From Blastocladiella emersonii ATCC 22665 (lineage: Eukaryota > Fungi > Blastocladiomycota): DNA of 64,000 bases. Of this stretch, positions 1-64,000 are shown one piece after another (position 1 is the first letter of the stretch; each line of letters opens with the position of its first letter). The stretch spans positions 930,001-994,000 of the forward strand of contig JANHCV010000009.1 of the NCBI GenBank assembly GCA_025594325.1, given 5' to 3'. The notes under the pieces are model-generated. The model was not told the origin of the DNA and made no database searches. It worked only from the letters and a program-made list of their open reading frames with translations. The translations under genes were made by a program, and so were the position numbers.

Positions 1-1
1 C

Positions 2-2096
2 GGGTCGCCAACTGAGTCCCGCCGCCTCAAGCGCGGCGCGCGCGAGCGCCGGGCGACCGACGCGGGCGAGCCGAGCGAGGAGTCGCCTGCGAAGCGCGCC
101 AAGCGCGATACGCCGGCGACCACTCCTGCCCCGACCAAGACGGCGGCGACGACGACGGCCTCGCGCCGCGGTACTCGGCGAAACACGGCGACGGCGCCAT
201 CGACGCCGACCAAGTCGCGCTCGCCGGCCCGCGACGCCAACGACGTGCCGACGCCCGTCGCGAGCCGCCTGCGCCGCAAGTCGTCGGCGCACCCGGGCTC
301 GGACGCCGGCGGAGCGCCCGCGGCCGCTGGTGCGCTCGACCGGCTCGACTCGATCGCGTCCGCGGGCTCGACGACGCGCGCGATCCCGCGCGGCGCGCCG
401 GCCATCCCGGGCGCGTACGCCGTGGGCGACCTGGTGTGGGCGCGGTGGACCGACAGCGAGCACTACTACCCGGCGCGCGTGCAGCAGCGGCGCGCCGCGA
501 CCTCGTCATCGAGCTCTGCGTGGTACTACGTGCTGTTCTTCGACGGCGACAAGCTGCGGTGCCCGCACACTGACCTGCGGCCGTACGGGACCCTGCGCAA
601 GGGCCAGAAGGTGTGGACGTACAACGGCGACGAGCTCATTGAAGCGCACGTTGCCGACGTGCCCGACGACGAGGACGACGAGTACGTGCTCGACGTCCAT
701 GGCGGGTCCAGGCCGCGGCATGTCGGCATCGATTCGGTGCTCCTCACCGCGCAGCTCATGAAGGAGATCGATCGCGGGCGGCGGACCGCGTCTACGTCGT
801 CGTCAGCGGCGAGCTCGGCGCGCAAGAACTCGGCCCGCACACCCGCCGCGCAGCAGCGGCAGCAGCAGCACGTCGAGGCCATGGACGTGGACGCCGACGG
901 CGACACCCAGCCGCTCTCGCCGTCCGAGAAGATGGACTCGGACGACGACGACGCGGGGCCCGCGTCGGTCCCCGCGATCCGCCGGCGCCCGACCACGGAG
1001 CTGTTCACGCCCGCGCCGACGCGACACGCGGATACGGGCGACGTCGATGTACCGATCCCGACGCTCGCGTCGCCCACGCCGGCCGAAAACCATGCGCTGA
1101 CGTCCGCGCGGCCCACGCCCGTCCGCACCTCGCCGCGCAAGGCGATGCTCCCGTTCCAGTCGCCCATGGTCGGCAGTACCAGCGCATCCGCGGCGGGGCT
1201 GTTCGCGGGCATGTCGTTTGTCGTGACGCTGATCCACGCGGATGAGGGCGACGAGCCCGCGCCGGATTCGCTGGACCCGGACGAGATCCCGCTGCCGCCC
1301 AAGAGTACGTGTTTGCGGTCGTGAAGCGCGGCGACATTCAACTGACTCTGACGCGTCGACGTGTGTAGCCTCGCAGAACAACCCGCACTTTGACCGCGGG
1401 ATCATCTCGGCGCTCATCGTGCAGAACGGCGGCCGCGTGCTCGACTCGTTCCGCGGCGTCGAGCCCGCCACCGACATGGTCAAGTCGACCGTCTTCTGCA
1501 TCGCGTCGGGCCCGAAGCGCAGCATCAAGTACCTCATGGCGCTCGCGCTCGGCGTGCCGCGCATCTCGTGCCAGTGGGTCCTCGATTGCGTCTCGCAGGT
1601 GCGTTGCTCACTTTCGGGACGTGCTCGTCAACAACTGACTCTTTGTTTGTATCGTAGCGGTCCGCCATCTCGCCCTTCCGCTACGGCCTCCCGAACGGCT
1701 TCTCGCTTGAGCTCCAGTGCCAGCTCTCGACAGTGTACTGCCCGCGCTTTTTCGCGGGACGCACGTTCCAGGTCCAGGGCGACGCCGACTACCGGCAGGG
1801 GTGGACTGGCACGCTGCAAGCGTACGTTTTCTCTTGCTCTTCCATGGCGCAACTGCTCGCTCACACATATCGAGCTCTCTAGCGCCGGCGCCAACGTCGT
1901 TTCGAGCAAGGCCAAGTGCGACTACATTCTGTGCATGAACGCGCGGTCCTCGGCGGCGCGCAAGACGAGCGGCGCGGGGACCAGCGGGTCAGCGAACGGA
2001 CCAAGGCCAACCAGCGTCACGACCGAGTGGGCGATCCAGTGCCTCATCAATCAGCGGATCGTTGACCCGATGCGGCTCGCCAAGTACCACTACTGA
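2..2096 (+). CDS. Tandem Tudor + tandem BRCT DNA-damage checkpoint mediator (Rad9/Crb2/53BP1-like); 5' end lies before the window
   Basis: Frame +2 is open from base 2. Tudor-like VGDLVWARWTDSEHYYPARV...YYVLFFDGD and a second repeat LRKGQKVWTY. BRCT motifs FAGMSFVVT, KRSIKYLMALALGVPRISCQWVLDC and VTTEWAIQCLINQR. GT-AG introns at 1305-1368, 1599-1657 and 1822-1882 join the ORF pieces in frame; TGA at 2094-2096. Confidence 0.85.
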
Positions 2097-2487
2097 CTGA
2101 GTAGAGATTGTTTGCGAGATGGATTATTTACACGTGTACCTTTATTTACCGAGTCGAAGCGGCGATCGTGCGTGTTGGTCGGTTGAGGAGACGGGCAGGA
2201 GTAGTGGCGCGCCGTTTCAGATCATGATGGTGGCGCAGTCGGTCATTTCAACCATTACCGATCATGCGAGCGGTCCGGCCTGGCGCCGGCGCCAAAGGGC
2301 TGCTTGAGTGCTCCTGCCACCCTTTAGGGGCATCTACAGACTGACGCCAAGGCATCGAGGAGTGCGGATCAACTTTCAGAGGCACAAAACGCTGGCCTGT
2401 GTCTCGTCTCCCCCTTGGAGCCTATATATTCCTCGACGACTTTCACATCTGCTTCTTGCAACCCAGTGCAACGCCAGTGCAACAAAT

Positions 2488-3540
2488 ATGACAACAGCTA
2501 CACCTGTATGGCCGACCTCAGATGTTTAGAATAGAGCTAACCCAGCTTGACTGTTGCACCTATAGACTCTCCTCCAGCTCCTAAACTCGAAGGAAGAGGA
2601 CACCACCGTCATTTGGACCTTCTTCAAGGTACCGGGAAGCTTCACAACCGAAACGATCAAAGACGGTTTCAATGCAGCGCCCATCAGTATGCCACGCTTT
2701 GCTGGGCAAGGCGTGTTCACCCTTTGCTTTCGCCCGAATCACACAAGAAACTCGTGGGAGGTTGGGTTAGATATCAACAGCGACTGCATAATTGGGTGCA
2801 GCTTGAACTTCAGCTTACAAGTAAGCCGCCGCACTTACGGTGATTCACACTACTCAATCGGTTTGCCGCGCGGCAAAGGCCCGTATTTCAAATCGGTCCC
2901 TATGCCTTACTTTTACCCATCCTATGCAATTTCAACAGACTCCAGCTCCAGCTATAGCTTCCAGCTGAAACTTGCTCCAGCGAATGATGAATTATCTAAC
3001 CCTCAACCGGGTGTTTGCTCCGCCAACGGGCAAGACTTTTCGCTCCTCGAGGCCATTCACGAAGCGACTTTGTGCGATACGAGCCTTTTGCCGTATGGGA
3101 CCGATAAACCGATACTCGTTTCGCGCGCGATCCTAGGCGCTAGGTCCCCCTTCTTCGCCGCCATGTTTTGCGGCAACTGGTCCGAGAGCAGCAAATCAAA
3201 TGATCCCATCAAGATGACCGACTGGAACCATGCCGCACTCGCGCTAGCCCTTGTTCACCTGTACACTCGCTGGGTCCCAGTGGACGACGCGCTTCCCAAC
3301 GAGGTCAAGTCCGCACTTGTGAAAATGGAGGTCAAGTTGGAAGACCTCGGCCACTTCGACGTCCTCACCAACTGCTTTAATCTCGCGGCGATGCTGGAAT
3401 GTCCCAAGCTCATGGTCGCTCTCGAGGCGCGCATTGTCGACGCAATGGCGAAGCGGATCGCTGAGGTTTCAGTTGCTCCCAAGGAACCTGGTCCGGAGTC
3501 GGATTCCACTACTGAAGTTGTCAGTGCTTTGTCAACGTAA
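2488..3540 (+). CDS. BTB/POZ-domain protein with a possible MATH-like N-terminal region
   Basis: ATG at 2488 and a 42-nt phase-0 intron (2524-2565, GT...CTAAC...TAG) join in frame to ORF 2689-3540. BTB signature CDTSLLPYGTDKPILVSRAILGARSPFFAAMF...IKMTDWNHAALALALVHLY. The MATH assignment is weak. Confidence 0.75.
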
Positions 3541-3635
3541 CCAGCTTGACTGTCCCATCTAAAACCTAGTTATTTGTAACTTTCTTCATATATTCTGTTC
3601 ATTCATCTCCCAATGTTTTATATGGCGGTTGCCAC

Positions 3636-4716
3636 ATGTCCTCAGCTGTTCAGGGCGTATGCATGCGTGCATCGAGGCGCTTCGCACGTCGCTACTTCAG
3701 CATCCGCATCCTCGTCTCTCTCTCCCATAGCTTGTTGTCCTTAACGAAAGACTCAAGGATGGAGCACAAACCCGTAAGCCAAGGAGAAAGTGCTGTGAAG
3801 TCTACCTACTCTGCCACCACCTCGTTCGTAGGCTTGCTTTGTTCTCAAGCACTTCCGGGCCGGAACCGTATCCAAGTGGATGTTCACCCGGCCTGCGGCG
3901 TTAGAAACGAGCTCACCGTCAAGCAGGTCTCGGAAATTCAGCGTCGGACCTATTCCGCTTCCTCCAGCGTTGGGCGACGGTTCTTTCGTCGCTCGCTTCG
4001 GTCCTGGACTTGACGCTGGCCGTTGGATCTGCGACCTCGAACTGGGCTCCGAAGACAAGTTACGTGGCGACCTTGAATGCAAGATCGAGCTCGACATGCC
4101 GGAAGTTCGAGCGATGCTTCGTTCGTGATGCATGAGAGATGCGGACCGAACTTCATGTCAAGACTGCTCATTCAAGCGGAACACGAACAGCAAGCTCCCT
4201 CGGAGAATGCGCGGCTCTTTATCTCCCTCAGAGCGATTCGGCGGGCGAATTTCTCAGCTCTTATTTTGCCCCAGTTTATATTCCTTGAATCGCTCCACGA
4301 CGCAGAGTTTTGCGACACGGCGCTCCTTCCGCGTGGGCTTCGACCCCGATTCTGGTTTCGCGAGCCATCCTCGGATCTCGCTCTCCCTTCTTCAAGGCCA
4401 TGTTCAGCAAGGATCGTTGGGCAGAGACTGGAGCCATTGAGGACCCGATCAAGACGCTAGAATGGGAGCAAGGCGGGCTCGCAGTGGTTCTCGTTCACAT
4501 ATACTCTGATTGGATTCCCATCGCGGATCCCAAGCCAGACGTTATTGCTCAAAAGCTCGGCCAGGCTTCCACTCGGATCAGCTGATTGATCTCAACTTTC
4601 TCGTCAACGCGTTCAGCTTGGCTGGAATGCTTGCGTGTCCCAAGCTCATGGCTGTGCTTGAACCACTAATTGCTCGGACAGTGGCGGATCGGTCGCGTGC
4701 GGCGTCAAACCAGTAA
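3636..4716 (+). pseudogene. Frameshifted tandem paralog of the BTB gene
   Basis: FLESLHDAEFCDTALLPRG / ASTPILVSRAILGSRSPFFKAMF / DLNFLVNAFSLAGMLACPKLMAVLE align co-linearly to the upstream BTB protein but lie in three frames (shifts near 4335 and 4570). Confidence 0.75.
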
Positions 4717-5017
4717 TTCATGTCGCGTTAAAAGCAGCCATTGATAAACTCATTTGTTTAACAGGATGGGCAGTGACTCCTAGCTCGCCCAAATCGGACG
4801 CGTCAATGATCCGCCACAGCCGGATTGCCCTGACAGCCCTCAGTCGGGCCATCCGGATAGCTATTTGTTGTCTCTGAATATGTCCCCGATCTTCGGTATA
4901 TAAACCCTGCGCGACCCTTTGTTGGGTCGCCAGCTTCCTCTCTCTGAATACCTCATATCGTATATCAAGGGGCTCCGTCCTGTATCAGCTGGTAGCGTCT
5001 GGACGTAACGCCATCCT

Positions 5018-5033
5018 ACACACACACACACAC
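5018..5033. repeat. (AC)n microsatellite
   Basis: acacacacacacacac read directly. Confidence 0.8.
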
Positions 5034-5167
5034 CACAAACACGTGACAGCGGAGACAGTGTGAGACACTCGTTGGTGAAGGATATCACACCTCCAAGAGA
5101 TGAGTCAGGGTTACCAAAGCACAAACATAATCAAATCAGAGGATTTTCTCAACTTGACGGTCCGTCA

Positions 5168-7427
5168 TTAGCACTCGGTGTGGAGCAGCTCGATCGCGGC
5201 GTCCTTGTACTCGCGCAACGCGACCGTGTTGGGCGCGGCACGGCAGATTTCCTTGATGTACGTGCAAGCTTCGCTGGTCTGGTAGTCGTTCGGCGGAAGC
5301 CGCATCAAGAAGACGGCGCGTGCAATCCATCGCGCGCTCTTGACGCCGTCCAGCGCGCTGTCTGGTACTACGGACCAAAGCGAGCCGTGCGGAAACCCAT
5401 TCGGTCCGCTCAGCTACTCGATGACGAAGACAGGCTCGCTGAGGAAGAGGAGGCGGAGTGTCTCAATCAGCGGGTGCTTCAGCACCTGGCAATGGACGTT
5501 GCAGGTGTCGCCAATCCCCACCTGGCCAACGTACTCGAGTTTCTTGTCCGCAAGGATGCCGCGAAGCTCAGCAAAAATACCTCGCGGAAGGCGCTTGATT
5601 GCGTCGGGACATCCGTCAATCAACCACGCAATGGTATCGATGTACGCCTGCTGGTCCGTAAGGCGGCAGCTGGAGCAAGTTTTGCGGAACGAACTAAGCG
5701 GCGCGGGAACATACAGAGCAGAGCGGGGATGCTGAGCCAAAATCATGGCCTCAAGGATAAATGACGAAGCTCCAGTTTTGCGGATGCGGTCCAAGGCGAG
5801 CGGGGCAAGATCACTGTCGTGAGCCACCGAAACGAAGACCCAGAGGAACGGAGCACACTTTAAAGCGCGAAACTTGAGCACAGCCGAGATCGCAAGGCGC
5901 CAGAGAATGGAGAGCGGCGCCGTTGCAGAAAATATCTTCGCCAGGCTTGAGGACTCCAGCTCGGGACGCAAAATATCTGTGCCGATGCTTTCAAAGAAGG
6001 GTCCCAGGACATCCTGCGGTTGATCCGCAAAGTGTTGTTGCACGTACAAAAGTAACGAGTTGAGGGAATACGGTTTGCCGTTGATGCAATCCGAGAAAGC
6101 TACGCAAAATGAGCGCGAAGCGAGTTAGCGTGAATAAATTGCGCCCTCACACGGAGTTCGACATATGTCACGCACCCCACTGCAGAGCATTGGGCAAGCG
6201 GCCCTGGAGCTGCGCGAGAAAGAATTCGGGGACTAACTCTTGGACATCGTCGTCGCCTACGGCCTGGTTGAGCAATTCGCCCCAAGCGTGGTCAGAAAGA
6301 AGCCCAAGTGCATCAAGCTCGGAAACCATGGGCTTGGTAAAAGCGAGGCGACCTACTACGATACCTCCGTTCGAGATCATGGACTGGAAATATTCGGCTC
6401 GCGAGGCAATCAAATTCCCCGCGTCGGGAAGCTGCTGGATTGCATACCGAAGCACGTCTGGTTCGTTGAACCCGCACAAGCGCACGAGCAGCGGGCAGTC
6501 ACCGATCTCGCGGTCAAGCGGCTCAAGCCAGGGTTTGCCGAGCAGCAGGTCGAGCATCTTGCAGATTTCGGGGTAAGTGGAAACGAGCTTGAATTGCCGC
6601 ATGTTGGCAACGATATTGGAGATGAGACCCTCGTCGCGCAGGCAAGCGAGCACGCCAAAGTAGTCAAAGCCGTACTTGGGATCACGAATCACCTCGAAAG
6701 CGTCTGCACTGAGAAGGATCCCAGCACAAAGCCCGAGAAAGTCGATGAGTCGGAGCAATTTCGGGCCGGCGGCACTTGGTTCGTAAAAGTTCATGAGTTC
6801 CTCCGAGGCGAGGGACAGCGGCCCCCAATCGGCGCCCGGCATGGTGGCCTCAAGAAGCTGCGGCGCATCCACAATCACGACGTCGAGGAGGCGCCGGAGC
6901 ACCTGCGGGCCAAGTCGAACTACCGCATTTTGAAGGAGGAGCACCAGCGATAGGATGGGAGAAGCGGAGCTGCGCGCGAAAGTTCCATGGTCAGCCCAGT
7001 CAACTTGATAGGTAAGGTAGTTGCTAAGCAGATCGGCATCGAGGCTGGATAAAGTTGGGCGGGCACGGTTGAGCAGTCGCTGCGCTACGGCAAGGCTGAG
7101 CGAAGCATGGAGCGCAAATTCCGGGTGCGACTCGTCCACGCGCCGGCTGCCAAGGAGCGGGTACTCGATCAGCAGACCAAGGTCGGACGGGAAAGAGCCG
7201 CCGATCGCCAAGTACCGGTCGAATCCCCTGCAATGCCGAGCCGCATTTAGCTTTTGGTCGATCCATGCAAATTTCACGGGCAAAGTCGAAGCCGTAGCAA
7301 AAAGGGCCCAAGAGGACGTGAACAAGAGAGTCCGAACTTGGGAGAGCTGAAGGACCGCCGCAAGCACTTCGTCTGGGAGCGCGCGCAAACCTGGGCCAGC
7401 AGGTAAACACGCAAGTTGGACGTCCAT
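5168..7427 (-). pseudogene. F-box-like array copy 1; in-frame nonsense codon
   Basis: N-terminal LRALPDEVLAAVLQL motif. Phase-1 intron 6100-6175 (GTGCGT..GCTAAC..TAG) joins ORFs 6168-7427 and 5414-6049. TAG at 5414-5416 sits where paralogs have Gln (DQL/DQI); the frame continues to TAA at 5168-5170. Confidence 0.8.
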
Positions 7428-7731
7428 TGCATCAAGTTGAGCGCTTCATTCGTTTTCGTAGCGGGCACACGCAGGGAGCTTGAGTCGCCGTGGAAGTCGG
7501 CCCGGACTTCGACGTCGTTCGCCGGTCCGTTTCAGTCACATGAGCGCCGCGTGTGTGGCGCAACGCCAGAGACGCGATTGTCTCGCGTGGCTCACACCAA
7601 ACCCACAGCCCTCCTCAGCGTAAATTTAGGTAACAACATTCATTTCATTTCATTCAACAACCTGGACATCCATCATCAGTCGCAACCGTCCAGCACAACC
7701 TGACCGCGCTACTGCAAGGCGACGAGCGAGC

Positions 7732-9987
7732 TCAAATCACGCCGTGCATTAACTCGCGCATCGCATCCGCGTATTCGCGGGACACGACCGTCTTGGGTGC
7801 CGCACGGCGGATCTCCTGAATGTGTCCAAGAACGTTGTGGACGGGCTCCTGGTAAAGCTCGAGCCGAGTCAAGACGACAGCCCGCGCAATCCAGCGAGCA
7901 TTTTTGACGCCGTCAAGAGCACCATCGGGAATTGCCCGCCACAACGCAGGGTTTAAGAAACCGGTGGGGTCGCTGAGCTGGTCAAGTGTGAACGAAGGGC
8001 TGGCCCGATACAAGATGCGGACCGTTTCGATTAACGGGTTGGAAACCGACAAGCACGAGACATGGCACTCCGACTTATCAGCGTTTCTGACGTGCTCGAC
8101 GTTCTGTCTCAAAGCCGAGAGCAGGTCGACAAAGCTTGCTTTGGGGAGGCGATTAACGATGCCAGGGAATTGCTCAGTAAGCCACTCCATGGCATCAAAG
8201 TACGCCCGTTGCACCGTGAAATCGCAATTGCGACAGGTCACGAGAACAGGGCCAACGGGCGCTTCAACGAACAAGCAATCTTCCATCGTCTGGGCCGTGA
8301 TCATGGCCGCGAGAATCAGTGGCGAAGTTTTGGTCGCTTGGATGAGTGATTGAAGGCGCGGTGCGTAGTCGCTGTCGTTTACGGCAGAAACAAAGACCCA
8401 CACAAGCATTGAGTGATGCTTCAAAGGAAGCGAGGCGATGAGGTGGACGGCCAGGTGAGCGAGCAGTCGAAGAGGAGCACCTGCACGGTAGTGAAAAAGC
8501 GGGCGAACCTGCTCAAACGAGAGGTGTGCCTGAGAAAGCTCGCGAGATGCAAGTCCAAGGAATCGGTCAAGGTCGTCGGCGCTGGTAACCGTGGAGTACA
8601 GGACGTTCGCGTAATCAAGAATGCGGACCGCTGGGGCTGCTCGTTTGAGTGCCCGCACCAGAGCTATTCAGCGAACGTATGTAATTTCAGCGGTAGGAAC
8701 AAAACCATATTTAATCGAAATGAACGTACCGCGCGACAGCGCCGATGGAAAGTCATCAGGAAACAGCCCTGGAAGAAAGCGAGCATCACGTTTGGGGCTA
8801 ACTGCCCACTCGAAAATGACGTGCGACAAGGATTCGTCAGTAATCAAGTTGTAAGATTTGAGCGTTGTGAGCATAGACTCGCTGATATTGACAACCTTGT
8901 CGCGGAAACCGTCTTCGACAAGCGCTTGGAGTTCCAAATGATCCGACTCCAGTGCGAGAGCACCGGACGGCTGCCGAAGGGCGTAGACTAGGACCTCGGG
9001 AGTGTCCAAACTGCAGAGTAAAGGAAGGAGGGCAACGTTGCCAAAGGAGCGCTCGGTTGGGCGCAGCCAGTCAGTTCCAAGTAAAAGATCGAGAGCACGG
9101 CAAAACTCGGTTGGCAACGTTCCAGGCTGAGCGTTTGCCATGGTAGACACCGTCTGAGCAAGGATTCGTTCGTCCCGGAGCTGCTCAAGGAGCCCGTGGA
9201 AGTCGAGCTTGAAAGTCGGGTCACGGAGGACGTCGAGCGTGTCCGCGCTCAATAGGAAGCCAGCGCAGAGGCCGAGAAAGTTAATGAGTCGAACACGCTT
9301 CTCCTGGAGCGGGTGGTCTGGAAAGTCGTCCACGAGCTCCGTCGCATCTGACGAAAGATTGCCCCAGCCGTGGACAGTCAATTCGACTTGTAGCAGCATA
9401 GGGACACGCCTTGCAACCTCGAAAAGCAATCCTGTGAGCGCCTGAGGGTGAAAGCGAATTGTTGCGCGTTCAATCAGGCTGATAAGCGATACAAGAGGGT
9501 AGCGGACGGCTTGAAGGGGGCCAGGTGTCGCCCAAAACGTACTTATCTCGCTAGAAACAGTTGCTTCTTCGAGAACACTGTTGCTGGCGCGACGGACGAT
9601 TTGATCCATGAGGCGGCGCGCAATGGCGATGAAAAGCGAAACGCCATAGGCGGCATCTGCGTCCAGCTCCGTGAAGCGGCTCCATTGCCCGTCAAAGATT
9701 CCAAGGTCGCAGATCCAAGTCGCGTCGAGCCGGCAAATCCCCCCTCTGGGCGAGAGCTCGTCGTCGTCACGGTCGAGTTCCTGCGTCATGGCGAGCCGAC
9801 TTTGGAGCAGCAGTTGATCGACCCACGCGTTTCTCACCAGCGGTGACTTGGCGAGATTGAGAAGGTGTCGCGACGCCGTGCACAGGAGGGGCGACGGCTG
9901 CGCGAGCTGGAGGACCGTCACGGCGAGCTCGTGCGGGAGCGAGCCCATGGCGAGCTCTCCACCATAATCGGCAAGTTGATGATCCAT
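7732..9987 (-). CDS. F-box-like array copy 2 (intact, ~729 aa)
   Basis: MGSLPHELAVTVLQL motif. Phase-1 intron 8664-8729 joins ORFs 8668-10002 and 7732-8658 in frame. Homologous to the other four copies (WRAIPDGALDGVKNARWIARAVV). Confidence 0.8.
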
Positions 9988-10247
9988 TGCGGCAAGTGTC
10001 ATGTTACATTGGCTGCATGTAGTTCGTGGTTGTGGGGGAGGGACTTGCGAGCTTGATCGCGAGCTGGAATCGAATCTTCAGCGCGTCACGTTTTCCCATT
10101 TTCGCCCAACGTGATTTCGAGACGCGTGAGACGAAACTGTCTCCCTTGTTTTTGTGGGCCACACACCTCCTTGATGACACGCTCATAGGAACAACGAGGA
10201 TTATTTATGATATGCTCAAGCAACCAGCAAAACGGGTCGCTTCGCCG

Positions 10248-12509
10248 CTAGCCCTCCAAGTTCTGAAGGAACTCGACAGCCGCGTCCTTGTACTCTTGCG
10301 ACGCGATCAACTTGGGCGCGACTTGACAGATCTCCTTGATCCGTTCACGCACGCTGCCCGCCGCGGCGGAACGGGGCGCCGTTCGCATCAGCACGACCAA
10401 GTTTGCAAACCACCGCGCGCTTTTGACACCGTTGAGAGAGCCGTCGGGCACAGCGCGCCAGAATCCAAGCGAAAGATTTGACCCACCAGGGCCTCCGATC
10501 TGGTCGATCAAAAACTCGGGCTCAGCGCGGAACAGCATACGGAACACCTCAAGGAGCGGGTACTGGACCCGCTGACAAGCCGGGCTGCAGGAATTGCCGT
10601 TTGGCTGCTTGCGAAAGGCGAGTCCCAACACGAGCACTTCGTGAAGTCTGAGAAAAAGTCGTGGCGGGAGGATCTTGACGATACCAGGATAGGCAGAGAC
10701 AAACCAGCGGATGGCTGAAATGTAACACTGTTGCCCGCCAAGTTCGCAGCCGTGACAGGTTGATGTGAATCTGTTGAACTGGAGAGAGTGACGACCAGGT
10801 TGTCCGTCAAGGAGGGCTGTAATGAGAACGGCAAGGATCGGGTGTGAACAGCCGTGCTGAAATATCACGGACGCGAATCCGTTGGCAAGCTCTGGAGCGT
10901 GAATGGGCGTGATGAACACCCAAGCCAGCCCGGTACAATCCGCAGCGGCCAACATGCACACCAAGGCCACGGCCAGAGTAAGCAGCATGTCCACGGGTGA
11001 ATCTGGCAAGCTCTTAAAAACAAGTGCAACCTTTTCCTTGCGCTGGGATTGAGCTGAGAACCAATGAGCGGCCTCCATCACAAACTTGTCACGTTCGCCG
11101 ATGCCAGTCAAGTGATGATACGCGTCGCGAAGAACACGTTGCGGTTCCACAAGGTGACGATCCGAGTGGCCTACGACGCAATCCAAAAACGCTAAATCGC
11201 GAGAGGGAAGGAAAACCATCAGTATCGGTACAGAGCTGTGAAGGAGTTTGATCTTGTACCCAAGACGAGCGGGTCAACGAGATCCCCCCAGAGCCGATCA
11301 AGTACAAAGTCCGTGCTGCAAGGTGTCGGTTCAGCGTCCGATTCAAAGGATTTCAAGTAGACTTGAGCCCAAGCGGCATCGTCCAGGAAGTCGTGGGTGG
11401 GTGTCCAGCACATCGACCATGGACTCAGTGCAAGCAACTGTACCATCAGCAATGAGTGCGGCGAGATCGACGTTTGTGCAATCAAGTGACGCGCGGGCAG
11501 CCACTTCATGCTTTTCCAGGGCGTACATGAGCACTCGAGGATCCGAAAAGCGACACAGGTGGATCACGAGCGGGTATCGTCCGAACATGCGCATTGGTTG
11601 AGATAACCAGTTGTCTCCCAGAAGCATATCGAGCATGCTGCAAATGTCCGTCGCAGGGGCAAAGTTTACCAATTGATGGACCATGGCCAATGCTGTTACC
11701 ATGGCCTGCTCGCGTTGAAGCACCGGTACGACAGCCGAGGAATCAAAGCCAAGGTCGGAGATGCTCGTCAGCTGAGAAAAGACTGGGTAGTTCATGAGTA
11801 TCCCCGCGAGAAAGCCAAGAAAGTCGATGAGGCGCATCCCCGACACCCAAAGCTGGTCCGCTGGGGCAACTTGGAAAACTTTGCCCGCCGACAAAGACAG
11901 TGAAGACCATTCCTGAGTCGTCAGGGTGATTTTGAGAAGCTCAGGAATCTGTTGGTGTGCGATCAAGAGTGTTCGAAGCACGGTCGACAAGTCAAGATTT
12001 CCAGCAAAGGCGACGATCAGGAGCTGCAACATCAAGAGGGCAGCGGGGACCTGCAAGTTCGCGCTGTGAGCACCGGAGATGAGCTCCTTGATGGCGGTCT
12101 CATCGACGACAACTTTGCCCTTCCGCACGTCGCGAGAATGTCGATCGACAAGGAAACGCTGCAACTCGAGTAGCATCGACGTGATCAGGTGGTACTTTTC
12201 GGCCGACGCGTCAAGGCGGCGATGAGGATCGAGCAGCACGGATTCGAGCAGCGTCCCAAGTGCCGTTGGGAGCCTGACCAACCCAGTGTACCCAAGCGTG
12301 CTTTTAGGAACGCGTCGGAGAATCATGTCGACCCAAACGAGCTTGACGTGCCGCGAGTCGGCAGCAGTCATCACCGCTTTCGAGGCCGTGCACGCGATGA
12401 GACGAGGGCAGGCAAGCTGCAGGACGACCGTCGTGAGCTCCAAGGGGAGCGAGCTGAAACCGGCTTCGCTGGCACAAGATGCAAGAGTTTCAGGCGCGGC
12501 TGTATCCAT
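10248..12509 (-). pseudogene. F-box-like array copy 3; frameshifted by a 4-bp duplication
   Basis: FSSLPLELTTVVLQL motif. GACACCCACCCACGAC (minus strand, ~11393-11403) reads DTHDFLDD if 4 nt are removed. Intron 11192-11259; second exon ends with TAG at 10248. Confidence 0.75.
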
Positions 12510-12650
12510 TGCAGTGAGTTATAAGTTGCATGGGGTCAGTTGCTCATCACAACGGGAGCTCAGCTGCGGCGAGCTAACGCGAGGGGAGCGGACCGGCTCC
12601 GTCGCGTCGCGTGATTTCGGAACGCGTGCCTCGGCCTCGTCTCGGACCCC

Positions 12651-12750
12651 CCTATCCTGCACCACCCCCGGCTATTCTGCACCAGCCTCCTATCCTGTAC
12701 CACCCCTCCATTCTGCACCAACGCCACATCACATGATATTGAGACGCGTC
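12651..12750 (+). repeat. Left TIR of the MULE, with four CTATYCTGYACCA-like sub-repeats
   Basis: Reverse complement of 17885-17984 except C/T at 12698. Confidence 0.9.
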
Positions 12751-12984
12751 CAACTCCACGAGATGGACGCGTTCCCACGCTCCGGTCAACTCCGAACCAC
12801 ACACACAAAAAATATAATCACGTGCAAAAAAGTTCTTGCAATGATATGCACGGCTACAGAGCGTATCGGGTGAGTGAGATGCACTTCGCCGCCCGCTGCA
12901 AAGTGGAACCACGCGCCCGCTGGAAAAATCAGAGTATATACAGTCAACAGATTAACACTGAACGCGCTCTTAGCACAAATCCGA

Positions 12985-14090
12985 CTACTGCTCCTTCCGA
13001 AGAAGAGCTTGAAGGGCGCGTGCCGCCGATGTCAAGTGCACCTCCGCGTTCGCGCCGCTCGCAGCGGGTGCACGCACGGCAGCTGTAGACGCGGCCGCGG
13101 CGCTAGACGCGAGCGCCGTGCTGGGGTCCGCGGCGCTGCCCGACACGGCCGCGGCGCTTGTTGCGGCCGTCCCGCGACGCGTCCGCTTCTGCGCCGACGC
13201 TGCGTCTTTCTTGGCGGGGCGCTTCCGCTTTGCTACACGTAGAGCCAGGTTAGTTCCACACGTCCATAGCGATCGCGGCCCGCTCGTACCTTGCTTCGCG
13301 AAGTCACTCGGACAGCTCGCTGGGCGCGGCGGAGACTTGGGCGGCCGCCCAACCTTGTTGCCGTACTTTCTGGGCGGGTTCCGGACGTCGGGGAGCGCGG
13401 ATACCCGCGCTTTCTTGGCCTTGGGCGTCGCGTGCGCCACGTCGATCCCTGCGTCTTCGTAATCGTCGTCGGGCTGAGGGATCGTGCGGTCGCTGAGGTT
13501 GAGCTGCTGCTCCATGGAGGCGACCTGGTTCGCCTCGCGAACGAGCTCGAGCCCGACCGCGTCGTCCACATGTACGAGGCGAGAGTTTGTGTTGAGCCCA
13601 AACGACTTCATGAGGCCGCTAATGCCCTTGACGCGCGAGCTGGTCGTGCTGCCCGCGTGGAAGAATGTGCCAATCGCCCAGCTCGCCCACAGCCGCCGAC
13701 GCTTGTGCCAGGTACACGTCAGGTACTCGTACACGCGGTCGTCGAGATCTTGGGGTTTCTGGTTCCACAGGCGATCAAACTCCTCCTCGGTCCGCGCCTC
13801 GTGAACGTGGCGCAGGAAGTTGCGCGCGGCATTGCGCAGACCTTCGAGGAACGGCGGATCGTCAGCGTTGCGTGGTACTGCCCGGCTGGCCGCTATCGCG
13901 TATGTCTACCGCGACGTCCATGTGCCAGCGACACCCGATGCGCTGGCCGCGGAGGAAAACGGCCTCGACGGCGTTCTGCGCGGCCTGGTCGAAATCGGTG
14001 ATGACGACGAAGCCTTCGAAGTCGCGCGTGAGGTTGAGCGTCGCGTCCTTGATGAGCGTTTCCGGGTTGAGATCGAGCCCGACTGGTGCA
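12985..14090 (-). pseudogene. MULE DDE transposase remnant (C-terminal part)
   Basis: VVITDFDQAAQNAVEAVFLRGQRIGCRWHM (second Asp plus CxxH). Frameshift near 13900, then YLTCTWHKRRRLWASW...GSTTSSRVKG, with Lys where MULEs have the catalytic Glu. No N-terminal/first-Asp region found upstream. Confidence 0.8.
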
Positions 14091-16458
14091 GAGGGATCAG
14101 TCGAATTGCTGGGACTATAAATTCATCGGAAATCGCGGATCACAAATTGTGCGGCCAGCTGCAAATTTGCACTCAATTCTTGGGCCGGGTCGGGCGAGGG
14201 TCGAAATCGCAAATAAAGATTTCCGGTCAATGCAATACATGGGTGTGATGGGGGAGGTCAGGGGGATTTTTCGCTGGTGGTCGCGGTGGTCGGAGTTGCC
14301 CTTGGAGAAAGTTGGACTTTTCACCACAACGGCTCAGTCGATTGCGCTGTTCTTGACGGTGATGAACTGATCGTGGTGAGAGCTACAAAAGAGCTAATTA
14401 AGCGTTGGGGTGGTTGGAAGCCGGGTGTCAAGAAAAAAATGGCGATCGGATTCTCAACGCTAACACACCGCCAGGGTTGATTCAAGAAGCTAACCTCGAA
14501 AGTCGTTCCTGCGCAACGGAGTGAAGGATTTGACTCGCGGAAATATTTTTAGCGCTCAGAGGAGCATGGAAACGATAGACACTGTTTGAATTCATGGGGT
14601 CGCAAATCCAATACAGCATCCAATCCAGAGGGTAAACAGGCTCTCTCCTGGCGGCAAACTGGTCAACTACCTCTACCTCGGTAAATAAACTTGGTTTACC
14701 GGCCGGGATTGCAGTTTACAGAGGGCGAAACCTATGTTCGCCTGAAGGGGTTTGCGGCACGCATGCTGTTGCGGATCGCGCTCGCGGATCGAGCTTATTA
14801 GGTGGACGCCTACCGGCGCGGCAAGCCAAGCGGCTAAGGAAAGTTCGGAGTTCTCCAACAACTGTCTGAACGTGATCGCATACTGGTTTGACTCGTACAA
14901 GTTGACGAGAGCGAGCGAGTGAAGGACCGCTTCCGCTAGCACGAATGGACAACAATTGCCAGCCTCGAGTAAAGCTGGTGAGCCCTGGTACATAGCTTGC
15001 TCACAAGTCAACGCTTCTGCGGGAGCGCGCGGGACGGTCGCTCAACCACTGAAGCGCGTCCACGGCGAACCGGCACGTTGCAAATCTTTCCAGACTTGAA
15101 TGAGGTGCATGCGATCCAGTCGGTGCGCTTAAGCGCCTGGAACGCATCAAAGGCCACTTCAGAGAGTTGCGAATGGTGCTATTCCTTTGCTTGAACACAG
15201 GGTCGCGGAACGGCCATGCTCGAGCTGCCTCTGACGCTGGTAGAACATGTAACACCGCGTGATCGAGCTTCACTATCTGCCACGCGACGCTTATAGAGTT
15301 GAAACGCGACGTGAACGTTTCCAGGTTCATGGTAGAGTCATGGATCAGTAGGCAACATTCTGTTCGTCACTCAAGGGCGGGTCTCCGACTTGGCGAGCGG
15401 CCCTATCAACTAGCTGAAGCTGCCGGCGGTCAAATCAAAAGCGGACATGACTTCTGATGCGCTGGGAGCGACAGGCGCGGCTCGTCAGCGGCTGGCGGTG
15501 CCTGTGTTACGGGTTCGGCGCGGCGCTCGAATCGCGCAAGAATACATAAACTAAGCGCAATTTGGAAGAAGTCCATGTGTTTAAGACATTGCATCAAGTG
15601 GTATCTGCAGCATACGTAAACTATGCCCGGAAGGTGGAGGGAGCAACTGAGTGAGCTGTGGCAGGCGTGTGAACTCCATCGTCCGAAGCCACCGCAGGGC
15701 CATGTTGGCCACGTCCGTTCACGCTTGGCCTGCGAGCTCGTCCAGGCGCAAGATCCCCTCAAAACGCGATGAATGACCTTTGCGGCTCGCTTAAGAACCT
15801 CGCGTGAGCTGCGGTGCGATCCGGCTGCTGCGATGTGCTTGGTACTCGCTCTCGTGCGGCTGAGTTCAGCCACATCAGCAATATTCGCCTGTCGTCGCGC
15901 AGGCAAGAGAGCCGAAGGCATGAGCTCGCTCTTGGTCTGTTCGTGCGACTGTGACACGGTTATCAGACCCGGCTCGCTTCTTGGCCCCTGTTTATGAAGG
16001 AAACGGTGGGCGCTCGCTGTGGACACGAATGCGCGGGATGGAACGGCGAGGTGCGACCCCAGCAACTGTCATGACAAGGGTCTCGTCGCTTCCAAACCCT
16101 AACCAACATCTAAGCTTTGATCGACTCGAGAACAAAGGGAGTAACCGCGCGGCCGCGTCACGACCCGGAACGCGTCGTGCTTGCCCTATTCCTCCCTCCT
16201 CCCCTCGCAGTCCTGCTTTCAAGTGCGGCTTGTCGTGTTTGTCGACCGCGCGTTTCAAGGCTGGCGAAACTGAGCGAGAGTCGTGGCACGGCGGGTTGCG
16301 AGACGGGCTGCGAGACGCGTCGCGAAAACACGTGTGCGGTCACCCGCACGTGACACAGCTTGGCGTGGACTTTGCCCCGAGCGCGAGTCGGGCGAGCGAG
16401 TGACTCTCCGCCGCGCCGCGCGCGGTCCCCGTTCCCTCACTCATCGTCACTCGCTGCA

Positions 16459-17220
16459 ATGTATCACCCGTCCGCCAACGAAGCACCCTACGACCTCGAC
16501 GCACGGCAACCACGCGACCACCGTCAACAGGTACGCGTCGCATCCCGCTGCCGCGCCCCCCGCCTCGCGCTTGGCTCCCATCGCGCCGACCGTCGTGTTG
16601 CACTCCCGTGGCGGTGCGCCCGGCGTGGAGCGCTTCACCCTCTGCTCTGGCCCGCCGTCGACGCACCGCGAGCCCAGCGGCGTCGTCGCTGCCGCGCGTG
16701 CGCACCGTCGTGCGCGGGTTCCGCCGCGCTCGTCCTTCGGGCGCAGCACGGCGCAGCGCAAGGGGACCCCACCGGGCTACCAGCCGCGTGCGCGCTCGTC
16801 AAAGGTGCTGACACCTGTGCGGTGCCCATGTAGCCGCCGGCGCGCGTCCGCCGCCAGGGACTCGACATTTGCCGACTCATGGACCTGAGACCATCGAGCC
16901 AGCCTCGCTCGCGACGGTACGCCGTCTCCGCCACACCACCTCCGCGTGTCTCATGCACTCACGCTGCACGCTCGCGCCAGTAGCGCCGACAGGCTCGCTC
17001 AAGCAGTTCGGCCGCGCCCACCACGTGGGCCAAGTCCCAGTCGCAGGTACGCTTGACTCTTCTCGTCGCTACGCAAGAGTTGGCGCGCGACTGACATGCT
17101 CGCTCACATTGCTCCTCGTAGCCCCTCGTGATCCACTGGTCTCTCGCTGCACCATCGAACCGCCTCGTCTCGACGGGTTAACAACTGATGCGCAGCATCC
17201 GCAAGCTGTAGGGTGCCGAT
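16459..17220 (+). other. Putative captured multi-exon gene fragment inside the MULE
   Basis: Several GTACGC donors (e.g. ~16529, ~16917, ~17047) and CTGAC..TAG acceptors (~16808-16833, ~17093-17120) that match the host intron style, preceded by a CGCG/GAGAC-rich promoter-like stretch. Product not recognised. Confidence 0.4.
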
Positions 17221-17884
17221 TTTCAAGACGCCGCGGTACGCCCTCCTCACCCGCCGCTTGAGGCGCAGCGCGACTCACATGAGCTCTCGGACCTTTGTTG
17301 CTTGTAGCAGCGATCTCTGACCACCATCTCGCCCGGCCGGTTTCTGTACTCGGCGTCGTGCCACGACCTGGCCGCGGATCGCATCAAGCGCGGCCGCGGA
17401 TCGCATCAGGCGCGGCCGCGCGCGCTGTTCGGGCCGGTCACGGGCGGCGGCTCCGAGGGCGGAGACCTGGTGCTGGCGACGGCGTCTGCGGTCCGCTCGG
17501 GTACCTGCTTGTCGTGCATCGTCGTCGCGCACGGGCCGGGATTCCGACTCGCATGCCGCGCGACCCGCGGCGGTGGCGACCTGACCTGTATCTGAGATCT
17601 CCCTGTACGCAATACACTCGCAAATTTGCACCAAAACGCAGTCCCCATCTTGAGAATATGCCATCAATTCGTGCGCCAACCGGGTCGCTCGTCTCACAAA
17701 TTGGCCATCAAATGTGCCATCAAGTCGCAGCAGATTGAACGTCAATTGGTTGCAAATTCGCTGTCCTAGCCGACCCGCGGGCCGCCGCTCAATTTGGTGC
17801 AAATTTGCTCAGGTTTAAAATTTGCCTCCAAACCATGTAAATTGGCCGCAAATTCGCAAGGCCCGGATTTGCGATGAACAAATC

Positions 17885-17984
17885 GACGCGTCTCAATATC
17901 ATGTGATGTGGCGTTGGTGCAGAATGGAGGGGTGGTGCAGGATAGGAGGCTGGTGCAGAATAGCCGGGGGTGGTGCAGGATAGG
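17885..17984 (-). repeat. Right TIR of the MULE
   Basis: Reverse complement of 12651-12750. Confidence 0.9.
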
Positions 17985-18089
17985 TTTTGCCCTCGTCTCG
18001 CGTCGCTCACATCATCGGTTCCATCGAGTTTTCAGCTATGCAGATACATTTACGTGTGAACTTGAACAAACAAATAAAGAACCCGAGCA

Positions 18090-20398
18090 TTACCCGTCCG
18101 CGTGATGGATGAGCTCGGTGACCGCGTCCTTGTACTCCTGCGACGCGGTCGTCCGAGGTGCAGCGCGGCAAACCTCCGCGACGCACTCGTGGGTGCTTTT
18201 GCCCGCGGAAGCCCGCGATTTCAGCCGCATAGACACGACCAGATGAGCGATCCAGCGCGCGTCCTTGACCCCGTCAAGCGCGCCGTCTGGGATTGCGCGC
18301 CAGAAAGCACACGGGAGGTTGAATCCCTTGCCGTCGCAAAGTTGATCGATAAGAAACACCGGCTCGGCGCGGAAGAAAAAATCGAACATTTCCAGGAGCG
18401 GATACTTGATAGGCTGGCACGTAGCGCTGCATCGCGAACGCGTATGCGGGGTGGCCAAGCTGTTTGTCGCGCGACCCGAGCACAGAGCCTTGCGAAGCTT
18501 GCCAAGGAGCGGGCGAGGAAGACGCCTGACGGTGCCTTTCATCAGAGTGACGATCCACTCGATCGTGGCGAGGTACGGCTGTTGATTCGAGAGGCTGCAA
18601 CCTCCGCAGGTTGACATGAAAGGGCTGAGTTGAACGGAGTGGCAGCCAGCATTTCCCTTGAGAAGTGCGGTGATCAAAACGGCAAGGATTTGCGGAGAAC
18701 AGCCAACGTAGAGACTCGGAAGTGAGCTAAGCGTGCTTGACGCTATGGCCTGGTTAACAACCGAAACCACAACCCAGGCGAGTTCAACGCAATCCTTCGC
18801 TTGGCACTTTGGAATGAGATTCATGGCCAAATCGTGCAGCATTTTCACTGGCGCAGTTGGGCTGCTCGTAAAGATGCGCGCAATGGCGGCTTTCATTGTC
18901 AGCATGTTGGACAGCTCGCGCGAGACCGTGTCCAAAAACAGACTAAACTCGACATATTGAACCAAGTGGCGAGCAGCAGTGTCAAGAATCTGCTGTGGCC
19001 CCACTACAATCAGCTGGCGCGGAAGGCTGCGCTCTTGCTCAGTGAGAGTGAGCAGGAAAGCTGTGTGGAGGTTAGCCCTCTTCGATAGGTTATACTCCAA
19101 TATACATGAGATGTACCTTGAGCAAGTGGACCACCAAGTCGGCCCCGAAGCCGCTCGAGAACGAAATCGGCGGTGCAGCGCTCATAGCCGGCGGGAAGGC
19201 GGGGCCCGGACAGCGGGTGGTCGTTGGGAACAAACGACCATAGATAAATGCGAGCCCAGGCAGTGTCATCAAGGAGCAGGTTTGAGTCAAGCGCCAACGC
19301 CACAGATCTGATCAACGAGCGCGCCGGGTACTCAACAAAATACTCGCTGAGGGTCTTGAACGATGAATTGAGCGATCTACGAACAGCGTCGGTGTCTGCC
19401 TGTAAGGCAGTGAGCAGCACGCCTGGATCCTGGAGGTAGCATATGTGTAAGACGAGCGGCTGGTCGCGGAGTATGCGGTTCGGCGGATCAAACCAGTGTT
19501 TGCCTAGGAGCAAGTCAAGGGTGTTGGAAATGTCCAAAGCTGGGGCTAAAGCGCCATTATTGCTGGCCAAACTGAGCGCTGTCGCAAGAGCTCCGTCATC
19601 CTGTAGCGCCTTGACAACAGCCGCCAAGTCCATTCCAAAGGGGGCGTTCCGAAGCTGATCGAAAACCGGAAAATTGAACACCAAGCCTGCGACGAAGCCA
19701 AGAAAGTCGATGAGACGCATAGGCAGGTCGAAAAGGTGAACCATGTCGGCCTCGTTAAAGGCCCAAGTAGGACCGAGCGACAGTGAGGCCCACTCACCCG
19801 CCGGGAGCGTGTACTTGAAGACCTCGGGCATCCGCTGCTGAACTTCGGAAAGTAGCCGGATGATGGTTGGTGGGTCGAGATTTCCGTAATGCACATCTAT
19901 GAGGAACTGGATTAGGGCAAGAGTTTCGGGCACCCTCGTCACGGATTCACGCGGCTGGCTGAGAAGCTGCCGGATGGCGGCAGAGTCAAAAGGTTGTTTG
20001 CTCTTGTGTTTGGTTCTTTCGGCGTTGGTGAGGAGCAGTTGCTGAAGCTCGAAAAGCATCGACGTCACGCGGTGATAATCTTCGTCGGTGGTCTCCAACC
20101 GCTTAAAAGGGTCAAGTAATTCATTCTCGAGGAAGGCACCGTAAACGGTGGGAAGCCTGACGCAAGTCATGTATTCGTGTCCGGGCGGCAGCGCAGGAGT
20201 GCGTTTAAGAATCTGGTCGACCCAAGCCAATTTGACGTGCGAAGTGCTGGCCACCGATACCACGGCTTTTGAGGTCAGGCACAGGAGCAGGCGCGCCTGG
20301 GCAAGCTGCAGGACCGTGGTTGCGAGTTCGCAAGGGAGCAAGTCAAGCCCAAGTTCGGTAGCATAATGTGCGCGCCCTTTGGGCGATTCAGTTTCCAT
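18090..20398 (-). CDS. F-box-like array copy 4 (intact, ~750 aa)
   Basis: METESPK start with the shared TGCAATG context; LDLLPCELATTVLQL motif. Phase-1 intron 19061-19116 joins in frame to ORF 18090-19100; TAA stop. Confidence 0.8.
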
Positions 20399-20530
20399 TG
20401 CAGAGAGTGATAAGTTGCATGGGAGTGGTTCGACAGCGTGAGTGAATGAGCAGGTTTGCTTGCTGAGACGGAGCGGACGGCCATCGTCGCAAAGCCGACG
20501 AGCTCGGCGCCACGTTGTGACATCACCTGA

Positions 20531-20596
20531 CTGTCTCACGCCGACTCCGACGCGGCGATCAATCTGTCTCACGCCCATTTCGACGCGACGATCAAT
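20531..20596 (+). repeat. 33-bp imperfect tandem duplication in the spacer between array copies 5 and 4
   Basis: ctgtctcacgccgactccgacgcggcgatcaat / ctgtctcacgcccatttcgacgcgacgatcaat. Confidence 0.8.
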
Positions 20597-20773
20597 CACG
20601 TGGCGTTCGTGAGACAGTTTTCCTCGTGAAGGCCGCGCGACGAAAATGCGCCTTGTTGGCGCGCAAGTTCGGCGATCCTCGCTGTCCAAACACCCCCTCG
20701 CTCATGCAACTAAAACCTGTATCAACTACGAAGAACAAAACGCGAAAGAACACAACCAACCCCTCGACTCGCA

Positions 20774-23031
20774 CTAGCCCTCGGCGTTATGAAGAAGCTC
20801 ATGCAGCGCGTCCTTGTACTCGCGCGACTCAGTCGTCCGAGGCGCGGCGCGGCAGATTTCTTTGATCCGCTCGCGCACGCCGCCGCTCGCGAGGGGGCGG
20901 GAGGTCGTGCGCATCTTCACGACCAAGTTGGCAAACCAGCGTGCGTCCTTGACGCCCTCGAGCCAACCACCGGGCACCGCGCGCCAAAACGCGATTGCTA
21001 GCTTGGTCGGGTCGCCGTCGCTAAACTTGTCGATCATAAAGCTAGGCGCGGAGCAGAAGAGGACGCGAAAGACCTCGAGTAACGGGAATTCCACGGGCTG
21101 GCAAGTTGAGTGACATGGCGGCTCGCGCTTGCCCGGTTCAGCCCGCTTGCGGGCCGCGAGCCCGGCGAGCAGCGCGCTGTAAATCTTGCTCAACGCGGCT
21201 GGCGGAAGAGCACAAACAAGGCCGGGGAACTCGTTAACAAGGCACATAATTGTCCGAAGCCACGCTTGTTGCGACGTGAGGTCACAGCTGCCGCAGGTTG
21301 AGCAGTAGGGACTGAGCGGTGCCTCGTGGCGACCAGCTCAGCCGTCGATGTGGGCCATGATCAAGACCAGGAGAACCTGCGGTGCGCAACGAAGTGTGCG
21401 AATCGCTGATAATAGGGCCGAATTCGGGTAGTGAACGAGTGAAACGAATATCCAAGCCAAATGAGCGCAGTCCGCAGCGCTACACGCGGAGACAAAAGCC
21501 AAGGCCAAATCCTGGAGCGAAAAAATCGAGCGCTTTGCCGGGTCACTCGCGAAGATACGCTTGATCGGGCTGCTCGGTTGGTCTTTGCCGGACAGGTTGC
21601 GCACGATGTCCCTCGTAAACCACTCAGTGTCCGCTTGCGATCCCAAATAACCGCGCGCGGCGCGGAAAAAATTTACGGGACACGTTGAAGCGTACTCGGG
21701 TTCACTCATGCAGAGCTTAAACGCTACACGACGAGAAGATTCAACTCACATTAACTTACGAGCAATTCCCGTTGCACGGAAATCAGAAACGTACCGCAAA
21801 CAAGCGGGCCAACGAGCCGGCCGCGGAGCCGATAGAGGATAAAGTTGAGCGTGCAAGGGAGGCGTTGGCCCGCGGGAGCATAGGCCTGCAAGAGGAGGCG
21901 AGCCCACGAAAGGTCGGTCAAGAATCCGAAATAGTCGAGGACGGCGACCACGGGTTCAATGGCGATTCGACGGGCAAGGTTTTCCGCAAGATCGATATCA
22001 CAAAGCTCGAGCGACTCGCGCGCGGACGCTGAATGTTTTTGAAGCGCGTAGGAGAGCACGTCCGAATTCGGCAGGTCACACAGATGAAGAAAGATCGGAG
22101 CTCTGTCGAACTCGGCCGCCGCCGAACCAAACCAGTCGGCGCCAAAGATGATATCGAACATTCCACACATATCTCCTGCCGGGATATGGGCCAACCAAGG
22201 GTTGTCGGGATCAATGGCTTTCAATAATATGTCTTCGCGCTGAAGCAATTGGATGACGGTCCAGCGATGCATGCCGAAGCGGTTGAGCTCCCGGAAGGCA
22301 TGATGGTTCATGAGCATGCCGGTTACGAGGCCGAGAAAGTCGATGAAGCGCAAGGGCGGAGTCGTACGCCAATCTATGACGTGGGGGTTGAGCAAGGCAT
22401 TGGTGAGCCGCGAAAGGTTTGACCAATTGGTAGCTGGCAGAGTAAGGCCAAGGAGCTCGGGAAAGTGCTGCCGAACCTCGGAGAGTAAGCCAACGAGGGT
22501 TTGCGAGTCCAGATTAGCCGCTGCAATGACGAGTCCGCGAAGTAACGCGACGACGAGATACTCGGAATCTGTGGGATAAATATACGCGCATAGCGTTTGC
22601 ACAAGTGACGATGTGTCGAGAACTGGCTGGCGTCCTCGCTGAAGCCGAAGGAATTTACCAATCAAGAACTCTTGCAGGGCGCGAAAGACCGACGTTACAA
22701 AGGCATAATCGGCGTGCGATGATTCGACGCGTGGTCGGTTATACGACAGTTTGGATTCAAGGAACGTTCCACCGCTCATGCCGTAGTACTCCGATTCCTT
22801 GTCGATATCCAGGTCAATTTCGTAGTAGCTGCGTTCAAGGGCCCGATCGATCCATGAGAGCTTTACGGAACCAGACTTAAGCAATTCGGACAACTGTCCC
22901 GAGGCGGTAATCACATCGAGCCGCGGACGGGCGAGCTGCAAGACCGCGGTCGCAAGCTCGAAAGGGAGCGCGCTGAACTCGAGGCGGCGGCCGGCACATG
23001 AGGCAAGAGTTTCGGGTGGTCTAGTTTTCAT
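20774..23031 (-). pseudogene. F-box-like array copy 5; in-frame nonsense codon
   Basis: FSALPFELATAVLQL motif; phase-1 intron 21724-21794. TGA at 21338-21340 in AHIDG*AGRH, where paralogs read LLDGQPGRH / LLKGNAGCH. The frame continues to TAG at 20774. Confidence 0.8.
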
Positions 23032-23615
23032 TGCATAGAGTCTTACGTTGCATGTGCTTGCTGTCATGCTGTCATTCACAGCAGGGAGCGAGGTTACTTG
23101 AGGAGCGACAGCGAGTCGAAGACCTGGACGAAGGCCGCTGCGCCACTCACGGAGCATCAGCTGACTGTCTCCAAATTTTCGCGACGCGTCCATCCTCGTG
23201 TCGGAAACGCGAGCCACTCGCGCGATTCGTGTGCGGGTTACGAGCCAACCCCTCAGTGATCCGCTCGAACTAGCTACGTTCGCGGTCATGGCACGGATGA
23301 CCCAAGTCACAGTCATTTCGGCCTCACTGGCCCGCAAGCAGTGCTCGGGCGCCGAGCCACCTCGCTGTCCCCGACCTGCTCATGTCCATGGCGCGCCTCG
23401 CCGCTCACGATCACTAGTCCAGGGCTTTGCGCGGTGACGGTTTGTATGCAATCGCAAGCGATAACGAGATAGGACTAGGGGGGAGGGTCAAAAAGGTACA
23501 AGGGTGGGGATCGCGAGGGGAAGAGAGAGGTTGGAGGTACAGGTGGAGGTCGAGTCGAGTCTTCTAGGTGTAAGTCTTGAGGGTGGAGCGCGTGCGAGCG
23601 GAAGCGCACGCCAAA

Positions 23616-26600
23616 CTACTCGTGGGCGAACTTGGCGACGAAGCCCTTGTAGTCCCAGTTCGGGTCGGCGTGGACGACGAACGGGAGGTCGTACAGCTCG
23701 AGCGCGGTCGGGCGGCGGTCCGGATCGCTACATGAACACGTCAAGTCAGCAACTCGAAAGTCGATACCCAGCGCGCGCGAGGGAGCAACGTACATCTCAA
23801 AGCACTGCTCGAGGAACAACCGCGCCTCGTCCGAGATCGTCTCGGGGATCTCGGGTTTCTTGGCGGACCCGATGTGGTACATGGCGGCGATCTCGTTGAA
23901 CTTGGGCCACGGCCGGTTGCCCGTGCACATTTCGATGACGATGCAGCCAATGGACCAGATATCAACCTTGGCCGAATACCCGCGGCCGCGGACGACCTCG
24001 GGCGCCATCCAGTACACGGAGCCCTGGAGCGAGTGCTGCGAGTAGTAGTCGTAGGCGCCCTGCTGGTGCTGGCCGCCGCCCTGCGGGTTGCCGTTCTCGT
24101 CGTCGGCGCTCCCGCTGCCGCCACCGCCGCCCGCGCCGCCATCCATGCGCTTTGACAGGCCGAAATCCGAGATCTTGCACACGCCCTCGTCGTCGACGAG
24201 CACGTTGGCGCACTTGAGGTCGCGGTGCAGGATGCCGCACTCGTGGAGGTACGACACCCCCGACACAATCTGGCGCGTGAACATGGCCGTGAGCTCTTCC
24301 GGCAGACTCGTCCCGACGGTCGTGAGCAGCGACACGAGCGACCCGCCGGGCACGTACTCGAGGAACACGTTGAGCGTGTCCTTGGCGCGCTCGAACCCGA
24401 GGTAGTGCACGATATTCTCGTGCGACAGATCGCGCAGCAGCTCGATCTCGCGCTGCAGCGCCTCGAGCATGCTCTGGTGCTTCTTGCCCATGACCCCGCT
24501 CGCCGCGGGCACCTCGACCTGCTTGACGGCCATCATCTCGCCCGTCGCCATGGCGAGACCGAGGTACACGCGCCCGAACGAGCCCAGACCGATCAGCTCG
24601 CCCTTGGTCCACTGGAACGGCGACTCGCCGTCGGCCAGCGTCGCGGACGTGACGGGGCCAGCCGCGGACGCGGACGCGGACGCGGACGCGGTAACGATCT
24701 CGCCGCCAATCGCCGCGGCGCCCGCACTCGGCGCACGGTGCAGGAGCGCGGCCGCGGCAGGCGCGTGCGCGTCGTCGGCGGACCCCGTCGAGATCGTGTA
24801 CGGCGCGTTGGGCAGGTCGGACGTGTTGATCATGGGCGGCGGCGCCGGCATCGTGCGGCGGCGGCTGACGGCCGCGTTGGCCGCGCCCTCGGCGATCGGC
24901 GACAGCGTGAGGCCCGCGAGCGCGTCCACCGCCGCGTCCGTGACGACCGTCGGCGGGGACGCGGTCGCGGGCGCCGGCGGCGACCCACCGCTCGCGTTGC
25001 TCCGCGACGGCGACACCCCACCCCCGCCGCTGGCGCCGCGGCGCGCCTGGCCCTTGAGGTGCGGGAGGTACGTCGACCGCGCCTGGAGCGCGGAGAAAAG
25101 CGACTCGGGGTCGGCAGCGAGCGCGGCGACCGTCGACGCGTCGTCGAGCGGGGACCCGGCCTGCGTGTTCGTACTGCTCCCGGGGGACGTCGTCGTGACG
25201 ATGGGCGGCGGCGGGACCGCGGGCGTCGACGCGGTGCGCGGCGGGATCCGCAGCACGCCTTTCGTGCGCACGGGCGGGAGCGCGGGCGGCGCCGGTTCGA
25301 CACCAGCTGGCGCGCCCTGCTGCGACCCCGAAAGCCGCGCGGCGCGGATCGTGCCGCCCGGGTTGGCGAGCCCGCGGCCGATGGTCCGGCGCAGCACGTC
25401 CGGGTTGGCCGACGGGAAGAAGATGTCCAGGTTCTCGGCGATCGCCTCGGTGCGCGGGCGGTCCGCGACGGATAGACCCGAGTCGCGGTTCGCCGTGTGC
25501 CGGCCCCAGCCGGCCGGGTGCGGGCGCAGCTGGCTCGCGGGCGCGGGCGGCGCTGGGTCGTCAGAAGACGGCGGCGCATCGGCGGGCGAAGGCGACGCGT
25601 CGTGGTGCTCGGCGGCGGGCGCGACCACGGGCGACGCAAAGTGTTCGCCGGTCCCCGAATCGGGCGGCGTCGCGAGATGCTGGTGGTGCTGGTGCTCGCG
25701 GTGCTGCTGCTGCGCGAGATGCCGCATCTGCTGCTGCTGGAGCATCGCGGCGGGCGACGGCGTCGGGATCGCGGGTGCGGGACCCGCCGGGCTCTGGCCT
25801 GCGGGCGTCGGCGCGCGCAACGAGCCAGGCGCGGGCGACCCGTTTCGCGCTGGCTGCTGCCCGTGCCCCTGCCCCTGCTGGAATGGGAAAAAGTAGTGCG
25901 GCGCCTGGTCGCCGCGCGTCAGGAGCACCGGCTCGTGTCCCGCGGCGGCGGCAGCGGGCGAAGGCGAAACACCGCGCGGCGCGGGCGACGGCCAGCGGAC
26001 CGGGATCTCGATGCCGCTGTCCTCGGCGGGCGGCAGCGACGCCTTGCGGTGGTACTGCGCGTGGTGCAGGAGGTGCGAGGGCGTCGCGGGCGAGGTCCCC
26101 GGCGCTGCTGCGCCGGCAGCGGCTGGTGGCGGCGCGCCCGGCTGCGGCGTGTACGCGAGCGACTCCTTGCGCGGCAGGAAGACGGCTTTCGCGTGCATCT
26201 GCGCGGGCGCCGAGCGCGTCGACATGGCCGAGACGGGGGTCGCCTGGCGGTGCGGGTGGTGGAGGTGTGGACCAGTGCCGTGGACAGCGGCAGCGATGGG
26301 CGCAACCGTAGCCGACTGTGGGGACGCGGCGACGGCGTAGATGGGCGTGCCGCTCGGGCTGTAGGCGACGGGGCCTGGCATCGGCTGCTGCGTGTACTTG
26401 TACGACTCGCCGCGCGGCTGCACGCGCGGCGGGCCGGGCGGGGCAAACATGAGGCCGGCCTGGCCGTGGTACACCTGCTGCTGTTGGGGATGCTGCTGCG
26501 GGTGGTAGTAGTACTGCGGCGGCGCCGTGACGACGGCGTAGGGCCTGGGTTGTGGTGGCGACTGCTGCTGCGGCGACGCCGAGAGCATGTAGGGCGCGAA

Positions 26601-27282
26601 CTGCTGCTGCTGCTGTTGTGGGTACTGCTGCTGCTGCTGCTGTTGGAGGTACACGGGCTGGTACACCTGCTGCTGCTGCTGCATGGTTGGCGGCGGACCG
26701 ACAGCGAGGCGGTGCGGCGAGGGCTCGCGCGGATTCGCGATCGGGTAGTAGACGGGGTCAGCCGCGGTAGGAGGAGCGGCGGCGGCGGCGCGCGACTTTT
26801 TCAGGAACTTGCCGTACTGCGACTTGAGCTCCTTGAGGGCGATCATGAAGCGGGCGCGCTCCGAGAGGGCCGTGACCTGGAACTGCTCGAGCAGCACGTC
26901 CTGGGTGATGTTGAGCAGCTGGGTGCCGTTGACCTGGTAGTCTACGGAGCAGAAGGGCATGGTACGGCGGCGATGGCGATGGCGACGAGGGCGACAAGGT
27001 TTGGGAGGAGAGTTAGTGGCCGAGGGCGAGGGTCGAGCGGTAGAGCTCGAGCGGCGCGGCGGCGGCCCGTGCGGCGGGCCTCGTGCCGTGTATCAGGATG
27101 TGCGACGAGGCTGACGGTGGCGGCGCGCGCGGTCGCGCTCAGCGCACGGCCGACGGCGCGCAGCTCTCGAGGGCAGGCAAGCATAGCGTACCGTAGAAGA
27201 GGCGGCGGTAGCCCGTGAGGCGGTTCTCGACGAGCCACTGGTCGACCCTTGCGGGCGTCCAGTTGCCGACGTCCATCATCAT
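23616..27282 (-). CDS. BCK1: MAP kinase kinase kinase, Bck1/Mkh1-like, with an N-terminal SAM domain
   Basis: gccgccATG at 27282. Introns 26942-27191 and 23728-23793. SAM (WTPARVDQWL...VNGTQLLNIT). Bck1-type RPRTEAIAENLDIFFP motif. Kinase motifs WTKGELIGLGSFGRVY, AVKQV, HRDLKCAN, DFG, QGSVYWMAPE, GYSAKVDIWS. BCK1 versus STE11 orthology needs a phylogeny. Confidence 0.8.
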
Positions 27283-28757
27283 GGCGGCTCAGGCGCAGCT
27301 GGCAGGGCACCGGACGGCGACGGCAAGGCGCGGGTGCAGGTGAAGTGAAGCACGTCGCAGGGTGCAGCGGGCGGGGCTGGGTGGCCGCCGTCGGTCGAGT
27401 CGGTGGTGGTGATGGCACGGCGGGGCCTGCGATGCCGAGTCGAGCCCGGTGTTGATGCGGAGCGTAGCGAGTGGTGCGGCGAGGCGAATGCACCTAGTCG
27501 ACGGCGAGGCAGCGCTCTCCCGGACTGGTTGTTGGAGTGGGTCGCAGGAGCGCAGGCGGTGGAGGTGTGGCACCTCGAGGCAGCGGCAGCCAGGCGATGC
27601 AGACGGCGGGCGGAGCGGAGAATGAACGCCTGCCGCAAGCGAGCAAACGAGCGGGTGCGGTCGGTCGATGCACTGGGGCCGAGGCGCGGGCGAACGGCCC
27701 GAGGGCCCGGTACGATGCGAGGACCAAGGCCGAGCCGGCGGGGCACGGCAGGGCACGGCGAAGATTGGCGGGCGTAGTGGCGCTTGAGAGGCTGAACGGG
27801 CCGAGCGAGATGGCGATGCAACCGAGATGAAGGAAGGTGGGACGAGCCAAGGTCGGCGACCCAGTGGAGCACGCGGAGGTGGCTCCACCACGGCTCATTA
27901 TGACGTGAATACGGGCCATTGCGAGTATCCCGATGGCTATCTTAGACGCGGACGCCCGCACGGCTGCGAGTGCGGTGCGGCGCAGCCATTGGCGCGCCGC
28001 TGAACGAACGAAGGGGCGCCCAGCCACGGCGTCGGCGTCGGCGTGCCGATGATCGCCGGCCGGTCGTCGAGAAGCGTTGAGCGAGTGCGGGGTGGCGCAG
28101 CCGGCTCGTCGGATGCATGCAAAAGTGTCTCCGGTCGTTTCGGGTCGGGGCGCGTGCGCACGCGGCGGTCACGCGGCCGCCGGTTCGCGCGCGTTTTGGC
28201 GGACGTGCGGGTGGGAGACGCGTCGCGCGAAAGACGGAGACTTCGTCTCGCACTCGTCCCCTCCGCCCTCTAGACACGCGGCGGATCGCACATCTCTCTC
28301 ACACGCACACGGACACGCGCCTCACGAGTGCACGCGTCGCGTCGCGCGCCCCGCCACCCGCCGCCCCTCGCCGTCCCCCTCGCGCCCGCGCCGTGCCCTC
28401 GCTGCTGCCCTGCTACGCTGCCGCGCTTACCCTTAGACACCGCATTGCACCGGGTCGCCGACACACGCGCACCACACGCATCCGTCCGCCCGCGCGACTC
28501 GCCGGCCCCCCATCCGCTCGCTCGCCACTCGACGCGGCGCAGCCCGGCCTCATCTGCCCGCCCCTCTCGCTGCCCTCGCTCGCTCGCTCGCGTCCGTGGC
28601 GCAACGCGTTCTCGCCCGCCTGCGCTGCGCACCCGACTGCTAGCTGCGCGCGTGACGACGCTTTTCGACTCTCTGGGCCTCGCTCTCCGACCCTCGACTT
28701 TGCGCTCTACCTGTCGGTCAGTCGCCGTCATCACGCACCACGACCACCACCACCACC

Positions 28758-31700
28758 ATGTCGCCCAGCTTCTTCACGTCGCAGGCGCTGCTCGCCGAGG
28801 ACCTGCTGCTCGCCGTCGCCGTCGTCTGGTGCACCTTCTGCTACCTTGTCACGGCTGCCGGTGTCTACATCAGGTGCGCTCCCTCTTCGGGCTGACGCAC
28901 GCCGTTGCTGAACTGACCAGCGCGCTGCGCCTTGCACGTGTGTGGCACCCCCCGTGCAGCTACAAAAAGTACGGCCCCGAGAACGCGGCCGCCCCGCCCG
29001 CTGCCTTCCCGCCGTCCTCCTTGTCGTTTACCGATGAGCGGAGGCCGCCGACCCACGCCGCCGCCGCTCCCGGCCTGCCGACCATCTCGGACCCGCACGC
29101 GCCCGTCACGACCTCCCCACCACCACCGCCCGCCGCTGCCTCGACCGACGACCTGCTCGCGCCGGCGCTCCCGCGCGTCTCGATCCTGCGCCCGCTCAAG
29201 GGGCTCGACACCAACATCGAGCGCAACCTCGACGCGTGCTTCCACCTCGAGTACCCGCGCGCCTGCATCGAGATCATCTTCTGCGTCGCCGACCACGCCG
29301 ACCCCGTCATCCCGCTCGTCCACGACCTCATGCGCCGCTACGCCCGCTTTGACATCAAGCTCTACGTCGGTGCGCGCTCTACTCTTCCGTCCTGCTCGCT
29401 CCGCGACTGACATTGACCTCGGAACGGACTAGGCGAGGCCATCGTCGGCATCAACCCGAAAATCAACAACCTGATCCGCGGCTACGACGCGGCGCGCCAC
29501 GACATCGTGTGGGTGCTCGATAGCAACATCTGGGTCGCCCCGCAAACGCTGATGCGCAGCGTCGCCGCGCTGTCGCAGCCGGGCATCGGCCTCGTGCACC
29601 ACCTGCCCGTCGGCATCCAGCCCAAATCCTTCGGGTCGCAGCTCGAGTACTTTTTCCTCAACGTAGTCCACGCGCGCGTCTACCTCGGCATCAACTGGCT
29701 CGCGCCCGCGAGCTGCGTCATTGGCAAATCGACCTTATTCCGGCGCTCAGACCTCGCCCTGTGCGGCGGCCTGCGCGCCTTCGGCAAGTACATGGCCGAG
29801 GACAACATGGTCGGTCAGGCGCTGTGGGACCTCGGCCTGCGCCACGCCATGACGCCCGACCGCGCATGGCAGGCCCTCGGCAACATGTCGGCCGCCGACT
29901 TCTTCTCGCGCCGCCAGCGGTGGGGCCGCATCCGCAAGTACACGGTCCGCGTCGCCACCGCCGTCGAACCATTCACCGAGTGCCTGATCCTCTCGGGAAT
30001 CTTCGCGTGCGTCGTCCGCGCGCTCTGGACCCGCGCGCTGCTCCCCCTTGCCGCCGCGCTCGCCTCGGGCGGGTACCCCTCCCTCGCCGCGACGACCGCC
30101 GCGGTCGCGGACCTCGTACCCCCATTCCCGCTCCTGTACGCCGTCCACGCGGCCGCGTGGTTCTGGGCCGACTGGGCCGTCGCGTGCAACGTCGCGCACC
30201 ACGCCCGGCTCCCGTTCCCCGCGTTCGCCGCCGCCTGGCTCGTCCGCGAAATCACCGCGCTCCCGACCTACGTCTGGGCCGTCACCGGGTCGACCGTCGC
30301 GTGGCGCGACTGCTTGTACGAGCTGCGCCGCGGCGGGACCGTCGAGCTCGCGTCTGACGCAGCCGCGAAACGCGCGGGCGGACGGCCTGCCGCCGCGGTT
30401 GTCGGCAAGAAGCGGGTCGAGGAGACGCCGCTCTCTGTGCACCAGTCCGCGGGTGCGGCGGCCGCTGCAGCGTCATCGCGCGTCACCCCGCCTGTCGTCC
30501 CGAAACCGACTGCGGTGCCCGAGAAGGAGACGGACGCGTTCCGCAAGTCGGGCCGCGTCGTCGAGCGGTTCGGGTACGCTGCCGATCCTGCTGCGCCACC
30601 GCCACCACCACCCGTCGTCGACGTGCCGCGCGTCGCCGTCACCCACGTCCAGCTCCCGCCGTCGCCGCCAACGTCCGCGTCTGGGTCGGACGGCAACGTG
30701 TCGGACCTCGACGTCGAGGACACCAAGGACACGGCGGGCGCGGATCAAGCGCCGCCGCCGCGGCACCCGCTCGCGGCGCAGACCGTGTATCTCGCCGGCG
30801 GGACCAAGTCCCGGGCAGCAGTCGCGCTCCCGCCGTCCCCGCCACCCTCGCCGCTACCGCCCGCCGAGTACCCCGGCCCACTCGTCGACCTCGGCCGCAC
30901 GCTCGTGCTGACCGCGGCGGCGGTCGTGATATGGGCCGCAATCCAGCTGATGCTGTCGTTCATGATCGCCATCTACGCGCTGGCCGCCGTGTTCCGGTTC
31001 CCGCTGCTCGACCTCCGCGGCTACCTGCTCGCGGTCCTCGATAAGGCCGCGCGCGACTTCCCATCGCGCGTCGCGAAACCCCTGTCGGCGCTCGACCGCT
31101 TGGTCTTCGGCGTCAGCCTCGTGTCGATCCGGATCCTCGCGACCTTCATCCCCGCAGGCCACCGCGCGTTCCCGCCCGCGCTCCTCGCGCGCCCCGCCGA
31201 CCTCCTGCCGTCGCGCGAGTACTTTTGCGCGTACGAGCGGCACAAGTACCGCGTGCGCGTCCTCGACCTCGTGATGCACGGGTTCGACCCGCTCATGTTC
31301 GAGCCGGGGAATCTCGCCGCGAAGCGCGGCCGCATCGCGCTCGTCCCTGGACTTCTCCCGTCTGGGGAAGCGCAGTGGGACGGCGGGTTCGGGGTCGTCG
31401 AGATCGTAAGGCAGGGGATCGCGGTGCTGGGGATGGCTTTGGCCGCGGGCGCGGGGAACAGCTACGGCCAGGTGCAGATGCAGCAGATGGTCGCGCTCGC
31501 GGGGCAGACCGAGACTGCGGCCGCGGCCGCCGCCGCTGGCGGGCACAAGGGTAAGGGCCGCGGGGCCGCGGCAAGGAAGGCCGCGCGGCAGCAGGTGCAC
31601 GTAGCGGCGGGACCGTCGCTGGCCCCCGTCGTGTCACCGACTCCCGTGGCACCGGCTCCCGTGGTCCCCGCGGCGGCGGCATCGGCATCGGCGCCCAAGG

Positions 31701-32704
31701 CCAAGCAGGTGCCGACACAGCAGCCCGCCGTCAAGCGGCCGCCTACTCCCGCCGGCGCCAAGCGGGCGGCCCGCGCCACGACCGTCCCCGCGGCGGTCGC
31801 GGTACCGTCCGTCGACGTCGCGGCCGCGCAGGCCGCCGAGGTCCCGCCGTCGCTGCCCACGCCGACACAGGAAACGCCGACCGCGACCCACGTCGTCGAG
31901 CCCGTGTGCTGCGCCAAGACCGAGGTGAACTCGGTCGCTGTCCAACCCGCCGCCGCAGTCGTCGATGCACCAGCTGCTTCCGCGACACAATCACCGGCGC
32001 CGCCACCCGCTGTACTCGATGCCGCCGTACCTCCCGCACCCGCGCCAGCGCAACGCCCGCTCAGCGTGTCCGCATCGACCGCGTCCCTCGCGTCCTCGAC
32101 CTCCCCCTCCTCGTCGCTGACCTCCTTATCGGTCGGCCCCGCTACCACTACCAGCAGCACCACTACCGCCGCCGCCCGCCCACGCCGCGGCCGGCAATCG
32201 TCCAAGACCGTGATCATGCTGCCCGAGACCCCGACCACCGCCGCCGAGGCCGACGCGTACGCGGTCCCGCGCCGCCTCGCGGCCTCCGTGTCCGCGGCGG
32301 CGGCCGCCGTCGAGGCCAAGCAGCAGAACGAGCGCCGGCACAACCCGATCCCCGGCTACCCGCAGCTCCGCGAGGCGCGACGCCGCGCGGCTGGCGGATA
32401 CACGGTGTCTCCGTCCGCGACGGGCGAGCCGTCGGCGGCTGCGGCCAGGCCACGGCGTCGCGTGGTTTCCGCAACGCCGGCGGCGGCAGTGGCGGGAGAC
32501 GACACGTGCGCCGAGGCGGCCAAGTCGGATTCCGCAGTCGGCGCGTGGCTCGCGTCCGCCAACGGGTCCAAGACCGCGGCCCTGTCGGCCACGGCGCCGA
32601 TGGGCGAGTGCGCCATCGAGAGCGTCCGCGGACTCGCAGCGCGGCGCGCGCGGACCGGGACGGCTGATGGGCAGCGGCCCGCGGTGGCCGTGGCGCGCGT
32701 GTGA
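28758..32704 (+). CDS. GCS1: Ceramide glucosyltransferase (GT21, UGCG/GCS1) with a long C-terminal extension (~1265 aa)
   Basis: Introns 28874-28959 and 29370-29432. Motifs VSILRPLKGLD, VGINPKINNL, DIVWVLDSN, YMAEDNM, RRQRWGRIR; N-terminal hydrophobic helix. Confidence 0.85.
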
Positions 32705-32901
32705 TGTTTGACGGGAGTGAGAGATACCATAGCTGTTGAGGCGGGATACATACTTTCAATTGCATGACATGCGTGTTCCCGGAACAGGCCGAGGTGGGTG
32801 ACACGAGGAACGCAGGTTTGCAGGACGCGAGATGAACACCGCGCCCCTGCCTTCGCCTCTCGCACTCGATTGCGATCCAGTATAGACGAGCTGACTGCTC
32901 A

Positions 32902-34562
32902 ATGGTGAATCATAGACTTACAGAAACCATGCCGAACGCGACGCCCGAGTCTACAGCGGGATCGAGCCGCGAGCCCGGTCCCCTCGCGCCGAACGAGCGC
33001 CCTGTCATCGTCGTGCCCGAGCTCCCGCTTCCGACCCCGCCGGCGTCCGCTGCTCCTCCATCGCCGGATGTCTCGGCTCCGCAGAGCCGGACGGCCGAGA
33101 CCGTCGCCGAGTGGGCCTACTACCAGGCGCTCGTCGACGTCCTCACCCAGGAACACGCGCTCGCTCCTCTCTCCGCCGCTCCGCTTCCGGTCGGCACGGC
33201 GCCCGGCGCGGACGAGCTTCTCGACTCGCTCGTCAGCACGCTCGACCGCCACTCTTCGCGCAAGCTCAAGCTGCTCAGCGGCAGAACAACTCGCTTTGGA
33301 TCAACCATCTACGAGCGCCCGCTCCTCATCGGCTCGCTGATCCGCAAGCATAGCGCACGCGTCACGCGCGAGGCAAGCTCGCCGCCGGCCGGCGACTCGG
33401 CCATCCGTTTCGCGCTCGCGTCGCTGCTCGCGGACGTCGAGCGGGGCCGCGTTCCGCAGACGATCTCGACGGACTACATTTCGAAGGACAGGCGTACGCC
33501 CGTCGACGTTCATGCGCCCTTCATCCGTCTCAACGGCGCCGTCGTCTACAACTTCCGCGCGCTCGGCGATCACGCGCGGGCCTCGGCCGTCGCCGAGGCG
33601 GCTCTCGCTCTCACTTCCGCACCGGCCCGGATCCAGCCCGCTTCTCGTCGACCTGCGATTCTGGTCGACGTCGACTCCGAGCTTGAGCTGCCGCTTGCTT
33701 ACCTCAACTCCAGCGACGCCCGCGAGTCTCAGGACAAGCTCGAGAACGAACCCGACGAGGACGGCCGTGTTGCCACTACACCCGACGCGACCATGCCCTC
33801 GGACGCGACCGCCGACTTGGACAATGACCGCGACTCGGACCGGTCCTCGCTGCCACCCGAACCACGTCGCCCCGTGGCCACCCGCTCCTCCGCCAAGCGC
33901 CGCAAGCGGCCCGCCGACGGCTCGCCCGCGCTCCCGTCCGCCAAGCGTCACGCTGCTGCTGCCCTCCCGCCAACACGGTCTTCGCCCGCCGCGTCCGAAG
34001 CTGCTTTCGAACACGATGTCGCTCCGGTCCTCGAACCCGAACCGTTCCTCGCGCGCAGGATCCAGCTTTTGAGCCCATGGCAGTCGAACTTGCGGCAGTC
34101 GAACTCGTGCCTGTCGAGCATACAGCTGTCGAGCTCGCTTCGTCGCCCGCATTGCACGTCTCAAACGATGATGCAATCGTCTCTACTTCTTTCCTGGCCC
34201 TCGCGCTCGGCCGACTTCCCGACGAATCCAAGCCCATGACTATCGAATTCGCCGTTGTCGCGCCTGTTCCGACCACTCTCGCTCCGAGCGCGGTCGCCGC
34301 GGCGAGCGATGCGAGCGCATTGACTCCCGCCCCCGCCACACTCGCGCCCGGCCAGCTTCCAGCCGAGTTTCTCGACCGTGCGCGGTCGCTGCCCGCCAGC
34401 CGCATGACCTTCCTCATGATCGCGCACGAGCTCTCCAACGCCCTTGACCTCGACAGCCAGCAGGACGTGGTCGAGGCCGCGACCGACGCTGCGTTCCTTG
34501 GGTGGGCAACGGAGAAGTTCATTGGGTTTCTGAATACACTTGCCGCCCCCGCGAAGGAGTAA
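32902..34562 (+). pseudogene. Unknown intronless family, copy A (one frameshift)
   Basis: EWAYYQALVDVLTQEH and HAPFIRL..VVYNFRAL motifs. The C-terminal family domain (EFLDRARSLP...TEKFIGFLNTL) lies in another frame (34077-34562); shift near 34045. Confidence 0.7.
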
Positions 34563-34647
34563 CATCCTCATGCGCTGGTCTTGACTTTTTCGTTAGCACT
34601 GCTACCTTGGTTCAGGCGCCCGCGCTTGCAGGGCGGGTGAGAGACAA

Positions 34648-34682
34648 TGTCTCGCACACGTCACATGTTTGATTGACGCGTC
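34648..34682 (+). promoter_or_regulatory. Conserved downstream motif TGTCTCGC-N5-TCACRTG-WTTG-WTTGACGCGYC, copy 1
   Basis: tgtctcgcacacgtcacatgtttgattgacgcgtc; matches copies at 36777, 53039 and 55034. Function unknown. Confidence 0.55.
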
Positions 34683-34961
34683 TCCGCGCCACGTTGGGCA
34701 CGGACTGAAGGCCACCGAGCTCCTCACATTGGAAATGCGTCTCCACTCAATCTCGTTGGTTGAATTTACCCCAGCTTCAATGTTGAAGCCCAGCGCGGAG
34801 AGGGAGCAGTTGCTGGCGCTACAGGGCGCCAATTAATTGAATTCCGTGCCAGTAAACTAAATTTATTCATTGACATTCTTTGTCTGCGCCAGGGGATGTG
34901 CGAGCAGCGAACCAGTTGAAGTCGAAAGGGCAAAGCTGTTGGTGGGGAAAAGGGATGAAAC

Positions 34962-36683
34962 ATGATCACAGGATGTTATCGTCACTCGTCCATGCAGACG
35001 CGAATGAATTCACAACTTGCTGAAACTATGTCAGCCGCAGCTTCGCACCCCGCTGCCGGGGCCCAACGTCAACACGCTAGGCTCACACCCAACGAGCTGT
35101 CTGCGCCACATGCACTGGTGCCAACTACAGCAGCGACTACCGCTTCTCAAGCGCCCGCCCCTTCAGCACCCATCTCTCTTGCACGCGATTTTCCAGCGAC
35201 CGCTTCTGCTTCGCCACCAGCTCGCGATGAACTTACCGCTGAACTTGTCAGCGAGTGGGCGTGCTACCAGGCGCTCATTCTCGTCCTTTCCAATGAACAC
35301 TCCCGGTCGCCTCTTCCAAGTACCCCACTTCCCATTGGCCTGAGCCCTGGCGCCAAACAGCTTCTTGACACACTTCTCAGGATGATTGAGCCGCGTGCCG
35401 AGGACAAGCACTCTTTGATCCATCTTTATACGCATTGGAAGAACGTTTCCCGGCGCTCGCGCACCATTCAATTGGCGCTCGAGAGACACTGCAAGTTGGC
35501 CGCGCCAGAAATGACAAACTCGAACATGATCATCCGCCTCGGCCTTAAATCGATCCTTGAGAAAGTCAAGCTTGGTCATGTTCCGGCTTTCACCAAAACG
35601 GATTATGTCCCAAAAGACAGCTTTGCAGCGACGATTATTCACGCACCCTTTGTCCGCCGTGTTGACCAAGATGGAGTCGTTTCGGTCTTCTACAACTTGG
35701 CTGCGCTGGGTGATAACTCGCACCCTGTGCCTGCTGCAGCCCCCGCTCCCACTGCAGCCCCCGCCCCTGCTGAAGCCCCCGCCCCTGCTACAGCCCTCAA
35801 CCCCCCTCAAACTTCTGTTTCCAACTTATCCGCACCCAAGCGAACTCGACTTGCGCGGGTGCTTATGGTTGACTCTGAGTCTTCTGAGTCTGATTCTGAG
35901 TCAGATCCCAAACATCCGCTGGGACTTGATCTCAACTCAAACGAGACGCACAATGTCAACCCAATCAACGAAAACGCGACGTTTGGTGTCCTCACGCCGG
36001 ATCCTAAGCCAAGCGATCACTCGCTTACGGACTTGGCTGGCGACAAGCTGCCTTCTCACCAGCTGGAACCGACGCTTCTCCATGCTCCTTGTTCTGTGTC
36101 GACCCGGACAAAGCGACCTGCCAAATCGCCAACGCGTTCTCCTGTGGCTCCCAAGCGACGCGCCATTTTTTCCACGGCCACACGACCCCCTATGCTTACC
36201 CCTCTTGTGCGTGCGCCTGGACTTGTACCTGTCGCCGACATCACGTCTGAACTGGATCAAGCAGTCAACCCAATTCCCGCTCCTGGAACTTCACTCCCTG
36301 CTGTCTCCACTGCTGCCACACTTGCACCAGCAGTTTTGCCTGCCGCTTCACCAAGCGCAGCTATGCCTGCCGCTGCGCCAAGCGCAATTATTCACGCTTC
36401 GACGACAGTTGTGTTGCCAGCATCCTCGACCGCCAGCACCACTTGCGCCGCGACTGCTTCCGCCCCAGCTCGCCCTGGCACCCAATTTTCTACCGAGTTC
36501 CTGGAGAACGTGCGCTCGTTCCCTCCCGACGCAATAACTTTCCAGTTTGTTTTGAACGAGTTCGCCAAGGTCAACAAGCTTGACAGCACAGTCAAGCTGA
36601 ACGATTATGCGCTTTGCGGCGCACGCGTTGGGTACTCTGTGGACAAGTTCATTGAGTTTCTCAACAAATTTGTGGCCCCGTGA
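34962..36683 (+). CDS. Unknown intronless family, copy B (intact)
   Basis: 573-aa ORF with EWACYQALILVLSNEH, IHAPFVRR..VFYNLAAL, a Pro/Ala/Ser/Thr linker and C-terminal EFLENVRSFP...YSVDKFIEFLNKF. Exact start Met uncertain. Confidence 0.75.
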   Translation: MITGCYRHSSMQTRMNSQLAETMSAAASHPAAGAQRQHARLTPNELSAPHALVPTTAATTASQAPAPSAPISLARDFPATASASPPARDELTAELVSEWACYQALILVLSNEHSRSPLPSTPLPIGLSPGAKQLLDTLLRMIEPRAEDKHSLIHLYTHWKNVSRRSRTIQLALERHCKLAAPEMTNSNMIIRLGLKSILEKVKLGHVPAFTKTDYVPKDSFAATIIHAPFVRRVDQDGVVSVFYNLAALGDNSHPVPAAAPAPTAAPAPAEAPAPATALNPPQTSVSNLSAPKRTRLARVLMVDSESSESDSESDPKHPLGLDLNSNETHNVNPINENATFGVLTPDPKPSDHSLTDLAGDKLPSHQLEPTLLHAPCSVSTRTKRPAKSPTRSPVAPKRRAIFSTATRPPMLTPLVRAPGLVPVADITSELDQAVNPIPAPGTSLPAVSTAATLAPAVLPAASPSAAMPAAAPSAIIHASTTVVLPASSTASTTCAATASAPARPGTQFSTEFLENVRSFPPDAITFQFVLNEFAKVNKLDSTVKLNDYALCGARVGYSVDKFIEFLNKFVAP

Positions 36684-36776
36684 TGGAGCATGCTCCTTGC
36701 GCTGTTGGTCGGATGTTTTGTGCGTTTGTGCGCGTAAGCACACGAGGGAAATCATGTCTTGTACCTTAGAAGCTCA

Positions 36777-36811
36777 TGTCTCGCACTTCTCACGTGTTTG
36801 ATTGACGCGTC
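36777..36811 (+). promoter_or_regulatory. Conserved downstream motif, copy 2
   Basis: tgtctcgcacttctcacgtgtttgattgacgcgtc. Confidence 0.55.
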
Positions 36812-37216
36812 AATACATACTGCTCCTTGAGCTGACAAAGCTACGACATGGCAGCGTTCACGCCCGCACCCATGCCTTGCTGCGTGTGCTGCGTCCTTGA
36901 CCTCAACATGGGCTGGGATTTGTTTCTCAAGGCGTGATCGTGCAGTGCCGCGGCGGATATAAGTAGTTCACGGAGCGCGTTATTGTGGTCCGGCGCGAGC
37001 GCGGCCAATGAATGGGTGGTTAGAGCGCGTTCGAGTTGAAGATTAAGGCAACAAAGCCTGCTACGAGCCACGGTGAGTGCTTGCAGGAAAAATCATGCGC
37101 CGTGCGCCACTTGCATGCGCGTGCCGCTTCACCACCGCTTGCCACAACGCTCTCGCTCTCCCCAAGCTCGCACTTCTCAACACACAGCTAATGAACTTCG
37201 GGGCCCTGATCTTGCT

Positions 37217-38584
37217 ATGGACGACATATTCAATGACGACTGGCTGCATTCCTTGCTAGAGTCCAAGGATGACCATCTGACGCCTCCTGTTGGAAGCGCG
37301 CTCACTTTGGCAGCCGCACCCAACGCCGATCCGCTTCGACTTTTGCTATTGGACTCCGAACATCTTGCGCCAGCAACGGTGCCATTCCGGCCGCCTCCGG
37401 CACAGCTGGCAGCGGTGGGGCCGCGCCATCCGACAATGCCTCAACCTCTCGTCCTTTGGTCTGCTCAACCTCCCCCGCCGCCCGCGCTCGCCGCAGCATC
37501 AAGAGCGACCACAATCCCTGCCTTTTCTTCTGTTCTTCCGCGCGTTTCCAGATCGATCCCCATCCACTTGGCATCAGAACTCCAAGCGCGCTCTCCGCCT
37601 GCTCTTCCACCTCAATCAGCGCTGCTGCCTGAACCAACGGTCACTTGTTCCTCGCCATTACGCATGCCTGATCTGTCACAACTTGCAATCCCGCAGGCTC
37701 CGACTTCAAGGCCACAAACGTCTCCCTCGAGCGAAGTTTTGCCTCTCATGAGCTCCACGGCGATCGACAAGCTGGCCTTTTACCAGGCGCTCCTTGCCGT
37801 GCTTGCACTTGAACACATGCGTGCCCCGCTGCGCGCAAACCCGCTTCCCGTTGGCACGACGCCCGGCGCCAGCAGGCTGCTTGACTAGATGATCACCGCA
37901 GTAACGTCGCATGGTGCCCGCAAGCTCCAAGTCTTACATTCGTACCGCGGCGGTATGCTCATGAGGCTCAAGCCAATTCGCACGTCGCTCCTCAAATACA
38001 GCTCGCAGGGCGATCGACTGCACTCGCAGCGCGCGCAGACCACGGCGATCCGCGACTCAATCGTGGTACTTTTGGCCGGCGTTGCCGACGGCAAGATTCC
38101 GTGCTCCATTGACTCGGGTCATGTTCCCAAGGACGGCCAAGAGTCGGTTGTCGTCCATGTTCCTTTTGTCCGGCGCGTCACGGATCAGGGCAAGCTTGCC
38201 GTTCACTATAACTTTGACGCGTTTTCGCATGATCTCCGCCTTGCGCCGCCCGAAACTGAAAACACTGACGCTTCAGGTCCTATACTGCTCCCCGAGACCA
38301 AGATTCTGTTTGCGCACAATTCCTTGTCTGTGCAGGCCAAGAAATCGCAACCTGGTCACGGTTGCGACTCCAACATGGCGGCCGTGGTCGCCGCTTCACA
38401 GCTCGCTCAAGAAACCGCTTGCAAAGTGACGGAAGCGCGGAGTGACAATGCGAAAGAGCTTGATTCAGACGCAAGTCTGGAATCCGAGTCGGACTGCCCA
38501 GCTTCTTGGCCACAGTCTCGCCCTCACCCTCGCCCAACGGTCTGTCAGATCAAAGGAGAGAATTTGAGTCGTGGCGTCGGGTGA
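37217..38584 (+). pseudogene. Unknown intronless family, copy C (internal TAG, C-terminal domain missing)
   Basis: KLAFYQALLAVLALEH...RLLD*MITAV (TAG at 37886-37888, in frame) and VHVPFVRR..VHYNFDAF. Ends before the family C-terminal domain, at the edge of the 13-kb inserted block. Confidence 0.7.
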
Positions 38585-39184
38585 TGCCGCGTGACGCAAA
38601 GGGGAGGACGCGAAGGGGAGCTCGCCGCTGCCCACCTGCGAGTTCGGAACTCTGGAGCACTCGAAGCGTGAAGGGAAAGCAGACGACGGAATTAAATGTA
38701 ACTCACGGCAAACACTTCGTTACGATGTCTCCGACTGTGAGCCGCGACGACGGGGGTAGTCGGCGTGGGGTGCTGGAGTCACGGCCGCGCCGGCCACGGT
38801 CACGGTGGGCTCAATGGCCGTCTGCGGGCCTCGAAACGGGTCGAAGAGACAGCGCGGAATGCAACTCGTGAGTGGGCAGCGCTGGTAGCGCGGGTAGCAA
38901 GTTCGGGTTGAGCGCGGTCAGTGGGGAGGCCACGAGGGCTCGGGGCGAGGCGCGACGGCGATTGCAGCTCGAGCGTGATGAGCGGGAGGGTGTGAGCGCC
39001 TGCGGCGAAGTCATGTTTAAGACGATCCTGAGCGATGGGAGGGAAGCTGGGAGCAGCACGTGGCGACGGCGGGCGTATAGCGGGAAGGGGCAGCTCGCGC
39101 GCGTTGCGATGATGGCGCGAGAGACGACGTGCAGGTGTTGACGCGGCGACGCGGGCAGCGGCTACGCAGCAACAACGGCGGCGG

Positions 39185-39870
39185 CAGGATGATCGCCGAC
39201 CAAGCGCCTGCGGCGAGGATTGACGTACGGAGTTGAGTGATAGTATGGTCGTCGGTTATGGTCGTCAGGATCGAGTGAAGCAATGAGATCTGGTCGTAGA
39301 GGCGCGTCGTGTTTCAGCCGCGGCCGCCACGGCACCTTGGAGACGACTGACTGTTGCAACGCGGCGCCGCACGAAACGCGCGCCTTAATACTCCAAGTAG
39401 GTAAAGGAATCATAACGAATAGCAACAGGGCCCGCAAGCGAGCACCTTGGCGGCCAGCGATCAAGGGTACGGCTATGAAGCGACGTGTCGCGCTGATCGC
39501 CTTCGCCGCGGCATGCGCCGCGGATCGTCAAAGACGGCGGAAGAGTGATCGCTGACTTTGCGCCTGCGGCGAGGATCTACGGTTGGAGTTGAGTAATGGA
39601 ATGGTCGTCGGTTATGTTCGCCAGGATCGAGTGGAGAAGAGGGACCTGGTCGCGGGGACGCGTCGTGTTTCAGCCGCGGCCGCCACGCTTCCTTGGAGAC
39701 GGCGCGGCGCTGGACGCGAAGCGCATCGCGAAAGTCCAAGGAGGGAAAGGGATCGTAACGATTAGCATCAGGGCCAGCCGCGAGTGGACTCTCTGGCGGC
39801 CGGCGACCAAGGATACGGCCGTGAAGCAACGGTCCGCGCTGTTCGCCCTCGCTTCGGCATGCGCCGAGGC
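39185..39870. repeat. Two diverged tandem copies of a ~350-bp unit
   Basis: Shared blocks gcgcctgcggcgaggat (39204/39560), cgcgtcgtgtttcagccgcggccgccacg and ggcatgcgccg. Confidence 0.8.
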
Positions 39871-40227
39871 TCAACGAACGTTTGAGCCCACGGGAAACCG
39901 CGAACTGGAGCCGCGAGAGCCGACTTGCCTCGCAGAAAAGCTGGGCGACGTCGGCGACCGTGAGATACGTACGCACGCACGCGCGACGGCAAGCACGACG
40001 ACGATTCGGAACGGCACGCACGCCATGACCCATCCAGCGCGACCAAAACCCAAACCGAACACCGTGAAGCGATCGACCTGGAGCGGCCGCCACGCGAAAA
40101 GCGACACCGAAGGCTCGTAGACGCACGTAAACGCGGGATCACGGTGCAGGGTCAACTCGCGACCGCCGAAACTCGCAGGCTGGGACCGACCGCGCGCCGT
40201 TGCGAGGGCCGACCGCGGGAACGCGCG

Positions 40228-40560
40228 CCACTCCCGCCCGCCCACATCTAAAGAGCGACCCTTGCACGGCGCCCACGTTGCATCAGCCGTAAGAAAGCAG
40301 CCGTACGCAGACCAAGAGTGTAGCGGGCCGAGGGACGGCGCGCGCTTCGCACGCGGTCGCGCTACCGCACGACGAAACGACGCGAGGGGCAAGCACTGAC
40401 CCACTCCCCGCCCACATCTAAAGAGCGACCCTTGCACGGCGCCCACGCTGCATCGCCCGCGAGAGAGCAGCCGTACGCAGACCAAAGGAGAGATCGACCG
40501 AGGGACGGCGCGCGCGCGCTTCGCGCTCGCGGTCGCGCTGACGCGCGACGAACAGACGAC
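40228..40560. repeat. Two tandem copies of a ~170-bp unit
   Basis: 41-bp identical block cccgcccacatctaaagagcgacccttgcacggcgcccacg at 40237 and 40407, plus further shared blocks. Confidence 0.85.
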
Positions 40561-40965
40561 ATCACGGCGTGACGACGAAACGGCATGTTGATCGACATGA
40601 GAGGAGATACATTGCAAGTTGCTGGGAGAGCGAGAGAGGGAGAGCGACGATCGGCAGAGAGAGAGCGCCGAGGTCGAGGGAAGCGCCGAGGTGGAGAGAA
40701 AAAACAAAAGAACGCTGGACGGTGATTGGCCGAGCACCAGGGAGCCATAGTTTAGCCAGGAAAAGCCGCTGCAAGGCGACGCCGAAGTCACGCGACTGAC
40801 CGACCAATGAAATGGCGGGACGCTCTTCAGGAGGTGGCGTGAATTGAGGGACGGCGGCTAGAGTAATTGTAGGACGAGGCGCGCTTGGCGCGGGTCAGCA
40901 CGAGCGCCCGGTGGGTGGAGATCTGAAAACGTGGGGCGACGTGGGGAACAAGTGAGCGGGATAGG

Positions 40966-41052
40966 GAGATCAAGCCGTGAGACGGTCCGCCAGCAGGCGT
41001 AGGAATTTCACCGCCCAGCGGTCCCCCAGCAGCTGCTGCCGTGCCCTAAAAA
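40966..41052 (+). repeat. Left TIR of the KDZ element
   Basis: gagatcaagccgtgagacggtccgccagcaggcgtaggaatttcaccgcccagcggtcccccagcagctgctgcc matches the reverse complement of 49172-49261. Confidence 0.8.
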
Positions 41053-41122
41053 TTCATGCTGCCTGCGCCCCTGCGCCGCCGCCCGAACCGCACGGAACCG
41101 CACCGCGACCGCAATCCCGGTT

Positions 41123-43311
41123 TTGCCGCCTGGATCGCACGCCCCCCTCCGCACGGGGGCCGCCTGTCGCGGCCCTCGAGCTCGCGTGACCTCGCTGATG
41201 CAGCCGCGCCGCCGCCGCGCCGCCGCGGCCGCCCCCGCCGCCGCTTCCACGCCCCGAGACGACGACGGCGGCGACCGTGATGCAGCGCATAGAGCTCGAC
41301 GCACGCGACTCGAGGCAACGCAACGCTCCTCCTACCCGTACCCGTACCCCACGTCCTGCTCCGCCCTCCCAGCGCCGCCGTCCCCGCCATGCCGCCTCGC
41401 CCGCTCCCCAAACCCGGTCCCAGCACCGGCAGGGCTCGAGACCGTCCCGGCAACGCGGCTGCCTCTAGAAACCGCCGCAACGAGCCCGATACTGTACGAT
41501 CCGGCCCCGTCCCACACGAATGCTTGGCTCTGCTCGTCATGCTCACACTCGTCGCCGCACTCAGATCCCTCGGCTACCACCTCGTGCCCAAGATGTACTG
41601 GCTCTGCGGCGACTTTGGCACCGGTAAGCGCGGCACGGGTCCAGCGCCGTCGCTCCTCCAGCGCAACGACGCCATCCTGCAGCGGCGCGACCTGCACGCG
41701 AGCGCGCGGCGTGGTGACCTTCTCGCGGGCGTGTCTCCCGAGGAGCTCGCCAACCCGAACGACCCCGATTTCGTCCATGACCGCCGACTCCGTGTCCAAG
41801 GACGCGAGTATCTCGGGCTGGTGGGAGCAGTACGTCAAGGGTCTCGTGCCCGGCTACGTCCTCAAGCAGGCCGCCGCGGATCCGCCGCCGGCCAAGGTGT
41901 GGACGGTGCTCGAGCTGACGGAGCGCCTGCTCGGGCTGTCGTCCGACGTTGCGCGCGTGCTCACGGCGTTCCTGTCGCGCATCCACATCCCCGCCGACAA
42001 CTTTTGCGTGTGCCCCGATCCGCCTGTCGCGCTGGACGGCGTGGTGCTTAGCACGCTCGATCGCCGTATCCCCAAGAACAAGGAGCCCTACACGGTCGTG
42101 ACGGATCTCCCGTCCAAGTACACGCGCGCGTCGCGTGCGCCCGACCACTACCTGTCCACGCACCCCGAGTTCCACGCCATGTTCCAGGCGCTCGGCAAGC
42201 ACGAGCTCGTGCTGTGGGAGCCGCTCGCCCAGCTCCAGGCCGAGGTCAAGCACCCGCTGCTCGACCTCCTCTTCCAGTTCCTGCACCACATCCCCGGCAC
42301 CGGTCCCTTCTTCCTCGCTGAGCTTCCTCGAAGCATCCCGGCCCTCGCCCAGATCGCCTTCACGCTCGGCACGATCGTCAACCCGTGTCTGCAGCTGCTC
42401 CCGCGGGCGACGTGGTCCGAGGTGCGCAAGTTCGTTGACGACAACGGCGGCCGCGCCCGTCCTGGCGGCGACGAGTTCGGCACCGAGTTCACCGCCGTGC
42501 TCGAGGAGCATGCGCCCATCATGCGTGACGTCGCGCTCCTGTCGCACGACCACGTCCCGCACCACGTCGCCGTCCAGTCGCTCTTCCGCACACCCGCCCG
42601 CTGCACCTCCGAGCAGTTCGACCAGCTGCGCCGCGACGTGTTCCGCAGCATCCTCGACGTCGCCGAGAAGACGGCCAGCACGGGCCAGGGGATCGACGGG
42701 CTCCCCTTGCCCGACGCTCCGCCCACCTCGAGCCAAGTCGACGCCGCTGCCGCCGCCGCCGCCGCCGCCTCGCTCCGCGCCGACCTCGACAAGTTTTCGG
42801 CGGGTCCTCGCGCGTTCCACCCGAAGTGGTACGCCATCGCCCTGCACGAGATGCTCAGCGCCGCCGACGTGGAAGCCACCGCGCGGCTCGCACAGCCCGA
42901 TGTGGGCAACCGCGACGCGCTCACCGAGACCGTCGCCATGCTGCGCCAGCTGCTCCCGCTCCTCCACCACGTCCTCGTCAACCTGCCGACCCCCGAGGAG
43001 GTCGTCGCCGCGTTCCAGCCGAACCGACCGCCGACCGAGCTGTCCGTCTCGCCGCTGGTCCTGCACGTCGTCAGCAAGCTCCACTCGATCCCGTACCGCT
43101 ACGCCAACCTGCTCGACTCGCTCCCGAGCCTCGACGTGCGCACCAAGTTCCTGCCGCCCGCCGACCGGTACAACCCGCTGATCCAGCCCACGGCCGCGCG
43201 CCCCGAGCTCGAGATGAAGACGCTCGCCCGTGTCGTCGCCGCGAGTCGCGGCACCCGCGGGCCTGTCGTCAAGACGTGGACGTGGTACGGCGACAACGCG
43301 CAGCTCATGGA

Positions 43312-43342
<31 letters not shown>

Positions 43343-44098
43343 TCGCGCAACGGCCGCGCCGTCCGCATCGAGCCGTACACGCCGCCGCCCGGCCACGAGC
43401 ACCACCCGCTCAAGGAGCTCGCGGCGTACGGCATGTGCTTCCCGAACCACGTGCCGATCCGCGTCACCCCCGTGCACGCCGGCGGCATGACCAAGGCCGA
43501 CTCAGCGTGCTCCAAGGAGGCCAAGGACCCGGCCACGTGCGGCGCAGGCGTGCTCGCGTGGTGGTACCTCAGCTGCCGCCGGAGCATCGGGTTCTCCATC
43601 ATGCGTCGCGCAGAAGCTCCGCACCAAGTGTACGCTACGCTGCTGAGCAGATTCCGCAAAATGCCGCCCATCCTCGTGTACGACAACGCGTGCAACGTCG
43701 CCGACTACTGCCTCGGCCGGTTCCCCGCGGCGTTCCGCGACACGCTGTTCCTCGTCGACGAGCTGCACATGCCCGGACACGTGAACTGCGCGCCGTCGTT
43801 CCGCGGCAAGCTGTACCGCGCGCTCGCTGACGTGCCGACCATCCTCCACGAGCAGAAGAACTCGCAGATCGCTGGTCTCAAGTCGATCGCGCCCAAGGCC
43901 TCGTACCCGCTCTTCTCGAACCTGCTTCTGCACCGCATCGCGATGCTGAACGAGCACGAGCTCGAGAAGGACCCCAAGTACTGGGACGCGTGCACCAGCT
44001 CGTTCACCGTCTCGCCCGTTGACGTGGAGTGGGAGGGAGGCGAGGGCGAGGTCGACGACGGTGATGATGATGAAATTGCCGATGTACATAGTGAATAA
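41123..44098 (+). CDS. KDZ-family transposase (probable cryptic frameshift near 41785; start uncertain)
   Basis: C-terminal core CSKEAKDPATCGAG...GFSIMRRAEAPHQVYATLLSRF...LVYDNACN...YCLGRFP..FRDTLFLVDELHMPGHVNC...LHEQKN matches the YDxAC / DxxHxxxHxxC / EQxN pattern of KDZ RNase H-fold transposases. Confidence 0.75.
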
Positions 44099-46222
44099 GT
44101 CGTAGGCGTAGTAGTAGAAGTAGTATACAACCCGTTTTCCTCGTCAAACTTGAAGAATATGCTGGGTGAGCGGGCGAGCGGGCGAGCGAGCGAGCTGACC
44201 GAGGCTCGAGACTTGGGCGTGAGCGGCTCGCGAAACTCGGCGGGTCGACCACCGTCTCGTCCCTCACGACTCGACGGTGAGAGCTACGACCCTGAAAGCC
44301 TGCACGAGAATTGCAAGGCTATGCTTCAACATCCTCGTTGAGTCGAATCACAAAAATCACGAGTGGAACGGCGGCACGGGCCGTTCGAGTGAGATCGAGA
44401 CGCGAGTCGCTGATCGCCACCTTCGTTTTCTCGCGCATCCTTGAGGCTCTGGCTCTCAACTCGGTGTTCAGTGAGAGCCACGGATGTGATCTAACTGGAT
44501 TGATGGTTGGCGGTGGTACTATGCCCTTAATGAGCTGAGAGCACGCTTGGGAAGCCACCCGCACCAAGTTCTCGTCCGACAAGTTGTGCGCTTGCTCCGT
44601 CGCACGGCTACGTCTTTCTGATGGTCAAATGACACTTTTTGTGCAACGACAGTGCTTTGCGATCTCTCACGCATTGTACGCGGTCGACCTGGGCCGCTAG
44701 TTGCCACCTGCGATTACTCAACGAGTTGACGTGATCCGTGAAGCTTCTCGGGCACTAATGAGTGACTGAAGGTTGTAGAAACTCGTGAAAGAGGTTGGCG
44801 CGGGCGCCCAGAGTACGGTGCACCTCAGGTACGCACGCGAGCGGAGGCGAGTGTAAGTTCACGCGTAGCTCACTGGGCGGCTCGAGCCCTGGTCTCTCCG
44901 CTCTGCATCAAGGTTTCTATGACCATATGACACTTTGGGTGCAGCGGCAGCGCTCCAACGCGTCTTGCGCGTCGGCGGGAGCGAGGCGAGCGAGCGACGT
45001 GTACCTTGCACCACCTCCAGTACCCGCAGATTTCGTCACACGGAGCTCTTCTCTCGCATATAAGCTATTCAAACCTATAGTAGACGCTGTATGGGAAGCA
45101 GGAGGGCGTCTGGTGGGGGGTGTTGTCGCGGGTCGGACACGGTCCAGGAGCGAGCACTTGGGCCGCGCTGAACAGCTCGTCCGACCACCGACCCCACCCC
45201 GGCCCCGTTCCCCTCGGTCGATTGCTCCCAAACTTGGTACAGCGGCTGTTGGGACCTATGGAAGCAACTTGGTGCCGTCGATGAGGGCCCCGACCTCATA
45301 AATGTTCGTGGCCGGGTCGGTGCACCTGGGTCAGCACTTGCTGGTCGCTCAAGTGTCCGCCGACCACCATGGACTCGTCTTTCCGAATCTCGGCTCGTCC
45401 TCTTGGAAAACTACGTTTGAGACCTGCCTGAACACGATGCCGCGCACAGTTTCCGCCCAAACCCGCCACCGTGCTCGGATCATGGTGAAGTCAGGTCAAG
45501 TTCGTTTAGCGTGGCCAAGACCGTTCCGGCCGCTCCCGCGTCCAGTTCTCCACCGATTTTGTCGACTCCGCCGCGCACAGTGGTGTAAGTGACCTGTCGA
45601 AATCGAATGGCAGTAGTCCCATGTCTACAGCTTGTCTGTAGCGGTAGATAGAGACGGAAAACCAAGTTTCCCGTATGAACGGTGTGAACGTCGCGTCCAG
45701 TTCTCGTCAGATTCTCATCCAGGATCACTCGGGCTCTCGGAAACGCTCGGCCGCGCCTCAACGGACATCTGTAGCACGCGCAAGAGCACATCGAGTGTCG
45801 CAGGTGCACCCAAGTAGACTCATACGAGTGCTACAGGCTGCTGATCGTCAATCGGACGCGTCCATGGTGTCAAGACACCTATAAAAGACATCCTGCGCGT
45901 CGAAACGTCCATTTTGAGCCGTTTGCAGCTACTACGCGTCATGGACTTGGTTGACGAGCGACGCGTTGACAGCGCCAGGACCGTGCCAGAGCGAGATTAC
46001 TGGTGTTTTACGTCATTTAACATCATATAAATTACGTACCGTTAAGAGCGGAGCATCTGCAAGATCGTGGTCTCCATCTCGAAAGTGCGCGTGATCGTCA
46101 GCTGATGCGTTTCGTCAAGCTTCGAGTGTCTACGGACGGCGCCACCGTCGCTCCATCAAGTCGTTCGCACGACCTCGCCACCACCCTGACCCGATCCGAC
46201 GACGGCCCACACCATCACCATC

Positions 46223-47478
46223 ATGAACGAGCAACCTGCTGCACCGGGCGCCAACGGTCCTGCCCGTAACGGGGCCGAGCCCGTCGTCCCGCTCTCGCCC
46301 GAGGACGCCCGCCAGCTCACCGACGCGACCGCCGCTGACTGGTTTGAAGACCTCCTGCGCCGCCCGGCTGACTGGTTTGAAGACCTCCTGCGCCGCCCGA
46401 CCCGCAACGCCAACAGCCGCAGCAGTCGATCCAGCACCAGGGCGCCGCGGGCAACAACCACCAGCAGCAGAACCAGCAGCAGAACCAGCAGTAGAACCAG
46501 CAGCAGAACCAGTCGATCCCGCGCCAGGGCGCCGCGGGCAACAACCAGCAGCAGCAGCAGAACCAGCAGAAGCAGTCGATCCAGCCAGCACCAGGGCGTC
46601 GCTGCGGGCAACGCTGCCGCGGGTGCCGCTCCGCGCATGCATCAGGGCGTCGCGGGCAACAACCACCAGCAGCGGATCCAGCCGCAGCAGTCGAGCCAGC
46701 ACCAGGGCGTCGCCGCGGGCCCGCAGCAGCGGCAGCAGCAGGAGATGGTCAACCACGCGGGCGCCGCGCCGCGCATGCCCCACGTCGCCGCGGGCGCCGG
46801 CTAGCAGCAGTACCCGCACCACACCACCGTGCAGCACCAGCAGCAGCAGCACCACCGTGCACCACCAGCAGCAGCAGCACCAGCAGCAGCACCAGCAGCA
46901 GCACCCGCACCAGCAGCAGCACCCGCACCACGCTGCCGCGGGCGCCGCCGCCGCCCAGCTCGCCAAACAGCAGCGTGCCATGGCGGAGGGCCAGATCATC
47001 GTGAGCCGCATGTCGGACGCGGAGAAGCGGGAGCTGATGGCCGTCTCCCCAAACGTGGTTCACCAATGGCGCCAGGTACGTTTCCACGAGACGGGCATGG
47101 ATCCGCGTCGTCCCCTCACCAATCCTTCCGGGGTAGAAACACTATCATCTGATGCAGCACGGCTGCAGCGAGCAGGATCGCCAGACGCTCAACTCCCTCT
47201 ACAACTCGGTGATCGCGTACGATTACCTTCAGAGCGTCTACCACGCGTGGCAGTCGCAGCAGCAGTCGCAGCTGCAGGCGCGGCAGCAGGCGCGGCAGCA
47301 GTCGCACAGCGGCCACGGCGGCCATCCACAGCACCAGCAGCACCCCCATCAAGGCCACGGTGCTGGTCACGGCCTCGGCGGTTCAGCGCCGGCTGTCCAG
47401 CGATCCGGCTCGCACGACCGTCGTTCGCCGTCGTCCTTCAGCACCCGCACGGTTTCCTCGCCCTACTCGCGCAACTAG
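46223..47478 (+). pseudogene. Gln/His-rich cargo gene inside the KDZ element, disrupted
   Basis: ATG at 46223; exact 33-bp duplication (ADWFEDLLRRP x2). The Gln-rich frame is shifted relative to the ATG; TAGs at 46492-46494 and 46802-46804. Intron 47076-47158 (GTACGT..CAG) lies within a non-repetitive ~65-aa segment. Confidence 0.6.
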
Positions 47479-47785
47479 TCGTCGACATCACGTTGCGCCC
47501 CATCCCCTCCTAGTCTTCCTTTTTTCTCTTGTGGTCGAATGTAACGAGTTGAGTGTAAAGCGTTGGTCTGTGAGTTGTGGCGGTGGTCGGCGCCATCGAT
47601 CTCAGCTCTCAAACAGCCTCAGCCCAGCTGACGAGTCCACCCTCCCCGCCTGCCCATGTATCAAATCGAACATTTCTCGACCTGCACCTCGCTCGCCGTG
47701 ACCTCCGCCGTCGCCGACATCGACTACTCGTCGCCGCCGCGCACTTATCCCGTCGCACGACTTACTCGATCCTCGCGCAACGAAC

Positions 47786-48150
47786 CCCGGCATCCACATG
47801 GCCGGTGTGCCGCGGCGGACACCGTCTTCCATCCGCCTGTGCAACGAGGCTAGCACGTTTGTGCGCCCCCGCTGCACCGCGGCCGACTCGACCCTCGCGC
47901 AGCGAAACGCACTCCGGCATCCGCATGGCCGGTGAGCCGCGGCGTCTGCCGTCCTCCATCCGCCGGTGCATCGCTGCTGCCGCGTTCGTGCTTTCCCCGC
48001 TGCACCGTGGCGGACTCGTTCGTCAATTCGCAGCTGCACGCGGCGGACACGCCCGTCCATCCGCCGGCGTACTCGGTCGCCCACGAGCCGGTGCTTTGTG
48101 GCTGCCACGGCAACACCACAACCTGCCACGTTTTTCCATCCGCCGGCTGA
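47786..48150. repeat. Diverged ~128-bp tandem repeat (2-3 units)
   Basis: cggcatccRcatggccggtg..ccgcggcg...tccatccgcc and cccgctgcaccgYgg recur at ~47788 and ~47916; partial third unit near 48040-48150. Confidence 0.6.
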
Positions 48151-49171
48151 CCATCCCCACCGCCCGGGCGACCGCCTCGTGCGCACGGATCTACGGCCCG
48201 CACCGTGACGTTCCGTTGCTGGACGCGTTGCCAGCAGCCCCTCTATCGTCCACGCGATGGTGGAGGCGGATCGGCAAGTCGCCCGCCATCTCTACGTTCG
48301 CGAGTCGTGGCGCTCTCCACACCGCGTACGCATGTTGCTACTCTATGTCGCGTCCACGGTCGTCCGAGCGCTGGTCTTGCTCTCAGTCCGTTGGCAGCGA
48401 CCTGTCGTCACAGTGGGCTTATCTTGCATCTTCCCCTTGAACGCCGGCCACGAACGCTGGTCAACTCAGTCGCCGATGCACGTTCACGGACCAGCTCCTC
48501 TGCGCGCGCGGTGCGAGGCGACGTCGAGCGACGAGAACCTCGCCGACTTGCTTACACGACGGACGCCAGAGACTTGGTCGTCGTCTCTCATCAAGCTCGC
48601 CGAGCTGCGCGAGTTTTTCGCCGCTCATTGAACTTTGATGTGGTCGACGCGACAGCGACCATCACCTTGAGCCTGTCTCTCAATCATCAAGGAGCAAAGT
48701 TTCCGCAAGTTCGTTTCGCTGGCCGCTGCCCGATGTATCGCCCTCTCACGGCTTATGAACGAGGCCATCGTTGCGGACGTTCTCAGCGGACTTGCGAAGC
48801 AGAGTCGCTCGCAGCGGACTCCGCGGAGACGGCGTGGAACGGGTCGGCAGAGTCGCGCAGCACTCAACCCCCCTGACCATGATCGTGCGACCGCACAAAC
48901 ACTGTAACGTCGAGGAACAGCAGTCGTCAGCGTCAAGTGCTGTGCGTGGAAGTTCACAAGTGGAGGTGTATGGAGTGGGCCTCGCGGGAGAGGACGTGAG
49001 CGACGCAGAGTCGCTGCGAAAAACGCTAAGTCAAGAGAACGCACACCCGTGCGTCACGATCCACGCCCACGTGCCTCGATCGTGACGAACCATGATGCAA
49101 TGTGGCGCGCGGCGTGGGCGGCGAGTCGGTTCCCAAAATGGCAACGGGTCAGGGGGGGCATGCTGAGTGCG

Positions 49172-49261
49172 TTTTTTTGGGGGCTGGCAGCAGCTGCTGA
49201 GGGACCACTGGGCGGTGAAATTTGGGACGGCTGCTGGCGGACCGTCGGACGGTCTGATCTC
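49172..49261 (-). repeat. Right TIR of the KDZ element
   Basis: Reverse complement matches 40966-41052. Confidence 0.8.
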
Positions 49262-49884
49262 GATGTAGTGAGCGGTGTTCGAGTGACCCGGCAGCGCGGT
49301 GAGTGATAAGGGAGTGACGACGGACAGAAACGAGCCAAACGACGCGGAGGACGGTCGGCAGCGGTTCTCCGGGTGATGAGGGTGAAGAGTGCCGAGGGGG
49401 AAGGGCGGAGATGGGGCGGATGAGTTGATAGGAACGCGAACTTGCATCGACTAAGCACGACGCGGATGCACCGCCGCGGCGGCGACGCACGTCTTCTTGG
49501 TGGGACCGAGCACGTCTTGGAGGTCGGTTTGTCGTCGCAGGCAAGCGTGGAGGCCGCGGACACGACTCGGACCCAGCGAGCGATGCGGCGAAGGCGGCCT
49601 CACGACTCGGGCGCCGCGGTGGCCGACGCGGTGTGGGCGACGTACGGGCAGGGCTGCATGCGATGCCGAGGGGATGGGTGCGTCGAATGCATGGTAATAG
49701 AGGGGGTCGGGCGGGGACTTGGCGGATCGGCGGGAGCGGCAGCCATCCGCGCCCAACGCGCGCGCTGAAGAAGTATCGGCAAAGAACGAAAGCGTCACGC
49801 CGTGACCTTCGCGTCCCTCGCCTCCCTCACCGCTCGACGCACCATGCAAACCCATCTTGCGACTCTATGCAACCGACCTGAAAT

Positions 49885-51377
49885 ACCGAGCTCTACCTCT
49901 TGCTATGCCTGACGCTGTCAAATCTGTGTGTTTGCGCTCACACAGCTCCGATCTCGCGGTCAGAACTCGTCAAGTTCAACCTTCTCACGCTCTATGAGCT
50001 CCACTGCACTCTGCTCCGCGGATCAGCGCCGAGTGACTGGTCGCTCGCGTACGCGGGACCAGTCCTTGGTTGGTTTGACCTGGCCGCTTGCTGCGTGTTT
50101 GTGTGCGCGCGCGCTTCAACAACTACGCACGCCCAAGCACCGCTGCCTGAGCAAACACGTCGAGATCATCAAGCGCTTTGGTCCCACCACGATCCTGTTG
50201 ACCAAGGCTACGGAGCGCTCGCACAAGTTCAACGCGTAGGTCGTGGCCAAGTTCACGAACCACACGGCGACCTCGACTGAGCAGATGTTATTACGCGTGG
50301 CCTCGTGCGAGGCCCTGCAGGCGATCGTGCGCACGCACGCTCGTGAGGGAGTGCGACCCCGCGGCTCAGATTCGCTGCCTCTAGCGCGCCGTGGAGCATC
50401 ACTAACGCTCGCGTCGTAACCATCGCATCACAGGAATACGAGGGCATGGACGAGATCTTCAACAACCTGACCGACGTGCGCCTGACCACGCTCAAGGCCT
50501 ACGACGTTTGACCGCATCAAGTTTGGTCCCGGGCGCGAGGTGCACTTCTCGTTCGGCACGACCGCGAGCTCGAGCGTGGACCAGCTCTCGACCCGGACCC
50601 CGTTCCTCGCCCAGATCCTCCATGGTTACTTGGCAGAGGACGCTGGAATCTCGGCGCAGCGCGCGGCCAACGATCCGTTGCTGGGCCCCGACGACGGCAA
50701 GGTACCCGCGTGCGCGCGATCTGCATCAAATTGACGAGGAACTGACGCTTCCCGGCTCGCGATGCGTGTAGTTTCTCGTGTCCAAGGCAATCTCGTTCGA
50801 GGCCTTCTCGCTCGGCGGGTTCCGCAACGAGCAGCTCACGGGCAAGGGCCAGTTCCCGACCCGCGGCAAGACGCACGCGGACTGGGTCATGGTACGCTGC
50901 TGGCTGTGCTCATACCCGAATCGTTCGGTCGCTCACATCTGCTATTATCTCGCGTACGGTAGTATCTCACGTCGGACAAGAAGTACCGCGTCGGGAAGCT
51001 GGCCGTCGCGCTGCACTTCACGCACAACGGCACCGAGCACGACGTGGCCATCGTCGAGCAGTTCCGCGTCCAGGACGACGCGCCGGGCGGCGGCAAAAAG
51101 GTAGAAGAACATCCCGGTGCAGGTCCTTGCCCTGCATCCCGCGGTGCAGGGGATGGGTCTCGGCCGCTACCACGCCGTGAGCGTGGCGGCCTTCCAGACC
51201 TTTGTCCACGTCGTGCCCAACTACGACCGGCCCGCGGCGCCGGCGACCGCAGGCGCAGCCAACTTCAAGCTCGACAGCGAGTACAGGGAGTGGCTGCTCA
51301 ACCCGTTCGACTGCGCGGGGTCGGCTGCGCTCATGGCGTACCTGTGGGAGCGCGACTTGCTCGAGGTGGTAGTGTAG
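49885..51377 (+). pseudogene. Plavaka-type transposase remnant (C-terminal half)
   Basis: TPKHRCLSKHVEIIKRFGPTTILLTKATERSHKFNA*VVAKFTNH...TEQML resembles the Plavaka PKxH..HY..I..FG...TE..ER.H...K...TN....QM motif. Later HADWVM, LAVALHF, FVHVVPNY and WLLNPF. Introns 50702-50771 and 50892-50962; several frameshifts and a TAG at 50237-50239. Confidence 0.65.
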
Positions 51378-51725
51378 GGGACCCGTCGGGTCTCGCGGCG
51401 TAGCGAGCGCCGTCCCTTGCAGTACTCGCGACGAGAACGAGCTGCGGCGCGTGGCGGGCGCCGCTGGTCGAAATACATGACCTCGTTCTCTCAGATCATC
51501 ACTCTCGCTGCCGCATCGATGACTTGACGCGTTTCGCGCTCGCGGGCGACGCAGTCTCACGGGTCGAACACGAGTCGAAGCGCAAAACCTCTCTTCACCG
51601 CGTCAAAGTCTCCGGCAATCGCTCATAAATAGGTTGCATCAAGTCGTCGGAGCAGAAAATTCCTGATTCATACTGGTCGATGCGTGCGTGGGGAGCGGGG
51701 ACTTGGAGATGGCGAGGGCACCGAC

Positions 51726-51824
51726 CCGGTTCGCGCGACCCTTTGCGCAAACCCCTGCGCCACTTTAGCTGGCGCCGCGGCCGGGTTTGCGCAAACCCCT
51801 TTGCGCAAAGGGTCGCGCAGCCGG
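51726..51824. repeat. ~100-bp fold-back (MITE-like) structure
   Basis: Perfect 19-bp inverted repeat gcgcgaccctttgcgcaaa (51733-51751 / 51800-51818); three TTTGCGCAAA palindromes; CCGG on both flanks. Confidence 0.75.
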
Positions 51825-51837
51825 AGCCGTTTCGGCG

Positions 51838-52767
51838 ATGGAATTCGTGCTCGTCGAGCTGCCGTTCATTCGCCGCAACGACGGCGCTGGTACCGCTGGC
51901 GTTTTCTTCAACGTTGGCGCGCTGACCAACCTGCAGGTAGCAGTGCCTGCAGTGGAGGACAAGCAGGAGGGCACACCCAACCCTGCGGCTCCTGCTCAGC
52001 TCGCGACTGGACGTGATGACGATCAAGAACACGATGAGCTCGAACAGCATGACGATCTGGGTCGTGAGGTCAAGTGCAACGCGCGCAACGACGGCGACGT
52101 GGCTCGCGGGCCAGTTCTGGCTCCGCCGCTTCGCGCCAAGGATCTCGAGGATCACTGCGACCCACGCGCGACCAGCTCGAGCAGCTATACCAGCACTGAC
52201 GCGACAGCCAGTCGCAAGCGGCCCGCTGCTGACGACTTGCCCGTGGAACCGTCGCCCGCCAAACGGCTCGCCATTGTTTCGCCCGCCCGCTCGCCCACCC
52301 CATCGCCGCGCGTGCGCACGCCTGAGCCCGCCGCTCTGCGTGTCGTTACTCCCATTCCGTCGCCTGCCCCCGCTTCGCCTGCCCCCGCGTTGCCTGCCCC
52401 CGCGTTGCCTGCCCCCGCGTTGCCTACCCCTGCTTCGCCCGCTCCTGCGTCGCCCACCCCTGATTCACCCGCTCCTGCTTCACCCGCTCCTGCGTCGCTC
52501 GCTCCTGCCGCACCAATTACCGTCGCGCCGCCTTCCCCCACGGCTGACCCTTCCCATACCACGCGCTGGCTTCCTGCAACCCGCGCCAACTTCTTCCGAT
52601 CCTTCCCCGCCGACGAAGCGACTTTCCTGCTCATCGCGTTCGAGTTTGGTCGTGTCTACCCGGCTGAGCTCGCCATGGCCAAGACCTTCGCGACTCGCGC
52701 GGTCCTGCTCAAGTACACGGTGGACCGCTTCGTTGAGCTCCTGGACTCGATGGTTGCTCAGCCGTGA
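51838..52767 (+). pseudogene. Unknown intronless family, copy D (5'-truncated)
   Basis: VELPFIRR..GVFFNVGAL, a PA(S/L)PA repeat linker (15-nt units, ~52360-52510) and C-terminal NFFRSFPAD...YTVDRFVELLD. The N-terminal EWxxYQAL domain is absent. Confidence 0.7.
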
Positions 52768-53038
52768 TTCTGCCCGTCATTCAGTTGATACTCTGTTTTT
52801 TTTTTGTTTTTCCTTTCATTGATATAAAGCTGTTTCTTTGTGTTTCACTGCTCTGGATACGCCTCAGCGAAGTTGCAAAGACACTCGCGCGACTCGCGTG
52901 ATCGTCCGCACCAACCAAGTTTGGGCAGGTTCTGCCACCCTTTCGTTGATTTTTACGTTTAACTGTATGCAACTCTCCTCAAAGCCATCGTGGTTTGTCG
53001 CGGGAAGACACTCAACGCGAGGGCAAGGGTGTGAGACA

Positions 53039-53073
53039 TGTCTCGCAGCTGTCACGTGATTGTTGAACGCGTC
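53039..53073 (+). promoter_or_regulatory. Conserved downstream motif, copy 3
   Basis: tgtctcgcagctgtcacgtgattgttgaacgcgtc. Confidence 0.55.
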
Positions 53074-53474
53074 GACTCCGCGACGCGTCGACGCGCCCAA
53101 GTCGTGCGATCCTCTACACTTCGGCGCAGCACCACGAGGTACGAGCTTCGGTTCAGCTCTGATTCGGCCGACAATTATTTTGCGTTGCCAAAAGTCCAAA
53201 CGCTTCCTTTGACAAAGTAGTGCTGACATGTGTACACGCGCTACTGCCACTCGGGATTTATTAAAGGCTTGAACGTTTGTTTAGGGGGCCAAGGGTTGCG
53301 AGACAGGACAAATGTGTGACAAATTAGCGGGATACGAGGAGAACAACGCGACGGCGGACATCGTCCCCTTGTGTCTCCCGTTCTCCACTCCTTTGTCTCT
53401 CACGGATGCTCGCTGACAATGTGCTTTGCACAAACTCGGCTCTTGTTCGTTCTCGCTCTTTATGACACGTTAAC

Positions 53475-54965
53475 ATGGAACAAAATCACGCCGCCCGAAT
53501 TTTGCTTGACGAGGATGGAGACGAGGTTGCGCTGGAGCCGCTCGCCCAGCCGCTCACCGTCGCCGTCGCGCCCAACGCACTCCCGGCCCACCTCCCAAAC
53601 GGGCCTCAAACTCCGCCTGTCCAGCAGCAGCCGCGAGGCGCCGCTGCGCAGAACCTTCCACCGATCGTGGACAGCGAGACGTGCGACGAGTGGGCGTTTT
53701 ACCAAGCGCTCCTCGCCGTGCTCACGCACGAGCACGCACGCGCACCGCTTCCCGACACGGCGCTTCGCGTCGACGCGGGGCCCGAGGTCGAGCAGGTGAT
53801 TGACACGGTCATGGCGATGATCGAGCGGCACAGTAGTCTGGAAACCAGGGTCTTCCAGCATTGCAAGCCTGGCCCTCGCGGCAACGTTTGTTTGAGATTG
53901 AAAGCCATTCGCCCCGCACTCTGTCGATACGTCACGCAGGGCGCGATTCCGCGCAGCGTTCCAGCGCGAAACGCGCTCATTCGCAGGGGGATCGCGGCGC
54001 TGCTCGATGGGGTTGGCGACGGGAGTGTCCCGCGCTTGATTGAGACGGGATACGTTCCTCCGGGCCGCAACGAGCCCGTTGTTGTTCGTGTGCCTTTCGT
54101 GTTTCGCGCGGGCGCCGGTGTTTTCTTCAACATCGCCGCTCTCAATGACCCGCAAGTGGCAGTTCCCGAGCCGCAGGTGGTAGCGAACGCTGTCGAAGTC
54201 GCGCCTCCAGCTGACCATGTTCAACCCATCGACCATGACGAGCCCGATGAGCGCGCTGACGACGAAGAGCAGGGTGAACCTGCGGCTCAACTCGATCTCA
54301 ACGGGCTTGGCAATGATCAGCATCAAGATCACGATACTGCTGGCGATGCCGAGCGGAGCGACGCTGAAGCGGCTGACGATGAGCCTGTTCCCGGTTTCCG
54401 ACTTGGTGCTGGTGCGCTCGCGGCCGCTGGCCAACCCGGCGACACGGAACCGGCCCATGCTTCGCCCGAGCCCGAACCACGCCCGTATAAGATGGCAACG
54501 AGGGCCAGTACCGCCTTGTCTAACGGCCGCAAGCGCGCTGCTGATGATGAAGGGTCTCACGCAGGCTCGTCGTCGAGCAAGCGGCGTGCCGCACCGTCGG
54601 CTGCTCCTTCGCCTTCACCACCGAGGTCAACTCACGCGCACACGCCTGCCTCGGCTACCCCACCTGCTGTCGACCACGCGTCGAATCTTGAACCCGCTCA
54701 GCAGCAACCCGCCACCGCTGCCGCGCCGCCCGCCCACGCTGTCCCGCCTGGCTCTTCCTTCGCATGGCTCGCCGAGACCCGCCTCGCGTCCTTCCGCGCC
54801 TCTCCCGCCGACGCTTTCACGTTCAGGCTGATTGCCTTTGAGTTTGGTCGCGGGCACCCGGGTCTAGCTTCCGATGCAACGGCATACGCCGCTCGCGTGG
54901 CCTCGTACAATTACTCGGTCGACGAGTTCATCGAGTTTCTCAACGATCTGATCCCGCAGTCGTGA
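53475..54965 (+). CDS. Unknown intronless family, copy E (intact, 496 aa)
   Basis: EWAFYQALLAVLTHEH, VRVPFVF..GVFFNIAAL, an acidic linker and C-terminal LASFRASPAD...YSVDEFIEFLNDL. Confidence 0.8.
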   Translation: MEQNHAARILLDEDGDEVALEPLAQPLTVAVAPNALPAHLPNGPQTPPVQQQPRGAAAQNLPPIVDSETCDEWAFYQALLAVLTHEHARAPLPDTALRVDAGPEVEQVIDTVMAMIERHSSLETRVFQHCKPGPRGNVCLRLKAIRPALCRYVTQGAIPRSVPARNALIRRGIAALLDGVGDGSVPRLIETGYVPPGRNEPVVVRVPFVFRAGAGVFFNIAALNDPQVAVPEPQVVANAVEVAPPADHVQPIDHDEPDERADDEEQGEPAAQLDLNGLGNDQHQDHDTAGDAERSDAEAADDEPVPGFRLGAGALAAAGQPGDTEPAHASPEPEPRPYKMATRASTALSNGRKRAADDEGSHAGSSSSKRRAAPSAAPSPSPPRSTHAHTPASATPPAVDHASNLEPAQQQPATAAAPPAHAVPPGSSFAWLAETRLASFRASPADAFTFRLIAFEFGRGHPGLASDATAYAARVASYNYSVDEFIEFLNDLIPQS

Positions 54966-55033
54966 GGTTTCCTCGTAGTTCCGTACATACATTGTTTTCG
55001 TGTTTGATCGCTTGGATGATGAGGCTATGAAGG

Positions 55034-55068
55034 TGTCTCGCGCGGCTCACATGATTGTTTGACGCGCC
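55034..55068 (+). promoter_or_regulatory. Conserved downstream motif, copy 4 (in a tail-to-tail gap)
   Basis: tgtctcgcgcggctcacatgattgtttgacgcgcc. Confidence 0.55.
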
Positions 55069-55194
55069 GTTGACCCAACCAGCTCACGCACAAACCCATC
55101 ATCCCGCCCATTTTCGAGTAACTAAGAGTGTGTGATTGCAATTACTCCATCATGCACCGACTACCCCACCCGCTACCGCGAGGCGCCATCGCGC

Positions 55195-57289
55195 TCACTT
55201 GAGGAAGTGCTGGTACACCGGGTTACTCGTCTCGACGACATATGGGAACCCGAGGTTCTCGAGAAACGCGTCGAACGCGCTCTCACGTCCAGGCGGGACC
55301 TGCATGCCGACGAGCACACGTGCGATATCCGCGCCATGGTTGCGGTAGTGGAACAGGGACACGTTCCAGTCGCTCTCGAGGAGCGAGAGGAACCGCTTGA
55401 GCGCGCCGGGCCGCTCGGGGAACTGGAACCGGAGCAGCCGCTCGTTGGTGACGGTCGCGGACCGGCCGCCGATCAGGTACCGCCCGTGGGTCTTGGCCAC
55501 CTCGTTGTCGGTGATATCGAGCGCGTGCATGCGGACGTTGCGCGTCTCGCCCGACGCGGCCGACGTGACGGGGACGGTGTCGCCCTCGAGCTGCGCCATG
55601 ACCTCGGCCACCTCAAGGGCGCCGCGCGTGACCTCGAACCCGATGAAGATGTGCGCCTCGAACGGGTCCGAGTACCGGTACGAGAACTCGGTGACGTTGC
55701 GCGGGTAGATTTTCGAGTACAGGCGCCAGAAGGAGCCGGGCTGTTCCGGGATGATGACTGACAGGAGCGTCTCGCGGCCCTCGCCGATGCGCGCGCGCTC
55801 GGCGACGAACCGCAGCCGGTCAAAGTTCATGTTGGCGCCGCTCAGCACGCACGCGAACACGCCGTGCTTGATGTGCGGGTTCTGCTGCAGGAACTTCTTG
55901 CACCCGGCCACGCCGAGTGCGCCTGCGGGCTCGACGATCGACCGCGTGTCGTCGAACGTGTCGCGGATCGCCGCGCAGATCTCGTCGGTGCTCACGAGGA
56001 CCATGTCGTCGACGAGGGCTACCGTGTGGGTTCGGCGGCGGGAGGTTGAGTTCGGGTCGAACGGGAGTGGGGACCAGAGCGCGTACCGTTGCAGATGCGG
56101 AACGTCTCCTGGCCGACGACGCGGACCGCGGACCCGTCGGCAAACAGGCCGACCTCCTTGAGCGGCGTGTGCTCGCCCTTGGCCAGCGACGTGTGCATGC
56201 CGCTCGAGTCGATCGTGTTTCTACGCTTGCCATCCATCAGCCCCAGCTCCCACACTACTTGACCACCGCGCAACGTACACTCCGATAACCTTGACCTCGG
56301 GCCGAATCCGCTTGACGTAGGCCGCGATGCCCGCTAGCAGCCCGCCGCCGCCGCAGCACACGAAGATGGCGTCGAGCCGCTCCTGGCGGACCTGGCGCAG
56401 GATCTCGACGCCGATGGTGCCCTGGCCGGCGATCACGTACTTGTCGTCAAAGGGCTGGACGATGGTCAGGTTGCGGTCGGCGGCGAGCCGGTACATTTCG
56501 GCCTTGGCCTCGTCAAAGTCGGTGCCGCACAGGACCACCTCGGCGCCGAGGCGGCGCACGTTGGCGACTTTGATCTCGGGGGCGAAGACGGGCATGCTGC
56601 GAGAGCGGGATTGGGTTAGTCGGGTCGGAGAGGGGTGGCGGGCGAAAGCGAGGGATGAGAAAGTACCAGATGGTGGCCTTGATGCCGAGTCGCTGCGCGG
56701 CCACTACGAGCGCACGCGTGTGTGTGAGGGTCGAGGCGATCGCGACGACGTGAGAGCGGTGAGGGCGTACTTGCGACACCCTGGGCGTGGTTCCCCGCAC
56801 TCGCGGCGATGACGCCTCGCGCGCGCTCCTCGGGCGAGAGATGGAACCTAGCTCGCTTCGGTTAGCACCGCTCGACGTCGTGCACGCGAGATCGAGCGCG
56901 CGCGTACATCTTGTTGAAGGCGCCGCGGCACTTGAACGAGAAGACGGGCTGCATGTCCTCGCGCTTGAGCAGGATCGTGTTGCCGAGTTTGCTACACTCC
57001 CCGCGGGTCAGTCTTCAACCCACCGCCGATCAACACGGGTAACGCACTGCGACAGGTTCTTGGCGTGGGTGAGGGGCGACTCGATGGCAATATCGTAGAC
57101 GCGGGCGTTGAGGATCAGCTGGAGGTAGTCGGTTTCGTCCTCCTTGTCGGTGGTGACGCGCTTGATGTCCTTGCGGGTCTGCCCCGTCGGCCGCGGGATC
57201 GACGGCGCCGGCCACTCGATGGGCGGCGGCGCGGGCCCGCCGGTGCCGGACAGGTTGTCGGTCGAGAGCGTGGTGCCGTTCGGGTTCAT
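55195..57289 (-). CDS. ILV1: Biosynthetic threonine dehydratase (threonine ammonia-lyase), multi-exon
   Basis: [39 protein letters not shown] (PLP Lys), [50 protein letters not shown], and two C-terminal regulatory repeats ([16 protein letters not shown]). Confidence 0.92.
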
Positions 57290-57917
57290 GGTTGCTGATG
57301 CATGTATGCTGGTTGTGCGAGGAGAGAGGAGAGAGCGAGTAGGTGCGCGAACTTAATAGAGCGAAGCGGAGGGTCGCTGCGCGCTGAAGCAAAGGGAGAC
57401 GAACCGGCCGACCGGACGCGTGACTGGCCAAGCACGTGAGACGCGTCTCGCGCCCAACGTCCCGCAGCGCCGCGCGTGACTCTTCCGCGCCGCCCGCCTC
57501 GCCGCTAATTCGCCAGCGATAATCCGGCCGCGTGCCGAATAAGCTGATTGGGCTACTGTGGATCTCGCCGTGGTATTTCCGGTGCGCGCGCGATAAACCC
57601 TCGAGGAGAAGAAGACCGCGTCGCGACGCAAGTATCACGCGCGGGTCAAGTGATTTCGGAAACGCGCGGGCCGGGGGACGTTTTTACGTTCCGCTCGCTC
57701 GTTCGCTGGCTCGGTCAGTCGCCGCCGCCGCCGCCACCGCCACCGCTCTGCGCCGCGGTCCTCCCGATCTTGCGCCCCCGCTCTCCCTCAACCTTGTTCT
57801 TGTTGGATGATATAGGCTCGCTGCAGCCGCCATCTCTCAACCGCACCACCTGCAACGCATCGACAACCCTCGTGTCGAGGAACCCGCACAACCGAACACC
57901 GACCACCACCACCGACC

Positions 57918-60217
57918 ATGACCGACCGCGAAAGGCGCAAGCAGCAGGAGCAGCAGGAGCGCATCTTCAACGAGCTGCTGCGCGACGAGGCCAACCAGTA
58001 CTGCGCCGACTGTGGCGCGCGCGGTACGCCTCTTGGGTGTCTCCCTCACCCTCCATCGCTGACGATCTCCACCATCTAGGCCCCAAGTGGGCCAGCTGGA
58101 ACATTGGCGTCTTCCTGTGCATCAAGTGCGGCGGCGTCCACCGCAAGCTCGGCACCCACATCTCCAAGGTCAAGTCCATCACGCTCGACACCTGGACCCC
58201 GGAGCAGATCGACGTACGCTTATCCGCTCTTGGCTTCGCCGGATCGCGACTGACACTCGTACCCGCGCGCCGTAGAGCATCCGCAGCAAGGGCAACGCCC
58301 GCGCCAACAGCCTCTTCAACCCCAACGGCATCACGCCGCCGCGCAACCCCTCCGACTCGTACGCCGACGCGCGTCCGATCTGTCTGCGAGGCACATGTCC
58401 CTGACACGCGTCCCACGCGTGTAGCGACCTCGAGAACTACATCCGCGACAAGTACGAGCGCCAGTCGTTCATGAACGCGACGGGCCGCGCCACCTTCAAC
58501 GTACGCCCGCTTCCAGTCCGTCGACGCGTCCTCCTCGGTATCTGATCCGCCCGATCACATGTAGACCGGCGGCTACGGCGGCGGCGCCAGCAGCTCGTCG
58601 CACCAGCACAACCACGCCTCGCACGGCAGCGGTGGCGGCGTGACCCCCGGCGCCGCGAACCGGTGGGCCGGCGAGCTGCGCAGCCTGCACGACATGGGCT
58701 TCACGTACGACGCGTGGAACGTCAAGGCGCTGGAGCAGACCAAGGGCGACCTGCAGGCCGCAATTGACGTGATCATCGGCATGGGCCCGCCGCCCGCCTC
58801 GGCCCCGACGCCCAGCGTGGCCCCACCCCCGCGCGCGGCCCTCGACTCGCGCACCATCATGGCGGGCGCCAAGGTGACCATCGACGCGTCGGCGCCGGCG
58901 CTCCGCCAGCTCAAGGGCATGGGGTTCACGGACGAGAACCTGAACCTCGTCGCGCTGCAGAAGGCCGACGGCGACCTCGACGGCGCTATCACGCTGCTCA
59001 CGGACCGCGCGAGCGAGCTCAAGGCGTACGCGGCTGCCCACCCGACGTTCAACGCCACGGCGTATGCGCAGCAGTTCATGCAGCAGCAGCAGCAGCAGCA
59101 GCAGCACCAGAACCCGGGGTTCACGGGATACGGCGGAACGCAGCAGCCCCGCGCGACCACTTCCCCGTCGCCCGCCCTCGCACCTGCGCCCGCCCCCGCG
59201 CCCGCGCCGGCGAAACCGAAGAACGATCTCCTCGACCTGTTCGGCGATATCGGCGGCGACCCGTTCGCCGCGCCCGCGCCCGCACAGCCGTCGATGATGT
59301 CGATGCCGCCCGCTCAGGCGTCGCCGTTCGGCGCCATGGGCGGCATGGGGATGCCCGCCGGTAACCCGTTCGCCGCGATGCAGGCCCAGCAGCAGCCTCA
59401 GCAGGCAGCCAACCCGTTCGGCGCGCCCGCTCCCACCGCGGCCGCGCCCGCGAACCCGTTTGGCGATTTCGGCGCCGCCCCGCAGCAGCAGCAGCAGCAG
59501 GCCAAGACGGGCGGCGGTGGTGCGTCGGACATCCTGTCGCTGTACAACCAGCCGACGCCGCAGCAGCTCCAGCAGCAGCAGATGCAGCAGCAGATGATGA
59601 TGCAGCAGCAGCAGCAGGCCATGCTCATGCAGCAGCAGCAGCAGCAGCAGCAGCAGGCGGCCATGATGCAGCAGCAGTCGCGCGGGTTCGGCGGCGGCGC
59701 CGGGATGGGCGGCATGGGCATGGTCGACGCGGGCGCGTCGCCGTTCGGCGGCATGGGGTACACCGGCATGCAGCAGCCGCAGGGGATGGTGCCGACGGGC
59801 ATGTCGGCGGGCAGCAGCAGCGCCGGCGGCGGCATGGGCATGATGGGCGGCGCCATGGGCGGCATGGGTATGATGCAGCAGGGTGGCATGATGGGCATGG
59901 GCATGGGCGGCATGGGCGCGACTACGGCGGGCGGGAGCTACTCAACGGTATCCAGCGTACGACTCGCGGCTTCATCTCTCGCGAACCTCTACTGACCCAC
60001 GCTTCGCGTGTAGCCCTTCTCGGCCGCGCAGCAGCCCAAGGCGCCCGGTCCCGGGTCCGCGTTCTCGTCGACGGGCACGCCCAGCATGGGCGGGTTCGGC
60101 GCGCCCGCGGCCGCGCCCCAGCCCCAGGCGAACGACCCGTTCGCGGGCTTCGGCAACGTGTCGGCGTTCACGGCGCAGCAGCAGAAGCCGGCTGGGAGCT
60201 CGAACCCGTTCCTGTAG
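57918..60217 (+). CDS. ArfGAP with two UBA domains and a Gln/Met-rich NPF/DPF tail (Gts1/Ucp3/SMAP-like)
   Basis: [46 protein letters not shown]; UBA-like LHDMGF...AIDVI and LKGMGF...AITLL; several NPF/DPF motifs and DLLDLF; multiple GT-AG introns; ends NPFL*. Confidence 0.88.
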
Positions 60218-60334
60218 TCGACGGGAGCGGACTATATCGTGACTGTCTACATTGTGATTGCGAATACAGATATACTCCTCCAACTTGTCCGTCCGTCCGT
60301 CGCGCACCACCGCGCGCTCCCTCCTCGCCGTCGA

Positions 60335-62173
60335 CTACTCGCCGCGCATGGCCTTGCGCGCCATGACCTGGAACTCAAGCATCGCTTGGAACACCGCGTA
60401 CTTCCGCTCGTAGAACATCGTCAACCCCTCCTCCTCCCCCTTCACCCCCTCGCCCGTCGCCGGGTACACGACGCTCCCGGGCTTCGTGAGCGCGCGCATC
60501 GCGTCGCCCAGACTCGCATACTTGCCCGCGGCACTCGCGCCCAGTACCGCCGCACCGAGAACAACCGCCGCGTCCGGGTACCGCGGGCACACGAAGGGCA
60601 TCCGCGTCGCGTTCGCGTGCACCTGCACGTACAGGTGGTTGTGGGCGAGGCCGCCCGACAGGCACAGGTGCGTGAGGGAGTGGCCCGCGGTGTTGGCGGC
60701 GGTCACGATGTGACGCGTTTGGAGGGCGATGGATTGGAGCGTCGCGAGGTACAGGAGGGCGAGGGAGGGGAGCGAGGTGTCGAGGGACAGGCCGGAGATG
60801 ATGCCGCGCAGGGAAGGGTCGGAGATGGGCGACCGGTTGCCGTGGAAGTCCGGGTACACGTGGATGTCGGTCGTGAGTTGCTCTACGAGGGCGTCAAGGG
60901 GTTAGTGGGAGCGGTGGTGGGCGGGAGTGGTGGGTGGGAGTACCGGGCGGGACACCCTGCTCGTCAGCGAGCCGCTCGAGGACCGAGTGCAGGTACGCGT
61001 AGACGGACAGGTCCTTGGCCTTGGCGGCGGCGCGGGCCTCGGCGATGGCCGGGTGCGAGTCGAGGATGTGGTCGATCTAGTCCTACAGAGTCAGCGTAGT
61101 GCTCGGGATCGGGGATAACGAGCAAAAAGTACCAGCTTGCCCGAAGCGCTCTGGCCACCCTCCATGGCAAAGAAGCCGGGGAGCAGGACGCCCTCGTAGG
61201 GCCCCCACACGCCGGTGATCGGGATCGGGTCGCGCGACACGGCAATGTGGCAGCTCGAGGTGCCCGAGATCAGGGCGAGGTTGTGCTCGATCGGGCCGTC
61301 CGTGGCGAGCGTGGCTACCCAGTGGCGACGTGTCAGCACATGTCGCCCCCGCGAACATCAAAAAGACGTACCGATAGCGCCCGCATACGCGTCGATCATG
61401 GACACGCCGACGGCGACGCCCGTGTGCAGCCCGAGCTCGTCGGCGGCCTGGGGCGTGAGGTACCCGACAGCCCCACCGATCGCGCGCGTGTTATCGGTGA
61501 CGAGACTCTCACGCGTGATCTCCGTCAGCCCGATCATGTCAAACAAGTCCTGCTGGATCCCCGGCTCGCGGCCACCCATCCCGCGCGCCGAGACCTCGGG
61601 GACGTAGGTCCACTTGCACGCGAGCGAGCACTGGGACCGGTCGAGGCAGCCGGTCGCGCGCCACGAGAGAAAGTCGGGGAGGTCAAAGTAGTGCCGGGCG
61701 CGGGCGACGGTCGACTCGCGCCGGTGCGTCTGCAGCCACAGGAGTTTCGGGACCTGCATCTCGATCGAGATGGCGCCGCCCGTCGTGGCGAGGACCGGGT
61801 GGCCCGTCTCGTTGATTTTCTGGGTCTCGGCGCCCGCGCGGTGGTCCATCCACATGATGATGTTCCACTGGTCGTCGTCGGTCGGGGACACGGACACGGG
61901 CTGCATGTCCGCGTCGAGGGCGACCAGGCTGCACGTCGCGTCGAGCCCGAGCCCGCGCACCGTGGACGGGTCGATCTTGGCGTCGGCAACCGCGGCGCGG
62001 ACCGCGGAGCAGCACTGCGTCCAGATGTCGGCCGACGACTGCTCGTAGTAGTCGGTTTGCGGGGCGTGGATCGCGATGGCGCGCACGGCGGTCGCCAGGA
62101 TCCGGCCCGCGTCGTCGATCACGGACGCCCGCGCGGACGAGGTGCCGACGTCGATGCCGATGTAGTGCTCCAT
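60335..62173 (-). CDS. FGGY-family carbohydrate (pentulose/ribulo-) kinase, multi-exon
   Basis: YIGIDVGTSSARAS, GLGLDATCSLV, IIMWMDHRA, SIEMQVPKLLWL, FDLPDFLSW, IDAYAG, ALISGTSSCHI, EGGQSASG, MYPDFHGNRSP, LSGGLAHN. Confidence 0.9.
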
Positions 62174-62322
62174 GGTTTCTCTCTAGTGGGATTGGGGAGA
62201 GCGCGGACCGGATGCGGGCGGCGGGCGGCGACTTGAAGTTTGGAGGAGCACACGTGGGCGGCGTAGCTCGCTCAGCGACGCGACTTCCTTCCTCCCTCTA
62301 ACCCGCACACCTCATCTAAACC

Positions 62323-64000
62323 ATGAATCGATCCGTGGCAAGACGCCTACTCGCCGCAACGCTGGCACTGGCGTGGGCCGGGCTCGCGGCGGGCGCCGTG
62401 CAGCAGCAGGCCGCCATCACCACGGCGCTGTTCGCCGAGCGGCAGACGCTCGCGGACCTCGACGTGATTGCGTTCGGCGACGCTAACGGCGACAAGTTGT
62501 AAGGTCCTCTCTCTGTCCGATGCGATCGCTGGCGCGGAGACTGACCTCTGCGAGGAGTGTAGCGCCGACGTGTTCGCCCTTGACGAGCACCGCCACATCC
62601 TGTCGCTGCTCGTGTGGAACCCGAGTACGCCTGCCCGCACCCGCCCGACGCGCATCATCGCTGACCTGACGCGGTGTAGAGTCCAAAAAGTTCGAACTCC
62701 CAACGCCGCGCGTCGCCATCGACGTGAGCAGCTCGCCGGGGCACTACATCGCGACCGCGGTGCCCGGCGACTTTGACGGGACGGGGTCGCTCGACCTCCT
62801 CCTAACCCTCGCCAACGCGACCTCGGGCACGCTGAGCTACGACGTCGAGCTCGCGACCGGCGCCAACGGCACCTTCACGCGCGCCGCGCAACCCCTCATC
62901 ATGGGCATGCGCGACGCCGAGCCGACGCTCGCCGATGTATCGGGCCAGCTGATGCTCGACATTCTGGGGATCGCGCCGGGCAACGGGAACGAGACTGCGG
63001 GGCTCGCGCGGTGGCCCAACGTCGCCCTCACCACGCCCGTGACGCCGTTCGCCGCGACCCCCGTGCCCATGAACGCGTCGATGTGCGTCCCCGCGGCAGG
63101 CCACTCGAACGCGTTCGTCGACCTCGACGGCGACTGCTCCCCGGACCTGTTCCTGACGTGCGCCGACGGGTCGTTCCAGGTGTGGACGACGACGGCCGCG
63201 CGCGAGGTCGCTCCCATCCTGGAAAACGGGCGCGCCGCCGAGTTTGCGACCGCGTGGCGGCTCGTGCGCAAGGGAACGGTCCCGGCGGGCGCGGGCCCGA
63301 TCGCGTTCGCGGACATGGACGCCGACGGCACGCTCGACGCCGTGTTCACCGTGTGCGCGGGCGCGGCCCCGTGCGCCGTGCACGTCGTGTACAACCGGCA
63401 GATCCCGCTATGCGCTTCGTCTTCCGCCGATACGGGAGGGTGGAACGAGTGCCGCACGCTCGACGCCCTGTGCTCGGCGGACCCAGCGTTCCGGCTCGAT
63501 TTCGCGGCCGCACACGTCATCCCGCTGCCGGCGGGCAGCAACGCAGCAGCGGCGCGCGGCGCGTCGGACCTGAGCCGGCTGCGCGTCGGCGACCTCAACC
63601 TCGACGGGTACCCGGACCTGCTGTTCGTGTCGGGCGGCGCGCTCGAGATCCTCGAGAACGTGCCGTGCGTTCGCGGGCTCGCGGGGGGCAACTGCGCGGC
63701 GGCGGCAACGCTGTCGAGCGACCCGCGCGCGTTCGTCCCCGTCGCGCACGGGATCCCGCCGCACCGCGACCTGTTCGACGCGGCGTGGTTTGACCTGGAT
63801 GAGAATGGGTCGCTCGACGTGATGCTGCGGCTCGCTGACGGGAAGAGCACCCCGCGGACCGTCTTTTACGAGAACAAGCTCACGAATGACGCGTTTTTCA
63901 TCAAGACGGTGACGACGGGGGCCGCGGCGGCGGGGGCGGCCGCAGGGTGTGCGGGGCGCGGCGAGTGCCAGGTCCACGGCGTCAACGCGCTCGGGTCCAG
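62323..64000 (+). CDS. FG-GAP repeat protein, ITFG1/LINKIN (T-cell immunomodulatory protein)-like; runs off the window
   Basis: Signal-peptide-like N-terminus; repeats AFGDANGDK, PGDFDGTGSLDLL, FVDLDGDCSPDLFLTC, FADMDADGTLDAVF, VGDLNLDGYPDLLF, FDLDENGSLDV; NDAFFIKT. Confidence 0.8.

What the first reader, a model, noticed from the sequence alone, without database searches (positions are those of the whole stretch)
40952..49275. Complete KDZ-type transposon with definable TIRs, 8-9-bp TSD and ~5 kb of passenger DNA
Seen: ~88-bp imperfect TIRs, a flanking direct repeat (A)GTGAGCGG placed symmetrically, a transposase retaining the YDNAC, DxxHxxxHxxC and EQxN motifs, and ~5 kb of non-transposase cargo. 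Known: Zisupton elements make 8-bp TSDs; most fungal KDZ elements were recognised from protein domains, with ends much less often defined. This gives concrete termini and cargo capacity for such an element, likely in an early-diverging fungus (inference).
Basis: partly seen in the sequence, partly recalled or inferred. Interest (0 to 1): 0.8.

Follow-up and report, generated by a model that had tools for sequence, protein, structure and literature searches.

The report
Zisupton-like KDZ transposon in Blastocladiella
This is an 8.3-kb cut-and-paste DNA transposon of the known KDZ superfamily in the early-diverging fungus Blastocladiella emersonii, with both ends and its target-site duplication identifiable: a useful annotation, not a new kind of element.

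Summary
Window 40960-49267 is bounded by imperfect inverted repeats (about 93 nt; the 87/88-nt core is 83% identical). It is flanked by the direct repeat (A)GTGAGCGG. The genome is Blastocladiella emersonii ATCC 22665.

The 991-codon ORF keeps YDNAC, DxxHxxxHxxC and EQxN. It does not hit Pfam PF18758 even at E=10. It is still a KDZ protein: exhaustive HMMER gives 1318 relatives. Of 40 full-length relatives, 26 carry CxC4 and 14 hit PF18758 (E<=0.01), and several pass its threshold over the same region. The model's best Swiss-Prot match is human HMGXB3, and its best solved-structure matches are DDE transposases and integrases.

Assembled contigs from the same sample add two things: an uninterrupted, empty-site-like sequence, and a near-identical copy whose flank diverges exactly at 40960.

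Related Catenaria copies have about 400-bp TIRs, an 8-bp duplication and the same asymmetric outermost bases. This favours 8 bp here.

Caveats:
- No CxC4 domain is detectable in this copy.
- The 5' coding part lies in another frame, and GenBank bridges it with a 28-nt "intron".
- Only about 1.3 kb of the 5-kb "cargo" looks coding (an orphan Gln/His-rich gene).

Complete KDZ elements with ends and extra ORFs were already published in 2024-2025. The scan noted a similar 8.3-kb element elsewhere in this genome (s1-256223).

The parts
40952..40959 (.). Left target-site duplication GTGAGCGG (9 nt if A at 40951 is counted)
   Evidence: An X2 contig follows the left flank to 40959 and then continues with sequence 23/30 identical to the right flank beyond the repeat.
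40960..41052 (+). Left TIR: outermost GATAGG (not complementary to the other end), then the repeated core 40966-41052
   Evidence: An X1 contig of a near-identical copy starts matching exactly at 40960.
41400..41772 (+). Coding-like segment in the frame of ORF 41389-42051 (GenBank exon 1 is 41593-41772); no homologs, no CxC4
   Evidence: GC by codon position 0.75/0.47/0.81 in that frame. Exon mapping. No profile hit in any frame.
41773..41800 (+). 28-nt 'intron' of the GenBank model (GT..AG). It contains the ATG at 41774 that opens the homology-supported reading frame. Likely a frameshift patch or an alternative start.
   Evidence: Intron totals of neighbouring gene models are 50 nt or more. 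X1-X3 contigs show no 1-2-nt indel here.
41774..44098 (+). Transposase core CDS (774 codons from ATG 41774; part of the 991-codon ORF 41123-44098; GenBank protein H9P43_007270)
   Evidence: A profile of 39 homologs matches ORF residues 219-476 and 759-950, E 4.5e-82. GC3 is 0.88-0.96.
43397..43972 (+). KDZ catalytic domain (RNase H-like), with YDNAC 43679-43693, DxxHxxxHxxC 43757-43789, EQKN 43850-43861
   Evidence: Model pLDDT is above 90 here. HMGXB3 match; DDE transposase and integrase matches.
44099..46222 (.). Non-coding interior. It holds an 8-bp microsatellite at 44164-44195. From about 44609 the same-sample contigs shatter and diverged variants appear.
46223..47478 (+). Orphan Gln/His-rich multi-exon gene (GenBank: two models, 73 and 228 aa), same strand as the transposase
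   Evidence: Gene calls. Phase-switching codon periodicity. CAG-type repeats. No Pfam, homolog or Atlas match.
47479..49173 (.). Non-coding interior with a roughly 127-bp tandem dimer (47764-48018)
49174..49267 (-). Right TIR. Read on the minus strand it is TACATC followed by the repeated core. It ends at 49266 if the TSD is 9 bp.
49268..49275 (.). Right target-site duplication GTGAGCGG

Best explanation
Window 40960-49267 is one insertion of a cut-and-paste DNA transposon of the Kyakuja-Dileera-Zisupton (KDZ) superfamily in Blastocladiella emersonii. It belongs to the CxC4-associated, HMGXB3-like branch whose canonical members are called Zisupton.

Proposed mechanism: an RNase H-like DDE-type transposase is encoded at 41.8-44.1 kb. 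It would bind the roughly 90-bp imperfect TIRs, excise the element and integrate it with a staggered cut. Repair of that cut gives a direct duplication, most likely 8 bp (GTGAGCGG); the ninth matching base would be coincidental.

Besides the transposase the element carries about 5 kb of mostly non-coding DNA and one orphan Gln/His-rich gene.

What is shown: the ends, the duplication, the homology, the fold class, and conservation of the acidic, His and Cys motifs. There is indirect evidence for a second near-identical copy and for an uninterrupted target-like site.

What is inferred: the catalytic mechanism, the 8-bp length, current activity, and whether this copy is autonomous.
For: - Ends and duplication.
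- Organism.
- Homology: 1318 phmmer hits at E<=1e-3, and 377 at E<=1e-10.
- Family labels: of 40 full-length relatives, 26 hit CxC4 and 14 hit PF18758. P0094, P0065, P0114, P0146 and P0150 pass the PF18758 gathering score over the region that aligns to the window's catalytic domain.
- Profile: a profile of the relatives scores E 4.5e-82 on the ORF.
- Conserved residues: the Asp of DG, the Asp of YDNAC, DxxHxxxHxxC and E/Q/N are invariant or nearly so in the alignments.
- Atlas features: 0.96 to KDZ clusters.
- Fold: the best Swiss-Prot match is human HMGXB3 1019-1255, probability 1.00. The top 24 matches among solved structures are DDE transposases or retroviral integrases, Z 6.8-8.6.
- Same-sample contigs: one runs through the left flank to 40959 and then into sequence 23/30 identical to the right flank beyond the repeat. 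Another covers 40960-44630 with 9 substitutions and two indels, and carries 2.8 kb upstream that does not lie on this left flank.
- Catenaria relatives have about 400-bp TIRs and an 8-bp TSD (CCAAGATT). Their outermost heptamers are asymmetric (GATTGCA / CATGTAG), paralleling GATAGG / TACATC here. The terminal base is shared by three copies, which fixes 8 bp there.
- Literature: KDZ + CxC4 (+SWIM) is described as the canonical Zisupton architecture, with 8-bp TSDs (10.1101/2024.08.15.608186; PMC12730594).
Against: - No direct PF18758 hit, even at E=10.
- No CxC4 or SWIM domain is detectable in this copy in any frame.
- The 5' coding segment is out of frame with the core. It is joined only by a 28-nt annotated intron, so the copy may be defective.
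- The literal repeat is 9 bp, and a single insertion cannot separate 8 from 9.
- The outermost 6 nt of the two ends are not complementary.
- The second copy and the empty site come from assembled contigs of the same sample. These are not raw reads and not an independent strain.
- No phylogeny with labelled Kyakuja, Dileera and Zisupton references could be built.
- Structural Z scores of 7-8.6 lie in the range the tool calls middling.
Confidence: 0.85

Rival explanations
1. It is the same KDZ element, but an inactive relic. The transposase gene carries a frameshift and has lost its N-terminal CxC4 DNA-binding cluster. The element can no longer move by itself, and the near-identical second copy arose by trans-mobilisation or by duplication.
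For: - No CxC4 in any frame.
- Coding periodicity switches frame at about 41.77 kb. It is bridged only by a 28-nt 'intron', whereas neighbouring gene models have intron totals of 50 nt or more.
- The two TIRs are only 83-88% identical to each other.
Against: - The 2.3-kb core ORF is uninterrupted with GC3 around 0.9, and all conserved catalytic motifs are intact.
- The second copy is about 99.7% identical, and its flank diverges exactly at the terminus.
- An ATG at 41774 sits exactly where homology begins, so an N-terminally short protein could still be made.
Confidence: 0.35
2. The duplication is genuinely 9 bp. This Blastocladiomycota lineage would then differ from Zisupton and Dileera (8 bp) and from Kyakuja (7 bp), and the two ends would be cut at positions offset by one base relative to the TIR.
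For: The literal repeat is 9 nt here. It is also 9 nt at the Catenaria L004 insertion if the preceding G is counted.
Against: - In Catenaria the extra base is the terminal base of the element in three independent copies with different flanks, so the TSD there is 8 bp.
- With 8 bp, the two ends of both elements align in register without a gap.
- One extra matching base is expected by chance in roughly 25-44% of insertions.
Confidence: 0.25
3. The 5-kb interior is not cargo carried by choice. It would be an accretion of nested or captured fragments of other repeats plus a decaying low-complexity pseudogene.
For: - Same-sample contigs shatter from 44609 onward. Diverged variants (26 differences in 200 nt) and higher summed depth appear there but not over the transposase.
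- There is no codon periodicity outside 46.2-47.5 kb.
- The Gln-rich frames contain in-frame stops.
- No homologs were found.
Against: - No internal TIR pair or nested TSD stands out.
- The interior has no match elsewhere in the window or in the paralog locus.
- Published Cryptococcus KDZ elements also carry domain-less extra ORFs (10.1101/2024.08.15.608186).
- Phase-switching periodicity at 46.2-47.5 kb looks like real exons.
Confidence: 0.4

Closest known systems
Zisupton (Bohne et al. 2012, cited from PMC12730594), including KDZx1 of Cryptococcus deneoformans (10.1101/2024.08.15.608186)
   Same: The KDZ transposase is of the CxC4-associated branch (relatives carry CxC4). It has TIRs like fish Zisupton. 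The TSD is most likely 8 bp. A second ORF of unknown function lies beside the transposase, and the size of several kb is comparable.
   Different: No CxC4 or SWIM domain is detectable in this copy. KDZx1 lacks TIRs, whereas this element has about 90-bp TIRs with non-complementary outermost hexamers. The host is a blastocladiomycete. Placement in a labelled tree was not tested.
Cryptococcus neoformans KDZ1, KDZ2 and KDZ3 (10.1101/2024.08.15.608186)
   Same: They are large (9-11 kb) KDZ elements with TIRs, TSDs and additional ORFs without recognisable domains, and they are shown to transpose.
   Different: Those fall in the Dileera clade and carry CxC1. Mobility of the present element is only inferred.
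Kyakuja families of Agaricomycotina (PMC12730594)
   Same: Same superfamily of transposase.
   Different: Kyakuja makes 7-bp TSDs, ends in CA..TG, has no TIRs and often carries TET/JBP. None of this applies here.
Human HMGXB3 (Q12766)
   Same: It is the best Swiss-Prot structural match to the catalytic domain, at residues 1019-1255 with probability 1.00. UniRef labels the Allomyces and Catenaria relatives 'HMG domain-containing protein'.
   Different: It is a host gene and no mobile element is recalled there. Only 16% identity. No HMG box was found in the window's protein.
Catenaria anguillulae PL171 element (L004:9560-17042; protein P0155/P0023)
   Same: Same phylum and same CxC4-KDZ branch (phmmer E 5e-28). 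It has TIRs, an 8-bp TSD, and asymmetric outermost bases beginning GAT at the transposase-proximal end.
   Different: Its TIRs are about 400 bp and it is 7.5 kb long. Its CxC4 is intact. There is no DNA similarity beyond short motifs. One of the two full copies (L003) lacks a matching TSD and has a 5.8-kb insertion in its right TIR.

Membership tests
KDZ superfamily | Direct match to Pfam PF18758 (KDZ transposase) | tested here: not met
   No hit at E<=0.1 for the whole ORF, and none at E<=10 for its pieces.
KDZ superfamily | Significant homology of the catalytic region to proteins that themselves pass PF18758 over the same region | tested here: met
   P0094 (E 9.7e-17), P0065 (2.6e-19), P0114, P0146 and P0150 align to ORF-fragment residues of about 534-729. 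They score 26.8-34.3 bits against a 26.6-bit cutoff. In all, 14 of 40 relatives hit PF18758 at E<=0.01.
KDZ superfamily | Conserved motif set YDNAC / DxxHxxxHxxC / EQxN | tested here: met
   All three are present. They coincide with invariant or at least 90% conserved columns of the 40- and 149-sequence alignments.
KDZ superfamily | RNase H-like (DDE-type) catalytic fold | tested here: inconclusive
   The AF2 core has pLDDT above 90. The top 24 VIA matches are DDE transposases or integrases, but at Z of only 6.8-8.6. Whole-model Foldseek against PDB found nothing.
KDZ superfamily | N-terminal CxC-type cysteine cluster | tested here: not met
   Relatives carry CxC4. The window shows none in any frame. 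Only weak generic zinc-finger hits appear at CPRC.
Zisupton | 8-bp target-site duplication | tested here: inconclusive
   The repeat is literally 9 nt, and 8 nt gives ends in register. The Catenaria relative is fixed at 8 bp by three copies.
Zisupton | Terminal inverted repeats | tested here: met
Zisupton | CxC4 + KDZ + SWIM domain architecture | tested here: not met
   Only the KDZ part is detectable in this copy. CxC4 is present in relatives. No SWIM was found in 40 relatives at E<=0.01.
Zisupton | Placement with labelled Zisupton references in a transposase phylogeny | not testable with these tools
   No labelled Kyakuja, Dileera or Zisupton reference sequences could be fetched, and Iyer et al. 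2014 is not held.
Kyakuja | 7-bp TSD, 5'-CA..TG-3' termini, no TIRs (PMC12730594) | tested here: not met
   The repeat is 8-9 bp, the termini are GATAGG...GATGTA, and TIRs are present.

The most novel reading that the evidence does not exclude
Blastocladiomycota KDZ elements may form a distinct lineage with end-specific, non-complementary terminal hexa/heptamers outside the TIR: GAT... at the transposase-proximal end and CATGTAG/TACATC at the distal end. These are shared by B. emersonii and Catenaria. The B. emersonii transposase would have replaced the CxC4 cluster with an unrelated N-terminal segment, joined to the core by a 28-nt micro-intron or a recoding event. That would imply asymmetric end recognition and an unusual way of expressing the transposase.
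Probability: 0.12. Interest if true: 0.5.

Novelty: new member of a known kind. Interest (0 to 1): 0.3.

Why it matters
It gives exact ends, a target duplication and the internal layout for a KDZ element in Blastocladiomycota. In the literature searched, KDZ had been reported in this phylum only as protein-domain hits in Allomyces (PMC5751038). No paper in the searched library links Blastocladiella with KDZ.

It corrects a GenBank gene model: a 28-nt intron, and two small 'genes' that lie inside a transposon. It also links these fungal elements to the HMGXB3-like branch.

It does not change what is known about how KDZ elements work. Complete, mobile KDZ elements with TIRs, TSDs and extra ORFs are already published.

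Tried and rejected
- Pfam scans of the ORF and its pieces found no KDZ or CxC4.
- Word-indexed protein searches found only the GenBank protein itself. They therefore gave no route to the second copy.
- A search with the cargo ORF found nothing, not even the annotated product. The Atlas search of the same region was also blank.
- The B. emersonii paralog P0002 (39-48% identity) was fetched in the hope that it was the second element. It has no TIRs and shares only about 175 nt of catalytic-core DNA.
- The Allomyces locus of P0007 has no inverted repeats at all.
- No paralog of the insertion site exists in the window.
- tblastx of the cargo against the paralog locus and the rest of the window found nothing meaningful.
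- Pfam on flanking ORFs found nothing.
- Whole-model Foldseek against PDB was uninformative because of the long, floppy helical middle. The PDB sequence profile search gave only noise.
- Iyer et al. 2014 could not be read.
- I first took a weak BLASTP alignment of CPRC... to the CxC4 of P0002 as evidence that the long ORF is coding upstream of 41774. Codon-position GC contradicts this, and I dropped it.
- Copy number from contig word depth was considered. It was not used quantitatively, because the tool warns against it.
Full report
**1. Observation**

The inverted repeats are real. The repeat finder gives two blocks: 40966-41000 with 49227-49261 (35 nt, 86%), and 41004-41052 with 49174-49222 (49 nt, 88%). 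blastn joins them into one 88-column match at 83% identity, E 2e-18. Two TIR sub-motifs each occur exactly twice in the window, once per end, against 0.12 and 0.00 expected.

The direct repeat AGTGAGCGG lies at 40951-40959 and 49267-49275. Shuffling the 30-nt flanks produces a repeat of 9 nt or more in 0.55% of trials, and of 8 nt or more in 2.1%.

The ORF 41123-44098 (991 codons) contains YDNAC, DELHMPGHVNC and HEQKN.

**2. Organism and annotation**

The ORF is 100% identical to GenBank protein H9P43_007270 of Blastocladiella emersonii ATCC 22665 (825 aa; contig JANHCV010000009.1).

**3. Family of the transposase**

Pfam gives no PF18758 hit, even at E=10.

An exhaustive phmmer search, however, finds 1318 relatives at E<=1e-3, and 377 at E<=1e-10.
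- Of 40 full-length relatives, 26 carry CxC4 (PF18717) and 14 hit PF18758.
- The nearest relatives hit PF18758 only below threshold.
- P0094, P0065, P0114, P0146 and P0150 pass the gathering score over exactly the region that aligns with the window's protein.
- A profile of 39 relatives scores E 4.5e-82 on the ORF, in two blocks: residues 219-476 and 759-950.
- The invariant or near-invariant columns are the Asp of a DG motif, the YDNAC Asp, D-x2-H-x3-H-x2-C, and E/Q/N.
- Atlas features point the same way (0.96 to KDZ clusters).

So the protein is a divergent KDZ transposase of the CxC4-associated branch. Huang et al. call KDZ + CxC4 + SWIM the canonical Zisupton architecture (10.1101/2024.08.15.608186).

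**4. Fold**

An AlphaFold2 model from 149 sequences has mean pLDDT 69. Residues 10-110 and 540-735 are mostly above 90.

The only meaningful Swiss-Prot match is human HMGXB3, residues 1019-1255, probability 1.00. This fits the 'HMG domain-containing protein' labels of the Allomyces and Catenaria relatives.

Against solved structures, the top 24 VIA matches are DDE transposases and retroviral integrases (ISCth4, PFV/RSV/HIV integrases, TnsB, Mu, Tn5, Hermes, IstA), at Z 6.8-8.6. The scores are middling but the class is uniform. I take an RNase H-like DDE mechanism as likely, not proven.

**5. Gene structure**

GC by codon position shows strong coding periodicity in the long-ORF frame from about 41.78 to 44.1 kb (GC3 0.88-0.96). 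From about 41.4 to 41.77 kb the coding-like pattern lies in the frame of ORF 41389-42051.

The GenBank model joins the two frames by an 'intron' of only 28 nt (41773-41800). Neighbouring gene models have intron totals of 50 nt or more. The same-sample contigs show no small indel there, so this is not an assembly error.

Homology to relatives begins at ORF residue 219, directly after an ATG at 41774. No CxC4 is detectable in any frame.

Two readings remain: a frameshifted gene, or a protein starting at 41774 that lacks the usual zinc cluster.

**6. Ends, empty site and second copy**

Logan contigs of three runs from the same sample were laid on 39900-45899.

- An X2 contig matches the left flank up to 40959. 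It then continues with 30 letters that are 23/30 identical to the window's right flank immediately after the repeat. This is an uninterrupted, target-like site with a single copy of the repeat. Because the flanks are repetitive in this genome, it is probably a paralog rather than an allele.
- An X1 contig of 6499 nt covers 40960-44630 with 9 substitutions, a 19-nt deletion in the TIR, and one extra unit of the 8-bp microsatellite at 44164-44195. Its first 2839 nt do not lie on this left flank. The simplest reading is a second copy, about 99.7% identical, at another locus, whose homology starts exactly at 40960.

The scan independently noted an 8.35-kb element of this type on another contig (s1-256223). 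I could not fetch it.

**7. TSD length and end architecture**

Two copies over 90% identical in Catenaria anguillulae (L003, L004) and a rearranged third (L005) define a 7.5-kb relative with about 400-bp TIRs.

At L004 the element (9560-17042) is flanked by CCAAGATT on both sides. A ninth matching G is the terminal base of the element in all three copies despite different flanks, so the TSD there is 8 bp.

Both species share the same end design. The outermost 6-7 nt are not complementary: GATTGCA and CATGTAG in Catenaria, GATAGG and TACATC here. The TIR proper follows in register.

In B. emersonii the register holds only if the TSD is the 8-bp GTGAGCGG and the element is 40960-49267. I therefore favour 8 bp, at about 3:1. 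This matches Zisupton and Dileera, and differs from Kyakuja, which has 7 bp, CA..TG termini and no TIRs (PMC12730594).

One caveat: the L003 copy has no matching TSD and carries a 5.8-kb insertion in its right TIR.

**8. The 5-kb interior**

Pfam finds nothing in its ORFs. Only 46.2-47.5 kb shows codon periodicity, with phase switches typical of exons. This is the CAG-rich Gln/His-rich gene that GenBank splits into 73-aa and 228-aa models. No homolog was found.

The rest is non-coding. From 44609 onward the same-sample contigs break into 200-260-nt pieces with diverged variants and higher summed depth. At least 44.6-45.9 kb is therefore repeated elsewhere in the genome.

No nested TIR pair is evident. 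There is no similarity to the paralog locus or to the rest of the window.

'Cargo' is thus an orphan gene plus non-coding and repetitive DNA. This is comparable to the domain-less extra ORFs of Cryptococcus KDZ elements (10.1101/2024.08.15.608186).

**9. Comparison and novelty**

KDZ domains were already reported in Allomyces (PMC5751038). Complete KDZ elements with TIRs, TSDs and additional ORFs have been described, and some have been shown to move (10.1101/2024.08.15.608186; PMC12730594). No paper in the searched library links Blastocladiella with KDZ.

This is a new member of a known kind. It is a well-delimited, probably recently duplicated Zisupton-like element in a blastocladiomycete. 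Its minor oddities are the missing CxC4, the two-frame 5' end and the asymmetric outermost bases.

**10. Limits**

- There is no labelled phylogeny.
- There was no access to the rest of the genome.
- The read evidence is from assembled contigs of the same sample, covers the left 6 kb only, and includes no RNA data.

Noticed in passing
window 41773-41800: The GenBank model of H9P43_007270 uses a 28-nt GT..AG 'intron' to join two reading frames. Neighbouring models have intron totals of 50 nt or more. It is probably an annotation patch over a frameshift.
   Followed up: partly
window 44609-45899: Same-sample contigs fragment into pieces of about 200 nt here, with a variant about 13% diverged and raised summed depth. 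The transposase region does not show this. This part of the interior belongs to a repeat that is present elsewhere in the genome.
   Followed up: partly
window 40100-40900: The left flank of the insertion has 2-5 times the contig word depth of the element and many variant contigs, so the element sits in repetitive DNA. Tandem dimers lie at 39173-39872 and 40228-40558.
   Followed up: partly
L002:10001-13366: A second B. emersonii KDZ/CxC4 gene (H9P43_001428, 892 aa, 39-48% identical) lies among ordinary genes. It has no TIRs, so it may be a relic or a domesticated copy.
   Followed up: partly
L003:16747-22583: The Catenaria copy L003 has a roughly 5.8-kb insertion inside its right TIR, and its two outer flanks show no matching TSD. 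Possible causes are a nested element or recombination between copies.
   Followed up: no
window 40981-40996 and L004 about 9595-9612: The TIRs of the B. emersonii and Catenaria elements share a short motif, AGACGG-N-C-N2-3-CCAG. It could be a conserved transposase-binding site or chance.
   Followed up: no
L006:10001-11803: The Allomyces macrogynus relative (600 aa, CxC4) has no inverted repeats within 10 kb on either side.
   Followed up: partly
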